Shown one piece after another: positions 1 through 64,000 of a stretch of DNA of 64,000 nucleotides (positions are counted from its first letter, which is position 1; the number at the start of each line of letters is the position of its first letter). The DNA is from a virus. Taxonomy: Duplodnaviria > Caudoviricetes. The stretch is from the IMG/VR virus record IMGVR_UViG_3300029267_004155; one strand, written 5' to 3'. The notes below the pieces were generated by a model. The model did not search any database. It saw only the letters and a program-made list of their open reading frames with translations, and was not told where the DNA came from. The translations under genes were made by a program, and so were the position numbers.

Positions 1-1
1 T

Positions 2-1984
2 ATTGTCAAGGTCTTCGGGGAGGACAACGTCTGCTCCATCGGGACCTACTCGACCTACAAGACCAGGGCTGTCATACTCGGCGTCGCCAGGGTTCTGGCC
101 CTGGACGTCCACGAGGCCAACGCGGTGACGAAGAAGCTGGAGCCGCTGAAGTCGTTCGAGGTCGGGGACGAGGGCGACGAGGAGATCGTCGACAAGATGG
201 ACCTGGACGACGTCTGCGCCCACTACCCGGAGCTGGCCGACTACCTGGACCGCAACCCGGAGGTCCGCTTCCATGCCGAGATCATCCGGAACCAGGTCAG
301 CAACATGGGCAAGCACGCGGGTGGCGTCATCATATCGGGGAGTAGCCTGAAGGGGCGCATCCCGGTCCTGAGGGACTCCAAGGGCGGCATCCTGTCCGCC
401 TGGGCCGAGTCCGGCACTGTGCAGGAGCTCAGCGAGCTCGGCCTGGTGAAGTACGACATCCTGGGGCTCAACAACCTCCCGGTGATAGCCGATTGCATCA
501 GCTTCATCGAGGACAGGCATGGGGTCAGGCCGATTCGGGACGAGATTCCTATTGACGACCGGAACTCCATCCGGCAGGAGGCCAGGAGGGACCTGGTTGG
601 CATCTTCCAGTTCGAGAACCCGGCCACGATGCCGATAGTGGCCGAGGTGGGCATGGAGTCGCTGAACGACGTGGCCGCGATCACGTCCCTCATCCGGCCT
701 GGTCCGAAGGACATGGGCATGGACATGGAGTACGCCAGGAGGAAGCACGGGCAGCCGTACGAGGTGCTCGACTGCATCCGGGAGATACTGGCGCCGACCT
801 ACGGGATCATCGTCTACCAGGAGCAGATGATGCAGATAAGCCAGGCCCTCTGCGGTTTCGACGGGCCCAAGGCTAACAGGCTTCGGCGCGCGTGCGGGAA
901 GAAGAACGTGGAGCTGATGAGGAGCGTCAAGGAGGACTTTGTCAACGGGGCGCAGCCGAGGATCGACTCCGGTGAGGTGACGACGAGGCAGGTGGAGGAC
1001 CTGTGGGAGTTGGTCGTGAAATTCGCAAAATACGGGTTCAACAAATCACACGCGATCACCTACAGCGCGATCACGACGGTGGAGCTGTGGCTGAAGCACA
1101 ACTACCTGGTGGAGTACATGGCGGCGCTGCTCAACAACACGAAGCAGGGCAAGAAGAAGCACGGCTCCTCGAACATCCTGGTCCGGTACGTCAACTACGC
1201 CAGGCGCCGGGGGATCGACATGCTGCCCCCGGACGTCTCCAGGAGCGGCGTGGGGTTCAGGCTGGAGGGGCCGTCCATCCGGTTCTCGCTGGGGCACGTC
1301 AAGAACGTGGCGACGTCGGCGACGGAGATCGAGGCGGCGCAGCCGTTCACGGGCATCGAGGATTTCAACGCTCGGGTGATGGCGACCGTCAACCGGAAGC
1401 AGAAGGACGGGACCTACAAGGCGACGAAGCAGAAGCTCAACAAGAGGGTCTTTGAGAGCTTGCTGTATGCTGGGGCTTTTGACTCTTTCGGTGCCCGGAA
1501 CGAGGTGGCGGCCAAGTTCGCCGAGCTGCGAAAGCAGAAGACGCCCCCCGTCGAGCTGTCGGACGACGAGTGGCTGGAGAAGGAGCGCGAGATGTGCGGG
1601 CTCGTGATGTCGGTCGACCCGCTGGTGAAGAGGTGCGGGGCCCTGATATCGGAGGCCAAGGCCCAGACCATAGGGGAGGAGGCGATCCGGGACAGGGTGC
1701 GCCTCTTCGGCCGGATAGACTCGATTGTCAACCACACGTCCAGGAACGGGAACCCGATGTGGAAGGTGTTTCTGGACGACGGGATAGACTCGATCATGTT
1801 CTACGTGTTCGAGGGTGGAAAGCAGAGGTTCAAGGACGAGTTCGAGACTGGCGACGTGGCGCTGGTCCCGATGAAGAGGTTCGAGGATGGCGGCCAACGC
1901 TTCTTCGACGACGATGGTGATTGCGTGGTGTTCACAAAGGAGGACGTTGATGATGCTGAAGCCGGGAGACTGTCTCAGGGTTAA
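2..1984 (+). CDS. dnaE: DNA polymerase III alpha subunit, C-terminal part (5' end outside window)
   Basis: Frame open from position 2 (VFGEDNVCSIGTYSTY...); motifs GKHAGGVII, LVKYDILGL, GIFQFE, LIRPGP, TYGIIVYQEQ, YGFNKSHA; C-terminal OB-fold-like region. Confidence 0.95.
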   Translation: MVKVFGEDNVCSIGTYSTYKTRAVILGVARVLALDVHEANAVTKKLEPLKSFEVGDEGDEEIVDKMDLDDVCAHYPELADYLDRNPEVRFHAEIIRNQVSNMGKHAGGVIISGSSLKGRIPVLRDSKGGILSAWAESGTVQELSELGLVKYDILGLNNLPVIADCISFIEDRHGVRPIRDEIPIDDRNSIRQEARRDLVGIFQFENPATMPIVAEVGMESLNDVAAITSLIRPGPKDMGMDMEYARRKHGQPYEVLDCIREILAPTYGIIVYQEQMMQISQALCGFDGPKANRLRRACGKKNVELMRSVKEDFVNGAQPRIDSGEVTTRQVEDLWELVVKFAKYGFNKSHAITYSAITTVELWLKHNYLVEYMAALLNNTKQGKKKHGSSNILVRYVNYARRRGIDMLPPDVSRSGVGFRLEGPSIRFSLGHVKNVATSATEIEAAQPFTGIEDFNARVMATVNRKQKDGTYKATKQKLNKRVFESLLYAGAFDSFGARNEVAAKFAELRKQKTPPVELSDDEWLEKEREMCGLVMSVDPLVKRCGALISEAKAQTIGEEAIRDRVRLFGRIDSIVNHTSRNGNPMWKVFLDDGIDSIMFYVFEGGKQRFKDEFETGDVALVPMKRFEDGGQRFFDDDGDCVVFTKEDVDDAEAGRLSQG

Positions 1985-2297
1985 GACGAAGACGCGGGAC
2001 GACGTGTTCGGGGTCTGTGTCTACAAGGTGCTGGAGGTGGGGATACTGCCTCCGGAGAAGGAGAGGCGCGAGGCTGGAGCCATGGACGGCGTCAAGTGCG
2101 TTATGCTCGGCGGCACCGGGCCGGCCGCGAGGCCGGGCATGACCATCATGGACTCCACCAAGGCCATCTCGCGCGACGTGAAGGCGGGGACGACCGAGAT
2201 CATCAAGGAGGCCGAGGCCGAGCGGGTCGCGGTGCAGTACGCCAAGTCCAAGGACAAGGAGGCTCCGTCGACCGGGGTCACGGAAGTCGATTGGTGA
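1950..2297 (+). CDS. hypothetical protein
   Basis: AAGGAGG SD at 1937-1943 before ATG; stop overlaps next start. Confidence 0.7.
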   Translation: MMLKPGDCLRVKTKTRDDVFGVCVYKVLEVGILPPEKERREAGAMDGVKCVMLGGTGPAARPGMTIMDSTKAISRDVKAGTTEIIKEAEAERVAVQYAKSKDKEAPSTGVTEVDW

Positions 2298-3190
2298 GCG
2301 CGGTCACGATAGTCTGCTGCTACCGGACCGGCACGCTTCGCATGATGGAGGCGTGCGCCAGGGCCGTCGTCCGCCACACCAAGATGGACTACGAGTTCCT
2401 GATCGTGACCCGGGACGCCGAGCCAGGAGAGCTGGACGGCGTCCTGGGGGCCTTCTGTCCCTCCACGGCCATGGTGCTGAGGGTCGACGTGCTGGACGGG
2501 CCAGGGGTCCACGGGAGGATGCTGGACGAGGCCCTGGCGTCAGGCGTGGCGCGCCATGGGGCTCCGTTCGTCCTGACTCTCGACTCCGACTGCCTGCCGG
2601 TGGCCGACGGGTGGCTGGCTGGGCTCCATGCCGGCGTGGTCCGTGCCGGCGTCGGAGCGGCGGGCATCCTGCATCCGTGGGCGCCCCCTCCGGCCGACAT
2701 GGGTCGGGACACGATCGAGTGGAGAGTCAGGAGCCAGCACTGCTGGGAGTCGACGCACGTGGCGTGCCAGCTTGTCCCGAGGGAGTTCGCGACCCATTTC
2801 GGGGTCGGCTTCGCGGACGGGGACGACACGGGCCTGGAGGTGGTCAAGCTGATAAAGACCATGGGGCTCCGGTGCGAGGGTTTCATGCCGAGCCGGTGCC
2901 CGCTCTCCATGACCGACTTCGATCCGGAGCTGAACAGGCAGGTCGGGGTGGTCTACGGGGACATGGTCTACCATCACGGGGGCCACACCAGGGTGTCGGC
3001 GTGCGGCGGCGACGCGGCTCTGAGGAGGAGCTTCGGATGGGCCCTGGACCGGGTCCTGGAGGAGGGCGGGGCGGAGTGGCTGCTGGACGACGCGGTCTCC
3101 CACCGGTACGCCCTGGACCGGGAGGAGGAGGTGGCGGCCGAGAAGATGAAGAGGCTGTTCGGGTTCGACTCGTGGAGGGTTGAGGGATGA
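2294..3190 (+). CDS. GT-A fold glycosyltransferase-like protein
   Basis: GTGA-coupled start; VTIVCCY N-terminal strand, TLDSDCLP DxD motif, YHHGG; paralogous to 4362 and 46425 N-terminus. Confidence 0.7.
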   Translation: MSAVTIVCCYRTGTLRMMEACARAVVRHTKMDYEFLIVTRDAEPGELDGVLGAFCPSTAMVLRVDVLDGPGVHGRMLDEALASGVARHGAPFVLTLDSDCLPVADGWLAGLHAGVVRAGVGAAGILHPWAPPPADMGRDTIEWRVRSQHCWESTHVACQLVPREFATHFGVGFADGDDTGLEVVKLIKTMGLRCEGFMPSRCPLSMTDFDPELNRQVGVVYGDMVYHHGGHTRVSACGGDAALRRSFGWALDRVLEEGGAEWLLDDAVSHRYALDREEEVAAEKMKRLFGFDSWRVEG

Positions 3191-3393
3191 GGATAGAGAA
3201 GCTGGACAGGCATCATTCCGAGTTGCCGACGACCGACGAGGATCGGGAGTTGGGGGCTGAGTTGGCGGGTGAGATTGGCGACACGCTGATCGACTTCAAG
3301 TCGATGTGGCCGGTTGCGCAGTGGACGGTCGTCGCCAAGGCGTTGAGGATTCACGGGCTCAAGGTGGCAGAACGACGAAAGGGAAAGACATGA
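3187..3393 (+). CDS. small hypothetical protein
   Basis: ATGA overlaps at both ends. Confidence 0.55.
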   Translation: MRIEKLDRHHSELPTTDEDRELGAELAGEIGDTLIDFKSMWPVAQWTVVAKALRIHGLKVAERRKGKT

Positions 3394-4115
3394 AGGGCGT
3401 TATACTGGCGGGTGGCAAGGGAACGAGGTTGATGCCGGCGACTAAAGTGACCAACAAGCATCTTTTGCCGGTCGGGGTGAAGCCGATGCTCCAGCACTGC
3501 GTCGAGAAGATGGTGGAGGCCGGGATCGAGGACATCATGGTCGTGACCGGCGGCGAGCACGTGGGCCACATGGCCGAGTTCCTCGGGAGCGGGGCCGAGT
3601 ACGGCTGCCAGACCACGTACAGGGTCCAGGACCAGGCTGGCGGGATCGCCGAGGCTCTCGGGCTGGCGCGCGGCTTCGTTCGGGAGGGGGACTCCATGTG
3701 CGTCCTTCTCGGGGACAACATCTTCAAGGACCCGTTGGGGCCGTTCGTCCAGGCGTTCCTGGAGTACAGGGACGTGGACTACGGGGCGATGGTGGTGCTC
3801 AAGAAGGTGTCCGACCCGTGGCGGTTCGGGGTGGCCGAGGTGAACGCCGAGCTGAGGGAGATCGTCGGCATCGAGGAGAAGCCGGAGAAGCCGAAGTCGA
3901 ACATGGCCGTGACTGGAATCTACTTCTATGACAGCTCCGTCTTCGAGATCGTGGACGGCCTGGGGCCGAGTGAGCGGGGAGAGCTGGAGATCACGGACGT
4001 GAATAACGCGTACCTTATTAGGGGCGAGTTGTCGTTCTCGACCATGAAAGGATGGTGGACCGATGCAGGGACCGAGGAGAGCTACGCCAGGGCGAACGAC
4101 CTCGTCCGAGGTTGA
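3390..4115 (+). CDS. rmlA: glucose-1-phosphate thymidylyltransferase (short RmlA/SpsI type)
   Basis: GVILAGGKGTRLMPAT, KHLLPV, LGDN, EEKPEKPKSN, SERGELEITD, WWTDAGT. Confidence 0.92.
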   Translation: MKGVILAGGKGTRLMPATKVTNKHLLPVGVKPMLQHCVEKMVEAGIEDIMVVTGGEHVGHMAEFLGSGAEYGCQTTYRVQDQAGGIAEALGLARGFVREGDSMCVLLGDNIFKDPLGPFVQAFLEYRDVDYGAMVVLKKVSDPWRFGVAEVNAELREIVGIEEKPEKPKSNMAVTGIYFYDSSVFEIVDGLGPSERGELEITDVNNAYLIRGELSFSTMKGWWTDAGTEESYARANDLVRG

Positions 4116-4128
4116 TGCGACATACGCC

Positions 4129-4365
4129 TTGACCGTCGACGACGTGGCGATGGCCATGTCGAGGGCGGAAGGGACAAGGGGGCCGGTTGACGCGGTGGTG
4201 GTCTCGGACCACCTGTACGAGAGATTGAGCGCCCAGGCCGTGAAGGTCGGGCCTTTGCCGCACCTGGACCCGGTCCAGACGGGCAGAACTACCTTGTTCG
4301 GGATGAGGTTGAGGACGGGACCGGAGCCGGGAGAGGTGATAGTCGGAGAGGACGAGGTCCGATGA
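4129..4365 (+). CDS. hypothetical protein (start uncertain)
   Basis: Fills the gap between rmlA and the next gene; stop overlaps next ATG. Confidence 0.4.
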   Translation: MTVDDVAMAMSRAEGTRGPVDAVVVSDHLYERLSAQAVKVGPLPHLDPVQTGRTTLFGMRLRTGPEPGEVIVGEDEVR

Positions 4366-5201
4366 GTGAGTGGATGACACTTGAGGCTGCTAAACAGCAT
4401 GCCTTGGAGAAGTTTCACTCGTGTCTGACGGGCGAGGTTTGCGCGGCAGAGCACGGGATGCTGGCTGACTGGCTCGGCGAGCTTCAGAGGCGCCGGGACC
4501 TGGGGGGAATCTCGATCTGCATTCTGACCTGGAACGTGCTTCCCTACACGAAGGTGGCCATCTCCCAGATCAGGAAGCTGACGAGGATGGTCGACTACGA
4601 GATTCTGATCTACGACAACGGGTCCACCGACGGGACGCCGGAGTGGCTGTCGGATCAGGACGATGTGATTCTTCTCAAGGGGGCCAATAACTCCATGCGG
4701 CACGGGGAAGCCTTGGACCGCCTCGTCCGGCACGCCTCGAAGAACATCGCCTGCACCCTCTGCTCAGACGCCTTCCCGGTGAGCCCGGCCTGGACGACGC
4801 CGGCCCTGTTCCTGGACGAGGACACGGTTCTGGCCGGGATTGACAGGGGCTGGGGCCGGAAGCTGAAGAGCTACGTCTGCCCGTCCTACCTGTTCGGCTG
4901 GACGAGATGGGTTCGGGACCATACCTTCATGGACCATTGGCCGGAGACGGACACTGGCGAGCAGATGGCCATCGACTGCGAGGCCGAGGGCAAGAGGATG
5001 AAGATGTGGAAGTATGAGCTGGTGTCGTTCGGGGAGGGCTACAAGCCGAACCCGTGCGACTACGCAGGCTGGGTCTGGCACACGTGGTGGGGCGGCAGGT
5101 CGCAGAGCGTCCCCGGGCTGGCCGGCAAGGAGTTCGAGCCCACTTACCATGCCAGGGCGATAGAGGTCATTGGAGAAAGGTTCGGAATAGAAGTGAGGTG
5201 A
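4362..5201 (+). CDS. glycosyltransferase family 2-like
   Basis: ISICILTWN, YEILIYDNGSTDGT, SDAFP. Confidence 0.85.
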   Translation: MSEWMTLEAAKQHALEKFHSCLTGEVCAAEHGMLADWLGELQRRRDLGGISICILTWNVLPYTKVAISQIRKLTRMVDYEILIYDNGSTDGTPEWLSDQDDVILLKGANNSMRHGEALDRLVRHASKNIACTLCSDAFPVSPAWTTPALFLDEDTVLAGIDRGWGRKLKSYVCPSYLFGWTRWVRDHTFMDHWPETDTGEQMAIDCEAEGKRMKMWKYELVSFGEGYKPNPCDYAGWVWHTWWGGRSQSVPGLAGKEFEPTYHARAIEVIGERFGIEVR

Positions 5202-5204
5202 AAG

Positions 5205-6101
5205 ATGAAGACCCCGACGTTCCCGTTCACGCACGAGTCGGTCCAGGAGGAGCTGTGCGACAGGAGGCTGACGCTGGCGCGCAACATAAAGGGGAACTCG
5301 TACTACCGAAGGATGGGCAGCCTGACGCTGACGCACCCGGGGGACTGGGATGTCGACGGGGGCGCTCTCCTGGTCCTGGACCAGAAGGACCGGGTGCTGC
5401 ACCGCCTCGACGGCCTGGAGGCGGGGTACGGCGGCTGCCGGATCGTCGGGGAGGACGTGACGAGCGCAAGCTCGAAAGGTTTCGCCCGGGTCGCCATCTG
5501 GCCGTACGAGCCTCTCGGGACCGACTTCTCGGTGGCGGTGTCGAGCCATGTCGACTATCACGAGCAGACGATGCCGCGGCTGCTGAAGTCGCTGGCCAGG
5601 GCCGGGGTGGAGTCCGGAGACGTCGAGGTTGTCGTCTGCGGGGCCAGGAAGGACCCGAGGGAGGAGGAGCGTGACGGTGTCAGGTTCGTCTTCGTCCCGT
5701 GGGACATGCAGGGCTTCGCGGGGCTGGCGGCAGAGGGGAAAGGGAACAAGTACGTCCTTCTGCTGCACGACACGTGCTCGGTCGACGAGGGCTTCGCCGA
5801 GAGGGTGATGGCGGTGGACGTGGGCGTCCCGCATGACATCATCCTGGCGTCGAACGACAACGAGATTGGACTCTACTCGTCGTGGCTGACCGGCCAGCTG
5901 TCGCTGGAGGACGCGAAGCCGAAGGGTTTCATGAAGCGGCTCAGGCAGATCGCGAGGTCGTGGTCCGTCATGGAGGGGGCGAGACGGAGCCTCGGGGAGA
6001 AGGATGTCTACGGGGGCGGCGTGAAGAGGGAGGTGGTGGCGTACGACGGGCTCGGCGTGAGGAAGTTCTTCGGCGTCTCGGAGTCGGGGGGAAGGCCGTG
6101 A
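5205..6101 (+). CDS. hypothetical protein with GT-A-like C-terminal half
   Basis: PRLLKSL...YVLLLHDTC pattern; lies within the glycan gene run. Confidence 0.55.
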   Translation: MKTPTFPFTHESVQEELCDRRLTLARNIKGNSYYRRMGSLTLTHPGDWDVDGGALLVLDQKDRVLHRLDGLEAGYGGCRIVGEDVTSASSKGFARVAIWPYEPLGTDFSVAVSSHVDYHEQTMPRLLKSLARAGVESGDVEVVVCGARKDPREEERDGVRFVFVPWDMQGFAGLAAEGKGNKYVLLLHDTCSVDEGFAERVMAVDVGVPHDIILASNDNEIGLYSSWLTGQLSLEDAKPKGFMKRLRQIARSWSVMEGARRSLGEKDVYGGGVKREVVAYDGLGVRKFFGVSESGGRP

Positions 6102-6126
6102 GCGTGGCTGCCGTCAGCGGTCGGGT

Positions 6127-8184
6127 GTGGCCAAGAACAAGAGGTGGGGAATGAGAGAGACGAGCAAGGCGTACAGAAGACGCGTCAAGGACCCGTTCTG
6201 GGACGAGGTCTTCGTCGGGCGCGGGCTTGACATAGGCTCCGGGGACGATCCGTTCCTGAGCGAGTGGTGGGAGGGCGTGGTCTCGGTGGAGACGTTCGAC
6301 CGCCAGGACGGTAACGCCGAGGAGATACTCCGGTTCCCGAAGGGTCGCAAGGGCGCCTACGACTTCGTGCACTCGTCGAACTGCCTGGAGCACATGTCCA
6401 GGCCGAGGGACGCCCTCCTCCAGTGGCTCGCGCTGCTGAGGCCGGGAGGCCACCTGGTCCTGACGGTCCCCGACGAGGACCTCTACGAGCAGGGCGTCTG
6501 GCCGTCCAGGTGGAACAGGGATCACAAGTACACCTTCACGATATGGAAGGCCGAGTCGTGGAGCGAGATGTCGGTCAACGTGGCCGAGATGCTCGCGGGC
6601 CTGGATGGCTATCACGTTCGCAGGTTGCAGGTCGTCGACACGGGGTACGACCGTTCCAAGAGGGGCGTCGACCAGACCAGGAGGAGCGACGGGGCCGAGG
6701 CGTTCCTGGAGGTGGTGATACGCCGGGCGCAGGTGGTTCCCGGAAGGGGCGTGTTCAAGCACTCCGGCGCCCGGGGCGACATCATCTACTCGCTCCCGGC
6801 CATGGAGGCTCTCGGCGGGGGCGTCCTGGCGGTGGCGATCGATCCGGAGAGGTACGTCGGCAGGCCGATGAGCGAAAAGGACCTGGCGCAGCTGGCCGAG
6901 CTTCTGAGGAGGCAGCCGTACGTCGAGGACGTGGTAAGGTGGGACGGCTCGGAGCCGGATTGGGACCTGGACCTGTTCAGGGACCTCCCGACCGAGGGCG
7001 AGCATCTGGCCAGGCAGCACCTCGACAGGTTCGGGGTGGAGCGCGACCTGGCCATGCCGTGGATCGACCCGGGGACGGTTGAGCCTCTGCACGAGGCGGA
7101 TATCGTCGTGGCCAGGAGCTCCAGGTACCACGGGCCCATGGACTGGGCGGTCCTGAAGCCGCACGAGTCCAGATGCGTCTTCGTCGGCTTCGAGGACGAG
7201 CACGAGGCGTTCGTCAAGGAGACCGGGGTCAACGTGGGAATGGCGGGTCCGCTGTCGGTTCTGGAGCTGGCCTCGGTCATCAGGGGGTCAAAGCTGTTCG
7301 TGGGCAATCAGAGCTTCCCGTACGCCATTGCCGAGGCCATGAAGGTGCCGAGGGCCCTGGAGGTCTGCCCGAGCTGCCCGAACTGCATGCCGAGGGGGCC
7401 GGACGGCCATGTCGGGATCACGGCGCGGCTGGTCGACGACCATCTCGGCGACGAGATCGTGCTGGGGCTGCCTGGGGGTGATCCGGTCGAGCACAGGCCG
7501 TGGAGGGTGGCGACGCCGACGACGAGGTCGGAGCAGCCGAGGAGATGGAAGCCGGTCCCGGGGCGTCCGATGTTCAGCGTGGTCGCGGTCCATGACGGGG
7601 ATGACGTCGATGGCGCCGTCGAGAGGGTCCGAGAGCTTCATGTGAATGACGCCATCGAGGTGCTGATGCTCATTCGCGGCTCGGTGGATCAGGCGGCGCT
7701 GGCCAGGGAGGCCGTGGCGCGGGCCCTCGGGGGTGATGCCGTGTCGGTCGCGTGGACGCCGACCAGGACGTGGGGCGCGGCCATGAACGACGGCGTGAGC
7801 CGGACGTCCGGCGATTTCATCTGCGTCGCGCGTGACGACTTCGAGCCGTGGAAGGGGTGGGTCCGGCATCTGGTCGACCTGTTCAGGGACGAGCGGGCGG
7901 GCCTTGTTGGGACGACGATGGTGACGGACCATGGTTTTCCGCATGTCGACGGGGCTTGCCTGGTCCTGTCCAGGAGGGCATATGAGGAGGTCGGCATGTT
8001 CGACGACAGGATGGAGCTCGGGGGGCCGTGGCTGGCGCTCGATCTGAGTATGAGGATGATGGACGCAGGCTACGCCTACCGCCACTGCAACAAGATCAAG
8101 AAGTGGAAGGGCGTCTCGGCATCCGCGGAGGCGGAGGCGAGGAACAGGGCATTTATCCTGATTGAGCACGGGGTGGAAGTATGA
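6127..8184 (+). CDS. fusion of class I SAM methyltransferase, GT9-like and GT2-like domains
   Basis: GLDIGSG, YDFVHSSNCLEH, LLRPGGHL; HSGARGDIIYSLP...LFVGNQS; C-terminal FSVVAVHD...GACLVLSR. Confidence 0.8.
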   Translation: MAKNKRWGMRETSKAYRRRVKDPFWDEVFVGRGLDIGSGDDPFLSEWWEGVVSVETFDRQDGNAEEILRFPKGRKGAYDFVHSSNCLEHMSRPRDALLQWLALLRPGGHLVLTVPDEDLYEQGVWPSRWNRDHKYTFTIWKAESWSEMSVNVAEMLAGLDGYHVRRLQVVDTGYDRSKRGVDQTRRSDGAEAFLEVVIRRAQVVPGRGVFKHSGARGDIIYSLPAMEALGGGVLAVAIDPERYVGRPMSEKDLAQLAELLRRQPYVEDVVRWDGSEPDWDLDLFRDLPTEGEHLARQHLDRFGVERDLAMPWIDPGTVEPLHEADIVVARSSRYHGPMDWAVLKPHESRCVFVGFEDEHEAFVKETGVNVGMAGPLSVLELASVIRGSKLFVGNQSFPYAIAEAMKVPRALEVCPSCPNCMPRGPDGHVGITARLVDDHLGDEIVLGLPGGDPVEHRPWRVATPTTRSEQPRRWKPVPGRPMFSVVAVHDGDDVDGAVERVRELHVNDAIEVLMLIRGSVDQAALAREAVARALGGDAVSVAWTPTRTWGAAMNDGVSRTSGDFICVARDDFEPWKGWVRHLVDLFRDERAGLVGTTMVTDHGFPHVDGACLVLSRRAYEEVGMFDDRMELGGPWLALDLSMRMMDAGYAYRHCNKIKKWKGVSASAEAEARNRAFILIEHGVEV

Positions 8185-8987
8185 TAGTGAGGACGGTGCC
8201 GACGGTGGAGGGGGTGCTGATGGCCACGCCGGCCATCAGGGAGTTCCGTCTGCGTCATCCTGACGAGAGGGTGGTCGTCGAGACGGCGCTGCGGGAGCTG
8301 CTGTGGGGGAACGAGGACGTCGAGGACGTAGGCTGCTTCATGGAGCCGGAGCCGCTGGAGAGGGTGGTCAGGCTGGACATGGTCGAGGTTTGGCGTTCGG
8401 AGCACCTGGTTGACCTGTTCGCGAAGGGGTTGCTCGGGGATGCCAGGCTCTCCGACAGGAGAATCGAGATGAGGCCGGATCGGAAGCAGGAGGAGGAGGC
8501 TGCCAGGATCAGGTCCGGAATGGGTGACAGGGTGGCCGTTGTGGCCCTTCCGACAGACAGCTTTGCCGGCGCGGTCGCCGGGTTTGAAGATCTTCTTCGA
8601 GAGGCGGGCTACGACGTGATGCCGGCGGCCGGGAGGCCGCTGGGGGGATGGGGGGTGCTGAAGGCGGTGGTGGACCTGGCTGACGTCTTCGTCGGCGTCG
8701 ACGGGTGTCCTGAGCCTTCCGTGGCGTCCGCGACCGAGACTCCGATGGTGGTGGCTCACTCCTGGCGCGACCCGAGGTTCTCAAGGCCGTTTAGGAGAGG
8801 CGTCCCGTTCGAGGCGGTGACGCCGGGGTCGAAGTGCGACGCGGCCAGTTTCTGCATGGAGGCCAATGTCAGGGGCGAGTTTTGCCACGTCTATCGCGTC
8901 GAGTGCTCCAATGAGGATCGGATGGCCTGCGAGAGGGCCGTGACGGCGAAGAGGCTGATGAGGGCGGTCGGGAGGGTCGTCCCGTGA
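8181..8987 (+). CDS. GT9 (heptosyltransferase)-like protein, divergent
   Basis: VLMATPAIREFR...ADVFVGVDG...TPMVV pattern typical of GT9. Confidence 0.65.
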   Translation: MIVRTVPTVEGVLMATPAIREFRLRHPDERVVVETALRELLWGNEDVEDVGCFMEPEPLERVVRLDMVEVWRSEHLVDLFAKGLLGDARLSDRRIEMRPDRKQEEEAARIRSGMGDRVAVVALPTDSFAGAVAGFEDLLREAGYDVMPAAGRPLGGWGVLKAVVDLADVFVGVDGCPEPSVASATETPMVVAHSWRDPRFSRPFRRGVPFEAVTPGSKCDAASFCMEANVRGEFCHVYRVECSNEDRMACERAVTAKRLMRAVGRVVP

Positions 8988-10405
8988 GGCCAGTCGCCGT
9001 CGTAATGTGCCACAACGACGGAAGGCGCGCCGAGAGGCTGAGGGACGCCTTGTCCGAGGCCTTCGAGGTGGCGGTCTTCGACAGCGGGTCTGACGAGGAG
9101 GAGGTGCCGTCCGGGGCCGAGAGGTTCCCGAACATCTACTGGACCCGCATCTGGAACGAGGCCCTTCGGCGATTCGGGGGGCGTGACGCGATCTGGGTCC
9201 TCTGCTCCGACATCGAGCTGACGGCGCCGGCGTCGGACTATCTGGAGGCGATGGGTTCCGCGATGCCGTTCGGGTGCTGGAGCCCGGCCATAGAGGGTCG
9301 GTCTCTGGATTTCATGAAGGCGTCAAGGACGGCCGGCAAGGCGTGCTCCGTCCTGTCGCTGGAGGGCATGTGCATGGGGGTCAGCAGGGAGGGGGCGGCC
9401 GCGGTCGGCAAGCTCCCGTCCAGGAATCGGGTCGGATGGGGCATGGACCACCTCATGAGCTGGAGATGCAGGAAGGACGGGATGAGGAACGTGCTTGATG
9501 GCCGGGTCGTCGTGCGCCATTCCGAGGCCTGTGGCTACGACGACCGCCTGGCCCTCATGGAGATGTACCACACCATGTCCGAGGAGGAGGGCCCGCATTG
9601 GCGCGAGGTGATAGGGTCGTCCTCGGACTGGTTCCGGGACAACGTGCTCAGGAAGGGGCTGGCCGGCAGCCGGGTGAGCGTCGTGGTGGCGTCATACAAC
9701 CAGAGACGGACGCTGCCGCTGACCCTGGCCTCCCTGGCTGGGCAGACCGCGACACCGATGGAGGTGGTCGTCGCCGACGACGGGTCGACGGACGGGACCC
9801 TGGAGTGGCTGGACACGTGCCGTCCGGAGTGGCCCTTCCCGGCCCGGTACGTGACGAGGAGGCATGGTGGCTACGACCTGGTCGGCGTCAACAACGCGGC
9901 GCTTCCGTGGCTCAGGGGCGACAGGGTGCTCTTCACCAACGGAGACGTCGTTCTGAGTCCAGAGTCGGTGGAGGCGCATGCCGATGTCGATGATGTCGCT
10001 GTCGGGGGCGGCTTCGTGACCGGCGTATCCCATCCCGCCTCGGAGTCCGTGCGGGAGGGGGACGTCAGGGACTTCGGTAGGCTCCGCAGCCTGTCGGCGC
10101 GGAACCCTCCGGACATGACCAACGAGGAGTGGTTCCACCAGGGGCCCGGGGGCAACTTCTACGGCGTATGGGGTGGGAACTACTCCGTCCCGAGGAGCTT
10201 GTTGCTGGCGATGGGTGGTTTCAATGGCAGCTACCGGCTACTCTACGGAGGGGAAGAGGCGGACACGATTCAGAGGGTCATCGCCGCTGGCGGATCGGTC
10301 GGGTGGGTTAGGCGGGCCGAGGCGTATCATCTCGAACATTCTCCGAAAAGCTATCGGAAACGAGCTCTTGGTAACGTAAAGTACAAGCAGGAGCACTTGA
10401 TATGA
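8984..10405 (+). CDS. two-domain glycosyltransferase (GT-A + GT2/GT7C-like)
   Basis: VAVFDSGSD; VSVVVASYNQ, EVVVADDGSTDGT, WGGNYS, YGGEEAD. Confidence 0.85.
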   Translation: MRPVAVVMCHNDGRRAERLRDALSEAFEVAVFDSGSDEEEVPSGAERFPNIYWTRIWNEALRRFGGRDAIWVLCSDIELTAPASDYLEAMGSAMPFGCWSPAIEGRSLDFMKASRTAGKACSVLSLEGMCMGVSREGAAAVGKLPSRNRVGWGMDHLMSWRCRKDGMRNVLDGRVVVRHSEACGYDDRLALMEMYHTMSEEEGPHWREVIGSSSDWFRDNVLRKGLAGSRVSVVVASYNQRRTLPLTLASLAGQTATPMEVVVADDGSTDGTLEWLDTCRPEWPFPARYVTRRHGGYDLVGVNNAALPWLRGDRVLFTNGDVVLSPESVEAHADVDDVAVGGGFVTGVSHPASESVREGDVRDFGRLRSLSARNPPDMTNEEWFHQGPGGNFYGVWGGNYSVPRSLLLAMGGFNGSYRLLYGGEEADTIQRVIAAGGSVGWVRRAEAYHLEHSPKSYRKRALGNVKYKQEHLI

Positions 10406-10797
10406 AAAGCGTGGTGGTAACCAGAAGCCAGAGTGCGATGAAGGTGCCGTGGGGTAATCCGTTCGGGCTTCAGTCCTCTCTTGGGATGGTGGTTCTTCCA
10501 GGCAAGAACAAGGTGGTCCCGACTGGTCTGAGGGTGGAGTTGCCGGCTGGCACGGAGATGGGTGTCGAGAGCGTCGTCGAAGGCGTGACGGTCGTCTCTC
10601 ATCAGCAGGGGCGGGGCGATCTGGTGTGCCTCGTGTTCGGCGTGGGGTCGTTGCCGGTCAGGCTGGAGGTTGGAGACGTCTTCGCCAGGGCGACGATCAC
10701 CGAGGTGATGGTGGCGCCTGTCAGGTTCATGGAGAGGACGGAAGGCGGTCACAGGATGGTGAGAGGGGAGGCGCGAGACGTTGAGACTGGCGCTTAG
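10402..10797 (+). CDS. degenerate dUTPase-like protein
   Basis: VLPGKNKVVPTGLRVELPAG resembles the dUTPase N-terminal segment; catalytic motifs not recognisable. Confidence 0.45.
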   Translation: MKSVVVTRSQSAMKVPWGNPFGLQSSLGMVVLPGKNKVVPTGLRVELPAGTEMGVESVVEGVTVVSHQQGRGDLVCLVFGVGSLPVRLEVGDVFARATITEVMVAPVRFMERTEGGHRMVRGEARDVETGA

Positions 10798-11599
10798 TCG
10801 AGAGGTTCCGAGCCAGGAGTCAGAGCTCGTCGCGAAGGCGCTCGGGACGATGGGCGACGTGGTCCAGCTGGACCCGTGGAACCCGGAGGCCTGCGCGTCG
10901 AGGTTCGACGTGGCGGTCTGCGTCGGTCCGGTGGCGGCGTGCCCCGTGGCCCGCGGGAGGGTGCTCGTGGCCCTTGGTTGCATGGCATCGCAGCGGGACC
11001 TCGGGTGGGATGTGGTGGTCGTGTCGTCCAGGAAGGCGGCGAGGCTGGCCGGAAGGATGTTCGGCGTTCGGACCGGGGTGGTGATGGCGCAGCCGCCGGT
11101 CCTCGGCCTGCATCACGGGAGACGGCGCCTGGTGACGCCGTGCGCGGGGCTGCTGCATGCTTCCGAGTTCGGGTTTCACGCCCCCGACAAGAAGGGGGCC
11201 CTGCTGGCTTTCGGGCTGTGGGCGGACAGGGAGGCCACGGAAGAATGGGCGTGTCCGCCGTCCGCCTGCGAGGCGTGGCCGGAGTCGTGCGAGTATGGCG
11301 GTCCGAAGAAGAGAAGGGTCTTCTCTCCGAACGACTTCAACTCGGCCGTGCGGGGAGGGGCGATAGGCTTGTATCCGGAGTGGATGGCCGACGGCTACGA
11401 TCTCCAGGTCAGGAGGCACCTGTGCCTCGGTGGCCGCGTGATGTGCCGCAGGGACCCGGAGGTGCTGGGTGACCTGGCGGACTTGTGCTCGGAGGCGACC
11501 TCCGACATGGAGGATGCGAACAGGAACGATCCGGTCGACTGCTCCGGCGACGCGGACGCGTGGGTCGAGGCGGTTTGTGACGTGGCAAGGAGGGTGTGA
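10781..11599 (+). CDS. hypothetical protein, possibly degenerate GT-B
   Basis: Coupled ORF within the glycan gene run. Confidence 0.55.
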   Translation: MRLALSREVPSQESELVAKALGTMGDVVQLDPWNPEACASRFDVAVCVGPVAACPVARGRVLVALGCMASQRDLGWDVVVVSSRKAARLAGRMFGVRTGVVMAQPPVLGLHHGRRRLVTPCAGLLHASEFGFHAPDKKGALLAFGLWADREATEEWACPPSACEAWPESCEYGGPKKRRVFSPNDFNSAVRGGAIGLYPEWMADGYDLQVRRHLCLGGRVMCRRDPEVLGDLADLCSEATSDMEDANRNDPVDCSGDADAWVEAVCDVARRV

Positions 11600-12840
11600 T
11601 GGCAGGATGTCTTCCGGTGGTCTCCGTTTTCGGGGTCGAGAACATCGAGTTGAGATCGGGCGTGGCGCCACCTTTCGAGACGGGGGAGCTAGACGTCAGG
11701 TGTCATTTGACGGACGACGATCTTTCCAGGGTGCTGGCCGAGGAGAGGCCCGGCGTCGTCGTGACGTTCGGGGATGTCAGAGACTTCCCGGCCTTGGCAG
11801 CGGCGGCGTGGGAGGTTCGGAAGAAGTGGCTGCACTACGAGGACACTTCCGACTTGGAGAGGGTCGGGAGGGAGGCGATCCAGTGCTTCATCGGCGCCGC
11901 GTGCCTCGACCGCCGGGAAGTCAAGCTGGTGACGGTGTTCACCCCGGCCTACGAGACCGGGGACAGGATCATGCGGCCCTACCTCTCCCTCAAGGGGCAG
12001 ACGTACAAGGATTGGGAGTGGGTCGTCGTCGACGACTCGGACGACGACGGGGAGACGTTCGAGATGCTGTCCGGCATCGCCGAGAGGGATCACCGCGTCC
12101 GGGTCTTCAGGGAGAGCTGTCACTCGGGGGTCATTGGCCGGGTTAAGCGGAACGCCTGCATGCTCGGAAGGGGCGACTACCTGGTCGAGCTGGACCACGA
12201 CGACGAGCTGACCGACGACGCGCTGGCCAGGGTGGTCGACGCGTACGGGAGGAACCCGGAGATCGGGTTCGTCTACACCGACTTCGCGGAGCTCTTTCCG
12301 GACGGGAGCCCGGTCAGGTACGGGCAGAACAGGGAGCTGAAGCCCCCGTTCACGGACTGGGGGTTCGGATACGGCTCCTACCGGGAGGAGGTTCACGCCG
12401 GCCAGAAGTACGCCGTGGCCAATTCCCCGAATGTCAACGCGAAGACGATCAGGCACATCGTCGCGGCCCCGAACCACCTGCGGTCATGGAGGAGGTCGGT
12501 CTACGTGGGCATCGGCGGCCACCGGGACGCGATTCACGTGGCGGACGACTACGAGATCATGGTGAGGACCTTCCTGGCGACCAGGATGGCGCGGGTGCCG
12601 CACATGTGCTATCTTCAGTATCGGAACCTGGAAGGCAACACCCACCGCGTGCGGAACCAGGAGATACAGAGGCTTGTCAGGTGCTTCTCGCAGTTCTACG
12701 ACCAGAGCATCCACGCCAGGCTCCTGGAGCTGGGGGTGGAGGACCACGTGTGGGCCGAGGGTCAAAACTCGTTTGCTCGGCTCGGGATGGTGATGAACCC
12801 GCCGGAGGAGTCTCATTGCACGATCATGGTGGATGGATGA
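11596..12840 (+). CDS. glycosyltransferase family 2
   Basis: VTVFTPAY, WEWVVVDDS, VELDHDD, DDYE. Confidence 0.88.
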   Translation: MMAGCLPVVSVFGVENIELRSGVAPPFETGELDVRCHLTDDDLSRVLAEERPGVVVTFGDVRDFPALAAAAWEVRKKWLHYEDTSDLERVGREAIQCFIGAACLDRREVKLVTVFTPAYETGDRIMRPYLSLKGQTYKDWEWVVVDDSDDDGETFEMLSGIAERDHRVRVFRESCHSGVIGRVKRNACMLGRGDYLVELDHDDELTDDALARVVDAYGRNPEIGFVYTDFAELFPDGSPVRYGQNRELKPPFTDWGFGYGSYREEVHAGQKYAVANSPNVNAKTIRHIVAAPNHLRSWRRSVYVGIGGHRDAIHVADDYEIMVRTFLATRMARVPHMCYLQYRNLEGNTHRVRNQEIQRLVRCFSQFYDQSIHARLLELGVEDHVWAEGQNSFARLGMVMNPPEESHCTIMVDG

Positions 12841-13409
12841 GGTATGTGGAGGCAATCGAAAGGCTGCGCGGCCAGCGAAGGGTGCTCGTGACCGGGCCTG
12901 CTCGTTCGGGGACGACCATCGCCTCGCGAATGATCGCTGCCGACCTCGGGCTGCCGTGGCTCAAGGAGGACCGGGTCCGGAACGACGACGTGGCCCTCTT
13001 CCGGCGGCTTGTCGGGTCCGGTTCCGACTTCTGCCTTCAGGGTCCGGGCTTGTCCCATGTCCTCCACAGGGAGTGTGGGGACGTCGCGGTCGTCTTCATG
13101 CGCAGGGACCTGATGTCCATCATCCGCTCGCAGATAAGGCTGGAGGGGCAGATGCCGGGGTGGGTGGAGCTGAACGAGCGCAGGTACGGGGGTTTCTACA
13201 GGAACGAGTTCGGCTCTGCCATGCCAGGCTGGCGATGGGAGTATCCGGTGCCGGTCATCAAATACGAGATATGGGAGATGCAGAGGTCGTCGGTCCCGTT
13301 CTCGCTGGAGCTGGACTACGAGTCGATGAGCTCGCACGAGCTTTGGGTGAGTAAGGACGAGAGGGCGGGGTTCACCCCGCACCAGACCCAGAAGGAGGAG
13401 AAGATATGA
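12837..13409 (+). CDS. sulfotransferase-like P-loop protein
   Basis: VLVTGPARSGTT (5'-PSB-like loop), VFMRRD...IIRS (3'-PB-like), LDYE. Confidence 0.65.
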   Translation: MRYVEAIERLRGQRRVLVTGPARSGTTIASRMIAADLGLPWLKEDRVRNDDVALFRRLVGSGSDFCLQGPGLSHVLHRECGDVAVVFMRRDLMSIIRSQIRLEGQMPGWVELNERRYGGFYRNEFGSAMPGWRWEYPVPVIKYEIWEMQRSSVPFSLELDYESMSSHELWVSKDERAGFTPHQTQKEEKI

Positions 13410-14524
13410 TACCGCTGTTCAAGGTCCACATGCCGCGCAACGTGATGGAGCCGCTTCAGGAGGTTTTGTTCTCCGGGTACATCGGCCAGGGAGCCAAGGT
13501 CAAGGAGTTCGAGGAGCGATTGGGGCAGCGCCTCGGCAACCCGAGATGCCTGACCCTGAACTGCGGGACGGCTGGCCTTCACCTGGCTCTTCGGCTTGCC
13601 GGGGCGGAGCCGGGGACGAACGTCATCACGACACCACAAACCTGTTCGGCAACGAACGAGCCGATCCTGGAGAGGGGGGCCGACATCAGGTGGGCCGACG
13701 TCAACCCCAAGACGGGGGAGATCGATCCCGACAGCGTTGCGCTCTTGATCGATGACAAGACAGCCGCCATCGTCTGCGTGCACTGGGGCGGCTACCCGTG
13801 CGATCTTGACGCTCTCAATGAGATAGGCGAGTTCTATGAGGTGCCGGTCATTGAGGATGCGGCCCATGCCTTCGGGGCGGTCTACAAGGGGAAGCCAATC
13901 GGCTCGATCTCGAACTTCACCATGTTCAGCTTCCAGGCCATCAAGCATCTGACGACGGTGGACGGCGGCCTGCTGACCTGCAGGAGCGACGAGGACTACG
14001 CCAGGGGCAAGCTCCTGAGGTGGTACGGCATCTGCCGGGAGTCCAGTTCGGGTTTCAGGTGCGAGCCGGACATCAAGGAGTTCGGGTACAAGTTCCACAT
14101 GAACGACGTGTGCGCGACCATCGGGCTGGCGCAGCTGGGGCATGTCGACAGGATTCTGGGTCAGCACCGGTCCAACGCCAGGTTCTACGACCGGGAGCTT
14201 CAGGGCGTCGATGGCGTCGAGCTGCCTCCCTACGAGCCCGACAGGGAGAGCGCCTACTGGCTCTACACGATCCTGGTCGACGGCGGCGTGAAGGAGTTCG
14301 AGAGCTTCATGGGCCAGCACCATGTTCAGGTGTCGCCGGTCCACAAGCGGAACGACGGCCACACCATGATGGCCGAGTTCGCCCCGACGGGCAGGCTTTC
14401 CGGCGTCGACGAGTTCGAGCGTCGGCAGATCAACATCCCGGTCGGGTGGTGGGTGACGCACGAGGATCGCTCGTTCATCGTTGACACGATCAGGAAGTGG
14501 TCCGTCCAGAGGAGGAGGAAATAG
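13406..14524 (+). CDS. DegT/DnrJ/EryC1/StrS PLP-dependent sugar aminotransferase
   Basis: NCGTAGLHLAL, VHWGG, IEDAAHAFG, FSFQAIKHLTTVDGG (PLP lysine). Confidence 0.93.
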   Translation: MIPLFKVHMPRNVMEPLQEVLFSGYIGQGAKVKEFEERLGQRLGNPRCLTLNCGTAGLHLALRLAGAEPGTNVITTPQTCSATNEPILERGADIRWADVNPKTGEIDPDSVALLIDDKTAAIVCVHWGGYPCDLDALNEIGEFYEVPVIEDAAHAFGAVYKGKPIGSISNFTMFSFQAIKHLTTVDGGLLTCRSDEDYARGKLLRWYGICRESSSGFRCEPDIKEFGYKFHMNDVCATIGLAQLGHVDRILGQHRSNARFYDRELQGVDGVELPPYEPDRESAYWLYTILVDGGVKEFESFMGQHHVQVSPVHKRNDGHTMMAEFAPTGRLSGVDEFERRQINIPVGWWVTHEDRSFIVDTIRKWSVQRRRK

Positions 14525-15297
14525 TGGCTCCGAGGGTCAACTATGTGATTTCGTCGTGGCATGGCCGAAGGACCATGGCGGCGTCGTATTTCGACCGATA
14601 CGGGTGGCATGCGGTCCAGAAGCACGTGGAATGCCTCAGGCGCGTCAGGCACGGGTGCGACAGGATCACGATCGTGGCGCCGACCGGGCCCGAGGACACC
14701 TATCCGCCGGACTACGAGGAGTACCTATGGTGGCTGAGGGAGGTGAACGGGGTGCCGGTGAGGCATATCCGGAGGGACAACAGGGGGCACTCCTATGAGG
14801 GATGGCGGCTTGCCTATCTCGACGATCCGACCTTCGACTACTACATCTTCATCGAGGACGACTACTGTCCCGTGCATGACGATCTCGCCCCGATCCTGGC
14901 GTGGGAGCTGGACGGCCGCTTCGCCTACCTTTGTGGCTACATGTGGAGGTGCACGGCCAGAGACGTCAAGTGGGCGCAGATGGAGCCGTGCGATGACGGG
15001 GACGTGATTGACGTGGCGTCGGTCAGCAACGGGATCGTCGCGGCTTCCGCGATGAAGGCGGCAGCCGCCAGAGGCCCGTTCTTCAACCAGGTGCACTTCT
15101 CGCAGCTTTTGCAGTTTGCCGGAGTGGAGGTAGTGGACTGGGTCGGGCGTTACAGGAGCCCGTTCTTTTGCGACAACCCGAAGGCTCCGGAGCTCAAGGA
15201 CTTTTCTCCGGACTCGAACGAGTACGTCATGGTGCCGATCCAGATGCTGGTCGGCGAATGCCCGCTGGTCCAGGAGCTGGAGAGGTACCGGTTGTAG
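14524..15297 (+). CDS. GT-A-like protein, tandem paralog 1
   Basis: YYIFIEDDY motif; close paralog immediately downstream. Confidence 0.7.
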   Translation: MAPRVNYVISSWHGRRTMAASYFDRYGWHAVQKHVECLRRVRHGCDRITIVAPTGPEDTYPPDYEEYLWWLREVNGVPVRHIRRDNRGHSYEGWRLAYLDDPTFDYYIFIEDDYCPVHDDLAPILAWELDGRFAYLCGYMWRCTARDVKWAQMEPCDDGDVIDVASVSNGIVAASAMKAAAARGPFFNQVHFSQLLQFAGVEVVDWVGRYRSPFFCDNPKAPELKDFSPDSNEYVMVPIQMLVGECPLVQELERYRL

Positions 15298-15311
15298 TCG
15301 AGAGGATGGAC

Positions 15312-16049
15312 ATGGCTTCGAGGGTCAATTACGTCGTGGCGTCCTGGCATGGTCGAAGGACGATGGAGGGGTCCTATTTCGACCGATACGGGTGGCATGC
15401 GGTCCAGAAGAACATCGAGTGTCTCTCCAGGTTGAGGCAGAAGCTGTCCCAGATCACGATCGTGGCTCCGACCGATCCGGACGGGACGGTGCCTCCGGAC
15501 TACGACGACTACCTCTGGTGGCTGAGGGAGATGGGCGGGGTGGACGGGGTGCCGGTCAAGGTCATCAAGCGGCCGAATGTCGGCTTGTCGTACGAGAGCT
15601 GGAGGACGGCCTACCTCGACGATCCGACCTTCGACCACTACATCTTCATCGAGGACGACTGGTGTCCTGTGATGGATGATTTCGACTCCGTCCTGATCGA
15701 CCTCCTGGCGGACAGGGATGTCTACCTTTGCGGGTACATGTGGATCAACCTGAGAAGGGGCGGCTGCAAAAACGCGGCCCATAGCAACGGGATCGTCCTG
15801 GGGCGCGTGATGGGGAGGGTCGCGAGAATGGGTCCGTTCAAGAACCAGAACCACTTCTCGGACTGCCTGATCGAGGCCGGGATCGACATCGTCGACTGGC
15901 AGGAGACGCATAGGAGTCCGTTCTTCCATGACAGGCCGTCGCTCCCGAGCATGGCTTTCTACGCTCCCAGTCAGAAGGAGCACCTCATCGTCCCGGTTCA
16001 ACTGCTGATGTTGCATGAGAACCTGAGAAGATTCTCATGGTGGGTGTGA
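15312..16049 (+). CDS. GT-A-like protein, tandem paralog 2
   Basis: HYIFIEDDW; shares RVNYVxxSWHGRRTM and YFDRYGWHAVQK with 14524. Confidence 0.7.
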   Translation: MASRVNYVVASWHGRRTMEGSYFDRYGWHAVQKNIECLSRLRQKLSQITIVAPTDPDGTVPPDYDDYLWWLREMGGVDGVPVKVIKRPNVGLSYESWRTAYLDDPTFDHYIFIEDDWCPVMDDFDSVLIDLLADRDVYLCGYMWINLRRGGCKNAAHSNGIVLGRVMGRVARMGPFKNQNHFSDCLIEAGIDIVDWQETHRSPFFHDRPSLPSMAFYAPSQKEHLIVPVQLLMLHENLRRFSWWV

Positions 16050-16243
16050 AGAGAACTAACTACGTTGTGGAGTCCCGCATGGAAGGTGCACCGTCATGGT
16101 CCGAGGGAGGCACGAGGGAGCGTGACCAGATCGAATGGACGAGGAAGCACGGCAACGTGCCGATCGAGAGCGTGAAGGAGGAGGTCGGCTACGAGGTCCT
16201 CGACCCGTCTTTCCCGTCGCTTTCGATAGTGAGGAGAGCGTGA
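16037..16243 (+). CDS. small hypothetical protein
   Basis: Overlaps neighbours; N-terminus RTNYVVES..MEG echoes the upstream paralogs. Confidence 0.4.
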   Translation: MVGVKRTNYVVESRMEGAPSWSEGGTRERDQIEWTRKHGNVPIESVKEEVGYEVLDPSFPSLSIVRRA

Positions 16244-17025
16244 TGGGTAGGGTTTTGCTCGTGATGGGACAGCACAGGGGAGGGACGTCGGCCATGGCCG
16301 GGTCTCTTTATCATCTCGGCGGCGTCATTGGTGCCAATGGCGATTTCCACCGGGACGCTCACAACGTGAAGGGCTATTTCGAGAACGCGGACGCCCTCGG
16401 TGCCAACGAGGAGGCCTTGCGGCTGGCCGGGGCGTCCTGGGACTCGGAGGAGGTCCTGCCGGCCGACATGGGCTCCGACCCGCGCTACGACATGCTCGTC
16501 ATGCGGATGGGAGACTTCTTCGCTCGGGACATGGAGCTGGCACGGGACAGGTTCCTGGTCGTCAAGGACCCGAGGATAAGCCTGCTGCTGCCTCTCTACC
16601 TAAAGGTCTTCCGGGGGCTCGGGGTCGAGCCGTCCTTCCTGTTCTGCGACCGCCGGAACGAGGAGATAGCCAGGTCCCTGTCGGCGCGCGAGGGGTTCGA
16701 TCCCGCCCACGCGGTCCTGACGGCGGAGGCTCACAGGGAGAGCGTTCGGCGGTTCGAGGGGGACATCGACGTGGCGTGGGTCTCCGCGTTCGACTGCCTG
16801 CTGGGGCATCGGGAGTCCTTCTTCAGGTGGATGAGGGACAGGTTCGACCTGCCGCTGGAGATCGGTCCGGAAGGCATGGGGAGAGTGGCCGACTTCCTGG
16901 ACGCCGGCCTCCGGCATCACCGTGGGGCCGGCCCTGACGGCTTGTGGGGGACCGCGCTCATCCGAGATCCCGTCAGGGCCACGGTGCCCGAGTGGGCGAC
17001 GATCGGGGACGGACATGCGCATTGA
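16243..17025 (+). CDS. sulfotransferase family protein
   Basis: VMGQHRGGTS, NVKGYFEN, VKDPRISL, R..EEIARSL. Confidence 0.8.
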   Translation: MGRVLLVMGQHRGGTSAMAGSLYHLGGVIGANGDFHRDAHNVKGYFENADALGANEEALRLAGASWDSEEVLPADMGSDPRYDMLVMRMGDFFARDMELARDRFLVVKDPRISLLLPLYLKVFRGLGVEPSFLFCDRRNEEIARSLSAREGFDPAHAVLTAEAHRESVRRFEGDIDVAWVSAFDCLLGHRESFFRWMRDRFDLPLEIGPEGMGRVADFLDAGLRHHRGAGPDGLWGTALIRDPVRATVPEWATIGDGHAH

Positions 17026-20000
17026 GGCGATAGCGATAGGTGACGAGAGCTGTGGGTCGGCCAGGCTGAGGTGCCACAGGCCGGCGAGGCTGGCGCCGTC
17101 AGGTTTCCGGTGGAAGCTGGCCTCGAAGGGGGACGTGAGCTTCGATTGCGACGTGCTGTACGTCCAGAAGATCGCGGAGCCGTGGGTGGTGGAGGCGGCG
17201 AGCAAGGCCGTGGCCGAGGGCGTCCCGGTGGTCTACGACATCGATGACGACTTCGGGGTGTGGCCAGGCATGGACGAGGCGGCGATGGTGGAGCTCGCCT
17301 CCAGGGTGACCGTCGACACCGAGGGTCGGAAGGCGCTGCTGGGGTGCGACCCGTCCAAGGTGAGGGTGGTGCCTCCTGGCGTCGACTACATGGACCACGC
17401 CCCGCCTCCGCTGGAGGCCTCCGGCGGCGTGTCGGGGATCGTCACTTTCGGGAGCAACCACTCCGTCGTGGCGTCGAGGGGGTGGATGGACGCCGCCGAG
17501 GTCGGGGAGAAGACGCATATCGCCTCCATCCAGCTCATTCCTGGCAAGTGGGTGAGCTGGGACCTGGGGACGTTCGTGGACGAGTTGAGGTCTTGCGACG
17601 TCTGCCTGCTGGTGCATGGGGACGGGGCCGACAGGAGGTGCGCGAACCGGCTGCTGGCGGCGATGGCCGCGGGGGTGCCGACGGTGACCAGCGACTCCAT
17701 GGCCTATCGCCGGGTTCTTGACTCCATCGGCCTGGGGTGGCTGGTCGCGAGAGGGCCGGAATGGCTGGCGGCCCCGCTTCGGAGGCTGGCCGACCCGGAG
17801 ATGCGCATGGAGGTCTCCAGGACGTTCATGGAGCACGCGTGGGGAAGGCACCATCCGAGGGTCCAGGCGGAGGCCCTGGCGAGGGTTCTGGCCGAGGTCG
17901 GGCCTCCGGACTCGAGGAGGACCCTGCGTCGGCTCGTGGCCGATCCGGTCGTGAACAGGCACTCCTACCAGATGGCGCACGTGGAGGCCATGTACCGGGA
18001 GGTCCGGGAGGGAAGGCCGAGGGCCGGGGTGGAGTTCGGGGTGGGACGCGGCCTCACCTCCATCGCGATGGCGCTGGGGATGAAGGACAACGGCATGGGG
18101 AGGATGGTTTCCTACGATACGTTCGAGCTCGATCCGGAGGAGGGCCGGCAGAGTCTCGGCATCCCGTTCGGGGAGGCGAGCCTGAACATGGAGAGGTACG
18201 GCGTCGACGACATCGTCACGCTGGCCCGGGGGGACGTCAGGAAGTGGATGGGGGAGCCGCAGCCGTTTCAGCTCCTCCATGTGGACATAGACAACGACGG
18301 CGAGAAGATCAGGTCGATATGGAGCGCCGTGAGGCCGATGCTGGACTTCGGCGGCGCGATGCTGTTCGAGGGAGGCAAGCGCGCTCGGGACGAGGTCGGA
18401 TGGATGAGGGCCGGCGGCCATGTCGGAATGGCCGACGTCCAGGAGGAGACGGGGTACACGCTGGCGGACGAGACGAAATGGGGGCTGGGAAGGATAGGGG
18501 CTGGGGCTCGGAGGCTGGGAGGGGCGCCGAAAAGGGTCCTGGTGGTGATTGACGAGTACGGGTGGGCGTTCGAGTTCTTCGCCAGGGGGTGGTCGGCACA
18601 CTCCCGGCACGAGGTGTCGTTCGTCCGGCACGACGAGTTCGATCCTCCGACGGCCTATGCCGAGAACGACGTCGTGGTCGTGATGACGACGCTCCTGGCG
18701 TCGCTCTACCTGGGCGAGAAGGTGGAAAGGCTGATCCCGGCGAGGACGATCCTGGGCGTGCGGTCGGCTCTCGGGTGGGAGCTGGCGGACCCCGCCGACT
18801 TCGCGGCCCTGGTGGCCAATTCGAAGGTGGCGCACGACATGATCCTCCGAAAGTGGCCGAGGGCCTTGAACGTCTGCTACTCCAGGGGCGCGGTGGACGA
18901 CTCGATCTTCACCCCGGGGCCGCTGGGGGACAAGGTCGGATGGAGCGGGAACCCGCGGCAGCCGGTGAAGCGGGTCCACCTCCTGGACGGGATCGCGAGG
19001 AGGTGGGGCGGCGTGAGCCGGAAGAGCGACTGGGGCGAGAGGTTCTTCAAGAGGGGCCGCTCCAGGGAGGACCAGCTGGCATGGCTGAGGTCGCTCCGGT
19101 GCTTCGTCCAGCTGTCGTCGTCCGAGGGCATGAGCCAGGCGCTCATGGAGGCGGTGGCCTGCGGCGTCCCGGTGGTGGCGACCGACGCGGGGGACACGGC
19201 GCAGCTGGTGGCGGAGCCGTGGGTGGTCCCGGTCGAGCCGGAGTCGGGGTGCGTCGAGAGGGTGAACGACCTGGTTGACGGGATCATGGCCGACGACGAC
19301 GTGGCCGCGACGGCAGCCGCCGAGAACCTGAGGAGGTTCCGCGAGGGCGGCTGGGGATGGTCGAGCCGGGCGTCGGACATGGACGTCCTGGTTGACGGCG
19401 TCACGACCGAGCCGCTGGTCAGCGTGGTGGTTCCTTGCTGGAAGCAGGCCGAGTACCTGGAGAGGTCCGTCGGAAGCGCCCTGGCCCAGACGGTGCCGGT
19501 GGAGGTCGTGATCGTCGACGACGGGAGCCCGGACGACTGCGCGGAGGTGGCGACCCGGCTGGCCAGGGCCAACATCGGCAGGGTTCGGCTCGTCCGGCAG
19601 GAGAACACGGGGCTGCCGGGAGCCAGGAACGCCGGGATCGGGGCGGCGAGGGCCAGCTACGTCTTCCCGCTGGACGCCGACGACGAGCTCGGGTCAAGGG
19701 ATGTCCTGGCGAGGGCGTTCGGGGTTCTCATGCGCGGCTTCGACGTGGCCGGGGTCGATCTGGTCCGGGCGTCGGACGGGTCGGTGCTGAGGGCCGAGAT
19801 GGACGAGGGGAGGATCGCGAGGGAGAACTGCGTGCCGGCCTGCGCGATGTACCGCAAGTCGCTGTGGGAGCGGGTCGGGGGCTACAAGAAGGAGATGAGG
19901 GGCGGCTATGAGGACTGGGAGATGTGGGTGTCGGTCCTGGAGGCCGGCGGCACGTTCGGGAGGGCGGAGGGGGTGCACGTGGACTACGACGACGCCCATC

Positions 20001-20848
20001 CCGGGAGGATGAGCCCGGAGGCGAGGACGTCCCGCGGGTACTGGAGGCTCGTGGCCGAGATGGACAAGCTGCATCCGGGGTTCTTCCAGCCGGAGCAGCC
20101 GGCGGCCGGGGTCAGCGTGATCCTGTCGTCCTACAACCAGGCCGGGAAGCTGCCGCTGGCGCTGGAGGCGCTGAGGGGCCAGGGCGTCGCGCCGCTGGAG
20201 GTGGTCGTCGCCGACGACGGGTCGACGGACGGGACCCTGGAGTGGCTCGACGAGCAGGAGGACGCGGCGTGGCCTTTCCGGTTGAGATACGTAACGAGGG
20301 AGCACTCGTGGTACCGGCTGGCGTCGGCCAACAATCTGGCGGCGGCCCGGGCGAAAGGTTCCAGGCTCCTGTTCACCAACGCCGACCAGGTACATTGCCC
20401 CGGCTCGGTCGGGGCCCACTCTGGGCTTTCCGGGAACGTCGTCGGAGCTGGCATGTTCAAGGGTGTCGACGCCTCCCGGTCGGGGCTCGTGGACCTGGGG
20501 ATGGTGCGCCGGTTCGGCGAGGTGGAGAGGCTCGCTCGCGATCACCCGTCACGGAAGACGAACGAGGGCTACGTCGGCAAGGTGGACCCGAATCGGAACC
20601 CCATCGGGGTCTGGGGCGGCAACTTCTCCGTGCCGGCCGGCGTCTTCAGGGACGTCGGGGGTTACGACGCGGCTTTCGACGTCGGATGGGGAGGGGAGGA
20701 GAACGACCTGGTGGGAAGGTGCGTGAGGGCCGGGGCCACGGTATCCTGGGTCGCCCGCTCGGTCATCTACCACCTGGACCATCCCGCCAGGGCGTACGCG
20801 AGGGCCCAGCTCGGATCGGGGCTCTACGGCAGGAAGACGTCAGGATGA
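17015..20848 (+). CDS. multidomain glycosyltransferase: GT-B + SAM methyltransferase + GT4 + GT2 + GT2/GT7C
   Basis: VYDIDDD; VEFGVGRG...LHVDIDN; SSSEGMSQALMEAVACG; VSVVVPCW...IVDDGSPD...PLDADD...YEDW; VSVILSSYNQ...ADDGSTDG...WGGEEND. Confidence 0.88.
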   Translation: MRIEAIAIGDESCGSARLRCHRPARLAPSGFRWKLASKGDVSFDCDVLYVQKIAEPWVVEAASKAVAEGVPVVYDIDDDFGVWPGMDEAAMVELASRVTVDTEGRKALLGCDPSKVRVVPPGVDYMDHAPPPLEASGGVSGIVTFGSNHSVVASRGWMDAAEVGEKTHIASIQLIPGKWVSWDLGTFVDELRSCDVCLLVHGDGADRRCANRLLAAMAAGVPTVTSDSMAYRRVLDSIGLGWLVARGPEWLAAPLRRLADPEMRMEVSRTFMEHAWGRHHPRVQAEALARVLAEVGPPDSRRTLRRLVADPVVNRHSYQMAHVEAMYREVREGRPRAGVEFGVGRGLTSIAMALGMKDNGMGRMVSYDTFELDPEEGRQSLGIPFGEASLNMERYGVDDIVTLARGDVRKWMGEPQPFQLLHVDIDNDGEKIRSIWSAVRPMLDFGGAMLFEGGKRARDEVGWMRAGGHVGMADVQEETGYTLADETKWGLGRIGAGARRLGGAPKRVLVVIDEYGWAFEFFARGWSAHSRHEVSFVRHDEFDPPTAYAENDVVVVMTTLLASLYLGEKVERLIPARTILGVRSALGWELADPADFAALVANSKVAHDMILRKWPRALNVCYSRGAVDDSIFTPGPLGDKVGWSGNPRQPVKRVHLLDGIARRWGGVSRKSDWGERFFKRGRSREDQLAWLRSLRCFVQLSSSEGMSQALMEAVACGVPVVATDAGDTAQLVAEPWVVPVEPESGCVERVNDLVDGIMADDDVAATAAAENLRRFREGGWGWSSRASDMDVLVDGVTTEPLVSVVVPCWKQAEYLERSVGSALAQTVPVEVVIVDDGSPDDCAEVATRLARANIGRVRLVRQENTGLPGARNAGIGAARASYVFPLDADDELGSRDVLARAFGVLMRGFDVAGVDLVRASDGSVLRAEMDEGRIARENCVPACAMYRKSLWERVGGYKKEMRGGYEDWEMWVSVLEAGGTFGRAEGVHVDYDDAHPGRMSPEARTSRGYWRLVAEMDKLHPGFFQPEQPAAGVSVILSSYNQAGKLPLALEALRGQGVAPLEVVVADDGSTDGTLEWLDEQEDAAWPFRLRYVTREHSWYRLASANNLAAARAKGSRLLFTNADQVHCPGSVGAHSGLSGNVVGAGMFKGVDASRSGLVDLGMVRRFGEVERLARDHPSRKTNEGYVGKVDPNRNPIGVWGGNFSVPAGVFRDVGGYDAAFDVGWGGEENDLVGRCVRAGATVSWVARSVIYHLDHPARAYARAQLGSGLYGRKTSG

Positions 20849-21180
20849 CCAAGAGGGAGGTCAGGCGAGCCAGGCGGTCCGGGGAGTACCCCTGCGACAT
20901 TTGCGGGAAGAGGCGGCCGCTCACCGAGCACCACATACATGGTCGCGAGGTCAGGAATTGGAGGAGCGGCTGGAATCTGGCCGCGATATGTCCAGATTGT
21001 CATGAGGACGTCCATATTGGTGTCTTGATTATTCTAGGCTGGTATCAAACTGACACTGGTCGATGTTTGGTTTGGCATAAAAAGGGGGAGCCGCTGCCGC
21101 CGTTTGGAGAAGCGGCAACACCGCCGCTATGGGGGGAGGAGCCGAAATTGGGGGAGGGGGCGACTCCGTATATTTTCTGA
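20845..21180 (+). CDS. HNH endonuclease
   Basis: CDICG...EHHIHG...NLAAICPDCHEDVH. Confidence 0.85.
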   Translation: MTKREVRRARRSGEYPCDICGKRRPLTEHHIHGREVRNWRSGWNLAAICPDCHEDVHIGVLIILGWYQTDTGRCLVWHKKGEPLPPFGEAATPPLWGEEPKLGEGATPYIF

Positions 21181-21199
21181 TCTTTTCTCCGCGTTTCTC

Positions 21200-21227
21200 G
21201 TGGAAAATCCTCCTCTTTTGGCAATAT
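21200..21227 (+). promoter_or_regulatory. promoter-like motif GTGGAAA-N13-GGCRATAT (copy 1)
   Basis: Intergenic; same motif and spacing at 32400 and 33217; AGGAGG SD follows. Confidence 0.6.
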
Positions 21228-21247
21228 AGGGGTAGGAGGATTACGAG

Positions 21248-21571
21248 ATGCCTGACCTAACGATCGAGACCTACCACCACTGCCGGTCCGCCTTGGAGCT
21301 TTCCAAGGAGGTGGCCGGGAGCCACGGCGAGACGTACGTCGTCACCCTGAGCAGACAGAACCCGGGGCCGTGCCGGTCCAACTGGCATTGCACCTGCCCG
21401 GCGTTCCGCTACCGGAGGGGCGACTGCAAGCACATCCGGCGCGTCAGGGCCGACGACCATTGCGGGTGGGCCGAGTTCCTCGACGGTGGCGAGCCCGACC
21501 GCGACGCGAACGGGAACGTGACTTGTCCGAGGTGCGGGGGGCCCGCGGAAGCCATGGGCTGGGCCGTATAA
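21248..21571 (+). CDS. SWIM zinc-finger protein
   Basis: WHCTCPAFRYRRGDCKHI plus C-terminal CPRCG. Confidence 0.8.
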   Translation: MPDLTIETYHHCRSALELSKEVAGSHGETYVVTLSRQNPGPCRSNWHCTCPAFRYRRGDCKHIRRVRADDHCGWAEFLDGGEPDRDANGNVTCPRCGGPAEAMGWAV

Positions 21572-21589
21572 TGTCGTGGAGGTGACGAG

Positions 21590-22177
21590 TTGAACAGGGC
21601 CATGATCATGCCGGACGGGACATACTTCGTCTACTCGGTGCTCAAGGTGCCGAGGACGGAGGCGGGGCACGAGGTCCGGGGGCTCAGCGTGAATCTGGAC
21701 GGCTCCGTTCGGGAGGTCACGGTGAAGGCCGTCTTTCGGTCCAGGAAGGCGGCCGAGGACAGGCTCAGGACCCTCGCCCGCATGAAGATGCTGAAGAAGA
21801 AGGCGAGGGAGGTGTCGGAGCATGAGCTTCCGGACGTCGTCAGGTCGAAGCTGGCGCCGGACCTCGATAGCGTGATGGGACCGGCCGACTTTCTCGGCAT
21901 GGTGGAGCGTGAGAAGAACCGGAGGGTGGTCGTCTTCAGGGACGTGACGGGGTTAGAGGACGTCTTCGAGCCGGACGTCGAGTACGACGGGGTCGAGGAC
22001 CCGGACGACGGGGACATCGTCGTCGTGACGGGACCGGACGGCGAGCCGCGGAACTGCTTCCGGTCGCGGTTCTTGAGGATCGACATAACTCCGGGGGCGC
22101 GGGAGGCGAGCGCCAAGGGTATCCTTAATCGCACGAGGGCGAGCGGGGCGTTCGACAGGTTCCGGAGGAACTCATGA
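21590..22177 (+). CDS. hypothetical protein
   Basis: GGAGGTG SD; CGTATAAT at 21565 upstream. Confidence 0.65.
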   Translation: MNRAMIMPDGTYFVYSVLKVPRTEAGHEVRGLSVNLDGSVREVTVKAVFRSRKAAEDRLRTLARMKMLKKKAREVSEHELPDVVRSKLAPDLDSVMGPADFLGMVEREKNRRVVVFRDVTGLEDVFEPDVEYDGVEDPDDGDIVVVTGPDGEPRNCFRSRFLRIDITPGAREASAKGILNRTRASGAFDRFRRNS

Positions 22178-22758
22178 GCGTTGGATACCACAACGGCGTC
22201 TATTACAAGCATGGTGGGGTTTCCACGGCTCGAAAGTGGGTCGCCTTCGAGGACGACCGGGAGACGATAGTCGGGAGATTCGGCACCAAGCGCGAGATGA
22301 TGGCGTTCATAGACTCGAGGAAGGGAGCAAAGACCATGGGTGCGCCTTCTGACAGGGTGGTCGGGGTCCGGGACAGGCTCAACGAGATGATCGAGTCCAT
22401 CGAGGGCGACGACCAGGAGTCGCACGTCATGCGGTGCTGCGTCGCCGTGGCGGTCGAGGAGATGGAGAGGTGGATGTACGACGGCAAGTACACGCCTTCC
22501 GTGAGGCCGGTGGACGAGCCGGGCAGGCCGGCCGGGAGCCAGTCGAAGGCTCCGGCCGACCGCGTGCTGGATTTCGAGCTTCCGTACGAGGACTGGCCGG
22601 AGGATGAGAGGATGGCGTTTCAGAGGGGGGAGCTCATCGTCATGGTCAAGGCGGTCCGGACCAGGTCCGGACGTGGCCTCAAGGAAGGGAAGGCGTACGT
22701 CGATCACCAGAAGGAGCGCTATCCGGGGTTGTGGGGTTACATTTCGAGAAAGAAGTAG
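22174..22758 (+). CDS. hypothetical protein with ribosomal L7/L12 C-terminal-like motif
   Basis: LIVMVKAVRTRSGRGLKEGKAYVD resembles KIxVIKxVRxxTGLGLKEAKxxVE. Confidence 0.6.
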   Translation: MSVGYHNGVYYKHGGVSTARKWVAFEDDRETIVGRFGTKREMMAFIDSRKGAKTMGAPSDRVVGVRDRLNEMIESIEGDDQESHVMRCCVAVAVEEMERWMYDGKYTPSVRPVDEPGRPAGSQSKAPADRVLDFELPYEDWPEDERMAFQRGELIVMVKAVRTRSGRGLKEGKAYVDHQKERYPGLWGYISRKK

Positions 22759-22788
22759 CGGTTTGGGCCGGCATCGTCCTTCGAAAGG

Positions 22789-22796
22789 CGTATAAT
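22789..22796 (+). promoter_or_regulatory. CGTATAAT -10-like element
   Basis: Intergenic, just before AGGAGG SD; recurs at 21565, 32211 (-), 46358, variant at 43569. Confidence 0.55.
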
Positions 22797-22812
22797 CTCT
22801 TAGGAGGTGCGT

Positions 22813-24162
22813 ATGCTGGAACGAATAGAGCTTTGGGACTGGGAGAGCCACGAGCACACCCTCATTGACGGGTTGTCGCCGGGCTTCAACCTTCTTTTCG
22901 GGGAGTCAAACGCAGGAAAATCGAGCGTTCTTCGGGCGCTGGAGCTGCTGGGCTACAACGACTTCGACCCGCAGTCCGTTCGCGTCGGGAGCAAGTTCTG
23001 CGTCGTCGAGGCCCAGACCGAGCGCGGCGTCGTCAGGTGCAGGAGGGGCAAGGGGGTCAACGAGTGGACGGTGACGACCAATGCGGGGGTGCAGGAGTTC
23101 AAGAACATCGGGAAGGCTCCGCTGAAGGAGGCGATGGACGTGCTCGGCTTCGGCCTCGTCACCCTCGGGGACGTGGACGTGCCGGTCAACATCATGGACC
23201 AGCTGGAGTCGCACTTCCTGCTGGCGGGGCTTGGGAGCAAGGACGCATCGGGGTCCGTCAGGGCCCAGGTGGTCGACGAGGTCTCCGGCCTGTCCGGGAT
23301 CGAGGGGCTCATCAAGGAAGTGAGCCTCGACAATCACAGGTGGGGGCGTGAGGTCAAGCAGCAGGAGGACAAGGCCAAGGAGTTCCGCAAGCAGAAGCAC
23401 GACGCGACCGAGCTCATGGCGGAGGCGGAGATAGTCAAGAGGGCCGGGGACCTGCTGAAGAGGAGCAGGGACCTGCGCTGGGCCTCCGAGACGGCCGACT
23501 CCATGGCCGACGAACACGAGACGCTGGAGGCGGAGACGGCCTTGATGGTCCTGGAGCTGGCACGTCTTCCTGACGAGGACGTGGTCCGGGTGATGGCCGA
23601 CATGATCGAGGAGGCGGTCCGGGGGGCGAGGAGGGCCGAGGAGGACCATGTCTCGTGGTTGTCGCTGACGGCCGAGATAGACTGCGTCGAGGACGTCTTG
23701 AGGAAGCTGCCCGACGAGGTCGCGGCGAGCAAGGCCGTGGAGTCGACGCCGGCCATGATGGACAGGGCGCGACGGGTGTCGGAGCTGCTTGGCTCCTTGG
23801 AGTCCGAGATGCTGGCCCGGGACGCCTTGGAGGCGGAGTCGGTCGCCCTTCCGGATGAGAGGGCGGCCATGGCCGCGGCGGACAGGGCGCACACGCTGGT
23901 GGCGAGGGCCAGGGGGGCGGCGATCCTGTCCGCGGAGACCGGGAAGCTCCAGGCGGAGATCGACGTCCTGGAGGGGCATCTCGGCTCTCTGGATGTCGAC
24001 GATGAGAAGCTGACCAGGGAGGAGTTCGAGCTGATGGCGTCTTTCGACGTGTGCCCGCTGACGATGGAGCCGATCGGCCCCGAGTGCCTGAAGCGGGTGC
24101 GCATACCGGTTTTGGACAAGGGCGACGTCGAGTCGGTCCTGAAGGAGAAGGGAATCGGGTGA
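22813..24162 (+). CDS. SbcC/Rad50-like ATPase, N-terminal half only
   Basis: LERIEL..WESH, Walker A GESNAGKSS, Q-loop-like DQLESHFLL, coiled coil, terminal CPLT..C; no signature motif or Walker B. Confidence 0.8.
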   Translation: MLERIELWDWESHEHTLIDGLSPGFNLLFGESNAGKSSVLRALELLGYNDFDPQSVRVGSKFCVVEAQTERGVVRCRRGKGVNEWTVTTNAGVQEFKNIGKAPLKEAMDVLGFGLVTLGDVDVPVNIMDQLESHFLLAGLGSKDASGSVRAQVVDEVSGLSGIEGLIKEVSLDNHRWGREVKQQEDKAKEFRKQKHDATELMAEAEIVKRAGDLLKRSRDLRWASETADSMADEHETLEAETALMVLELARLPDEDVVRVMADMIEEAVRGARRAEEDHVSWLSLTAEIDCVEDVLRKLPDEVAASKAVESTPAMMDRARRVSELLGSLESEMLARDALEAESVALPDERAAMAAADRAHTLVARARGAAILSAETGKLQAEIDVLEGHLGSLDVDDEKLTREEFELMASFDVCPLTMEPIGPECLKRVRIPVLDKGDVESVLKEKGIG

Positions 24163-24590
24163 TGAGGAAGCTGGTCGGCGGAAGGATCAAGATGGTCGTC
24201 GTCGGGGTGGGTCCGGTGAGCGGCGTGCTCATGGCGGACGAGAAGGACATCGTCTATCTCAGGGGCGACGACGACGGGTCGCTTACCAGGATCGTCAAGA
24301 GGCATATCGCGATGTTCAAGCCGGAGAAGGAGCCGGAAGGGTCGGCGAGCGCCTATGTCCTCTTCTGCGAGAACAAGGCGGCGCGCTGTCCCGGGGTTCA
24401 GTTTGTCGTGTCCGGCGAGGGCTTTCGGAAGGCGGATTTCGACTTGTTCATGGGACCGTGCCCGTGCCGGAGGGACGACTGCCGGCACGGCAGCAAGGGC
24501 GAGATAAGGTGCGTCGATCCGGCCTTCCTGGCTGGCATGCTGGACGGGACGTTGTATGGTGGCTATCCGGAAAAGGAGGCGCAGGGATGA
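24162..24590 (+). CDS. hypothetical protein (possible Sm/Hfq-like N-terminal domain plus Cys-rich tail)
   Basis: LVGGRIKMVVVGVGPVSGVL..D..IVYL...IVKRHIAMF pattern. Confidence 0.55.
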   Translation: MRKLVGGRIKMVVVGVGPVSGVLMADEKDIVYLRGDDDGSLTRIVKRHIAMFKPEKEPEGSASAYVLFCENKAARCPGVQFVVSGEGFRKADFDLFMGPCPCRRDDCRHGSKGEIRCVDPAFLAGMLDGTLYGGYPEKEAQG

Positions 24591-24868
24591 GTGAGGTAAC
24601 GCAGGATGTTGAAAGGAAGCTGGAGCGTCTGAGGAAGGTTCGGTCCGAGGCGGCCGACGTTGGCCGGCGGCGTGAGAGGATCGGTGGGGAGCTGGAAGCC
24701 AAGCAGAAGCGCGTGGCCGAGCTGGAGAAGCGGTCCCATGATGAGTTCGACTGCGAGCCCTCTGAGCTTCGGATCTTGGCGACGGACCTCATGTCCGAGG
24801 CGGACAAGGCGATAGCTAGCGCGGAGGCGATCCTGAGCGGAGGGGAGACCGATGATGCGGAAAGTTGA
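24587..24868 (+). CDS. small coiled-coil protein
   Basis: AAGGAGG SD; heptad-rich charged sequence. Confidence 0.65.
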   Translation: MSEVTQDVERKLERLRKVRSEAADVGRRRERIGGELEAKQKRVAELEKRSHDEFDCEPSELRILATDLMSEADKAIASAEAILSGGETDDAES

Positions 24869-25466
24869 GAATGGCCTGCGCTGGATGGGCGAGAGCCTGG
24901 AGAAGGTGAGGGGCGCTCCGGTGGTGCTGAAGCCGGAGGTCCACAGGGACGGCCGCGGGTATTTCGTGGAGACGTTCAACGAGCGGGACTTCCACGAGGC
25001 GCTAGGCTCGAAGGTCGGCGCCTTTGTTCAGGACAACGAGTCCATGTCGGCCATGGGGACCTTCAGGGGCCTCCACTACCAGATCGGGAACCCTGGGCAG
25101 GCCAAGCTGGTCCGGGTGTCCAGCGGGGCCGCGTACGACTTCGTGATGGATGTCAGGGAGGGGTCTCCAACCTTCGGGGAGTGGGGAGTCGCCTGCCTGA
25201 ACCATGAGAGCAAGTGGCAGATGTACATACCGGCCGGCTTCGCCCACGGCTTTCTGGCGACGGGGCAGCCGACCGTCTTCTCCTACAAGGTGGACTGCTA
25301 CCGGGAGAAGGAGAACGAGAGGGGCGTGAGATGGGACGATCCGGAGATAGGGATCGAGGAGTGGCTGATGGCCGGACATTGGTCCCGGAAGGAGGGCATG
25401 AGCCTGTCGAAGAGGGACATGGCGCTTCCGACTCTGGGGAGCTGCGAGCCTTCGCCGACGGCATGA
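24852..25466 (+). CDS. rmlC: dTDP-4-dehydrorhamnose 3,5-epimerase
   Basis: DGRGYFVETF, FVQDNES, RGLHYQ, QAKLVRV, DVREGSPTFG, PAGFAHGF, WDDP. Confidence 0.93.
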   Translation: MMRKVENGLRWMGESLEKVRGAPVVLKPEVHRDGRGYFVETFNERDFHEALGSKVGAFVQDNESMSAMGTFRGLHYQIGNPGQAKLVRVSSGAAYDFVMDVREGSPTFGEWGVACLNHESKWQMYIPAGFAHGFLATGQPTVFSYKVDCYREKENERGVRWDDPEIGIEEWLMAGHWSRKEGMSLSKRDMALPTLGSCEPSPTA

Positions 25467-25682
25467 TCCGGGGGATGGTCGAGGGGCTCGGGCTGCCGGC
25501 TCCGCTCTTTGGGATCGACCTCGGGGAGCCTGGCGGGGACAGGACCGTCCACGCGGTCGCCGACCGGGAGGGGCATGCCAAGGCCTTCGCCGAGAAGGCC
25601 CGGGAGGAAGGCGAGGAGGTCATGAAGGCCATGATCATGAACAACGAGCTCAAGGGAGCCGTGCAGGCGGGAGACGAGGAAA

Positions 25683-26429
25683 TTGAAGGTTGAACACCTG
25701 TCGGCGTCGAGGATCAAGACCTACGAGCAGTGCCAGCTCAAGTACCACGCCATCTACGACCTGAAGGTGCCGGAGGGCGAGCCTCATCCCCTGACCATCA
25801 TGGGGAAGGCCATCCACTGGGTCTTCGAGGACGGCGTCCTGAAAATGATAGGCGGACAGGTCGTGAACCTCCTGGAGACGGTCGAGCCGGCCTGCGAGAA
25901 GTTCAAGGTGGATGCGGACCTGTGGCCGCTCGCCCTGGAGCTGGTAGGGAACGGCATCCGGTGGGGCGCCCTGAGGAGGGTTGGCAGCACCATGGAGTGC
26001 GAGGTCGGGTTCGACGTGGAGCTGGCCGAGGACGTGAAGGCGGTCGGCTACATCGACCGGGTGGACTCCATGGCCGGCGGCCTGGACGTCCTGGACTACA
26101 AGAGCCAGAAGCGGGAGTTCGACGACGCGAAGCTGCCCGAGGACTGGCAGGCCCGCATCTACAACATCGCCGTCCGGGACAAGTATGCGGTGACGGGGAA
26201 CGTCAGGGTCTCCTTCTGGGTGCTGCGTCACAGGGTCCAGAGAGTGCTGAAGACGGCTGAGGACGCGAGGCGAGACCGGAAGGTCCTGATCGACCTGGCG
26301 GCCGAGATAAGGGCCTGTGACGATCCCGTGGCGTCTCCGTCGGCGCTGTGTCCGTGGTGCCCGTACCTGCCCAGGTGCGCGGAGGCCAAGAAGAGCAAGA
26401 AGCAAAGGTTCAAGGAGCGCTATGGCTGA
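25683..26429 (+). CDS. PD-(D/E)XK RecB/AddB-type exonuclease
   Basis: HLSASRIKTYEQC, GYIDRVD, LDYKS, QARIY, C-terminal CPWCPY..C. Confidence 0.88.
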   Translation: MKVEHLSASRIKTYEQCQLKYHAIYDLKVPEGEPHPLTIMGKAIHWVFEDGVLKMIGGQVVNLLETVEPACEKFKVDADLWPLALELVGNGIRWGALRRVGSTMECEVGFDVELAEDVKAVGYIDRVDSMAGGLDVLDYKSQKREFDDAKLPEDWQARIYNIAVRDKYAVTGNVRVSFWVLRHRVQRVLKTAEDARRDRKVLIDLAAEIRACDDPVASPSALCPWCPYLPRCAEAKKSKKQRFKERYG

Positions 26430-27012
26430 CATGGAGTTTCAGAGGGTGCCGGTGACTCATGCGACGGTGGGGCTAGACTTGTCCCTGGCGGCGACGGGGG
26501 TCTGCGTTAGGCAGGGTCAGGTGATATCGGTTGAGACGCTGAGGACGACGCCGAGGACGTGCGGGAGCGACCTGCTGAGGTTGGCGCACATCAGGGACGA
26601 GGTGATGTCCCGCATCCCGGCCTGCACCGCCATGGTCTGCGTCGAGGACATCTTCATGCCCCGGCAGCAGGCCAGGATCAGGCAGGCCATCAACCTGGCG
26701 CAGCTGGCCGGGGTGGTGCGCGTGGCCCTGGTGGAGGCGGGCTTCCCGTTCTTCGTGGTCGGGGATGGCCAGCTCAAGAAGTACGCCTGCGGCAAGGGCT
26801 CGGGGGTCCAGAAGAGCATCATCGTCCGGGAGGTGTACCGGAAGTGGGGCGTCGAGGCGAAGGACGACAACCAGGCCGATGGATGTGTGCTCGCCTATCT
26901 TGCTGAGACGATCTTTCAGATAAGAAGAGGCGAAGATGTTTCGCATTTGCCCAAGTACCAGATAGATGTAGCCAGAAAGGTGATAAAGGAAAGGCCTAGG
27001 TACAATGTCTGA
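26422..27012 (+). CDS. ruvC: Holliday junction resolvase (phage-type RuvC)
   Basis: VGLDLSLAATG, VCVED, LKKYACGKG, DDNQADG. Confidence 0.85.
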   Translation: MADMEFQRVPVTHATVGLDLSLAATGVCVRQGQVISVETLRTTPRTCGSDLLRLAHIRDEVMSRIPACTAMVCVEDIFMPRQQARIRQAINLAQLAGVVRVALVEAGFPFFVVGDGQLKKYACGKGSGVQKSIIVREVYRKWGVEAKDDNQADGCVLAYLAETIFQIRRGEDVSHLPKYQIDVARKVIKERPRYNV

Positions 27013-28951
27013 GGAGTGGGTCGTCGTTGTCACCGAGAGGAACGTCTGGCCTCCGGAGCACGGGTGCGACGCGAGGATCGTCAGGATGCTGAAGGGATGG
27101 AGGGCCTCGGGTTTCCGGGTGTGCCTGGTCGGCAGCTCCCTTGCCGGGGTGGCCGCGGCCGGGGACCTGGTCGACGACCTGGTCCTGGTCGGGGACGGCC
27201 CGCTCTGGGACTACTGCATGGACCTGGACCACTTCGACTTCTGGAGCTACCTGGTCCCGGTGGCCGACGCGTGCGCCAGGCACTCGGCCGTGGCGGCCGT
27301 GGCGGAGTACGTCTGGATGGCCCCGGCCCTGAGGTGCGTCCCGCAGGGGGTCGTCAGGGTGGTGGACACCCACGACCTGATGCACCGCCGGCGGGAGATA
27401 TACGAGGATCACGACATCGAGCCGTGGATCAGGGTGAGTCGGGAGGAGGAGGCCGCGATCCTGTCCGGGGCCGACGTCGTCGTGGCCATCCAGGAGGACG
27501 AGGCCGTGGAGTTCCGGGACATGATGCCCGGGACGTGCGTCGTGGTCGCGGGGCACTGGGTCGACGAGCCGCCGGCGATTCGTGTCGCCGTCCGCGACGA
27601 GGTGATGTTCGTGGGCTCCGACAACCCGTCCAACGAGCACTGCCTGCGGAAGTTCGTGGAGGAGACGTGGCCGCTGGTCCTGGACGAGGTCCCGGACGCG
27701 GTCCTGAAGGTATACGGGAAGGTGGCCGGGATCGACGACTTCTCGGCGTTCAAGGGAGTCGAGCCCGTCGGCTTCGTCGACGACCTGGCCTCGGCCTACG
27801 CCCAGGCGAAGGTGGTGGTCAACCCGGTGGCGCTGGGCACCGGCCTCAAGATCAAGACGGTCGAGGCCCTGGCGGCCGGCAAGGCGGTCGTCTGCACGTC
27901 GGAGGGTTGTTCCGGCATGACGAGGAGCGATGCGTCGTTCCTCGTCGAGGACGACGGGCCCGCGTTCGCGAAGCAGGTGGTTGCCGTCCTTCGGGACGAT
28001 TGCCGGCGTGTCGCGATGGAGGAGGGGGCTGCCTCCTACGCCAGGCGCCACTTCTCCGTGACGGCCGTCATGGGGCCGCTGGCCGCGGAGGTCCGGTCCC
28101 GGGCGCCGAAGGGTCGCGAGGGGTGGGCCGAGCCCAGGAGGAAGGCGAGGACGCCGGTCTTCCTTCACGCCATGGGTGACATGATGCTGGCGAGGGCCGT
28201 GGAGTGCTGGCGGCGCGCCGCGTGGAAGGGCAGCGTCCAGTCCGCGAGGAACCTGGCGTGGGCCTACAAGGAGGGGATCGGCGTGGACCGGGACGGGAAG
28301 ATGGCGGCCATGTGGGTCGGCGTGGCCCGGGGCGACGTCTTTCGGTCGGACCCCCAGATAGGGCAGGACAGGTGGGTGGTCGACCTGCTCGGCGGCATGC
28401 GGGGAGGCTACTTCGTGGACGCCGGGGCGTCGGACGGCCTCGGTGGCAGCAACACCTACGCCCTGGAGAAGCTGTTCGGCTGGGACGGCGTCTGCATCGA
28501 GGCAAGCGCCGAGTTCTATCCGGTCCTGTCGAGAAGCAGGACGTGCGCGTGCGCGTGCGTGTGCCTGTCCGACAGGGTCGGCTTCGAGAGGTTCGCGGAG
28601 GCCGGGTACCACGGCGGCATAGAGGGCCATCTCAAGGAGCACCACCGGGAGCACTGGGGCGGCGCGACGACGAGGGAGGCGCCGGCCGACACGCTGGACT
28701 CGGTCCTGAGGGGCGCGGGGGCGCCGAGGAGGATAGACTACATGTCGGTGGACCTGGAGGGCGGGGAGGTCGCCGTCCTGAACGCGTTCCCGTGGGACGA
28801 GTGGGACGTCCGCTGCATGACCGTCGAGAGGTCGTGTCCGGAGGTCGAGGGCGTCGTGCGCGACGCGGGCTTCGAGATCGTGAGGAGCGACTTCTGCTCG
28901 GAGGACGTGGACTGGGAGCTGCATTGCGTCGGGAGGTCCCGGGATGGCTGA
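27005..28951 (+). CDS. GT4 glycosyltransferase + SEL1 repeat + FkbM methyltransferase fusion
   Basis: VVDTHD, GTGLKIKTVEALAAG; ARNLAWAYKEGIGV; YFVDAGASDG..SNT, IDYMSVDLEGGE. Confidence 0.85.
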   Translation: MSEEWVVVVTERNVWPPEHGCDARIVRMLKGWRASGFRVCLVGSSLAGVAAAGDLVDDLVLVGDGPLWDYCMDLDHFDFWSYLVPVADACARHSAVAAVAEYVWMAPALRCVPQGVVRVVDTHDLMHRRREIYEDHDIEPWIRVSREEEAAILSGADVVVAIQEDEAVEFRDMMPGTCVVVAGHWVDEPPAIRVAVRDEVMFVGSDNPSNEHCLRKFVEETWPLVLDEVPDAVLKVYGKVAGIDDFSAFKGVEPVGFVDDLASAYAQAKVVVNPVALGTGLKIKTVEALAAGKAVVCTSEGCSGMTRSDASFLVEDDGPAFAKQVVAVLRDDCRRVAMEEGAASYARRHFSVTAVMGPLAAEVRSRAPKGREGWAEPRRKARTPVFLHAMGDMMLARAVECWRRAAWKGSVQSARNLAWAYKEGIGVDRDGKMAAMWVGVARGDVFRSDPQIGQDRWVVDLLGGMRGGYFVDAGASDGLGGSNTYALEKLFGWDGVCIEASAEFYPVLSRSRTCACACVCLSDRVGFERFAEAGYHGGIEGHLKEHHREHWGGATTREAPADTLDSVLRGAGAPRRIDYMSVDLEGGEVAVLNAFPWDEWDVRCMTVERSCPEVEGVVRDAGFEIVRSDFCSEDVDWELHCVGRSRDG

Positions 28952-31304
28952 GAAGGTCACGTGCGTGGTCTGCGTGAAGACCGCGATGGGGCGTCCGGAC
29001 AGGATGGCGGCGTGCCGGGAGACCTGGATGTCCGGACTCCCGGCGGACTACGCCGTGGTCGAGGTCGTCGGCCGGGACGGGCCGGACGTGCCGAGGCTGG
29101 AGGGCGCCCGGCTCCACGTGGACGCTCCGGACGACTACTGCCATCTTCACCTGAAGGTCTGGGCCATGCTGGTGGCCGTTCCGACGTTCTTCGACTTCGA
29201 GTGGCTCGCCATGGTGGACGACGACACCTACGTCGTCGACCTTCGCGGCATCGTCGGCAACCCGCGAGGCGACGTGGTCGGCTCGTGGCGGAGGGTGACG
29301 CCGGAGTCGGTCGACGGGGTCCGGGGACGGGTGGCTCGCAAGTGCGGGGAGGGGGAGCCGCTCCGGCAGCCGCTCCCGGCCACGTACCCGGACGGGAGCA
29401 TGGTCGTGATGAGCAGGAGGGCCGTGGACCTGTTCCGGTCGGTGCCGCCGGACGAGGTCGAGGACCTCCGGTGGGGTTCCGGCATGGACTCCGTCATGAT
29501 CGGGAACCTGCTGGAGAGGTTCGGCGAGCTGACCAGGGGCGAGCTGGTCGCAGGAGACCACGTCCATGGCCTGGTCGGCGTGGCGCCGGCCGAGATGAGG
29601 GAGCTTCATGGCGCCGTCTCCAGGGGCGAGCGCTGGCGCGTCGGGGACCCGGCCGCCATGGGGAGGCTCTGCTCCGGGGGATGCGCCGAGGAGGCGTTCA
29701 GGGTGTGGATGGCCGGGGCCAGGATGGGGTCGGCCGACTGCGCGGCCGAGGTCTCCAGGTGCCTCCGGGACGGCGACGGGGTCGGGGCGGACGAGGACGG
29801 GGCCGCGGGATGGGACGCCATGGCGTCGCAGATGGTCCCCGGCCTGTCCCTGGTCCACGCAATGCCGTCGACGGGGGCCTCGGTGCTCTGCGCCGTCCTT
29901 GACTCGGTCGAGGGCTTCTCCTGCGCCTGGGACCCGTTCGGGTCGCCGAGGGGCCGCAGGACGGCGTCCCACGCCCCCGCTGACGCGGCGCGGGCCCTGG
30001 CCGAGCTGGCGGCTCCGAGGACTTGCGCCGTCCACAGGGCCGGCTCGGCTTCTCCGGCCGTCGAGGGGGAGATGCTCCGGGAGCCATGGTGCGCCGTGAG
30101 GGTGGTCCTGCTCCGGAGGAGGAACAGGCTTCGCGGGGCGGTCCTGGCGGAGATGAGGGAGAGGGCCCGGGCCTGGGCTCGCGGGGACCATGGCGACGGC
30201 GCCCCGGACTGGACGCTCGACGTCGACGCCGTGAGGGCGAGGATGGGGGAGGAGGGGGAGATGGCGTCCAGGGCCGAGGAGGCGCTGGCGCGGAGGTTCG
30301 CGGACGGGTCCGCCGAGACGTTCTGGTACGAGGACCTGTTCGGGGACGGGAAGGCGCTGCACGAGCGCCGCGGCGCGCTGGCCAGGCTGCTCGGGTTCGT
30401 CGGGGCTCCGAGGCCCCCGCCGGAGCGGGACGCCGAGCTGATGGCGATGCTGGACGTGGTTCCGGACGGCTCCTGGGGCGTCTTCGAGAAGGTCGGCAAC
30501 ATTCACGCCGTCGAGGACGCGCTGGGCTCGGACGAGGACGGCTGGGTCTTCGGGGCCATGAGGCTGGACGACTGCCACCTGGAGCTGATGAGGAGGTATT
30601 TCCAGCTGGAAGGGGACCGATGCCGGTACGGCGTCGGCAGGGAGGTGAACGAGAAGCTGGCCGTCGACTTCTGGACCAGGGGCGTCAGGATGGGCTCCGT
30701 CAGGTGCGTGGCCAACCTGGCCTGGGCCTACAAGGAGGGGATCGGCCTGGACCGGGACCTGGGGAAGGCGGTGGAGCTCTGGGAGAGGGGGGCGGCCGAG
30801 GGCGACGCGGAGTGCGTGCGGCACCTGGCCTGGGCCTACAAGGAGGGCGAGGCCGTCGAGCGGGACATGGCCAGGGCCGTGGGGCTCTGGGAGAGGGGCA
30901 GGGGCATGGGCGACTACGAGTGCGTGAGGCACCTGGCCTGGGCGTGCTCGGAGGGCCTCGGGACGGAGAGGGACGGGGAGAGGGCGGCGTCGATGCTCCA
31001 GGAGCGCGTCGACGAGGGCATGCCCGAGGCGGTCCTGGACCTGATATGGCTGATCGGGCAGGGCAAGGTGGCCAGGCCGGCAGGCACGATCAGGGCTCTT
31101 CTCCGGAAGGGCGCGGCCATGGGGGACGCGGAGTGCATGCGGGGCCTGGCGTGGCAGCTGCGGGAAGGGAGCGACGGGCCGGCGGACGAGGACGAGGCCG
31201 CGAGGTGGGACGAGGCGGCCGCTGAGGCGGTCACCGGCGCAGCGAGTCCCATAGCGACTCCCGGAGGGAGTGGATCGGGACCGTCCCGGACGCCCTCAGC
31301 CTGA
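28944..31304 (+). CDS. GT31/fringe-like domain + SEL1 + sulfotransferase-like domain + SEL1 repeats
   Basis: DDYCHLHLKV..WLAMVDDDTYV; VVLLRRRNRLRGAV, WYEDLF; tandem LAWAYKEG repeats. Confidence 0.75.
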   Translation: MAEKVTCVVCVKTAMGRPDRMAACRETWMSGLPADYAVVEVVGRDGPDVPRLEGARLHVDAPDDYCHLHLKVWAMLVAVPTFFDFEWLAMVDDDTYVVDLRGIVGNPRGDVVGSWRRVTPESVDGVRGRVARKCGEGEPLRQPLPATYPDGSMVVMSRRAVDLFRSVPPDEVEDLRWGSGMDSVMIGNLLERFGELTRGELVAGDHVHGLVGVAPAEMRELHGAVSRGERWRVGDPAAMGRLCSGGCAEEAFRVWMAGARMGSADCAAEVSRCLRDGDGVGADEDGAAGWDAMASQMVPGLSLVHAMPSTGASVLCAVLDSVEGFSCAWDPFGSPRGRRTASHAPADAARALAELAAPRTCAVHRAGSASPAVEGEMLREPWCAVRVVLLRRRNRLRGAVLAEMRERARAWARGDHGDGAPDWTLDVDAVRARMGEEGEMASRAEEALARRFADGSAETFWYEDLFGDGKALHERRGALARLLGFVGAPRPPPERDAELMAMLDVVPDGSWGVFEKVGNIHAVEDALGSDEDGWVFGAMRLDDCHLELMRRYFQLEGDRCRYGVGREVNEKLAVDFWTRGVRMGSVRCVANLAWAYKEGIGLDRDLGKAVELWERGAAEGDAECVRHLAWAYKEGEAVERDMARAVGLWERGRGMGDYECVRHLAWACSEGLGTERDGERAASMLQERVDEGMPEAVLDLIWLIGQGKVARPAGTIRALLRKGAAMGDAECMRGLAWQLREGSDGPADEDEAARWDEAAAEAVTGAASPIATPGGSGSGPSRTPSA
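30715..31200 (+). repeat. 108-bp tandem SEL1-like coding repeats
   Basis: ACCTGGCCTGGGC at 30715, 30823 and 30931; diverged units at 31039 and 31144. Confidence 0.85.
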
Positions 31305-32205
31305 ACTCGAAGACTCCCCGCCTCTCCGACGCTTCCGCGAACGGCACCCAGCCGCAGGCCCTGAGGATGCTCGGGACGGCGCGGCTCCGCGCCATCGAGC
31401 CGAGGCCGACCTTCCGGGCCAGCTTGCCGACACCTATCCTGTGGGACCTCCTGCGTCCCTGGTGGGACAGGTGCCACGCCAGGGCCAGCGCCACGCAGCT
31501 CGGGGCCCGGGCCAGCTCCAGCGGGAAGAACCATGGGGAGGACGAGAGGGCCTCCACGTATCTTGGGGAGAGATGGGCCTCGACGTCGTTCCCGCAGACG
31601 GCCGAGCCGAGGAGGTAGTCCTCGGAGACGAGGTCCTCCAGCGCCCGGGAGAGCGAGCGGCCCCAGGAGGTGCCGGGGCTCTTGCCGACCAGCTCGGCGA
31701 ACCGGCGCTTGTGGAACTCGACCATGCGGGCCTCGGGGTCCACGTGGCCGTTCAGGGCGTGCCATCCGATGCCGAGCAGCGTCTGGAACGCCGTCAGTCT
31801 CAATCCTCGGCCCTCTGAGCGGCTGCCGGCCAGGAAAGGGCTCCAGAGCACGCGCGGGGCGGCCGTCCACGCCACGACGGACGCAAGGGCCTTCCTGGAG
31901 GGGGCGCCCCTCGGCCTCCCGCCGGCGTGGAGCCGGTCGTGGCACGCGACGCACAGGGTGACGCCCTCGCACGAGTCGTCGTCGTGCATGGCGACGGCGT
32001 GGGCCAGGGCGTCGTCCGGGTCGGGGTGCAGCCTGAGGACTCCGACGATCACGGCCCGCAGGTCGACCACGTGATGAACCACCAGGTCGTCCTCGCGGTC
32101 GCAGATCAGGCAGGCCGGGTGCCTGTTCCTCTCCACCCATCCCGCGTAGGCGACCGAGGCCCTCGTCCTCCGCTCGATCTCGCTTGTCTGGACTCGCTTC
32201 GGCAT
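31231..32205 (-). CDS. HNH-like zinc-binding domain + helix-turn-helix-like domain protein
   Basis: CLICD...VVHHVVD...TLCVACHDRLH; EFHKRRFAELVGKS...LSRALEDL; no good + strand ORF here; own TATAAT upstream. Confidence 0.7.
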   Translation of the reverse strand: MPKRVQTSEIERRTRASVAYAGWVERNRHPACLICDREDDLVVHHVVDLRAVIVGVLRLHPDPDDALAHAVAMHDDDSCEGVTLCVACHDRLHAGGRPRGAPSRKALASVVAWTAAPRVLWSPFLAGSRSEGRGLRLTAFQTLLGIGWHALNGHVDPEARMVEFHKRRFAELVGKSPGTSWGRSLSRALEDLVSEDYLLGSAVCGNDVEAHLSPRYVEALSSSPWFFPLELARAPSCVALALAWHLSHQGRRRSHRIGVGKLARKVGLGSMARSRAVPSILRACGWVPFAEASERRGVFEFRLRASGTVPIHSLRESLWDSLRR

Positions 32206-32210
32206 GGTTC

Positions 32211-32218
32211 ATTATACG
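32211..32218 (-). promoter_or_regulatory. CGTATAAT element 5 nt before ATG (leaderless-type)
   Basis: Reverse complement reads CGCGTATAAT-GAACC-ATG; no room for an SD. Confidence 0.55.
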
Positions 32219-32346
32219 CGCGGGGGACGTGGAGTCAGGAAAGCGGGACTCGCAGTTCTCCACGGGAGGTGGTCGGCGCGACCCTATGCGCGCGCGTATT
32301 GCTATGTGGGGTCCATGCCCTGGGGGTTCCTGGTCGTTTTTTGTGA

Positions 32347-32359
32347 GAATGCTTTTATA
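32347..32359 (+). promoter_or_regulatory. GAATnnTTTKATA motif (copy 1)
   Basis: Matches copies at 45640 and 52940; sits at the head of the tagged-cassette array. Confidence 0.45.
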
Positions 32360-32399
32360 TGCGGGCTGGATGTGAGAGGCTGAGGTTTTCGCGTGGCGG

Positions 32400-32427
32400 G
32401 TGGAAAGGTTCGCTTTTTCGGCGATAT
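32400..32427 (+). promoter_or_regulatory. promoter-like motif GTGGAAA-N13-GGCRATAT (copy 2)
   Basis: Intergenic; identical spacing to 21200 and 33217. Confidence 0.6.
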
Positions 32428-32471
32428 GGGGTTGACGAGAAGGTCGTGGAAGGCCGAGAAGGAGCTTTCAG

Positions 32472-32733
32472 ATGGCTGGCAGGGCCATTAGGCTTTATCA
32501 TGGCACGTCGGACAGGCAGGCGGCGAGGATCAAGTCCGGCGGGATCGGGAACGCCACGGGAAGTCCTCAGTGGTACATGTTCTCGACCGACAGGGATGCC
32601 GAAGGCGGCCTACTACGACCTGGGCGGGATAGGCGACAACGTGATACGGTACGACATGGACAAGTTCCGGAGCAGGGTCACGAAGACCGGGCACTGGGGT
32701 CCGTGGGACCTGAAGACCGAGAGCGGGCTATAG
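32472..32733 (+). pseudogene. frameshifted or chimeric ADP-ribosyltransferase-like gene
   Basis: AAGGAG SD; LYHGTS...WYMFSTDRDA, then coding-like sequence (KAAYYDLGG...) continues in another frame from about 32600. Confidence 0.5.
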
Positions 32734-32743
32734 GAGGTTCGGG

Positions 32744-33202
32744 ATGGCAAGGAACGTTTTCGACAGGCCGAGCAAGAAGCGGGTGAGGGTGCCTGGGGAG
32801 GACATGGCGATGATGGAGGAGGCGTCCGTGGCCGGCGACCTGGTCCGGCTGGCCCGGGAGCTGACGGCGGTGACCCCGAGGTTCACGGTCAGGGTGGGGC
32901 GCGGATCGGCGTCGGGCAACCGCCTGTTCGAGATGTTCGCCCCTCTCAGGACCGGCGAGTACGACAAGGCCGCGATCGGCAAGATGTTCGACGACGTCGA
33001 CAAGGAGGCGAAGAGGGTGGTGAAGGCGGTGGCCTCGAAGCTGGGCGCGTCGTTCAGCCGGCTGACGCCGGCGGCGATGAGGACGTACGTCGACCCTCAG
33101 GACTTCCTGGTCGGGGGCGTGATCGAGGGCGACGTCGGGGCCGAGGACGTGGCCGACGCGTTCCAGGGCGACTCGGCCGTCCGGCAGGCATGGGTGGAAT
33201 GA
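32744..33202 (+). CDS. cassette protein with degenerate internal tag
   Basis: AGGAGG SD; VAGDLVRLARELTA at about 32827. Confidence 0.75.
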   Translation: MARNVFDRPSKKRVRVPGEDMAMMEEASVAGDLVRLARELTAVTPRFTVRVGRGSASGNRLFEMFAPLRTGEYDKAAIGKMFDDVDKEAKRVVKAVASKLGASFSRLTPAAMRTYVDPQDFLVGGVIEGDVGAEDVADAFQGDSAVRQAWVE

Positions 33203-33216
33203 TTTCAGGCCGGAGG

Positions 33217-33244
33217 GTGGAAAGACCTGCTCGTTCGGCAATAT
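33217..33244 (+). promoter_or_regulatory. promoter-like motif GTGGAAA-N13-GGCRATAT (copy 3)
   Basis: Intergenic between 33202 and 33267. Confidence 0.6.
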
Positions 33245-33266
33245 GAAGTGGGAGTCGTAAGGAGTC

Positions 33267-33578
33267 ATGACGATGGACAGGAAGAAGATTGCGACGGAGC
33301 TGGTCGAGGCGGCGAAGGACCTGGCCGGGGCTCCGAGGGGCCGCGAGGCGCGCGGGACGGACGTGTCGTTCTTCGTGAAGGTGGACGACGTGTTCACGTT
33401 CCCGTCGAGGGGCGTGGGGGCGGGCCAGGTCGAGGTCCTTCAGGACATGATCGAGGGCGCGATCTGGGGTCAGAGGGCGAAGCTCCTGGCGGCCGTGAAG
33501 GCCCAGCTGAAGAAGGACGTGGCCAGGGACGAGGACTTCCGCGAGTGGATGGAGATGCACAACGTCGAGGTGAAATGA
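33267..33578 (+). CDS. leader-tagged cassette protein
   Basis: MDRKKIATELVEAAKDLAG from 33273; AAGGAG SD. Confidence 0.8.
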   Translation: MTMDRKKIATELVEAAKDLAGAPRGREARGTDVSFFVKVDDVFTFPSRGVGAGQVEVLQDMIEGAIWGQRAKLLAAVKAQLKKDVARDEDFREWMEMHNVEVK

Positions 33579-33940
33579 TGGACGGAACGAAGGTTGCGAA
33601 GGAGCTCGTCGAGGCCGCCAGGGAGCTGACCGGGGCGTCGCTGACCAAGGAGTGGAAGAGGATGCTCCCGGGTCAGGAGTTCAAGATTCGGTGGGACTTC
33701 CGCGGGCTCGGGGCGACGGAGGCCGGGGCCATGCGCGGGCATCTCGACGACATGGAGAGGGAGGTGGCCAGGGACGTGAAGGCCATAGAGAAGGTGGCGG
33801 CGGTCTCCAAGGCGCCGTCGCCGCGCGTGGTGGTCTATCCGGGCGGCGGCTCCATCGAGATCGGCGCGGTGACGTTCGCGACGCCGGACGCCGACGTCGA
33901 CTTCGTCCGGGTCCTGGAGAGGCTCGGGTTCAGGAGGTGA
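33575..33940 (+). CDS. leader-tagged cassette protein
   Basis: MDGTKVAKELVEAARELTG; ATGA coupling. Confidence 0.8.
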   Translation: MMDGTKVAKELVEAARELTGASLTKEWKRMLPGQEFKIRWDFRGLGATEAGAMRGHLDDMEREVARDVKAIEKVAAVSKAPSPRVVVYPGGGSIEIGAVTFATPDADVDFVRVLERLGFRR

Positions 33941-33942
33941 GC

Positions 33943-34236
33943 ATGGACGGCAGGGAGATTGCGAGCGAGTTGGTGACGGTCGCTCGCGACCTCGTGTCCG
34001 TCGACGGGCGCCTGTCCGACGCCGTGCGGAGAAGGAACCTGCTGGAGGACGGGAGGCTCGTGAACGGCGACGACCTGGACCGGCGGGCCGGCCAGTTCTC
34101 GGCGTCCGAGAGGCGCCGGAAGGAGAAGAGGCTGGAGAGGGTCGAGGCGCTGATGCAGAAGGCGTACGACAAGATAGACGGGTCCCCGGAGCTGATCGAG
34201 GCGTACGAGGAGCGTTCGGGCGTGGCGTGGGACTGA
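33943..34236 (+). CDS. leader-tagged cassette protein
   Basis: MDGREIASELVTVARDLVS; AGGAGG SD. Confidence 0.8.
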   Translation: MDGREIASELVTVARDLVSVDGRLSDAVRRRNLLEDGRLVNGDDLDRRAGQFSASERRRKEKRLERVEALMQKAYDKIDGSPELIEAYEERSGVAWD

Positions 34237-34281
34237 CGAGGAGGTCCGCGAGTGGATGGACGACAACGGCATCGAGGTCGA

Positions 34282-35580
34282 GTGAAGGCGGAGAGGTCAT
34301 TCTTGGGCGCGTCGAGGACATCGAGGCAGACGGAGGACTACCGGCGCGTGGAGGCGCTGGTGGGCGCGCTTCGCGACGCCTTCCGCCCCCTCGGTGGCTA
34401 CGGGAAGAAGGTGGAGGCCGGGATGGTGTCCAGGCTGGCGGCGGCCGCCGCCAGGCTGGGGGACGCCATCGACTTCAAGTTCGAGGACGAGAGCAAGGAG
34501 CGGCTCTTCGAGAAGGTGGTCAGGCGCAAGCTGGGCAACTTCGAGAAGCTGCTGGCCGGGCTGTCCGGGCTCCGGACGCCGGAGGACTGGGACGCCTTCC
34601 GGAAGAGGAACGGGAGCGGGTCGAAGTCGGTCTGGGAGAAGGTGTACGATTACTCGTCGATGCTTCTCCGGGCGATAAGCTCGCTGGACGTGGAGGTGGA
34701 GGGGCACTTCGACGTCGGCGGGTGGAGCGTGGTGCAGCTGACGTCGCCGAGGGGCGACTGGTCGCGGAGCCTCGGGAACGCGCTGGACTGGGAGCTGCGG
34801 GAGGCGACGAGGAGGGTGGCGGCGGCGGGTCTCGGGGCGGTGGCCGGCGGCCGGGTGCTGGCCTATCCTGCGAAGGTGCTGCCGGGCGTGTACGGCGGCG
34901 GGGCGCTGGCCTACTACCAGAAGTCGAAGGACCTCATGGCGGTGGCGGCGGCCGGGGACCCGAGGAGGGTGGTCCGGACGCTGGTCCACGAGATGGGGCA
35001 CCGGTACTACTACCGGGTGATGGCAGGGGCCGGCAGGTCGGCGTGGGGCGAGTTCTTCGGGGCCAACGTGGGGTTGGCGGACGTGGACTCGATCATCTCC
35101 GACTGGGAGAGGTGGGCCGAGGCGAACAGCGGGGACTACTGGGTCGGGAAGTACGGGAGGTTCCTGGGGACGTACGCGGGGCACCTGGCGAAGACCGACC
35201 CGGGGAGCCTGATGTGGCTGGAGATGGTGGCGAGGGCGATAGGGATCGACGAGCCTCAGAGCTTGTCCGGGTACAAGCGGGGGGCGGTTCCCGGGCTGGA
35301 CCAGCTGAAGGCGAGGAAGGGGGAGGCGAAGGTCTTCCTCCATCCGGTGACGGCATATTCGGGGACGAGCCCGGAGGAGCTGTTCGCGGAGACGTTCGCG
35401 AACGTGGTGACGATGGGGCCGGCGAGCGTGCCGGAGATCGTGAGGGAGGCTTTCAAGAAGGCGGTGCCGAGATTCAGGGGGGCCTCCGGGGGCGGCGCGT
35501 CGAAGGTGGACGGCAGGATGGCCGCGAGCGAGCTGCTGCTCGCCGCCAGGGAGCTGGTCGCGGCCGAGGAGTCGATTTGA
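34282..35580 (+). CDS. zincin-like metallopeptidase with C-terminal tag copy (alternative start 34252)
   Basis: TLVHEMGHRYY (HExxH) and downstream EELFAETFA; ends DGRMAASELLLAARELVAAEESI. Confidence 0.78.
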   Translation: MKAERSFLGASRTSRQTEDYRRVEALVGALRDAFRPLGGYGKKVEAGMVSRLAAAAARLGDAIDFKFEDESKERLFEKVVRRKLGNFEKLLAGLSGLRTPEDWDAFRKRNGSGSKSVWEKVYDYSSMLLRAISSLDVEVEGHFDVGGWSVVQLTSPRGDWSRSLGNALDWELREATRRVAAAGLGAVAGGRVLAYPAKVLPGVYGGGALAYYQKSKDLMAVAAAGDPRRVVRTLVHEMGHRYYYRVMAGAGRSAWGEFFGANVGLADVDSIISDWERWAEANSGDYWVGKYGRFLGTYAGHLAKTDPGSLMWLEMVARAIGIDEPQSLSGYKRGAVPGLDQLKARKGEAKVFLHPVTAYSGTSPEELFAETFANVVTMGPASVPEIVREAFKKAVPRFRGASGGGASKVDGRMAASELLLAARELVAAEESI

Positions 35581-36689
35581 GCCATTATCAGTCAGACAGC
35601 AGGAGGGTCAGGTTCCCGGACCCGGCCGACCAGTGGGCCGACTGGCTGACCCGCGGGCGCTACACGAAGGTCACCTACGAGGCGGTCCCGATCGCGAAGG
35701 TGCGGCACGGCAAGTGGAGCGAGGACAGGTACGAGAGGGCGCTCGCGCACATGATGGCGGGCCGCAGGCTGGACCCGGTGAGCTTGGCGAAGGTCGGCGG
35801 CGCCTACGAGGTGGCGGACGGGAACCATCGCGTGGCGGCGTCGGCGGAGATGGGGTACACCCATGTCCCGGCGCTCGTCCACGAGGAGATGGCGGAGGCG
35901 CCCCCTGGCAGCCCCCCGCCGGGGACCCGGAGGAAGATGGTGGAGGAGGAGTTCGGGACCTTCCTGAACGTGCTGAGGCGCTTCGTGCCGGCGGGGCTGG
36001 AGGTGTCCTGGAAGAGCGTGTCGGAGAACGGCTACGTGGCCGACGTGTCGTTCTGGACCCCGTGGCTGGAGGAGAAGGACTATCAGCTCGAGGTGAGGAT
36101 TCTGGGCGACGGGAGGAGGGAGGCGACGTTCAAGCGTCCCGGCGGGTCGTTCAGGAGGAGGTTCGACGAGGGAGGCCCGGAGGCGTTCGCGAGGGCCTTC
36201 GGGAAGTGGCTCGGGGATTTCGTCGAGGATCATCCGGAGTTTGACGAGCATAGGAGAGAGGCGATGGACGGAAAGAAGATTGCGAGGGAGCTTGTCGAGG
36301 CTGCTCGGGAGCTGGCGGCCGACCAGTTCGACCATCCGAGGATGGAAGAGGCGCTGGACGTGCTGACGGACGCCTCTCCCGGGCTGCACGCGTGGCTGAG
36401 GAGAAACACGCGTCTGGGTCCGTATTGGGAGATGACCTACAAGAGCCGCGCGGGCATGAGCAGCAGTCTGGACGCGGGGCTCGGGGCCGTGCAGGACTTC
36501 TACGCGAAGGAGGAGCGCATGCGCGGCGGCGACTTCTGGAAGGTGAGGGTGTACGCCAACGTTGACGGCGAGGTTATCGTGAAGTCCTCCATGGCGGGCG
36601 ACCGGTACATGTTCAAGGACGTCAAGCTCAAGTGGGCCGACCTGAAGAACCCGGCCAAGGTGTTCAGCCGGTCGAGGCTGCCGCGATAG
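35577..36689 (+). CDS. ParB/sulfiredoxin-like domain protein fused in frame to a leader-tagged cassette (internal start 36264)
   Basis: GAGGAG SD plus TTG; LDPVSL...YEVADGNHRVAAS.EMG.THVPA; internal AGGAG SD plus MDGKKIARELVEAARELAA. Confidence 0.7.
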   Translation: MSHYQSDSRRVRFPDPADQWADWLTRGRYTKVTYEAVPIAKVRHGKWSEDRYERALAHMMAGRRLDPVSLAKVGGAYEVADGNHRVAASAEMGYTHVPALVHEEMAEAPPGSPPPGTRRKMVEEEFGTFLNVLRRFVPAGLEVSWKSVSENGYVADVSFWTPWLEEKDYQLEVRILGDGRREATFKRPGGSFRRRFDEGGPEAFARAFGKWLGDFVEDHPEFDEHRREAMDGKKIARELVEAARELAADQFDHPRMEEALDVLTDASPGLHAWLRRNTRLGPYWEMTYKSRAGMSSSLDAGLGAVQDFYAKEERMRGGDFWKVRVYANVDGEVIVKSSMAGDRYMFKDVKLKWADLKNPAKVFSRSRLPR

Positions 36690-36829
36690 TCGGCGTTCGC
36701 GAGGGCCTTCGGGAAGTGGCTCGGGGATTTCGTCGAGGATCATCCGGAGTTTGACAGGAGAGGGAGGGAGTCGATGGACGGAAAGATGGTCGCGAGGGAG
36801 CTTGTCGAGGCTGCCAGGGAGCTGGCGGC
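36182..36829 (+). repeat. ~138-bp direct repeat pair (36182-36319 and 36692-36829) flanking one cassette
   Basis: First 64 bp identical (GGCGTTCGCGAGG...GGAGTTTGAC), then similar SD and leader; offset 510 bp. Confidence 0.95.
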
Positions 36830-37073
36830 AAGCGATCAGTTGCGGGCATTGCGCCTGTTGAACGACATTGGCGATCATCGGCTCGACATTAAGGAGGTGC
36901 GCTCTGGCGTGTTTTCGGCGACGAACCGCAGGGATGGGGTGCCGTTGGAGCTTTCGCGCACGCGAGGACGTCCGAATTGGCACAGTGAGTTCTCGTTTTC
37001 CGAGCTGGAAGATTGGATGGGCGGTCGCATGACCAAAAAGCAGTACGACCGCTATTTGGAAGCGCTGAATTGA
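36774..37073 (+). CDS. leader-tagged cassette protein
   Basis: MDGKMVARELVEAARELAA; GGAG SD. Confidence 0.8.
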   Translation: MDGKMVARELVEAARELAASDQLRALRLLNDIGDHRLDIKEVRSGVFSATNRRDGVPLELSRTRGRPNWHSEFSFSELEDWMGGRMTKKQYDRYLEALN

Positions 37074-37241
37074 GGAGGCCATGATGGATAGGAGAGCCAG
37101 GGGCGGGTTCATGGGCATGAAGGGCGCGACCATCTCGTGTTCCGGGACGGGCGCCGGAGGGAGTGGAAGGTTGGCCGCGACGAGCTGAGCTTCAATCGGC
37201 GCTTCTGGCTTCCGAGGAAGATCATGAGCAAGGAGATCGAC

Positions 37242-37532
37242 ATGGATGGGACGAGGATCGCGAGAGAGCTTGTCGGGGCCGCGAGGGAGCTGACGGGCGC
37301 CGTCGGGATGGACCGCGGGATAAACCCCTCGAAGTTCTGGCTCGTGCTTCATCCGACCCCGGACTCGGAGATCGGGGACGTGGTGTGGGAGACGGACCTT
37401 CACGGCTTCGGGCTCTGGGCTCGGGGCGGTGGCCCGCGGTTTTGGCTTGGGGTGGCGGCGGTGAAGGGCGACAGGGGCTCGGCCATGAGGATGGGCCAGG
37501 AGTTGCTCGACGAGCGTGACGGCATAATGTGA
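37242..37532 (+). CDS. leader-tagged cassette protein
   Basis: MDGTRIARELVGAARELTG; AAGGAG SD; preceded by a frameshifted remnant at 37081-37241. Confidence 0.78.
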   Translation: MDGTRIARELVGAARELTGAVGMDRGINPSKFWLVLHPTPDSEIGDVVWETDLHGFGLWARGGGPRFWLGVAAVKGDRGSAMRMGQELLDERDGIM

Positions 37533-37536
37533 GGAG

Positions 37537-38064
37537 ATGGACATGGCCAGGAGGCACATCGTAACCGACATGGGTTCCGCGACGGAGTTGAGGAGCGACT
37601 CCGGGGAGACGCTGTCGATTCCGCGCTACGGGGCCTGGTCCTCGTCGGGCCGGAAGCCGCAGGTGGTCGACACGTCCGACGACCTGGGGGCGCTTCTGAG
37701 GAAGTACGACCTGACCGAGGCTGACGTGGTCAAGATGAGGGGTGCCTCCGACGACGGCGACGTGGCAGGGAGGGTGGCTGCCGGCTTTATGCCGAGAGTG
37801 GCTGGCGAGTCCCTCATCGACCTCGTGATCGACAAGAGGACCTTCTACAAGCTGGAGAGCCAGGTCGACGAGCAGACCTGGGAGCTGGCTCGCGAGGTCT
37901 ACGTCGCCCTGATGAGGGCCCTGGAGCTGGACCGGTCGCAGCACGAGGCGCTGAGCCGTCTCCGGAACAGCGTGACGGGCAGCTACTCCGAGGCGATGCA
38001 CAGGAACAACATGTTCAAGGCGGCGCACGCTCTCGGGATCAAGCTCCCGAGCGCGTCGTTCTGA
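37537..38064 (+). CDS. two-domain cassette protein with internal RVAxxF tag
   Basis: GAGGAG SD; VAGRVAAGFMPRVA linker. Confidence 0.75.
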   Translation: MDMARRHIVTDMGSATELRSDSGETLSIPRYGAWSSSGRKPQVVDTSDDLGALLRKYDLTEADVVKMRGASDDGDVAGRVAAGFMPRVAGESLIDLVIDKRTFYKLESQVDEQTWELAREVYVALMRALELDRSQHEALSRLRNSVTGSYSEAMHRNNMFKAAHALGIKLPSASF

Positions 38065-38074
38065 GGAGGCCGGC

Positions 38075-38503
38075 ATGGACAGCAAGAAGATTGCGAGAGA
38101 GTTGATCGAGGCTGCGAGGGACCTGGCCGGGGCGGAGAGGCCGAACCCGCTGGACGGCCGCACGAAGCGGTCTGCGGCGAACTTCGTGAACAAGCTGTTG
38201 CGGAAGTATGGGCAGGCCGGCATCTTCCGTAACGAAACGAGCTGGCGTCCGTTGAAGATACTGTGGGACGAGCTGCGGGACGAGGGGATACCGTTCGACC
38301 TGAAGAGCGCCGAGTACGGCATCTCCCCGTCGGGGCGGCAGATGGGCCTGGGGATGCCGGACAATAAGACCTGGAAGTTCGAGATCGAGTTCCTGAACGA
38401 CCGTGGGAGGCCGACCAGGCTGTACGGAATCGTGATAGCGTCCGGGGCCGGCACGGTGGAGGACCCGATGGGGTCGTACGACTTGAACGCCTACGTGAGC
38501 TAA
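38075..38503 (+). CDS. leader-tagged cassette protein
   Basis: MDSKKIARELIEAARDLAG; GAGGAG SD. Confidence 0.82.
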   Translation: MDSKKIARELIEAARDLAGAERPNPLDGRTKRSAANFVNKLLRKYGQAGIFRNETSWRPLKILWDELRDEGIPFDLKSAEYGISPSGRQMGLGMPDNKTWKFEIEFLNDRGRPTRLYGIVIASGAGTVEDPMGSYDLNAYVS

Positions 38504-38515
38504 AGGAGAGCCGAG

Positions 38516-38800
38516 ATGGACGAGAAGAGGATGGCCTGGAGGGTGGCGTCGAAGGTCATGGCCGCGCGCCGCCCCGAGATAACCGGGGACCCCCGCAGGG
38601 ACCAGGGGATATGGGAGGGGATCGAGGACGGGGTCTACGAGTTGATCCAGGAGGCTTTAGAGAACGGCTTCGGGAGCATCGACAAGAGCGGGGCCCGGAA
38701 GGTGATCCGGGACGTGGCCCGGGACCACGACGCCGACCAGAAGGCGGTGGAGCACTACTTCTGGGAGGAGTATCACAACACGGAATGGCCCGAGGACTGA
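38516..38800 (+). CDS. cassette protein with RVA-type leader
   Basis: MDEKRMAWRVASKVMAA; AAGGAG SD. Confidence 0.78.
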   Translation: MDEKRMAWRVASKVMAARRPEITGDPRRDQGIWEGIEDGVYELIQEALENGFGSIDKSGARKVIRDVARDHDADQKAVEHYFWEEYHNTEWPED

Positions 38801-38811
38801 GGAGGTTCGAG

Positions 38812-39375
38812 ATGGGTGGCGTGAAGAGATGGCTTGAGGACACGGTGTACGCGGTGGCGGAGGCTCTCGGGGCGGACGGCGACGACGGCGACGTCTTCGA
38901 CGCGATCCATGACTGGCTGGAGGAGGAGGGCCTCGGGCCGTCGACGCCGGTCGACCGGATCGTGGCGCGGGCGAGGCGAGAGCTCCGTGGCAGGTTGAGG
39001 GGCGCGTCCTCGCCGGCGCGGGTTGAGGAAGTCCCAGCAAGGAGGGACGACATGGATGGGACGAGGATCGCGAGCGAGCTGGTGGGGGCGGCCAGGGAGT
39101 TGACGGGCGCCCCCCTTTCCGCCGAGGACGAGATGATCGACCAGGTGGGGAGGAAGATGGGCGTCGCGATGAGCGCCCTCGGAAGCGCCAGGGAGAACAT
39201 TGCCAGGGCGCTCATGTCGGCGACGTCGATCCGGACGATGGAGAAGAGGCTGGGCGTCGCGAACCCGAGGGAGCGCGCCAGGATCGAGGCTCTCGCGAAG
39301 AAGCTGGTGGTGGCGTCGGAGATGGCCGACGAGGCGCGGGAGCTGGCGGCCAGGGTGATGCAGGACTGGACATGA
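38812..39375 (+). CDS. cassette protein fused to leader-tagged cassette (internal start 39052)
   Basis: AGGAGG SD; internal AAGGAGG plus MDGTRIASELVGAARELTG. Confidence 0.75.
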   Translation: MGGVKRWLEDTVYAVAEALGADGDDGDVFDAIHDWLEEEGLGPSTPVDRIVARARRELRGRLRGASSPARVEEVPARRDDMDGTRIASELVGAARELTGAPLSAEDEMIDQVGRKMGVAMSALGSARENIARALMSATSIRTMEKRLGVANPRERARIEALAKKLVVASEMADEARELAARVMQDWT

Positions 39376-41150
39376 ACATGAGGCTGGCCGACGTGGAGGA
39401 CGTTCTGGAGCGGATCGAGCGCACGGTCTGGGACGACGCGCTTGCCGAGGCCATGCGGGACCGGGTCGAGGACCTGTCCCTGTCCGACAGCGGGAAGGTC
39501 TACGGCCCGGTCGAGTTCGGCGAGCCTCGGCAGATGTCGAGGAAGCGGAGGCTGGACATCGGGTGGACGGACCACGCCGAGTACCGGAGCGAGCTTCGGG
39601 ACGTGGACCCGGGAAAGGTGAACGACTCGGTGACGAAGGTGATGCGGGACCGGCTCCGGAAGCAGAGGACGCGGGGCAAGGAGAAACTGAAGGTTCCCGG
39701 AGGCACGGCGGTGGTGGACTACGACCTGAGGGGCAAGCCGGCCGACGCGGACGTGGTGACGGTCTGGGCTTCCGAGTCGGGCAGGCGGGCCGGATGGCGC
39801 GACGTCGCCCGCGAGGTGCCCGGATGGGCGCTCGACTGGATGAGGCGGGCCAGGCGGAGGTTCTCGGACGAGGTCCTCCGGGTGTCCGTCGCCATTGCCT
39901 TCGGGGGGGTTGAGACCACTGGCGCAACGATAGAGAAGGTCTCCAGGAGGATGGGCGTGGAGCTTGGCGCCGACGAGATCGTCCACGTCCTCCACGCCGT
40001 GGAGGAGGTCGTAGAGATGGCGCACGGGCTAAGCGCCTCGGACGAGCGGCCGGACGGGGTTGCGAGAGAGCCGCTGCGGCTGGCCAGGGAGGCGCTGGGG
40101 TCGGAGCTGGGGAGTAGGGGGGTGATCAACGGCACCGACGAGGGCGAGTGGTGGCTCGGGGAGCCTCGCGGCGACTGGTGGCTCCTGTATGGGATGGAGT
40201 CGTCCAGGCATCCCGAGCGCGGCTCGGTGGCGGGGGCGACCGAGCGGCATCCGGGTTTCCTGAAGGCGCTGGGCGGCATCGTGAGGAGGCATCCCGAGGC
40301 CTCCTCCTGGGAGCTCGCCTTCGACGGCCCCTTCGTCCCGGTGGCGGAGCTGCTTGGCCGGGGCTCGGGCCCGGGCGTGAGATGGGCGTCGGTCGTGTTC
40401 TACCACGGCACGTCGGAGAGGGCGTGGGAGCAGATACGCCGCCAGGGCCTCAGGCCGCGTTCCGGGACCAACGTCGAGCCCGCGTACGGGATCGGGGTCG
40501 GGGCAGAGCCGGGACGCGTCGACGCGGTGTACCTGACGACCCAGACCGGCATGGCGCGCTGGGCGGCCAGGGACGCGGCGAGGATGACGGGAGGCGCCCC
40601 GGTGGTTCTGCGGGTGAGGGGGATCGACGGGGACAAGGCGCGGGCGGACGGGGACAGCGGGGAGGCGACCGCCGAGGCGAGCCTGGGCCGCATGGGGTCG
40701 ATCGCGTACGTCGGGGACGTCCCGGCGTCGAAGGTGGAGCTCCACGAGGTCCTGCGGGACCGCAGATGGAGGAAGGAGGCGGGTCGTCGCGGCCACGTCC
40801 TCCGGATTGCCCCGGGTGGCGGAAATGACAGCAAGGAGGAGAGCGAGATGGATGGGACGAAGATCGCGAGAGAGCTGGTCGGGGCGGCGAGGGAGTTGAC
40901 GGCCAGGGGCGAGATGGTGGAGCGGGACTACCTTCCGAGGGAGGCGCTTCCGTATCTCGACGAGCGGGACGAGGCCTACCAGTTCACCGAGAGAGGCAGG
41001 CTGAGCATGTACGCGGACGGCAGGAAGACGGTGGTGGTCTTCTTCAAGATGGAGTTCATGGCCGTCTTCGAGTATGGCGGCGCCGGCGTGACCAGGATGC
41101 TGAAGGCGGACCCGGTCGTGATGGCGGACTATTTCAGGACGGTTCTCTAA
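39372..41150 (+). CDS. polyvalent protein: possible RNase-like domain, ART/Tpt1-like NAD-binding domain and leader-tagged cassette (internal start 40848)
   Basis: WTDHAEYRSELR; FYHGTS..WEQIRRQGLRP...VYLTT...PVVLRV; AAGGAGG plus MDGTKIARELVGAARELTA. Confidence 0.75.
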   Translation: MNMRLADVEDVLERIERTVWDDALAEAMRDRVEDLSLSDSGKVYGPVEFGEPRQMSRKRRLDIGWTDHAEYRSELRDVDPGKVNDSVTKVMRDRLRKQRTRGKEKLKVPGGTAVVDYDLRGKPADADVVTVWASESGRRAGWRDVAREVPGWALDWMRRARRRFSDEVLRVSVAIAFGGVETTGATIEKVSRRMGVELGADEIVHVLHAVEEVVEMAHGLSASDERPDGVAREPLRLAREALGSELGSRGVINGTDEGEWWLGEPRGDWWLLYGMESSRHPERGSVAGATERHPGFLKALGGIVRRHPEASSWELAFDGPFVPVAELLGRGSGPGVRWASVVFYHGTSERAWEQIRRQGLRPRSGTNVEPAYGIGVGAEPGRVDAVYLTTQTGMARWAARDAARMTGGAPVVLRVRGIDGDKARADGDSGEATAEASLGRMGSIAYVGDVPASKVELHEVLRDRRWRKEAGRRGHVLRIAPGGGNDSKEESEMDGTKIARELVGAARELTARGEMVERDYLPREALPYLDERDEAYQFTERGRLSMYADGRKTVVVFFKMEFMAVFEYGGAGVTRMLKADPVVMADYFRTVL

Positions 41151-41161
41151 GGAGGTTCGAC

Positions 41162-41467
41162 ATGGACGAGAGAACGATGATCGACAGGGTTGCCGGGGCC
41201 TTCCGGGCCGAGGTCGTGGAGATGGAGGAGGAGGAGCCTCAGGGCTCGACCCCTGTCAAGGAGAGGCGCAAGGAGGCTGGTCGCACGGCCGATCAGGAGT
41301 ACAAGGAGAGGCGCAGAGAGGTGGACCGGCTCATGGCGAGCGTCCACAAGAAGCTGAGGAGCCACGGCATGGACCAGGAGAGGGCCCCGGATGACTGGGG
41401 CTATGCCGGCGACATGGGCCGCGTCCTGGGGCTGCTGGTCGAGATCGACGGGTTCCTGGGCGGTTGA
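41162..41467 (+). CDS. cassette protein with RVAxxF leader
   Basis: MDERTMIDRVAGAFRA; AAGGAGG SD. Confidence 0.78.
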   Translation: MDERTMIDRVAGAFRAEVVEMEEEEPQGSTPVKERRKEAGRTADQEYKERRREVDRLMASVHKKLRSHGMDQERAPDDWGYAGDMGRVLGLLVEIDGFLGG

Positions 41468-41478
41468 GGGAGACTGAC

Positions 41479-41832
41479 ATGGACAGGACATCGACGAGCG
41501 CCCCGAGGGACCCGTGCCCGGATTGCGTGAGGAAGCACCTCGGCCAGGCGTGCGTCCTGTGCCAGGAGGCGCTCCAGGGATATCCGGACCATCGCTGGCT
41601 GGCGATAGGGCACCTGGCCGAGGCGGAGGCCGAGATCGAGGGAATGTCGCCGGCCCTGGCCGAGCGGTTCCGGGAGGAGCGGAAGGCGCTGGAGGCCGAT
41701 CCTGCCCATCAGCCTCCCTTCGTGGAGCTGATAGCCTCGGTGACGGGCCTGGACGGCGTGACGGCCTGCGACTGCGGAGGCTCGATGGAGGATCGCGTGG
41801 CGGCGGCGTTCATGGGGAGGGCCGGGACGTGA
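41479..41832 (+). CDS. Cys-containing cassette protein with C-terminal RVAxxF tag
   Basis: CPDCVRKHL; ends MEDRVAAAFMGRAGT. Confidence 0.72.
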   Translation: MDRTSTSAPRDPCPDCVRKHLGQACVLCQEALQGYPDHRWLAIGHLAEAEAEIEGMSPALAERFREERKALEADPAHQPPFVELIASVTGLDGVTACDCGGSMEDRVAAAFMGRAGT

Positions 41833-42416
41833 GTGTCGATCCCAGGATGGCGTCGAGGCTGTCGTCGAGGTTGTCGGGGAGGTATGGCGGCCCTTTGTTC
41901 CGGGCTGTCGATTCGAGGGATGGCTCGGCGGCCCTCGGCGAGGGAACGTATTTCACCGACAGCCGCGAGGCTGCCATGGCCTATGGCGACGACGTTCGGG
42001 AGTTCGTGGCCAGGGGTTTGATGGTCCTTGGCACGAACAGCGGCGAGTACGAGATGGTCAGGAGGCGCGCCGACGGGGTTCGGGCCCGGCATCCGTCCGA
42101 GGCCGTGGCGAAGGTGGCCAGGATGGAGGGCTATGACGGGATATACTCGGGTCCCGTCTTCGGGCTGGTGGTGTTCGGATCGGGCATGTCGAAAGTGCGG
42201 GAGGTTCGGACGGCGGGACTGGCCGAGATGGCGGGAGGCATGGACGGGACGAAGATCGCGATAGAGCTGTTGCGGGTGGCTCGTGGGGTCGTTGGCGCCC
42301 CGGTCGACCTGGACGAGAGCAAGAGGTGTTTCCACGGGACGCCGCTGGAGAAGGCTGGACTTAGACATGACGCGCGGCGACGCGTTCGAGGGCCAGGTCG
42401 GCGTGACGGCCTGTGA
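41829..42416 (+). CDS. ADP-ribosyltransferase-like (polyvalent-protein type) domain followed by a leader copy and chimeric tail
   Basis: LFRA, GEGTYFTDSREAAMAY, GYDGI..LVVF; GGGAGG plus MDGTKIAIELLRVARGVVG at 42240. Confidence 0.68.
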   Translation: MSVDPRMASRLSSRLSGRYGGPLFRAVDSRDGSAALGEGTYFTDSREAAMAYGDDVREFVARGLMVLGTNSGEYEMVRRRADGVRARHPSEAVAKVARMEGYDGIYSGPVFGLVVFGSGMSKVREVRTAGLAEMAGGMDGTKIAIELLRVARGVVGAPVDLDESKRCFHGTPLEKAGLRHDARRRVRGPGRRDGL

Positions 42417-42484
42417 TTGTGAAGGCGCCTTGGAGGACCGCGTGGCGTCGTCATTCATGGGCAGGTTCAAATAGGGAGAAGGTC

Positions 42485-42826
42485 ATGGACGGTGAGAAGA
42501 TCGCGAGAGAGCTGATCGAGGCCGCGAGGGAGCTGACGGGGGCGAACGTCGGCCATCATCACAGGCAGGGGTCCGACTGGTACGTCGACTCCAATTTCAT
42601 CAACATCGTCCAGCACGTCTATCCGGGCGGCACCCTGGAGCACATGGGCTTCGGGGAGTTCTACATGGATACGCCGGATGGGAGGCTGGACTTCGACAGG
42701 ATGCACGGCAAGGCGTTCGAGGGCCAGGTCGGAAGGCCGCACCTGCTCCAGGACGACTCTGGCGGCAAGGTGGTAAAGAAGGCCATCAGCCTGATGGAGC
42801 GGGCTGGGAAGTCCGAGGAGGTCTGA
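42485..42826 (+). CDS. leader-tagged cassette protein
   Basis: MDGEKIARELIEAARELTG. Confidence 0.82.
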   Translation: MDGEKIARELIEAARELTGANVGHHHRQGSDWYVDSNFINIVQHVYPGGTLEHMGFGEFYMDTPDGRLDFDRMHGKAFEGQVGRPHLLQDDSGGKVVKKAISLMERAGKSEEV

Positions 42827-42827
42827 C

Positions 42828-43517
42828 GTGGACAGGGACAGGATAGCCAGGAGGGTCGAGGCCGCGGGCGTGGCCTCGGCGGTAGCCAGGGCGAAGGCCG
42901 CGGCGGTCATGGCGATAGCCAGGGCGGTCTCGACCTCCCCGGCCGTCCGGAAGGCCGTGCAGGGGATCGCCACCGACGTTGAGGCGACCGCCGGGCCCGG
43001 CGACGACGGCAGAAGGGCCATCCTCGGGTCGTCTGGGATGGGCGCGGCCCGCGACGCCGTGGCCGACGCCGTGGCCGAAGGCGTCGTCGACGCGGCGCAG
43101 AAGGCGGTCGGCAAGTCTCCGGGGAGACACCGGAGGATGGCGAAGGCCTTCGTCATGAAGGCGCTGCCGATGATCCCGTTCGGCTTCATAGACAACTTCA
43201 TCATGATCCTGGCGGGCAACGCCATCGAGGCGTCCCTGGCCAGCACGCTGGGCCTGAGCGCCATGGCGGCCGCGGGGCTGGGCAACGCGGCCTCCGACGC
43301 CGTCGGGGCCATGAGCCAGGACCGCGTCGACTCCGTTCTCGGGCGGATGGGGCTCGGGGGCCAGCTGGAGGGCGGCAGGGCGGAGGCGCTGGCCGGCTTG
43401 GCCGGCGGGGCCTTCGGGGTCGCCGTGGGCGCCCTGGCCGGAATGTTCCCGCTGCTGCTGTCGGGCTCCGTCGAGGGCTCCATGGCGGAGGACGTGGCCG
43501 ACCGCTTCCTGGGCTGA
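42828..43517 (+). CDS. TMEM65-like membrane protein
   Basis: PMIPFGFIDNFIMILAGNAIEASL..TLGLSAMAAAGLGNAASDAVG matches the TMEM65 core as I recall it; ends MAEDVADRFLG. Confidence 0.78.
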   Translation: MDRDRIARRVEAAGVASAVARAKAAAVMAIARAVSTSPAVRKAVQGIATDVEATAGPGDDGRRAILGSSGMGAARDAVADAVAEGVVDAAQKAVGKSPGRHRRMAKAFVMKALPMIPFGFIDNFIMILAGNAIEASLASTLGLSAMAAAGLGNAASDAVGAMSQDRVDSVLGRMGLGGQLEGGRAEALAGLAGGAFGVAVGALAGMFPLLLSGSVEGSMAEDVADRFLG

Positions 43518-43591
43518 GCCGAAATCGGTGCCGCCTCTCCTTCCCGTTCGCGGGGGGCAGCTTCGTGGCGTATAGTTGAGGGGAGGTGACC

Positions 43592-44569
43592 ATGTACTGT
43601 CTTCGCCCGTTCTACATGATGATAGTGGAGCCGGGCGGCGAGTGCCGCTCGTGCTGCGAGGCCCACGCCTCCAAGTCGTTCGGGAACATCCTCCGCGACG
43701 GCCCCGAGGGGGTCTGGAGGGGGGAGGGCGCCCGGGAGATGCGGGAGTCGATCCTGGACGGGTCCTACCGGTTCTGCCTGGACGGTTGCCCGATCTACCA
43801 GAGGGTGCTGGCTCTTCGCGAGAGCGGCGGCGACCCGCGGACGGGGACCATGGACCTGGGGGCCTGCGTCTCGCGGGAGCCGATGGGCAGGGACCTGGAG
43901 TGGCCGGCCCATCTGCACGTCGGGCACGACACCCGCTGCAACATCCGCTGCCGGAAGTGCCACCACTGGACCATCGAGGTCGACGAGGCCGAGACGGACA
44001 GGGTGGGCGACCTCTGCCTGGGGATGCTGCCGCACGCCAGCGGACTTGCGATGAGCGGGTGCGGGGAGCTGTTCTTCAGCCCGTCCTACGCCAAGGTGCT
44101 CAGGGGCGTCGAGGCGATGCCGAACCTCTTCAAGATGCACGCCATCACCAACGGGACCCTGCTCACGCCGGGGAGGTGGGGGTCGCTGGGGGATGTCGCG
44201 AGCAAGATCGCGAGGGGCTCGCTCAGGGTCTCGGTCGACGCGGCGACGAGGGAGACCTACGACAAGGTCCGGCGCGGTGGCGACTTCGACGTCCTGGCGG
44301 CCAACCTGCGCTTCCTGGGGTCGAGGCCGATCAGCCAGAAGCTGATGTCGATGGTGGTGGAGATGGACAACTTCCGGGAGATGCCGGCGTTCGTGAGGCT
44401 GGCGGCCGAGTGGGGCTTCCGGGCGGTCTTCGAGCAGGTGATCGGGCCCGACGGGTGGAAGCCGTGGATCGACGACGCGCCGGAGAGGGAGGAGTTCGAG
44501 GCGCTGCTGGCCGAGTCGCTGGCCATGGCCAACCTCCTGTGGACCAACTTCCAGGGGGCGGGCAGATGA
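43592..44569 (+). CDS. radical SAM protein with N-terminal SPASM/twitch-like domain
   Basis: CLRPF..IVEPGGECRSCC..GNI..VW; CNIRCRKC; GCGELF, ITNGTLL, SVDAAT.ETY. Confidence 0.85.
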   Translation: MYCLRPFYMMIVEPGGECRSCCEAHASKSFGNILRDGPEGVWRGEGAREMRESILDGSYRFCLDGCPIYQRVLALRESGGDPRTGTMDLGACVSREPMGRDLEWPAHLHVGHDTRCNIRCRKCHHWTIEVDEAETDRVGDLCLGMLPHASGLAMSGCGELFFSPSYAKVLRGVEAMPNLFKMHAITNGTLLTPGRWGSLGDVASKIARGSLRVSVDAATRETYDKVRRGGDFDVLAANLRFLGSRPISQKLMSMVVEMDNFREMPAFVRLAAEWGFRAVFEQVIGPDGWKPWIDDAPEREEFEALLAESLAMANLLWTNFQGAGR

Positions 44570-45639
44570 GGGTCTCCGTCGTCGATTTCGAGTTCCCCGA
44601 GCCGGACAGGAGCTCCGGCGGCCACAGGATGTCCGAGCTGGTCGCGATGATGGTCGGGGCGGGCCACGAGGTCTCGTTCCTGGCCTTCGACTACTGGAGG
44701 AGGTGGGGGGAGCAGGACGGGCGGTACAGGGGCGCGCTTGAGTCCATGGGGGTCCGGTGCGCCTTCGAGCCGGGGGACGGGGTCGGCGCGGTCTCCGCGG
44801 CCTTCTTCCAGGAGGCGATGCCCGACGTGGCCGTGCTGAGCCGGTACTACGTCTTCAACTGCGTGGCTCCATATCTCCAGATCGCCCTTCCCTCGTGCCG
44901 GCTCGTCCTGGACACCGTGGACGTCCACCACGTCCGGGAGAGGCGCATGCTGGAGGTCAAGGGGTTCGGGGACCCCGAGGGGGTGATGCGCGGCGAGGCC
45001 GCGGCCCTGGGGGTGGCTGACAGGACGTGGGCCGTGACGGGGGTCGACGCCGAGGCTTGCCGGAGGTGGGCCCGGGACGTGGTCGTCGTGCCGAACGTCC
45101 ATCAGCCGGTCCCGGGCGGCCTGCCGAGGGGCGAGAGGTCGGGCGTGGTCTTCGTGGGCAACTACGAGCACAGGCCGAACTGGGATGGCGTCTGGTGGTT
45201 CTCCAACCACGTCCTGCCGATGGTCTCCGGGGGCGAGCCGTTCCGCGCGGTCGGGGCGGGCCTCGCCGAGGACGGCTATGGCGACTGGCGGGACGTGGAG
45301 TGCGTGGGGTGGGTGCCGGACCTGGCGGCCTACCTGGGAGGGTGCCTGGTGGCGGTGGCCCCGCTCCGGTTCGGGTCGGGGATGAAGGGGAAGATAGGGG
45401 ACTACCTGGCGGCCGGGGTGCCGACCGTGACCACCTCCGTGGGCGCGGAGGGCATGGGGCTGGCGGATGGCCGGGAGGTGCTCGTGCGCGACGAGCCGCG
45501 CGACTTCGCCGAGGCGGTGTCGACTCTTTGCCGGGATGAGAGCTTGTGGGGATCGATGGGCGCGGCGGGCAGGGAATGGGCGTCGGGGTTCTCGCGGGAG
45601 GCGGTGGCCCCGGGCCTGGAAGGCGCCTTGGCGTTCTGA
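44566..45639 (+). CDS. GT4 glycosyltransferase
   Basis: PEPDRSSGG, LDTVDVH, FVGNYEHRPN, PLRFGSGMKGKI. Confidence 0.88.
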   Translation: MRVSVVDFEFPEPDRSSGGHRMSELVAMMVGAGHEVSFLAFDYWRRWGEQDGRYRGALESMGVRCAFEPGDGVGAVSAAFFQEAMPDVAVLSRYYVFNCVAPYLQIALPSCRLVLDTVDVHHVRERRMLEVKGFGDPEGVMRGEAAALGVADRTWAVTGVDAEACRRWARDVVVVPNVHQPVPGGLPRGERSGVVFVGNYEHRPNWDGVWWFSNHVLPMVSGGEPFRAVGAGLAEDGYGDWRDVECVGWVPDLAAYLGGCLVAVAPLRFGSGMKGKIGDYLAAGVPTVTTSVGAEGMGLADGREVLVRDEPRDFAEAVSTLCRDESLWGSMGAAGREWASGFSREAVAPGLEGALAF

Positions 45640-45669
45640 GAATTGTTTGATACCGGGGCCTTTGTTGGA
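45640..45669 (+). promoter_or_regulatory. GAATnnTTTGATA..GG.GCCTTTG motif (copy 2)
   Basis: 23/30 identical to 52940-52969 by hand alignment; intergenic. Confidence 0.55.
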
Positions 45670-45696
45670 CGGCAGAAAAGGATGAAGGAGACAGTC

Positions 45697-46428
45697 ATGC
45701 TCAGGAAGGCCTACTCGTACGGGTGCGTGATGGCGCCGCTTCCGGAGGGCGCCGCGGCGCGCATCCGGGAGATCGCCGCGGCCATACCGGACGAGGACAT
45801 ATATGAAAGCGAGGACGGGGAGCACGGGCGCGAGGATGACGTCCATGTCACCGTCAAGTACGGGCTCCACACGTCCGACCACGAGGAGGTGAGGAAGGCG
45901 CTTCAGGGGTTCGGGCCGGTCCGGGCCACTCTGAGGAGGCTGACGGCCTTCCACGCTCCCGACTTCGTGGTGCTGAAGGTGTCGGTGGAGAGCGAGGACC
46001 TCATCCGCCTGAACAGGCTCGTCTGCGACAGCTTCGAGTTCACCGACAGCCATCCGGAGTACCGGCCGCACGCGACGGTGGCCTACCTCCGGCACCGGCC
46101 GGCGGACCCCTACTGGTACAAGGCGGCCTTCGCGGGGCCGGGCCTGGACATGGACGTCGTCATCGACGAGCTGGAGTTCTCCGACGCGGGCGGGAGGCAC
46201 ACCTTCTTCGACCTGTCCGGCAAGCGGGAGGCGGCCAGTGCGAAGGTGGCGTCGCTGTTCCAGATCGACGAGTCGCGGGAAAGGGGGAGGCTCTACATGG
46301 AGGAGCTGAAAAGGAGCGATCCCGAGGAGGCCGCGCGTTTGGAGCGCGCCATCGCGACGTATAATTCAAGGGAACAGATGGCCAGGAGGGTCGCGACCGC
46401 GACCATGGTGGCGACGAGGGCGAGATGA
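45697..46428 (+). CDS. 2H phosphodiesterase (Acb1/T4 57B-like)
   Basis: Two HxT motifs (DVHVTVKYG and YRPHATVAY); AAGGAG SD; C-terminal MARRVA tag. Confidence 0.8.
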   Translation: MLRKAYSYGCVMAPLPEGAAARIREIAAAIPDEDIYESEDGEHGREDDVHVTVKYGLHTSDHEEVRKALQGFGPVRATLRRLTAFHAPDFVVLKVSVESEDLIRLNRLVCDSFEFTDSHPEYRPHATVAYLRHRPADPYWYKAAFAGPGLDMDVVIDELEFSDAGGRHTFFDLSGKREAASAKVASLFQIDESRERGRLYMEELKRSDPEEAARLERAIATYNSREQMARRVATATMVATRAR

Positions 46429-47741
46429 GACTGCTGGTGGGATCGATCTATGCCGACCGCGGGGATGGGCAGAGGGAATGGCTCTCAGTCCAGAGGCGGT
46501 TCCTCGGGGCCACGACCGAGAACTTCGACCATGTCGTCGTGGTGAACGACGCCCAGGTCCCGGACCAGACCTGGGAGGGTGTCGAGGTGATCTCGGCCAA
46601 GGACCGCAAGGACCCGTCGCAGGCCCACCTTGGTGGCTTGAACGACCTGGCCGAGTGCTTCAGGGCCCGTCGCGCCGACTACGACTACTTCCTGGTGATC
46701 GACAACGACGCCTTCCCGATCCGGAGGGGGTGGCTCGACGACCTGGCGCCGATGGTGCCGGACGGCCACATCGCCATAGCCCTGAGGAGCGAGAACCTGG
46801 AGCAGAGGCTTCACGCCTCGATCCTGTTGGCGACGCCAGGGGCCCTGGACGACCTGGAGTTCCGGCTTTCGGAGTGCGCCAGCCTGACGGGCGAGACGGA
46901 GATGGACATCATGCCTGTCCGGTGGACGACGGGGCAGCTGGGCCGGGTCTTCCCGCTGATGAGGTCCAACATGCGGAACGTGCACCCGACGCGGTGCGGG
47001 GTCTACTACGACATGTTCTACCATCACGGGAGCGGGACGCCGAACCGCGGGGAGAAGGTCGAGCGGTGGATGAGGGGCGACGCCTACTGGGACCCGGTGG
47101 TCCCGAGCGGGGTTGACGACTGCGGGCGCTTCCGTGCCCGTCTCATGCGCGACCCGGAGGGGTTCGTGGCGTGGCTGGCCGGCTGGACGCCGGACGGCTA
47201 TCCGAGGAGAGGGAGGGACGAGCCGTCCATGGCGTGGGAGCGGGACGGGGTCTCGTTCCGGAAGGTCGGGGAGGGCGACCTGGAGGACCTCATGAGGCTC
47301 AAGATGGAGGTGTGGGAGAGCAACCACTCGACCGCTTTCCTCAACATGTGCGACCAGAGGGGCTGGCTGGAGGGCCTGGGCGTCACCAACCCTGGCAACC
47401 TGGTCTTGATGGCCATGTGCGACGGCCAGGTGTTCGGAGTCCTGAAGGTGCTGGGGATCGACTGGGTGAGCCGGTCGGCCTCGGTCGGCTGGGACGTCTT
47501 CGAGGGGCGCCGCGGCAACGGCCTCGGGAAGAGGCTCGTGGCTGCCGGGGTCCGCTTCTGCGTGGACGTGCTCGGGCTGGGGAGCCTGGATGCCGAGATT
47601 CTGGCCGGGAACCACGCGAGCGCGAAGTGCGCTGTGGCCGCGGGCTTCAGGCCGGTCGGTGTCAGGAAGGCCCGGGTCTGGAGGAACGGGAGGCATGTCG
47701 ACAGCGCGGTCTACGAGTTCGTGAAGACAGGGAGACAGTGA
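46425..47741 (+). CDS. GT-A-like domain + GNAT acetyltransferase fusion
   Basis: YFLVIDNDAFP, FYHHG; RRGNGLGKRLV, NHASAKC..AGF. Confidence 0.78.
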   Translation: MRLLVGSIYADRGDGQREWLSVQRRFLGATTENFDHVVVVNDAQVPDQTWEGVEVISAKDRKDPSQAHLGGLNDLAECFRARRADYDYFLVIDNDAFPIRRGWLDDLAPMVPDGHIAIALRSENLEQRLHASILLATPGALDDLEFRLSECASLTGETEMDIMPVRWTTGQLGRVFPLMRSNMRNVHPTRCGVYYDMFYHHGSGTPNRGEKVERWMRGDAYWDPVVPSGVDDCGRFRARLMRDPEGFVAWLAGWTPDGYPRRGRDEPSMAWERDGVSFRKVGEGDLEDLMRLKMEVWESNHSTAFLNMCDQRGWLEGLGVTNPGNLVLMAMCDGQVFGVLKVLGIDWVSRSASVGWDVFEGRRGNGLGKRLVAAGVRFCVDVLGLGSLDAEILAGNHASAKCAVAAGFRPVGVRKARVWRNGRHVDSAVYEFVKTGRQ

Positions 47742-48394
47742 TGCCGTACAATCCGAATCGTCCGCCGAGGAAGCTGAGCGACTATCCGAAGAAGTTGCAG
47801 AGGCAATGGGTCCATGTCTTCAATTCATGTATGGGTCGTGGCGGCGACGAGGGGAAGTGCCACGCGATGGCGTATTCGGTGGTGAACAGGGAGATGGGCA
47901 AGTCGGGCTCCGACAGGTCGGGGCGCTACCGGGAGGTGGAGCCGCCGGCCATGGGCGCGTTCGACGACGAGATAGACGGCATCGAGACGGCGGTGGTGGA
48001 GTCTCTGAAGGATCAGGGTGGCGTGGACATGGGAAAGGAAGCGTGTATAATGAGGTGGAACAGGCAGATGGTCGCCCGGGAGCTCCTTGTCGTGGCAAGG
48101 GAGCTTTCCGGCGCGAGCTTTCAGGAAGAGGCGAAGGCGTTGAGGATGAAGGGCTATGTCCAGGACTTCTCGAAGGCGGTCGGAAAGTTCCGGCACGACG
48201 CCAACGAGTTCGTCGACAGGATGACGGCGGCGGTTGAGAATCCGTCGGCTCTCCGGGAGTTCCCGTTCCTGCGGGCGGTGCTGGGAGAGCTGAGGGAGCA
48301 GAAGCGCGGCCTCTTGCCGATGACGTTCCTGGACGACCGCGACCTCATGTCGATGCTGGAGCGCGTGGTGTGCAAAGATTCGGGGAGCTGCTGA
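47741..48394 (+). CDS. ChaB-like domain fused to tagged domain
   Basis: MPY...LQRQWVHVFNS...AMAYSVV; internal MVARELLVVARELSG at about 48068. Confidence 0.7.
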   Translation: MPYNPNRPPRKLSDYPKKLQRQWVHVFNSCMGRGGDEGKCHAMAYSVVNREMGKSGSDRSGRYREVEPPAMGAFDDEIDGIETAVVESLKDQGGVDMGKEACIMRWNRQMVARELLVVARELSGASFQEEAKALRMKGYVQDFSKAVGKFRHDANEFVDRMTAAVENPSALREFPFLRAVLGELREQKRGLLPMTFLDDRDLMSMLERVVCKDSGSC

Positions 48395-48396
48395 GC

Positions 48397-48615
48397 GTGC
48401 TAGAGAGGCCGACCTATTCTGCGGGATGGAAGGGGGAGTCCGGATGCGCCTGGTACATGGGGCTGGAGACGGTCAGGAAGAGCTGCTGCGGGGGCAGGCG
48501 CGTGACCGAGAAGCACTATGTCCGATGCTCGATGCGCGGTGACAGGGTGCCGGCCCGGGTGACTTGCCGTCAGGACGTGTGCAGGTCCTACCTGCGCCGC
48601 AAGGCGGACATATGA
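48397..48615 (+). CDS. small Cys-rich hypothetical protein (start uncertain)
   Basis: Several Cys (C, CC, C, C, C); fills the gap. Confidence 0.4.
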   Translation: MLERPTYSAGWKGESGCAWYMGLETVRKSCCGGRRVTEKHYVRCSMRGDRVPARVTCRQDVCRSYLRRKADI

Positions 48616-48628
48616 GAAGGAGGCGAAG

Positions 48629-48919
48629 ATGGAAAAGAAGATTGACAAGCTGTTCCTGTCGAAGGGGTGCCCCGAGTGCGCTCCTGTGCGTGCGGCGCTG
48701 GACATGGCCGCTGTCGAGGAGGACGAGTTCCGCGGGAAGGAGGGGCAGCAGCTTCTCGTTTTCGCCGCCATGTCCGACAACGCGGCGCGCGTGCTCCTGA
48801 ACGTGTTCGACCTTCCTGACAAGTTCACCCCGCTGCTCGTCACCCATGACGGGAAGGTCTGGGAGAAGGTCGCCCAGATCGTGGGGCATCTGAGGCGCAA
48901 CGGCATGGCCGTCTCGTAA
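48629..48919 (+). CDS. glutaredoxin/thioredoxin-like protein
   Basis: LFLSKGCPEC and FTPLLV (cis-Pro-like); AAGGAGG SD. Confidence 0.6.
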   Translation: MEKKIDKLFLSKGCPECAPVRAALDMAAVEEDEFRGKEGQQLLVFAAMSDNAARVLLNVFDLPDKFTPLLVTHDGKVWEKVAQIVGHLRRNGMAVS

Positions 48920-48932
48920 GGGGGGCGGTGAC

Positions 48933-50117
48933 ATGATAGTTCGTCTCGGCCACGACAGGGGAAATCTCACGGGCCCGATCGTCGATGGCAGCTGCGTCAG
49001 GCAGTCCTTCCAGGCGGAGGGCGACCATCTGGCCTTGGTCGGCGTGTGCTTCGCCACCTACAAGCGAAGTTCCAACTACGGCCTCATGACCCTGGAGGTG
49101 CTCGACTCGAAGGGCGAGCGCCTGGCGGCGTCGACGGCCGACGTCTCCACTTTCAGGGACAACTCCTACCACGAGTTCCGGGTCGACAAGCCCGTCGAGG
49201 CCGGCAAGCCGTACGAGATCAGGCTTCGCACGGAGAACTGCCGGTCGGGGACGTCGGTCACGGCCAAGTGGGGGCGGAGGTTGAAGGACGGCCACTTCTT
49301 CATCGGCTCCAAGCTCGTCCAGGGCGAGCTGGCGGCCTCCTTCCTGTACGCCGACAAGGAGCCGGACGGCTCTATGGCCGAGGTGCGGAAGCCGCCTCCG
49401 CTGGTCGGCCCTCCGGAGGGCTACCTGCCCGGGCTCGTGACGGTGGTCATTCCGCACTACAACTGCGCCCAGCTCCTCGGGGAGGCCCTGAAGTCGCTCG
49501 TGGGGCAGACCTACAAGGGCTTCGAGGCGATCGTCGTCGACGACGGGTCGGTCGAGGGCGAGCGCAACGCGGCGGAGTCCATGACCTCCATCTTCGAGGT
49601 GCTCGTGCCGGGCGTCCGGTTCATGGCGCTGCCGGAGAACCGTGGCGCGCCGGCGGCCAGGAACGCGGGGGCGGCCGAGGGGTCGGGGGAGTACATCTTC
49701 TTCCTGGACTCCGACTGCTCCCTCTACCCGCAGGCCCTGGAGTGGCTCGTGGCGGCCCTGGTGGACGACCGCGAGGCCGCGTACTCCTATGGCGGCTTCC
49801 GGTGGGGCGATGACGAGATCGCGCCGAGGCCGTTCGACCCGGAGATGCTGCGGGCCAGGAACTACGTGTCGACCATGTCGCTGGTCAGGAGGTCCGACTT
49901 CCCCGGTTTCGACGAGAGCCTGAGGAGGCATCAGGACTGGGACCTGTGGCTGACGCTGCTGGGCGCCGGCAGGCGGGGGGTCTGCTGCGGGAAGATGCTG
50001 TTCGAGACGCCGAAGCGGGAAGGAGGCATCAGCGACGACGCGAACATCCCGATGGTCGAGTCAAGGGACATCGTGAGAAGGAAGCACGGCCTGGGGACGG
50101 GAAGGGGGCGGCCGTGA
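48933..50117 (+). CDS. GT2 glycosyltransferase with N-terminal beta-rich domain
   Basis: VTVVIPHYN, IVVDDGS, GAPAARN, FFLDSD, QDWDLW. Confidence 0.88.
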   Translation: MIVRLGHDRGNLTGPIVDGSCVRQSFQAEGDHLALVGVCFATYKRSSNYGLMTLEVLDSKGERLAASTADVSTFRDNSYHEFRVDKPVEAGKPYEIRLRTENCRSGTSVTAKWGRRLKDGHFFIGSKLVQGELAASFLYADKEPDGSMAEVRKPPPLVGPPEGYLPGLVTVVIPHYNCAQLLGEALKSLVGQTYKGFEAIVVDDGSVEGERNAAESMTSIFEVLVPGVRFMALPENRGAPAARNAGAAEGSGEYIFFLDSDCSLYPQALEWLVAALVDDREAAYSYGGFRWGDDEIAPRPFDPEMLRARNYVSTMSLVRRSDFPGFDESLRRHQDWDLWLTLLGAGRRGVCCGKMLFETPKREGGISDDANIPMVESRDIVRRKHGLGTGRGRP

Positions 50118-50914
50118 CGCCGTGGGCAGACATCATCGTTCCGACGCATGGCCAGACCGAGAAGACCGTCAGGTGCCTGAGGTCGCTCAGGGCGTTCACG
50201 TCGTCGTACAGGGTCCTGTGGGTGGACAACGGGTCCTCGCCGGCGTCGAGGGCCGCGGTCATCGACGAGCTGAGGGCGCACGCCGACCATGCCTCCTTCT
50301 GGGCGGCCGACAGGCTCGGCTTCGTCGGGGCGGCCAACCTCGGGCTGAGGCTCGCCCTCGGGCCGCTGGACTCCGGGTCGCCCTACGTGGCGCTGCTGAA
50401 CAACGACGTGGTCGTGACGAAGGGGTGGCTGGAGAGGCTGAGGGGCGTCCTGGACAGGGAACGGACAGTTCACGCCGTCGGGCCGGTCACGAGCGAATGC
50501 CAGTCGTGGCAGTCGTTCCTGAACGCGGGCAAGGTGGTGCTGGCGTTCCAGGTCCCGCAGGGGTTCCACGGGCTGGGCGTCGACGAGAGGGCGGCCAGGC
50601 TGGCCTACTGCTACGGCGACCTCTGGAGGCCGTGCCGGATGCTGGCCTTCTTCTGCACGCTCTTCCGAAAGGACGTCTTTCGGGACGTCGGGCTCCTGGA
50701 CGACGGCTTCGAGGAAGGCCTGGGGGACGACGATGATTTTTGCATTAGAATGGCGGCCAACGCCATGCGGTGCGCGCTGGTCATGGGCTGCTACGTCCAT
50801 CACGACCATCGGTCGACGTTCGCGTCCCTCTACTCGGACAGCGAGATAGACGACATGAGCAGGAGGCACCTGGAGCGCTTCCGGGAGAAGCACGGCGAGG
50901 AGGCCAGGGTCTGA
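50114..50914 (+). CDS. GT2 glycosyltransferase
   Basis: DIIVPT, WVDNGS, LLNNDVVV, GDDDDFC. Confidence 0.88.
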   Translation: MTPWADIIVPTHGQTEKTVRCLRSLRAFTSSYRVLWVDNGSSPASRAAVIDELRAHADHASFWAADRLGFVGAANLGLRLALGPLDSGSPYVALLNNDVVVTKGWLERLRGVLDRERTVHAVGPVTSECQSWQSFLNAGKVVLAFQVPQGFHGLGVDERAARLAYCYGDLWRPCRMLAFFCTLFRKDVFRDVGLLDDGFEEGLGDDDDFCIRMAANAMRCALVMGCYVHHDHRSTFASLYSDSEIDDMSRRHLERFREKHGEEARV

Positions 50915-51120
50915 TGTGCAGATGCCCGTGCGGATGCGAGTTCGAGGTGAGGGCGGAGAGGGCGGTGGTCCTCCGCTGCCCGGAGTGCGGCGTCGTGGTC
51001 GTGGCGCGCGACATGGAGACGGCCGAGAGGATGCTGGCCGACAAGGTAAAGGGGATGGCGAATGGAGACGAGAGTGACGGAGAGGGTGGCGCCGCTGCCC
51101 CCGGAGGCGAAAAGGCGTGA
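50914..51120 (+). CDS. small zinc-ribbon protein
   Basis: CPCG...CPECG. Confidence 0.5.
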   Translation: MCRCPCGCEFEVRAERAVVLRCPECGVVVVARDMETAERMLADKVKGMANGDESDGEGGAAAPGGEKA

Positions 51121-52393
51121 CTTGCCGTACGCGGCGGTGAGGCTCCTGCTCGGGGCCAACGTCCATTACAGATACGGAGGCGACGACGGGGCGGTCTGCG
51201 TCGAGATGGGCGCCCAGAGGCAGGTCTTGCACCAGGAAGACTATGACGAGGCGTCCGGTCTGGCCCGTCGACTGCAAGTGGAGTGGGTTGGGTCTCTTGG
51301 TCTGCATGGGGACCTCTGTTGTCCCACCAACGCCCTCAAGGCTCATGAGATAGCCTCCAAGTGGATGGCTCGGGACGGCGGGGACAAGCGGCTTCTGATG
51401 CTGAAGGACACGTCCGGGAGCGGCTGGTGGCGGATGGTGGTCCCGGCCAAGCATTTCGAGATGGACGGGTGGGCCTGCGACGTGACGAGCGGGCAGGTGC
51501 CCTTCGAGAACCTGCTGGAGTACGACACGATCTTCGTGCAGAGGGTCCACGACTGGGAGTCCTACTACGTCCTGGAGAAGGCGAGGAGGGCAGGCAAGAG
51601 GCTCGTCTACGACATCGACGACGACCTGTTCAACATCCCGAAGGACAACCCGGCCCACAAGCTCATCACCAGGGACGAGCAGATGGCGGCCATGGCCTGC
51701 ATGAGGCTGGCCGACGTGGTCACGACCACGACCGAGGTTCTGGCGAGCCGGCTGGAGGGCGAGCTCGGGGAGACGGACATCGTCGTGATCCCGAACGCCC
51801 TGGACGTCGCTGACGGGTGGCAGGAGCCGGGGCTCGGGAGCCCGGACGGGGCAAAGCGCATCTTCTGGCAGGGGAGCGCGACCCACGCGGCCGACTGGGA
51901 CCTCTGTCTCGGGCCGATCAGGAGGATCATGACGGAGAGGGAGGACGTGCGCCTGGTGATCCTGGGCTTCCTGCCCCCGCAGGTTGCCGCGGAGGCTGGG
52001 GCTCCCCATTTCAAGGGGAGGATCGAGTATCTCGGCTTCAGCGCCCCGGAGACATACTACCAGCTGATTCACCACGTCCGTGCCGAGGTCGGGATCGCCC
52101 CGCTCCGGAGCACCCCGTTCAGCATGGCCAAGAGCTCGATCAAGTTCCTGGAGTTCACGCTCATGGGCATTCCCACGGTGGCGTCCGACTGCGCGCCCTA
52201 TGACGGCGTGATCGACGACGGGAAGGACGGCTTCCTGGTGGACGGGGAGGACGAATGGCACGAGGCGCTGACGAGATGTCTGGACAGGACCAACAAGCGG
52301 ATCGACATGGTGAGGGCGGCCAGGAGGAAGGTGGCGGCGACCATGGACGTCAGGAAGACGGCCAAGGCGTGGACCGAAGTTCTCTGCTGCTAG
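51062..52393 (+). CDS. GT-B (GT4-like) glycosyltransferase
   Basis: SGSGWWR, VYDIDDDL, WQGSATH, APL..PFSMAKS.IKFLE. Confidence 0.85.
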   Translation: METRVTERVAPLPPEAKRRDLPYAAVRLLLGANVHYRYGGDDGAVCVEMGAQRQVLHQEDYDEASGLARRLQVEWVGSLGLHGDLCCPTNALKAHEIASKWMARDGGDKRLLMLKDTSGSGWWRMVVPAKHFEMDGWACDVTSGQVPFENLLEYDTIFVQRVHDWESYYVLEKARRAGKRLVYDIDDDLFNIPKDNPAHKLITRDEQMAAMACMRLADVVTTTTEVLASRLEGELGETDIVVIPNALDVADGWQEPGLGSPDGAKRIFWQGSATHAADWDLCLGPIRRIMTEREDVRLVILGFLPPQVAAEAGAPHFKGRIEYLGFSAPETYYQLIHHVRAEVGIAPLRSTPFSMAKSSIKFLEFTLMGIPTVASDCAPYDGVIDDGKDGFLVDGEDEWHEALTRCLDRTNKRIDMVRAARRKVAATMDVRKTAKAWTEVLCC

Positions 52394-52501
52394 GCTTCGT
52401 GTGCTACGAGGAGATTGGAGAGGTCCGGGTCGGTAGCGGGATGAAGCTCGAAAGTCCAATCGGCGACGACGGGTCGGTGGTGTCCGTGGACGAGGAGTTC
52501 G

Positions 52502-52945
52502 ATGGCGTGCGATCGTAACATGCTGGTCTGCTTCCGGAGGGGATGCCGGGCGTGCCCCTGGGATGCCAGGGCGATCCCGGAGGACTGCCCGTACGCGATA
52601 TGCCACGCCGTCGAGGTCGAGAGGCTTGGGGACACGATCGAGGGTGGTCGGAGGTCCGGGAAGACGACCAGGCTCCTGGCCATGGCGTCGAGGTTGTCGG
52701 CGGAGGGCTTCCCGGTCTACGTCCTCTGCCGCAACGACGACTCGGCGAGGACGATGCAGGCGGCGTGGAGAGGAGCCGCCAGCTGTAGGTTCATGTCGGC
52801 GATGTGGGCGGGGACGAGGATGAGGGGGCTGAGGCCCGGCTTCGTCATGTTCGACGAGGTGGGAGCGGACGGGGTAGGGGAGGTCATGAGGTTCGCCGAG
52901 CCCGGGGGGCATGTCTTCGCGTGCGCCGTCCGTTCTTCCGAATAA
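52502..52945 (+). CDS. small P-loop NTPase-like protein
   Basis: GGRRSGKTT (Walker A) and MRG...VMFDE (Walker B); Cys-rich N-terminus. Confidence 0.55.
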   Translation: MACDRNMLVCFRRGCRACPWDARAIPEDCPYAICHAVEVERLGDTIEGGRRSGKTTRLLAMASRLSAEGFPVYVLCRNDDSARTMQAAWRGAASCRFMSAMWAGTRMRGLRPGFVMFDEVGADGVGEVMRFAEPGGHVFACAVRSSE

Positions 52946-52969
52946 TTTGATAATGGCGCCTTTGGTGAA
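52940..52969 (+). promoter_or_regulatory. GAATnnTTTGATA..GG.GCCTTTG motif (copy 3)
   Basis: AT-rich intergenic; matches 45640. Confidence 0.55.
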
Positions 52970-53007
52970 GGTTTCCGCAAGTAGGATTTTGTCAACAGGA
53001 GGTTGTC

Positions 53008-53979
53008 ATGCGCAGGTTTTTCTCGTCGCTGAGGAGGGTGATCGCCCTTCAGACGAATCGGGTCGCTCTCGGGCAGGTGGCTGTCGATTTCATCAAGAGG
53101 CTCTACATACCGGAGCTGGAGAGGCTGATCGCCGAGGAGGACAACCCGGCCGACCAGGAGGACATGGAGAAGGCCCTCAGGCTTTGGGAGAGGTCTTCGA
53201 GCAGTTCCGGAGAGAAGGAGTGGAACAACCTGGCCGCGATGGTGGTAAGCTCTGTGGTGGAGGGGATGTGGAGCAGGTCGGCCGACGTGGCTGAGGACGT
53301 GGCCCAGCAGATCGCGGTGGACTTCTATTCGGCACCGAGGCTGACTGCCATGTTCGACAAATTTGCCAATATCGGGAAGGGTGACGTCCAGGTGAAGGAG
53401 GGGTTGACTCAGGGGCCGATAGCGCTGAGGAAGATGTGGGGGAGGACCGTCAAGCTCAGGGCCCTGACGATCATGAGGGAGAGGGCCAGGAAGAATGAGA
53501 AGTTCCCGAGAGAGGAGGGGGGAAGGCTTCCGTCCGGAGACGAGGTGGATATCCTCGACACGTTGGAGAGCGACATGGACGACCTGAGCGCCGCCAGGCT
53601 GAAGAAGATCAAGTGGGACCTGGAGCGGTTCGTGAAGGGCAGGCTGATGGGCAACAAGGGTGCCAGGCGAACCTTCGACATCTGGGAGGAGCTGGCCGAG
53701 AAGAAGGGGGCCGACAAGATCAACGTGTCGAGGGACATCGTGCCCCGCGTGATGGAGGAGATGGGGGTCAAGAAGAGCGTCGTGGGCGAGTGGGCCAAGG
53801 AGATCAGGAGCCTCATCCACGAGTTCTTCCAGATGGGCATGGCCAGGCGCATCGGCTCCGAGGAGAGGGAGAGCCTGAGGATCGCGGCCGGGAGCGAGGG
53901 CGTCGTGGCCTTCGAGGCCTTCGGGCGCATGTTCTGCGCCTGGATGCTCGGGCTGGACCCCCGCGAGGGCCTGCGCTGA
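53008..53979 (+). CDS. hypothetical protein, possible divergent RNA polymerase sigma factor
   Basis: AGGAGG SD; AEDVAQQ..F...W.RTVKLRAL..MR (region 2-like) and EEMGVKKSVVGEW.KEIR (region 4-like). Confidence 0.5.
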   Translation: MRRFFSSLRRVIALQTNRVALGQVAVDFIKRLYIPELERLIAEEDNPADQEDMEKALRLWERSSSSSGEKEWNNLAAMVVSSVVEGMWSRSADVAEDVAQQIAVDFYSAPRLTAMFDKFANIGKGDVQVKEGLTQGPIALRKMWGRTVKLRALTIMRERARKNEKFPREEGGRLPSGDEVDILDTLESDMDDLSAARLKKIKWDLERFVKGRLMGNKGARRTFDIWEELAEKKGADKINVSRDIVPRVMEEMGVKKSVVGEWAKEIRSLIHEFFQMGMARRIGSEERESLRIAAGSEGVVAFEAFGRMFCAWMLGLDPREGLR

Positions 53980-54446
53980 TGCCGGCCTACGACTACAGGT
54001 GCCGCGGGTGCGGCGACGTCGTCGAGGTGGTTCACGGCATGACCGAGTCGCCCGCGGTCGGGTGCGCCTGCGGCGCCCTCATGGCCAGGATGCCGTCGTG
54101 CCCGAACATAGGGCGTGGACGCACGCTCCTGGGAGGGCGGCTGAAGGACAGGGGCACGGTCCGGGACCACATGAGGGAGGTCCTGAGGGAGGATCACGGG
54201 GTCCATAACGTTCACGCGTCTCCCGGAAGGACGCTGGACGAGGTGTATAATGACGTGAGGGACGCTGGCTCGTTCGTGAAGGAGCGGATGGCCCAGGAGT
54301 CCGAGAGGAACGCGGCGAAGTTGGCGGCCAGGAGGAAGGAGCGCCACAGGACGGCGCCGCAACGCATCCCGGGCAGGGTGAGAGAGGTGGCCGAGAGGGC
54401 CAGGCGCAAGAAGGCCGAAGGACGGGCCGTGCGCGTCTCGGGATGA
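53979..54446 (+). CDS. FmdB-family zinc-ribbon protein
   Basis: MPAYDYRCRGCG..VEV.H.M...CACG. Confidence 0.8.
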   Translation: MPAYDYRCRGCGDVVEVVHGMTESPAVGCACGALMARMPSCPNIGRGRTLLGGRLKDRGTVRDHMREVLREDHGVHNVHASPGRTLDEVYNDVRDAGSFVKERMAQESERNAAKLAARRKERHRTAPQRIPGRVREVAERARRKKAEGRAVRVSG

Positions 54447-54466
54447 TAATATGACAGGAGACGAGC

Positions 54467-54919
54467 ATGCTTCCAGTGGCGGCCGTGATGCTGCCTGGCG
54501 GCTCCGAGAGGGCGCGCCGGGTGACGAGGTGGTCCTCCGAGCTGGCTCTCGACCAGAATGGTCATGTCTTGGAGCCTGACGCCGTCGGGCCCGGATGGGC
54601 TCCTCCCGAAGACGCCGAGCTGGTCCACTTCCTGAGACCGGGGATGGTGGCTCTCCCTCACCTGTACCGGGTGGCTTCCTGCGTGATCGAGGACTCCGGG
54701 GCCGACTTCGCCCTGGTCGGGGTCCTGTCGGTCGGCGGGGACGGGGCGGACGTGCTGGAGGGGGACGCGGTCGCGTCGTCGAGGCTGGTGGTCAGGTCGT
54801 GGGTGGCCAGGGAGTTCGGGATGCCGAAGGAGGGGGTTGACGCGTTCGCGGCCGGGGTCGTCTCGGAGTACCGGGGCGCCCAGGTGCCCCATGTCCTATG
54901 CGTGGAGGATTTCGCGTGA
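54467..54919 (+). CDS. hypothetical protein
   Basis: AGGAG SD; stop overlaps the nrdJ start. Confidence 0.6.
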   Translation: MLPVAAVMLPGGSERARRVTRWSSELALDQNGHVLEPDAVGPGWAPPEDAELVHFLRPGMVALPHLYRVASCVIEDSGADFALVGVLSVGGDGADVLEGDAVASSRLVVRSWVAREFGMPKEGVDAFAAGVVSEYRGAQVPHVLCVEDFA

Positions 54920-56832
54920 TGGAGCTTCCCACTACCTATCAGCAGTTTGTCCATCTCTCAAGGTACGCCAGGTGGGTCGAGTCCGAGGGCCGGCGCGAGA
55001 CCTGGGAGGAGACGGTCGACCGGTACATGGACCACATGTGTGACGTCAAGTGCCGGGGTAAGATTGACGATGTCACGAGAGGAGAGCTTAGGAATGGCAT
55101 TCTGAACCTGGAGGTGATGCCGAGCATGCGGTGCATGATGTCGGCGGGGCCTGCTTTGGAGAGGGACGAGGTGGCGGGATACAACTGCAGCGCGGTAAAG
55201 ATTGACCATCCGGTTGTCTTTGACGAGATATTATTCCTCTTGATGTGTGGTGTCGGTGTGGGGTTCTCGGTGGAAAGGCAGTTTATTTGTGGGCTTCCCG
55301 TCGTTGCGGAGAGGTTTTATCCTTCGCCGACTGTGATCAAAGTGGAGGATTCGAAGATCGGTTGGTGTGACGCCTTGAGGGAGCTGATCGGCATGTTGTA
55401 TTCGGGCAGGGTGCCGAAGTGGAACGTTGACGACATTCGACCTGCTGGCTCTAGACTCAAGACGTTTGGCGGGAGAGCGTCGGGTCCGCAGCCGCTTGTC
55501 GACCTGTTCGGGTTCGTGGTTCGCCTTTTTGAGGGGGCGTGTGGTAGGAGGTTGACGTCGATTGAATGTCACGATCTTGTTTGTAAGATCGCGGATGCCG
55601 TGGTGGTTGGCGGGGTTAGGCGTAGCGCGACTTTGAGCCTGAGTAATCCGAGCGATGACAGAATGAGGCATGCCAAGAGTGGGGATTGGTATAAAACCGA
55701 GCCGCAGAGGGCTCTCGCGAATATAAGTTCGGCTTACACGGAGAAGCCGAGCATGGATGTGTTTTTTCGGGAGTGGTTTGCTCTTTTTGAAAGCAAGAGT
55801 GGCGAGCGAGGCATTTTCAATCGGGAGGCGGCTTTGGTCCGTGCCGCTGAGCTGGGGCGCTCGGTAGATGTTGATTACGGGTTGAATCCTTGCGGCGAGA
55901 TTCTTCTGAATCTCGAAGGGGGGTTGTGCAACTTGTCGGAGGTGGTTGTGCGTCCGGACGACGATGAGTCTTCGTTGCGGCGGAAAGCGCGTCTTGCCAC
56001 GATTCTCGGAACGATGCAGGCCACCCTGGTCGATTTTCGTTACTTGCGGGACGTTTGGAGGAGGAACGCAGAGGAAGAGGCGCTTCTCGGGGTTAGTCTG
56101 ACTGGCATATTCGACAATCCGCTGATGTACACCAACAAGCGGGAACTTGGTAAGATGTTGGAGCGGCTTCGGGAGGGTGTGGTGAGCGTCAATGCGGAGT
56201 GGGCGGAAAAGTTGGGCGTGAACAGGGCAGCAGCGGTCACGTGCGTCAAGCCCAGCGGTACTGTTGGACAGCTCTGCTCGTGTAGTTCGGGTATTCATCC
56301 GAGATATGCCAAGTATTATGTTCGGCGCGTTCGGGCTGCCAAGAATGATCCGTTGGCAAGAATGATGGTGGAGCTTGGAGTGCCTTGCGAGGACGATGTG
56401 ACCAAGCCGGACAACAATTGGGTGTTTTCGTTTGCCCACCATTTTTCAGGTAAGACGGTGGTTTCTAAGGACTTGACGGCTATCAGGCATTTGGAGATAT
56501 GGCGCGTATACAGGAAGCATTGGTGCCATCACAATCCGAGCTGCACCGTCGAGTTGGAGGAGAGTGACTGGATGGAGGTGGGGGCGTGGGTTTACAAGCA
56601 TTTTGACGAGGTGGGAGGTATAACCTTCTTCCCAAGGTCGACGCATTCTTATGTTCAGGCTCCATACGGGGAGTGTTCTGAGGACGAGTATGAAAGGCTG
56701 GCAAAGCAGATGCCGAGGGCCGTCGACTGGTCGAGGCTGAGGGAGTTCGAGACGGAGGATCACACGGCTGGCCCGAAGTCCTATGCCTGCACGGGCGAGA
56801 AGGGTGCCTGCGAGGTCGTGGACCTGGTGTAG
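54919..56832 (+). CDS. nrdJ: class II (AdoCbl-dependent) ribonucleotide reductase
   Basis: SRYARW..ETWEETVDRY, YNC, GVGVGFS, VVGGVRRSA, NPCGEI, CNLSEV, TCVKPSGT, C-terminal Cys pair. Confidence 0.92.
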   Translation: MELPTTYQQFVHLSRYARWVESEGRRETWEETVDRYMDHMCDVKCRGKIDDVTRGELRNGILNLEVMPSMRCMMSAGPALERDEVAGYNCSAVKIDHPVVFDEILFLLMCGVGVGFSVERQFICGLPVVAERFYPSPTVIKVEDSKIGWCDALRELIGMLYSGRVPKWNVDDIRPAGSRLKTFGGRASGPQPLVDLFGFVVRLFEGACGRRLTSIECHDLVCKIADAVVVGGVRRSATLSLSNPSDDRMRHAKSGDWYKTEPQRALANISSAYTEKPSMDVFFREWFALFESKSGERGIFNREAALVRAAELGRSVDVDYGLNPCGEILLNLEGGLCNLSEVVVRPDDDESSLRRKARLATILGTMQATLVDFRYLRDVWRRNAEEEALLGVSLTGIFDNPLMYTNKRELGKMLERLREGVVSVNAEWAEKLGVNRAAAVTCVKPSGTVGQLCSCSSGIHPRYAKYYVRRVRAAKNDPLARMMVELGVPCEDDVTKPDNNWVFSFAHHFSGKTVVSKDLTAIRHLEIWRVYRKHWCHHNPSCTVELEESDWMEVGAWVYKHFDEVGGITFFPRSTHSYVQAPYGECSEDEYERLAKQMPRAVDWSRLREFETEDHTAGPKSYACTGEKGACEVVDLV

Positions 56833-56843
56833 AGGAGAAGAGA

Positions 56844-57704
56844 ATGGCATCGAGGCTAAACGAGCAGTTCGACGGGGTCTTCTACGTCAACCTGGATCGC
56901 AGGCCTGACAGGCGGGAGTCCTTCGAGGCCCAGCTCGCGAAGGTCGGCGTGGAGGCCGAGCGCTTCTCCGCGGTCGACGACGCGGAGAACCCGGAGAGGG
57001 GCTGCTTCATGTCTCACCGCTCCGTCTACCGGATGGCGCTGGAGCGGGGCATGGGTAGTGTCGTGGTGCTGGAGGACGACGCGGTCTTCACGGACCGCTT
57101 CGACGAGAAGCTGGAATGGCTGGACGACGTCCCCGGCGACTGGGGCTGCATCCACCTCGGGGGCTCCAGGTGGCCTCCGCCCGGGTGCGTCCTGGACGAC
57201 ATCAGGCCGCGGCACGTGGCCGGCCACTGCTGGGAGCTGAGGGACGAGTTCTGCGCCCATTTCTGCGCGTTCCGCCATGACGTCCTGGAGGAGTTCGCCG
57301 GCAAGGAGTGGCTGGGGGCTCCGTTCGACGACGTGATCCGGGGGCGCTTCTCGGGCGGCTGCTTCGACTGCGGGTGGTACGGGCTGATGACGGCGGACGA
57401 GGCGAGCAGGATCGGGGACTGGGGGCTGGCGATCCAGGAGAACAGGCATTTGGACAGCGACCTGGAGGAGAGCAGGAGCCGGCGCAGGAGGGCCGGCTCC
57501 AGGGCGCACGTGGCCGGGGACGAGTGCTACCATGCCGGCGACCACGGCGGCGCGTTCGAGGAATGGGAGAGGGGCGCGACGCTGGGGCATCGGCAGTGCA
57601 TAATGAATCTGGTTTGGGCGTACACGGAGGGCATCGGCACGGAGGCCGACCCGGAAAAGGTGGCGCTCTGGACGGAGAGGGCCCATGAGGCGGCCCCGTC
57701 GTAA
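56844..57704 (+). CDS. GT25-like glycosyltransferase + SEL1 repeat
   Basis: YVNLDRRPDR, FSAVD, GCFMSH, VLEDDA; CIMNLVWAYTEGIG. Confidence 0.85.
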   Translation: MASRLNEQFDGVFYVNLDRRPDRRESFEAQLAKVGVEAERFSAVDDAENPERGCFMSHRSVYRMALERGMGSVVVLEDDAVFTDRFDEKLEWLDDVPGDWGCIHLGGSRWPPPGCVLDDIRPRHVAGHCWELRDEFCAHFCAFRHDVLEEFAGKEWLGAPFDDVIRGRFSGGCFDCGWYGLMTADEASRIGDWGLAIQENRHLDSDLEESRSRRRRAGSRAHVAGDECYHAGDHGGAFEEWERGATLGHRQCIMNLVWAYTEGIGTEADPEKVALWTERAHEAAPS

Positions 57705-57719
57705 AAAGGAGAGCTGGCT

Positions 57720-58157
57720 ATGAGAAGGTGGACAGGTCTGATTCTGATGGCGGTGGCGGCGACCCTCACGGGTTGCGCGAGCATGGGTGGCGGGAAGGTC
57801 TGGACGTGGAACCAGCGGCAGGCCCTGTCGAGGTCCGGCGGCGACATCGCCATGACGGCGCTGCTGGACCAGGGCGTCGACAAGGCGGAGGCGGTCGAGG
57901 TGTGCAGGTCGATAGCGGAGTACCTGGAGAGCGGGGCCGTGTCGAAGGAGGTCTTCCAGAAGTACGTCTACAAGCTCGTCCCGGTGGCGTACGCGGACTG
58001 GGTCGACGCCCTGTTCCTGGTGATCGGGAACGTGGAGCTGGAGGAGCAGATACCGGCGGAGGTCAGGACGGCGCTCGTCAGCTTCCTGAGGGACGGGGCC
58101 CTGTACGGGGCCGGTCTCTACAAGGACGAGCACAAGCCGGCCGAGGAGGGGCGATGA
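57720..58157 (+). CDS. predicted lipoprotein
   Basis: Basic N-terminus, hydrophobic stretch, lipobox LTGC. Confidence 0.75.
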   Translation: MRRWTGLILMAVAATLTGCASMGGGKVWTWNQRQALSRSGGDIAMTALLDQGVDKAEAVEVCRSIAEYLESGAVSKEVFQKYVYKLVPVAYADWVDALFLVIGNVELEEQIPAEVRTALVSFLRDGALYGAGLYKDEHKPAEEGR

Positions 58158-58846
58158 GCAAGTTCGTGGCGGTGGCGTGGGTGCGGACGGGCTCCACCGC
58201 GCTCCGGGCGATGCTTCATGCGCATCCCGACATCAGGATGCTGGGTGACATCTTCACCGAGGGGACGGACATGTACGTCGACGAGCCGCCGAGCACCGAG
58301 CTGCTCGACCGCCTGTTCCGCGAGAACGACGGCTTCATGTTCCTGACGCACTGGAAGGTCGAGCAGCTTTTCGCGTGTCGCAACTGGGATGTCCGGTACG
58401 TGGTCCTGTGGCGCAGGAACATCCTTCAGGCCCTCATCTCCGAGCTGACGTGCCGGCGCTGCGGGGTGTGGTGGGAAGGGCATGTGAGGAGCCACATGCG
58501 CAGGGTGGCCACGCTCGGGTCGTTCCCCGTCGACGAGGTCCGGGCCAAGGCCGAGGAGAGGAGGATGCAGTGCGAGAAGGTCAAGGACCTGCTCGGGAGC
58601 CGCAAGGCTCTGTGGGTCTTCCACGAGGACCTGTTCTCCGGCCCTTTCGAGAAGAGGGTCGAGGTCATGAGGCGCGTCTTCGATTTCATCGGGTTTCCGA
58701 TGGGGGACCATCCGGGGATCGTGGACCACCTGAGGCCCGAGCGGAAGCACAACTCGACCGCGACATACCGGAAGATCGAGAACGTGGACGAGATAGAGGC
58801 TGCCCTGGCGGCCGAGTACGGGAGCCTGTTCGATGGCGAGGGCTGA
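58154..58846 (+). CDS. Stf0-like sulfotransferase, paralog 1
   Basis: VRTGST..LHAHPDI, VLWRRNIL..IS, HEDL. Confidence 0.72.
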   Translation: MSKFVAVAWVRTGSTALRAMLHAHPDIRMLGDIFTEGTDMYVDEPPSTELLDRLFRENDGFMFLTHWKVEQLFACRNWDVRYVVLWRRNILQALISELTCRRCGVWWEGHVRSHMRRVATLGSFPVDEVRAKAEERRMQCEKVKDLLGSRKALWVFHEDLFSGPFEKRVEVMRRVFDFIGFPMGDHPGIVDHLRPERKHNSTATYRKIENVDEIEAALAAEYGSLFDGEG

Positions 58847-58847
58847 C

Positions 58848-59549
58848 ATGGCCGGCAAGTTCGTGGTCGTGACCTGGCCGAGGAGCGGGTCGACGTCGCT
58901 GAAGCACGCGATGTGGGCGCATCCGGACGCGAGCTTCAAGGGCGACGTCTTCAACCCGGACGACAGCAGCTATTGCGGGTCGCCTCCTGGCCGGGAGGCG
59001 ATCGGCAGGCTGTTCGGCCAGGTTGACGGCTTCATGTTCACGCCGCACTGGAAGGACGGCTTCGTCGACGAGGTCATGGGCTACCGCGACTGCCCGGTCA
59101 GGTTCGTGGTCCTGTGGCGGCGCAACGTCCTGAGGGCCGTCGTGAGCGAGGCGATATGCACGGTGAACGACGTGTGGATGGAGGCCGACGTGAGGAGGTT
59201 CCTCCGGGGCCGGGACTCGCTGGGCGCGCTGCCGATGCCGGAGATCGAGAAGATGGCCGCCCGCAGGGTCGGGCAGGTGGAGCGGGTCAGGCGCCTGGCC
59301 GAGGGTCTGGACGTCATGTGGGTGGAGCACGCCGAGCTCTACGGGGGGGCGATGGAGTCGCGGGTGGCGGCCCTGGGCGACGTGTTCGAGTTCGTGGGCA
59401 TGTCCCGGGAGGACGGCCCGGAGGTGACGGGCCATGTGGCCCCGGGCCGCAGGCATCTGTCGGCCGAGGCTTATCGGATGATCGAGAACGTCGACGAGAT
59501 CGAGGCGACGTTCTCGGAGAGGCACGGGAGCCTGTTCGATGGCCCTTAG
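58848..59549 (+). CDS. Stf0-like sulfotransferase, paralog 2
   Basis: PRSGSTS..WAHPD, VLWRRNVL..VS; shares the IENVDEIEA tail with paralog 1. Confidence 0.72.
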   Translation: MAGKFVVVTWPRSGSTSLKHAMWAHPDASFKGDVFNPDDSSYCGSPPGREAIGRLFGQVDGFMFTPHWKDGFVDEVMGYRDCPVRFVVLWRRNVLRAVVSEAICTVNDVWMEADVRRFLRGRDSLGALPMPEIEKMAARRVGQVERVRRLAEGLDVMWVEHAELYGGAMESRVAALGDVFEFVGMSREDGPEVTGHVAPGRRHLSAEAYRMIENVDEIEATFSERHGSLFDGP

Positions 59550-60405
59550 CGACTATTTCGACGCGGTCTTCTACATCAACCTGGATCGCCGGGGCGACCG
59601 GCGCGAGGCCATCGAGGCGCAGCTTGGCGCCCACGGCATCGAGGCCGAGCGCTTCTCCGCGGTCGACGACGCGGAGAACCCGGAGAGGGGCTGCTTCATG
59701 TCCCATCGCGAGGTGGCCAGGATGGCGCGGGACAGGGGGCTCTCGACCTACTTCGTATTCGAGGACGACGCGCTGCTGCCGGAGGATTTCGACGAGAGGC
59801 TGGACGCCGGGATGCCGGAGCTGCCGGGGGACTGGGACGGCGTCTACCTCGGGGCGTGGTACTGGACCCCGGCGACGGAGAAGGAGGAGGAGCGCAGGCC
59901 GGTGCCCGTGTCGGGCGGCTGGCACCGGGTCTTCTGCGCCTACCTGCTGGTCTCGTACGGGCTGAGGGTCGATGGCGCCCCGGCGGCGAGCCTGGCGGCC
60001 GCGGAGTTCGACCCGGCGGTCCCGGCGGACGACTTCATGGTGGGCCTCCAGCTCGGAGGCGAGTGCAGGTTCTACGCCCTGATGGAGGCGTCGCAGGTCG
60101 GCGCGGACGTGATAGGGTTCGTCGGGCACGACACGTCGTCCCCGAGCGACCTGGCGGCGGGGCGAGACAGGCGCGTGACGCCGGCGAGGATGCAGCTGGA
60201 GGGGGACGACTGGTTCCACGGGAGGGGTTGCGAGCCGAACCACAGGAAGGCTGTCGAATGCTGGTCCAAGGGGGCCGAGGCCGGCGGGGCGCAGTGCATG
60301 CGAAACCTGGCCTGGGCCTACTCCCGCGGGTTCGGCGTGTCGGTGGACGAGGCCAGGGCGGCGGCGTGGCTGTCCAGGGCCGAGGAGATGGAGAAGGCGT
60401 CATGA
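59539..60405 (+). CDS. GT25-like glycosyltransferase + SEL1 repeat
   Basis: YINLDRRGDR, GCFMSH, FEDDA; CMRNLAWAYSRG. Confidence 0.85.
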   Translation: MALSDYFDAVFYINLDRRGDRREAIEAQLGAHGIEAERFSAVDDAENPERGCFMSHREVARMARDRGLSTYFVFEDDALLPEDFDERLDAGMPELPGDWDGVYLGAWYWTPATEKEEERRPVPVSGGWHRVFCAYLLVSYGLRVDGAPAASLAAAEFDPAVPADDFMVGLQLGGECRFYALMEASQVGADVIGFVGHDTSSPSDLAAGRDRRVTPARMQLEGDDWFHGRGCEPNHRKAVECWSKGAEAGGAQCMRNLAWAYSRGFGVSVDEARAAAWLSRAEEMEKAS

Positions 60406-60971
60406 GTCGGAGAAGCTCGATGCTGGAGTTGGCCAGGGGCACGGTTGCGACCGTGGGCGACGGGGACCATGAGCAGGGCTCCTTTCCGGAGAAGATGGAC
60501 TTCGTGATTGATGCCGTCGACGAGATCGAGTTCGTCTACGACCCGGAGGAGGACGAGGGGTGGGGGAAGGCCGACCAGGAGTACGACGGCGAGCTCCGGC
60601 ACGTCAACAAGCCCCCGACGGTGCTTCGGCGCATGGCGGCGTCCGAGCCGGCCGAGGGGGAGGTCGCGGCCATCCAGGCGGCCATGAGGGCGTGGGCCGT
60701 GATGCAGCCGGGCATGCGTGGCGCCGGCGGAGGCGTCGAGGCCGGGTCGGTTGACCGCGGGGAGCCGCGGGAGGCGATCATGGCTTCGAGCATGATGGAG
60801 CTGGCGAGCTCCGCCGAGCGCGTGGCGTGGCCGTCGGTTGGCGGCACGCTGTCGACGGACTGCCCGGCGTCCGGCGGGGGAGGTCGCTTCCTGGGCCTCG
60901 ACGTGATAGACTACGAGACGCTGGAGGAGGTGGCGAGGGAGCATCCGCTGGAGGACGACGACTGGTATTGA
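60402..60971 (+). CDS. acidic hypothetical protein
   Basis: ATGA-coupled ORF. Confidence 0.5.
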   Translation: MSRRSSMLELARGTVATVGDGDHEQGSFPEKMDFVIDAVDEIEFVYDPEEDEGWGKADQEYDGELRHVNKPPTVLRRMAASEPAEGEVAAIQAAMRAWAVMQPGMRGAGGGVEAGSVDRGEPREAIMASSMMELASSAERVAWPSVGGTLSTDCPASGGGGRFLGLDVIDYETLEEVAREHPLEDDDWY

Positions 60972-60998
60972 GCTGCGAGGGCACAAAGGAGGACGGTC

Positions 60999-61430
60999 AT
61001 GGGAATCGAGCAAGTGAAGGCGCTGCTGGAGCAGATCGGGGCGAATGAGGCTTCGCCGGAGAACGTGGCGAAGGTGAACGAGAACATCGCGGAGGTGGCG
61101 AAGGTGGTCTCGACCGTCGAGGTTGCGATCTCGGACGGCCTCCAGTGGTCCGACGTCTCGGTCATCGGCAAGATCGTGCCGGACGTGATGAGGATGGCGG
61201 CCGGCTTCAAGGACTACGGGGGGCTCGCCAGGCGCGACTTCGTGATCGAGGTGGTGTGGCTGGTCTACCGGCTCGTGGACACCTTCCCCGACGGCAAGCG
61301 GAACAACATCAACATCCCGTTCCTGGCGGGCTCGTTCGAGCGCAGGATGGAGCGGGCCGTCGTGGCCTTCGCCGCCGGCATGGCGGTCGACGGGCTCTAC
61401 GGGCGCATGAAGGACGACGGAGAGGTGTGA
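60999..61430 (+). CDS. hypothetical protein
   Basis: AAGGAGG SD. Confidence 0.7.
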   Translation: MGIEQVKALLEQIGANEASPENVAKVNENIAEVAKVVSTVEVAISDGLQWSDVSVIGKIVPDVMRMAAGFKDYGGLARRDFVIEVVWLVYRLVDTFPDGKRNNINIPFLAGSFERRMERAVVAFAAGMAVDGLYGRMKDDGEV

Positions 61431-61431
61431 C

Positions 61432-62034
61432 ATGGAGCTCGGCGACTGCGAGGTGAGGAGGATGGCCCTCGACCGGCTTCAGCCGGCCCAGTACAACCCG
61501 AGGAGGATCTCGGACGTGGCGATGGGCGGGCTCGGGAAGTCCATCGACCGCTTCGGGATGCTGGTGCCCATCGTCTGGAACGAGAGGACCGGCAACGTGG
61601 TCGGCGGCCACCAGCGCCTCCGGCACCTGGCGGAGGCCGGCGAGTCGGAGGTCGACGTGGTGGTCGTCGACCTGGACGACCAGGACGAGGTGGCCCTCAA
61701 CATCACCTTGAACAGCCCGCGCCTGCGAGGCACCTTCACCAAGGAGGTGGTCGGGATGCTGGAGGAGGCCTCCGAGTCGATGGGCGACGCCTTCGCCGAG
61801 ATCGGGCTGGAGGACCTTCACAACTTCGTCAAGAGGCTGAGGTTCGACGAGGGTGCTCCTCCTCCCCCTCCGCCGCCTCCGCCCGACGACGGGCCGCAGG
61901 CGGAGGTGGTGGTGACGTGCCCGAGATGCCGGAGCAGGTGGGAGATGACAAGCGGAAGGATAGTGCGGAATGCCCTCGAAGAGCAGGAAGTCGAAGACGG
62001 AGAGCCGGAGCCGGTGGGAGATCAGGAGGGCTAG
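61432..62034 (+). CDS. ParB N-terminal domain protein
   Basis: LQPAQYNPR, SIDRFG, PIVWNERTG.VVGGHQR. Confidence 0.85.
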   Translation: MELGDCEVRRMALDRLQPAQYNPRRISDVAMGGLGKSIDRFGMLVPIVWNERTGNVVGGHQRLRHLAEAGESEVDVVVVDLDDQDEVALNITLNSPRLRGTFTKEVVGMLEEASESMGDAFAEIGLEDLHNFVKRLRFDEGAPPPPPPPPPDDGPQAEVVVTCPRCRSRWEMTSGRIVRNALEEQEVEDGEPEPVGDQEG

Positions 62035-62584
62035 GCTGGCGGACCTGGAGCCGTCGGCCTACAACCCCAGGAAGATCGACGGAGGCGCCATGAGGGCGCT
62101 CTCGGCGTCCCTCCGGAGGTTCGGCTACGTCGAGCCCATCGTCTGGAACGAGAGGACCGGCAGGATCGTCGGCGGCCACCAGAGGCACTCCCTGCTGATG
62201 GACCAGGGCGTCGAGGAGGCGCCGGTCGTGGTGGTCGACTTCTCCGACGAGGAGGAGGTCGCGGCCAACCTGACTCTCAACAACCCCGAGATCGAGGGCG
62301 AGTGGGACGATCCGATCCTGGACCTCATCTCCAGGCTGGAGGACTCCCGGCCGGAGCTGTTCGGCGAGCTGGACTTCGGCGGCCTTCGGGACGCCGTGGA
62401 GGCCATGGCGCCGAAGACCGGCGAGGAGAGCTACGAGGGCAAGAACCGGGAGGTCGACGTGGACGACCTGACGTCCGACTGCGACGTGAAGTGCCCGTGC
62501 TGCTCGTTCGAGTGGGAGATCGACGCGAAGGACGTCGAGGCCGTGGTCGAGCCGCAGGCCGAGGAGGAAGAGGATGACGAGTAG
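61970..62584 (+). CDS. ParB N-terminal domain protein (paralog)
   Basis: LEPSAYNPR, FGYVEPIVWNERTG.IVGGHQR; C-terminal CPCC. Confidence 0.85.
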   Translation: MPSKSRKSKTESRSRWEIRRARLADLEPSAYNPRKIDGGAMRALSASLRRFGYVEPIVWNERTGRIVGGHQRHSLLMDQGVEEAPVVVVDFSDEEEVAANLTLNNPEIEGEWDDPILDLISRLEDSRPELFGELDFGGLRDAVEAMAPKTGEESYEGKNREVDVDDLTSDCDVKCPCCSFEWEIDAKDVEAVVEPQAEEEEDDE

Positions 62585-64000
62585 CCACAGGTTCCCGTTC
62601 TGCTGGGTGAGGTCCGACCTGGACCGGGTCGACAGGCATGGCCACAAGGTCTTCTCCACGTTCTCGTGCGGAGGGGGCAGCTCCTTCGGATACAAGATGG
62701 CCGGCTTCGACGTGGTCGGGTGCGTCGAGATCGACAAGGAGATGATGGAGCTGTACCAGGCCAACCATCATCCGACCCACTCCTTCTTGGAGCCGATACA
62801 GGAGTTCAAGGAGCGCGAGGACTACCCCGACGAGCTCTACGACCTGGACATCCTGGACGGGAGCCCTCCTTGCTTCGCGGCCGGGACCCCGGTTCTGACC
62901 ATGAGGGGGGTTCTGCCGATCGAGCAGGTGAGGGTCGGCGACCTCGTCCTGACGCACATGCGCAGGTGGCGGCGCGTGACGGACACGATGAGCAGGACGA
63001 GTCCGACGGTGCTCCTGGATAACAGGATCGAGGTGACGCCGGACCACCCTTTTCTCGCCAGGAAGCCAGAGAGGAGTCCGGAGGCGAAGAACCTTGGAGA
63101 AGAGGGGTGGGTTCAGGCGAAGGATGTGGGAGGGATGTTTCTGGCGACCCCGACGGAGATGGGGTTGGCGGACTGGGTCGCATCCCCGGAGGGTTTCGAG
63201 TATTCGGCTCCGTTTTGGTACATGGTTGGAAGGTGGCTTGGCGATGGGTGGGTGAGGTACGAGGAGGCTGGGGATGAGCCATATCGGAAGCAGCCGAGGT
63301 ATGTTTCCGAGCAGCGCCATTGTGCCAACTGCGAGACGGAGATGGCGAGGCCGCATGCCAGGTACGAAGGGTGGTGGACGTCGTATTGCTCGGAGAGGTG
63401 CAGGCGCCAGTTCAAGGACGGGCGCCATAAGCGTGGAAGGGCGGTGGCGATCATTTGCTGCTGCGATGACGAGTCGGAGGACCTCCAGGGGAGGTTGGAG
63501 GAGGTTGGCTGTCATATTGGCAGTGGCGACCAGGAGACGGTGACCAGGAAGTTCGTGAACAGCAAGGCTCTGGTTCTCTGGCTGATGGGGCACTTCGGAA
63601 AGGGTGCGTCTGGGAAGACCATGCCAGGCTTCGTGTTCTCGATGAATAGGGAGTGGAGGAGTGCGTTGCTGTCGGGGTATCTCGACGCGGACGGGACGCG
63701 GTATGATGAGGGTTACTGGGTGGCGACCACGGTCGGGAGGTGCCTGCTGGCCGGGATGAACCTTCTCGCGAGCTCTCTGGGGTTCACGACCTCGATCGTC
63801 AGGCGCAAACCGAACAGCGACGTGATCGAGGGCCGAAAGGTCAATGTGTCCGTGTCGTGGCATCTGTCGATCAGGGAGGACGACGGTCGATACACCATGG
63901 TGGACGAAGGCATGCGGTGGCGGAAGATGAGAAGGGCCGTCGTGCCGGCCAGCGAGCTGACGACGGTGCACGATCTGACGGTGGAGGAGGATCATAGCTT
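62574..64000 (+). CDS. C5 cytosine DNA methyltransferase with intein (runs off window; absent from ORF track)
   Basis: Hand translation: VFSTFSCGGGSSFGY.MAG, VEID, ILDGSPP then intein; no stop up to the window end. Confidence 0.88.
   Translation, partial: MTSSHRFPFCWVRSDLDRVDRHGHKVFSTFSCGGGSSFGYKMAGFDVVGCVEIDKEMMELYQANHHPTHSFLEPIQEFKEREDYPDELYDLDILDGSPPCFAAGTPVLTMRGVLPIEQVRVGDLVLTHMRRWRRVTDTMSRTSPTVLLDNRIEVTPDHPFLARKPERSPEAKNLGEEGWVQAKDVGGMFLATPTEMGLADWVASPEGFEYSAPFWYMVGRWLGDGWVRYEEAGDEPYRKQPRYVSEQRHCANCETEMARPHARYEGWWTSYCSERCRRQFKDGRHKRGRAVAIICCCDDESEDLQGRLEEVGCHIGSGDQETVTRKFVNSKALVLWLMGHFGKGASGKTMPGFVFSMNREWRSALLSGYLDADGTRYDEGYWVATTVGRCLLAGMNLLASSLGFTTSIVRRKPNSDVIEGRKVNVSVSWHLSIREDDGRYTMVDEGMRWRKMRRAVVPASELTTVHDLTVEEDHS
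62871..64000 (+). mobile_element. intein with LAGLIDADG homing endonuclease
   Basis: Block A CFAAGTPVLT, block B VTPDHPF, GRWLGDG and GYLDADG motifs, block F VHDLTVEEDHS at the window edge. Confidence 0.9.

Follow-up and report, generated by a model that had tools for sequence, protein, structure and literature searches.

A portable 19-residue helix on unrelated small proteins of a phage gene array that looks like a common address label

Encapsulation peptides are terminal amphipathic helices of ~18 residues which, by way of a loose linker, dock unrelated enzymes inside a microcompartment shell. In coliphage T4, the internal proteins IPI-III and Alt carry a capsid targeting sequence (CTS), a short N-terminal peptide that directs them into the core of the prohead and has a Glu-specific site of the prohead protease at its end; its bearers are otherwise diverse small proteins, including anti-defence proteins or an ADP-ribosyltransferase (PMC3012670, PMC5694885). 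In the giant phage SPN3US, two processed head proteins, the paralogues gp53 and gp54 (phiKZ gp93 family), which have ~125-residue propeptides and are otherwise diverged to 34% identity, begin with the identical 15-mer MANFVKSKLARESVE; it contains the A-x-E cleavage motif and was likened by the authors to the T4 CTS (PMC5694885). Finally, polyvalent proteins, known from phages and conjugative elements, were proposed to be co-delivered with DNA and processed (Iyer et al. 2017, cited in PMC7824862).

The window analyzed here, a stretch of 64,000 nucleotides of DNA from a giant uncultured phage, contains an array of genes sharing a 19-residue tag with the consensus M-D-G-x-K-I-A-R-E-L-V-x-A-A-R-E-L-T-G. 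A preliminary description had noticed such an array, and its existence was confirmed: 12 clear copies, together with two or more degenerate ones, all lie on the + strand between 32.8 and 48.1 kb. A six-frame regular-expression scan of the window placed the strict motif at 33273, 33578, 33943, 36264, 36774, 37242, 38075, 39052, 40848, 42240 and 42485, and a looser pattern added copies at 35506, 32828 and 48071, likewise on the + strand. The same 12 copies were recovered in register by a DNA repeat search (families D1/D2), and a degenerate DNA pattern matched the window 10 times, where 100 shuffles predict 0.00 matches. Two of the three degenerate copies described earlier (~32827 and ~48068) are thus those found by the loose expression; the third, at ~40053, is very degenerate, reading VAREPLRLAREAL within a 592-aa ORF and being detected only as a 77% DNA repeat (D5). 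The genes concerned are:

32472..32733, + strand: untagged first gene of the array, starting MAGRAIRLYHGTS (ORF list)
32744..33202, + strand: gene with the degenerate tag ..VAGDLVRLARELTAV at 32813-32872 (loose regex, HMM 6.5 bits, repeat D12)
33267..33578, + strand: tag at 33273 and 81-aa cargo (regex, repeats, HMM 46 bits)
33578..33940, + strand: tag and 100-aa cargo, the start overlapping the preceding stop (ATGATGG; regex, repeats, HMM)
33943..34282, + strand: tag and cargo, coding frame shifting at ~34150-34230 (regex)
34252..35580, + strand: 442-aa zincin-like protein with HEMGH at 34984 and a C-terminal tag at 35506-35562
35577..36689, + strand: P0030, 370-aa ORF in which an in-frame tag (36264) separates a ParB-like domain from a 121-aa domain
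36692..37073, + strand: tag at 36774 and 79-aa cargo, preceded by a duplicated 82 nt (36692-36773)
37242..37532, + strand: tag and 76-aa cargo (regex, repeats, HMM)
37537..38064, + strand: untagged 175-aa gene within the array (ORF list)
38075..38503, + strand: P0045, tag and 122-aa alpha+beta cargo (strict motif)
38516..38800, + strand: cargo with the decayed tag MDEKRMAWRVASKV.. (ORF list); its homologue P0120 has a canonical tag
38812..39375, + strand: P0027, 187-aa ORF in which 80 aa precede and 87 aa follow an in-frame tag (39052)
39372..41150, + strand: P0039, 592-aa ORF with the degenerate tag at ~40053 and an in-frame tag at 40848 followed by 80 aa
41162..41832, + strand: two small genes, that at 41162 with the tag-like start MDERTMIDRVAG, that at 41464 Cys-rich
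41829..42474, + strand: P0047, 195-aa ORF with in-frame tag at 42240 (repeats D9, D17; frame plot)
42485..42826, + strand: tag and 93-aa cargo (HMM 51 bits, the best copy)
42828..43517, + strand: TMEM65-family membrane protein with the tag-like start VDRDRIARRVEA.. (Pfam PF10507, E=1.6e-23)
47741..48394, + strand: P0063, outlying member with a ChaB-like domain, in-frame tag at 48068 (HMM 21 bits), then 92 aa

As first described, most copies have their own SD (GGAG-type, at most 15 nt upstream, in 10-11 of the 12; none at 35506) and are followed by different domains, the post-tag parts lacking mutual similarity (no blastp match at E<0.01). The DNA of copies 37242, 39052 and 40848 is indeed alike, but at 89-91% identity over 57 nt “nearly identical” was too strong. 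Tag DNA had also been proposed as a recombination anchor, and tag plus flank do mark at least one duplication junction (D7) and two mosaic joints (D9, D17). The 82 nt at 36692-36773 duplicate the stretch before tag 36264, within a repeat of 138 nt that is 91% identical (D7: 36182-36319 vs 36692-36829); assembly graphs are broken at 36692..37073, where depth is doubled. The frame-shifted tail of gene 33943..34282 is a repeat of the C-terminus encoded by gene 33267-33578 (D18), and behind tag 42240 there is a frame-shifted mosaic in which parts of genes 42485 and 41464 are joined. Being common to all cassettes, the tag DNA would serve as a site of their duplication and recombination. The coding frame of gene 32472..32733 also switches, near 32600 (GC3 frame plot, three-frame reading), and contigs from two runs agree there without an indel. 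Gene 33578..33940 has a close homologue, P0035, elsewhere.

Within the tag, E9, L10 and A14 are invariant, and conservation reaches 90% or more at M1, A7 and L17. Its best-conserved feature is A-x-E: A7-x-E9 is kept in 90-100% of cases and fits the SPN3US motif. Mean pairwise identity at codon positions 1, 2 and 3 is 0.79, 0.78 and 0.62, respectively; within the window, L10, A14 and R15 each draw on three to five synonymous codons, and a lineage of 53% GC uses further, different ones. Since third positions are the most variable and synonymous codons are used, selection acts on the tag as protein. This bears on the idea, already disfavoured and in our view very improbable, that the conserved unit is a nucleic-acid element (a translation-initiation, operator or recombination site) with the peptide incidental. 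The joint conservation of SD, ATG and the first 57 nt, the similarity of some copies at the DNA level and the location of recombination joints at tags would fit such an element; against it, differing synonymous codons spell the same peptide at 34-66% G+C, and the peptide is kept without SD or ATG at 35506 and in the internal tags of P0002 and P0013.

An AF2 model shows the tag as a helix of low confidence spanning residues 3-17; a coil of 13 residues connects it to a folded domain. By our assignment, the conserved residues occupy positions a, e and g of two heptads and so form one helix face. The 19 residues may tentatively be regarded as a portable docking helix, consisting of two heptads (I/V)-A-R-E-L-(V/T)-A, a Gly/Ala cap and a loose linker.

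The position of the tag varies. An upstream coding domain runs stop-free into tags 36264, 39052, 40848, 42240 and 48068, and the only truly C-terminal tag of the window, 35506, ends the HEMGH protein without SD and ATG. With 6 of the 14 window copies thus lying in open frames away from the N-terminus, the helix is not position-dependent; the tag is a portable protein-level module on unrelated sequences. In L037, the domain of gene 41464 is followed by a tag within one ORF, and both L037 and L058 also have ChaB-plus-tag proteins next to a 2H enzyme. Searching 1.84 billion proteins yielded 217 tag-bearing cluster representatives; the tag stands at residue 1 in 128 of the 146 checked, and 15 carry two or three tags. 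Multi-tag proteins elsewhere include P0002, P0005, P0015 and P0070.

Such fusions raise the prospect that the tag is a processing signal, a protease site splitting domain-tag-domain cassettes as proposed for polyvalent proteins, with the HEMGH enzyme of the array or another as the protease and the single-gene tags as leftovers. Beyond the six in-frame fusions of the window and the multi-tag proteins, the zincin-like gene in the array, an HExxH protein fused to a 2H domain in the L040 relative and a set of 2H, ParB-like, zincin-like, Tpt1/ART-like and WGR domains, resembling that of polyvalent proteins (PMC7824862), are in its favour. We nonetheless consider it improbable: the 32-kb G001 and 20-kb L010 arrays have no HExxH gene, a cut at a residue-1 tag, the predominant kind, releases nothing, and internal tags retain their own SD and ATG, so that separate translation is possible.

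The domains named in the preliminary description fared unevenly. TMEM65 is solid and the ParB-like domain is weak but plausible (PHROG 26588, E=1.9e-5); the HExxH protease keeps its HEMGH motif with only sub-threshold zincin matches besides, and the “ART-like” folds come down to a sub-threshold Tpt1/KptA match (E=4e-3). A Tpt1/ART-like stretch occupies residues 340-415 of P0039, upstream of tag 40848, and the recognisable enzymes in general (zincin-like, ParB-like, Tpt1/ART-like, ChaB) stand upstream of tags, not behind them. Since 140 tagged proteins of other genomes contain almost no recognisable Pfam domain, the label “effector” is a guess, and most of the cargo consists of proteins of unknown function. 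The cargo has a median of 86 residues after the tag and is of mixed charge (pI >8 in 55%, <6 in 32%), in contrast to the T4 internal proteins, which are basic. Neighbours of the array in the window are glycosyltransferase genes rather than head genes.

The shortness of the cargos, their near lack of Pfam domains and the tandem arrangement with its duplication footprints (D7) could also be taken to indicate one fast-diverging paralogue family, in which the helix is merely the slowest part of the proteins' own fold or a homodimer interface and has no shared reader. This is unlikely given the clearly different folds and sizes (alpha+beta, ParB-like, TMEM65, ChaB, zincin-like), the tags that follow or terminate unrelated enzymes and the AF2 model, in which a linker separates tag and domain and the two do not pack together. 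Moreover, a cargo can persist after tag loss: one orthologous cargo has the tag kept, shortened or lost depending on lineage, in one cargo family the tag is complete in two genomes but shortened in two more, and orthologues of P0045 from two further phage lineages bear a shortened form.

Beyond this genome, hundreds of proteins from other large uncultured phages bear the tag, and it is present on at least 116 metagenome contigs, with a G+C of 34-66% in the fetched loci. Its 261 matches over 88 loci fall on a single strand within every locus; two other-phage contigs (139.6 and 190 kb) have ~19 to 27 matches each, and arrays of ~20 or more tagged genes occur in two other phage contigs, one estimated at ~325 kb. 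Among 185,579 prokaryotic genomes (596 billion bases) there is no tag array, and the 8 matches are isolated, chance-like and inside unrelated enzymes; a cellular secretion or sorting signal was rejected on these grounds. The tag is hence confined to phage-like DNA in these searches. Pfam and PHROGs had no match over the tag, the best PDB match (E=0.064) lies inside an unrelated hydrolase, and tblastn of a 24-residue tag and of the multi-tag protein P0002 against 50,697 deposited phages returned nothing, a 19-residue match having little power. Nor is the tag described in the papers searched. Together, these results establish a real, portable and undescribed tag, which looks like a common address label.

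The tag appears to dock to one common partner, for which the assembling prohead core is our leading, if tentative, candidate; a capsid-targeting reading is plausible, with the prohead as partner and cleavage of the tag both being guesses. One helix would then be the common handle by which many unrelated small phage proteins reach one partner; the prohead protease would cut them back at A7-x-E9 and possibly also at A14-x-E16, delivery would occur along with the DNA, and domain-tag-domain fusions would ride in via the same handle, possibly split at the tag. A cut after E9 would leave most of the conserved helix on the mature protein. The interpretation as packaged effectors given in the preliminary description is upheld in part: the module is portable and phage-confined, but enzymes stand upstream of tags and a strict N-terminal position is lacking. 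The tagged scaffold or head proteins that it expected were not seen in the one relative scanned whole, where a single weak match lay outside the arrays. The fragments available have no S77 protease and no phage-G-type capsid gene; in the G001 lineage, the array leads on the same strand into a module with a tail tube protein. Sigma-70-like promoters are not in excess in the arrays.

Docking need not imply packaging. Unrelated proteins are gathered through docking elements in several systems, such as AKAP helices with kinase docking domains, dockerins with scaffoldin and encapsulation peptides with microcompartment shells. Similarly, the helix could bind one hub protein, of phage or host origin, within the infected cell, with neither packaging nor cleavage, or may zip the tagged proteins together, gathering small modulators on one machine or compartment. 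A position-independent helix occurring two or three times per protein, a conserved a/e/g face with Ala at e, which suits tight helix-helix packing, the mixed charge of the cargo, the dispensability of the tag for one cargo family and the presence in the array of a membrane protein (TMEM65) whose start is tag-like are all consistent with this. Still, no candidate hub is conserved in or beside the arrays across lineages (the Sel1-repeat protein adjoining the window array has no counterpart in G001), and A-x-E as the best-kept feature is left unexplained, making an intracellular hub a somewhat doubtful alternative.

Returning to the prohead core as the candidate partner, the comparison with described systems is as follows. 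The array and its relatives resemble polyvalent proteins in having 2H phosphoesterase, ParB-like, zincin-like, Tpt1/ART-like, WGR and GNAT domains in or beside them. Polyvalent proteins, however, are single giant polypeptides, whereas the genes here are mostly separate and of 76-142 aa, the largest fused ORFs reaching 370-592 aa; ART-PolyVal and other polyvalent domain families had no Pfam match at E<=1 in the array proteins scanned, and membership was rejected on the strength of the separate small genes and the absence of a signature domain by profile. Encapsulation peptides belong to a cellular system and are unrelated in sequence, so that the likeness is by analogy only. The only sequence likeness seen is to the SPN3US 15-mer (K-L-A-R-E-S-V-E vs K-I-A-R-E-L-V-E); it covers 9 residues and may be chance, and that 15-mer is found on only two paralogous large head proteins. 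The T4 CTS, to which no sequence relationship is shown, is a peptide of 10-20 residues, strictly N-terminal, removed whole and found on about five genes, whereas the tag is a 19-residue two-heptad helix on ~20 or more genes per genome. A strictly N-terminal propeptide of the T4 type was rejected for the window, since 6/14 copies are internal or C-terminal, and such tags, like that at 35506, are unlike a classical N-terminal propeptide. To our knowledge, there is no precedent for a phage that packages ~20 or more different small proteins. The analogy with T4 nevertheless proved apt at its core, a short terminal peptide common to otherwise unrelated proteins of one phage: the diverse internal proteins of T-even phages likewise share only a capsid targeting sequence (PMC3012670).

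A six-frame regular-expression search of the window recovered every one of the 12 motif copies reported in the preliminary description, each in its place and all on the plus strand, and a looser form of the motif added plus-strand copies at 32828 and 48071. The same 12 copies of this 19-residue tag (M-D-G-x-K-I-A-R-E-L-V-x-A-A-R-E-L-T-G) align in register in a repeat search of the window, and a degenerate DNA pattern for the peptide gave 10 matches against 0.00 expected. A GGAG-type ribosome site lies just upstream of 10–11 of the 12 clear copies. The cargos, i.e., the protein parts behind the tags, had been described as unrelated to one another, and indeed no pairwise similarity was detected between them (BLASTP, E<0.01). 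The reading of the genes as a plain family of diverging paralogues appears improbable. Decayed versions of the tag start further genes of the array at 38516, 41162 and 42828, of which the first is more than an impression because its homologue from another genome (P0120) bears a canonical tag.

Pairwise comparison of the window copies gave mean identities of 0.79, 0.78 and 0.62 for the first, second and third codon positions, with four synonymous codons in use at L10, three at A14 and five at R15. A lineage of 53% GC has the same tag residues, yet encodes them with other codons. Further, the peptide is kept in places that have no ribosome site or ATG, namely at 35506 and in the internal copies of the tagged proteins P0002 and P0013. 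The variation by codon position and the retention of the peptide in such places indicate that the constraint acts on the peptide; a role of the tag stretch as nucleic acid is disfavoured to the point of being highly improbable.

As a correction to the preliminary description, 6 of the 14 window tags are not N-terminal in their open frames. In the HEMGH protein (34252–35580) the tag forms the C-terminal end, and in five ORFs an uninterrupted frame passes through a tag into a further small domain: the ParB-like ORF (P0030, 35577–36689), one with an 80-residue domain, the 592-residue ORF (P0039, 39372–41150), one at 41829 and the outlying ChaB-like member (47741–48394). All five internal tags of the window retain a Shine-Dalgarno sequence and an ATG, which allows for a fused as well as a separate product. 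Recognisable enzymes sit before the tags rather than after them. Elsewhere the arrangement is repeated, with two or three tags on 15 of the 146 representatives, as in P0002 (residues 6, 156 and 363). A function of the tag as a processing signal for such fused cassettes would be another reading of this arrangement, and we regard it as rather improbable.

The DNA of the tag, proposed earlier as a recombination anchor, marks recombination joints in the array. A 138-nt stretch comprising the 82 nt before the tag at 36264 and the first 56 nt of the tag itself has a second copy 510 nt downstream (91% identity; repeat family D7), a footprint that cassette insertion by recombination at the tag would be expected to produce; assembly graphs break at this duplicate, with doubled depth. 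At 42240 the cassette is composed of parts of two adjacent genes and forms a frame-shifted mosaic (repeat families D9 and D17). The cargo family at 38075 has orthologues in different lineages; two genomes carry it with the full tag and two others with a tag six residues shorter, which indicates that loss of the tag need not entail loss of the cargo. No trustworthy cassette-skipping population variant emerged from the contigs of four DNA runs, the candidate joints having a shorter side of 21–31 nt (most 21–23) at 85% likeness, and the variation of cargo that had been expected between strains was not seen at the strain level in these contigs. Together, these observations define a portable, position-independent helix, which is selected as protein, is attached to numerous unrelated proteins and is a marker of recombination joints.

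Logan contigs from public metagenome runs (sediment, 2018; seawater, 2021) reproduce the region with zero differences, so the sequence of the region, including its odd frames, is not a one-off assembly artefact. The frame changes near 32600 and at 34150–34230 are also seen in independent assemblies, and a 298,395-nt contig on record bears proteins of the window. Two array genes share the C-terminal ending D-E-[DE]-x-R-E-W-M-x-x-x-x-[IV]-E-V-[EK]-stop (33528–33581 and 34235–34288; 74% DNA identity), the second of which is reached only past a frame change. The entire window has a G+C content of 62–72% with a strong G-over-C skew, holds nearly all of its genes on the plus strand and codes for a DnaE-type polymerase and a long series of glycosyltransferase, methyltransferase and sugar-nucleotide genes. 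The sole clear minus-strand gene near the array (31231–32205; 324 residues) has an HNH-like CxxC...H..H...CxxCH pattern and diverges from the array, with a 265-nt AT-richer spacer between them that contains a T-run terminator-like site at 32320–32333. Two Sel1-repeat proteins are encoded at 28884–31304, just upstream of the array, and at 59482–60405, one of them as a fusion with a GT25 glycosyltransferase. A C-5 cytosine DNA methylase ORF (62490–63998), which runs past the window end, is split by Hint (intein) and LAGLIDADG homing-endonuclease domains (Pfam E values 6e-9, 4e-8 and 7e-4).

Using a profile of the tag, we obtained 217 cluster representatives (E≤0.001) among 1.84 billion proteins; the tag begins at residue 1 in 128 of the 146 representatives checked, with a median length of about 110 residues. 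A 139.6-kb viral contig has 27 tag matches (19 with E≤1.2e-5), nearly all at 72–91 kb and on one strand; since CheckV rates it 43% complete, its full length would be about 325 kb. On a related 190-kb contig, about 25 tagged genes are packed into 20 kb. Related loci were sought with IUPAC DNA patterns of the tag, which at least 116 contigs matched in the metagenome scan, and the 88 loci fetched contain 261 profile hits, on a single strand per locus throughout and at a G+C content of 34–66%. The preliminary description had allowed for a cellular origin or a known non-virion domain: the same DNA pattern has only 8 isolated matches in 185,579 bacterial and archaeal genomes, all inside unrelated enzymes, and the tag has no match in Pfam, PHROGs or PDB sequences. 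There was likewise no match in 50,697 deposited phages in a low-power TBLASTN search with a 24-residue tag query and the multi-tag protein P0002. A protein search with a 40-residue region returned, owing to its word index, no more than the cluster of the query and one weak hit, a literature search did not find the tag strings, and database records with the tag have no informative name, the few names being 'hypothetical protein' or evident mis-annotations. Within these searches, the tag is found only in phage-like DNA.

E9, L10 and A14 show no or almost no variation in the alignments (27 sequences at first, then 140), and M1, A7 and L17 come next in conservation. The core of the tag reads as two heptads, each of the type (I/V)-A-R-E-L-(V/T)-A, and we assign the conserved residues to positions a, e and g, which together make up one helix face. 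A Gly or Ala closes the tag, and the variable residues after it often include Pro or Gly. The AlphaFold model of one cargo family (four sequences aligned; mean pLDDT 70) has a low-confidence helix at residues 3–17 and a coil at 18–30, followed by a separate alpha+beta domain. For P0045 (cargo gene 38075–38503), a fold search with the model gave weak NTF2-like rows only (E≥8e-3) and an Atlas search was uninformative, and the AF2 model of the ParB-like P0030, made without an alignment, was unusable (pLDDT 46).

As for the domains named earlier in the array, TMEM65 is solid, the ParB-like and zincin-like assignments are weak, and the Tpt1/ART-like one is sub-threshold only. Just downstream of the array, a 2H phosphoesterase and a GNAT domain are solid. 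The 2H, ChaB-plus-tag, HExxH and WGR domains recur in three related loci (L037, L040 and L058) along with relatives of the P0039 ORF, the Tpt1-like call of which is sub-threshold, pointing to conservation of that part of the gene set; in L040 one HExxH protein is fused to a 2H domain. That part of the gene set is also reminiscent of the domains that polyvalent proteins combine. Among the 140 tagged proteins from elsewhere, Pfam domains are almost absent and charge is mixed, and for them the identification of the cargo as effectors is a guess. Being mixed, cargo charge also did not discriminate as a test of DNA-bound packaging. Cys makes up 0.2% of the residues behind the tag in the alignment of these proteins.

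The 2H phosphoesterase (45643–46428; 2_5_RNA_ligase2, E=7e-12) has a weak likeness to the anti-CBASS protein Acb1 (E=4e-3); its C-terminus, ..REQMARRVATATMVATRAR, is similar to RIARRVxA, the decayed tag-like start of other genes, and in L037 and L058, too, the gene adjoins ChaB-plus-tag genes. In other lineages a second conserved motif, E-F-P-T-x-x-A-x-x-K-Y-L-K-E-H-P-D-A-D-K-S-x-H-x-V, often directly follows the tag; it is without a Pfam family and occurs in up to three repeats per protein (P0002, P0013, P0015, P0070, P0122, P0150 and L013:4365). Another module recurrent behind tags, G-E-V-P-E-A-F-K-K-Q-W-K-x-K-D-K-D-x-D-G-K-E-N-E-P-K-P-D-F-L-K, has an EF-hand-like D-x-D-x-D-G loop and, after some copies, a zinc ribbon:

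86205–87179 of the related phage contig G001 (inside locus L009), G-E-V-P-E-A-F... module
L010:3647–4141 (related locus), the same module
P0052 (tagged protein), the same module
P0118 (tagged protein), the same module

The arrays have no excess of sigma-70-like promoters or terminators and thus have the appearance of long operons, not of sets of early genes with a promoter each. In the G001 lineage a conserved 265-residue gene follows the array on the same strand (seven loci), with a tail tube protein about 4.5 kb beyond it; PHROGs and Pfam gave nothing for the genes downstream of the G001 array, the tail tube protein being named by the Atlas search only (features 0.97, TM 0.62–0.83). The window array is surrounded by glycosyltransferase genes instead. 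As no non-tagged family is common to all arrays, no reader of the tag is apparent nearby. Three candidates were set aside: the Sel1-repeat protein beside the array as reader, as G001 is without a homologue; the array zincin as a universal tag protease, as the G001 and L010 arrays are without an HExxH gene; and the radical SAM/SPASM gene present here as a tag-modifying enzyme, as no such gene is among those annotated by Pfam in the L010 array (20 kb). This radical SAM protein (43586–44569) directly follows the array and has its SPASM domain at the N-terminus (residues 5–68) rather than at the usual C-terminus, with a GT4-type glycosyltransferase next in the same long open frame. Profiles of the capsid (PF25209) and the T4-type protease (PF03420) had no match in five viral fragments; the protease control also matched nowhere, so that the protease search carries no information. 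In the 53%-GC lineage a 612-residue protein, Ro60/TROVE-like at its N-terminus by eye only, is encoded just upstream of tag arrays (G001 contig 91160–92998, in L009; nine loci).

It is likely that the tag docks all tagged proteins to one partner. We rank the prohead first as this partner, tentatively, by comparison with other phages. The closest precedent is the capsid targeting sequence (CTS) of T4, an address shared by diverse internal proteins and Alt (PMC3012670). Within the tag, conservation is highest at A-x-E, the cleavage motif of the prohead protease of the giant phage SPN3US; two head paralogues of that phage have diverged but have an N-terminal 15-mer in common, which contains A-x-E and which the authors compare to the T4 CTS (PMC5694885). 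However, the positional freedom of the tag, the mixed charge of the cargo and the number of proteins involved speak against the prohead, and docking to a hub inside the cell is a possible, if somewhat less probable, alternative. If the partner is the prohead, a fuller scheme, itself doubtful as a whole, may be envisaged: the two-heptad helix would be a general loading label in several large-phage lineages, by which a single prohead receptor would take up some 20 or more different small tagged proteins per phage and the enzymes fused to them; the head protease would clip these at A-x-E, and the clipped proteins would enter the host with the DNA as a swappable first-wave toolkit.

Most of the encoded content of giant phages is without known function. 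One short peptide here links much such material (about 14 genes in the window, about 20 or more in related phages and hundreds of metagenome protein clusters) and implies a common handling of the tagged proteins; its reader, once found, would give the cellular or virion location of all of them together. Were the reader the prohead, the tagged set would be the injected arsenal of the phage and the tag a simple tool to load chosen or foreign proteins into large capsids, a use to which the T4 CTS has already been put. Moreover, how such a cassette set grows and is reshuffled can be seen from its in-frame domain-tag-domain fusions and from the joints of duplication at the tag. In the searched libraries we found neither this peptide nor its two-heptad form, its use at either end of proteins or between domains, its copy number per genome or its wide spread in uncultured large phages. 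The kind of thing that it represents, a short address peptide shared by diverse phage proteins, is already known from T4, the CTS of which is likewise such an address.
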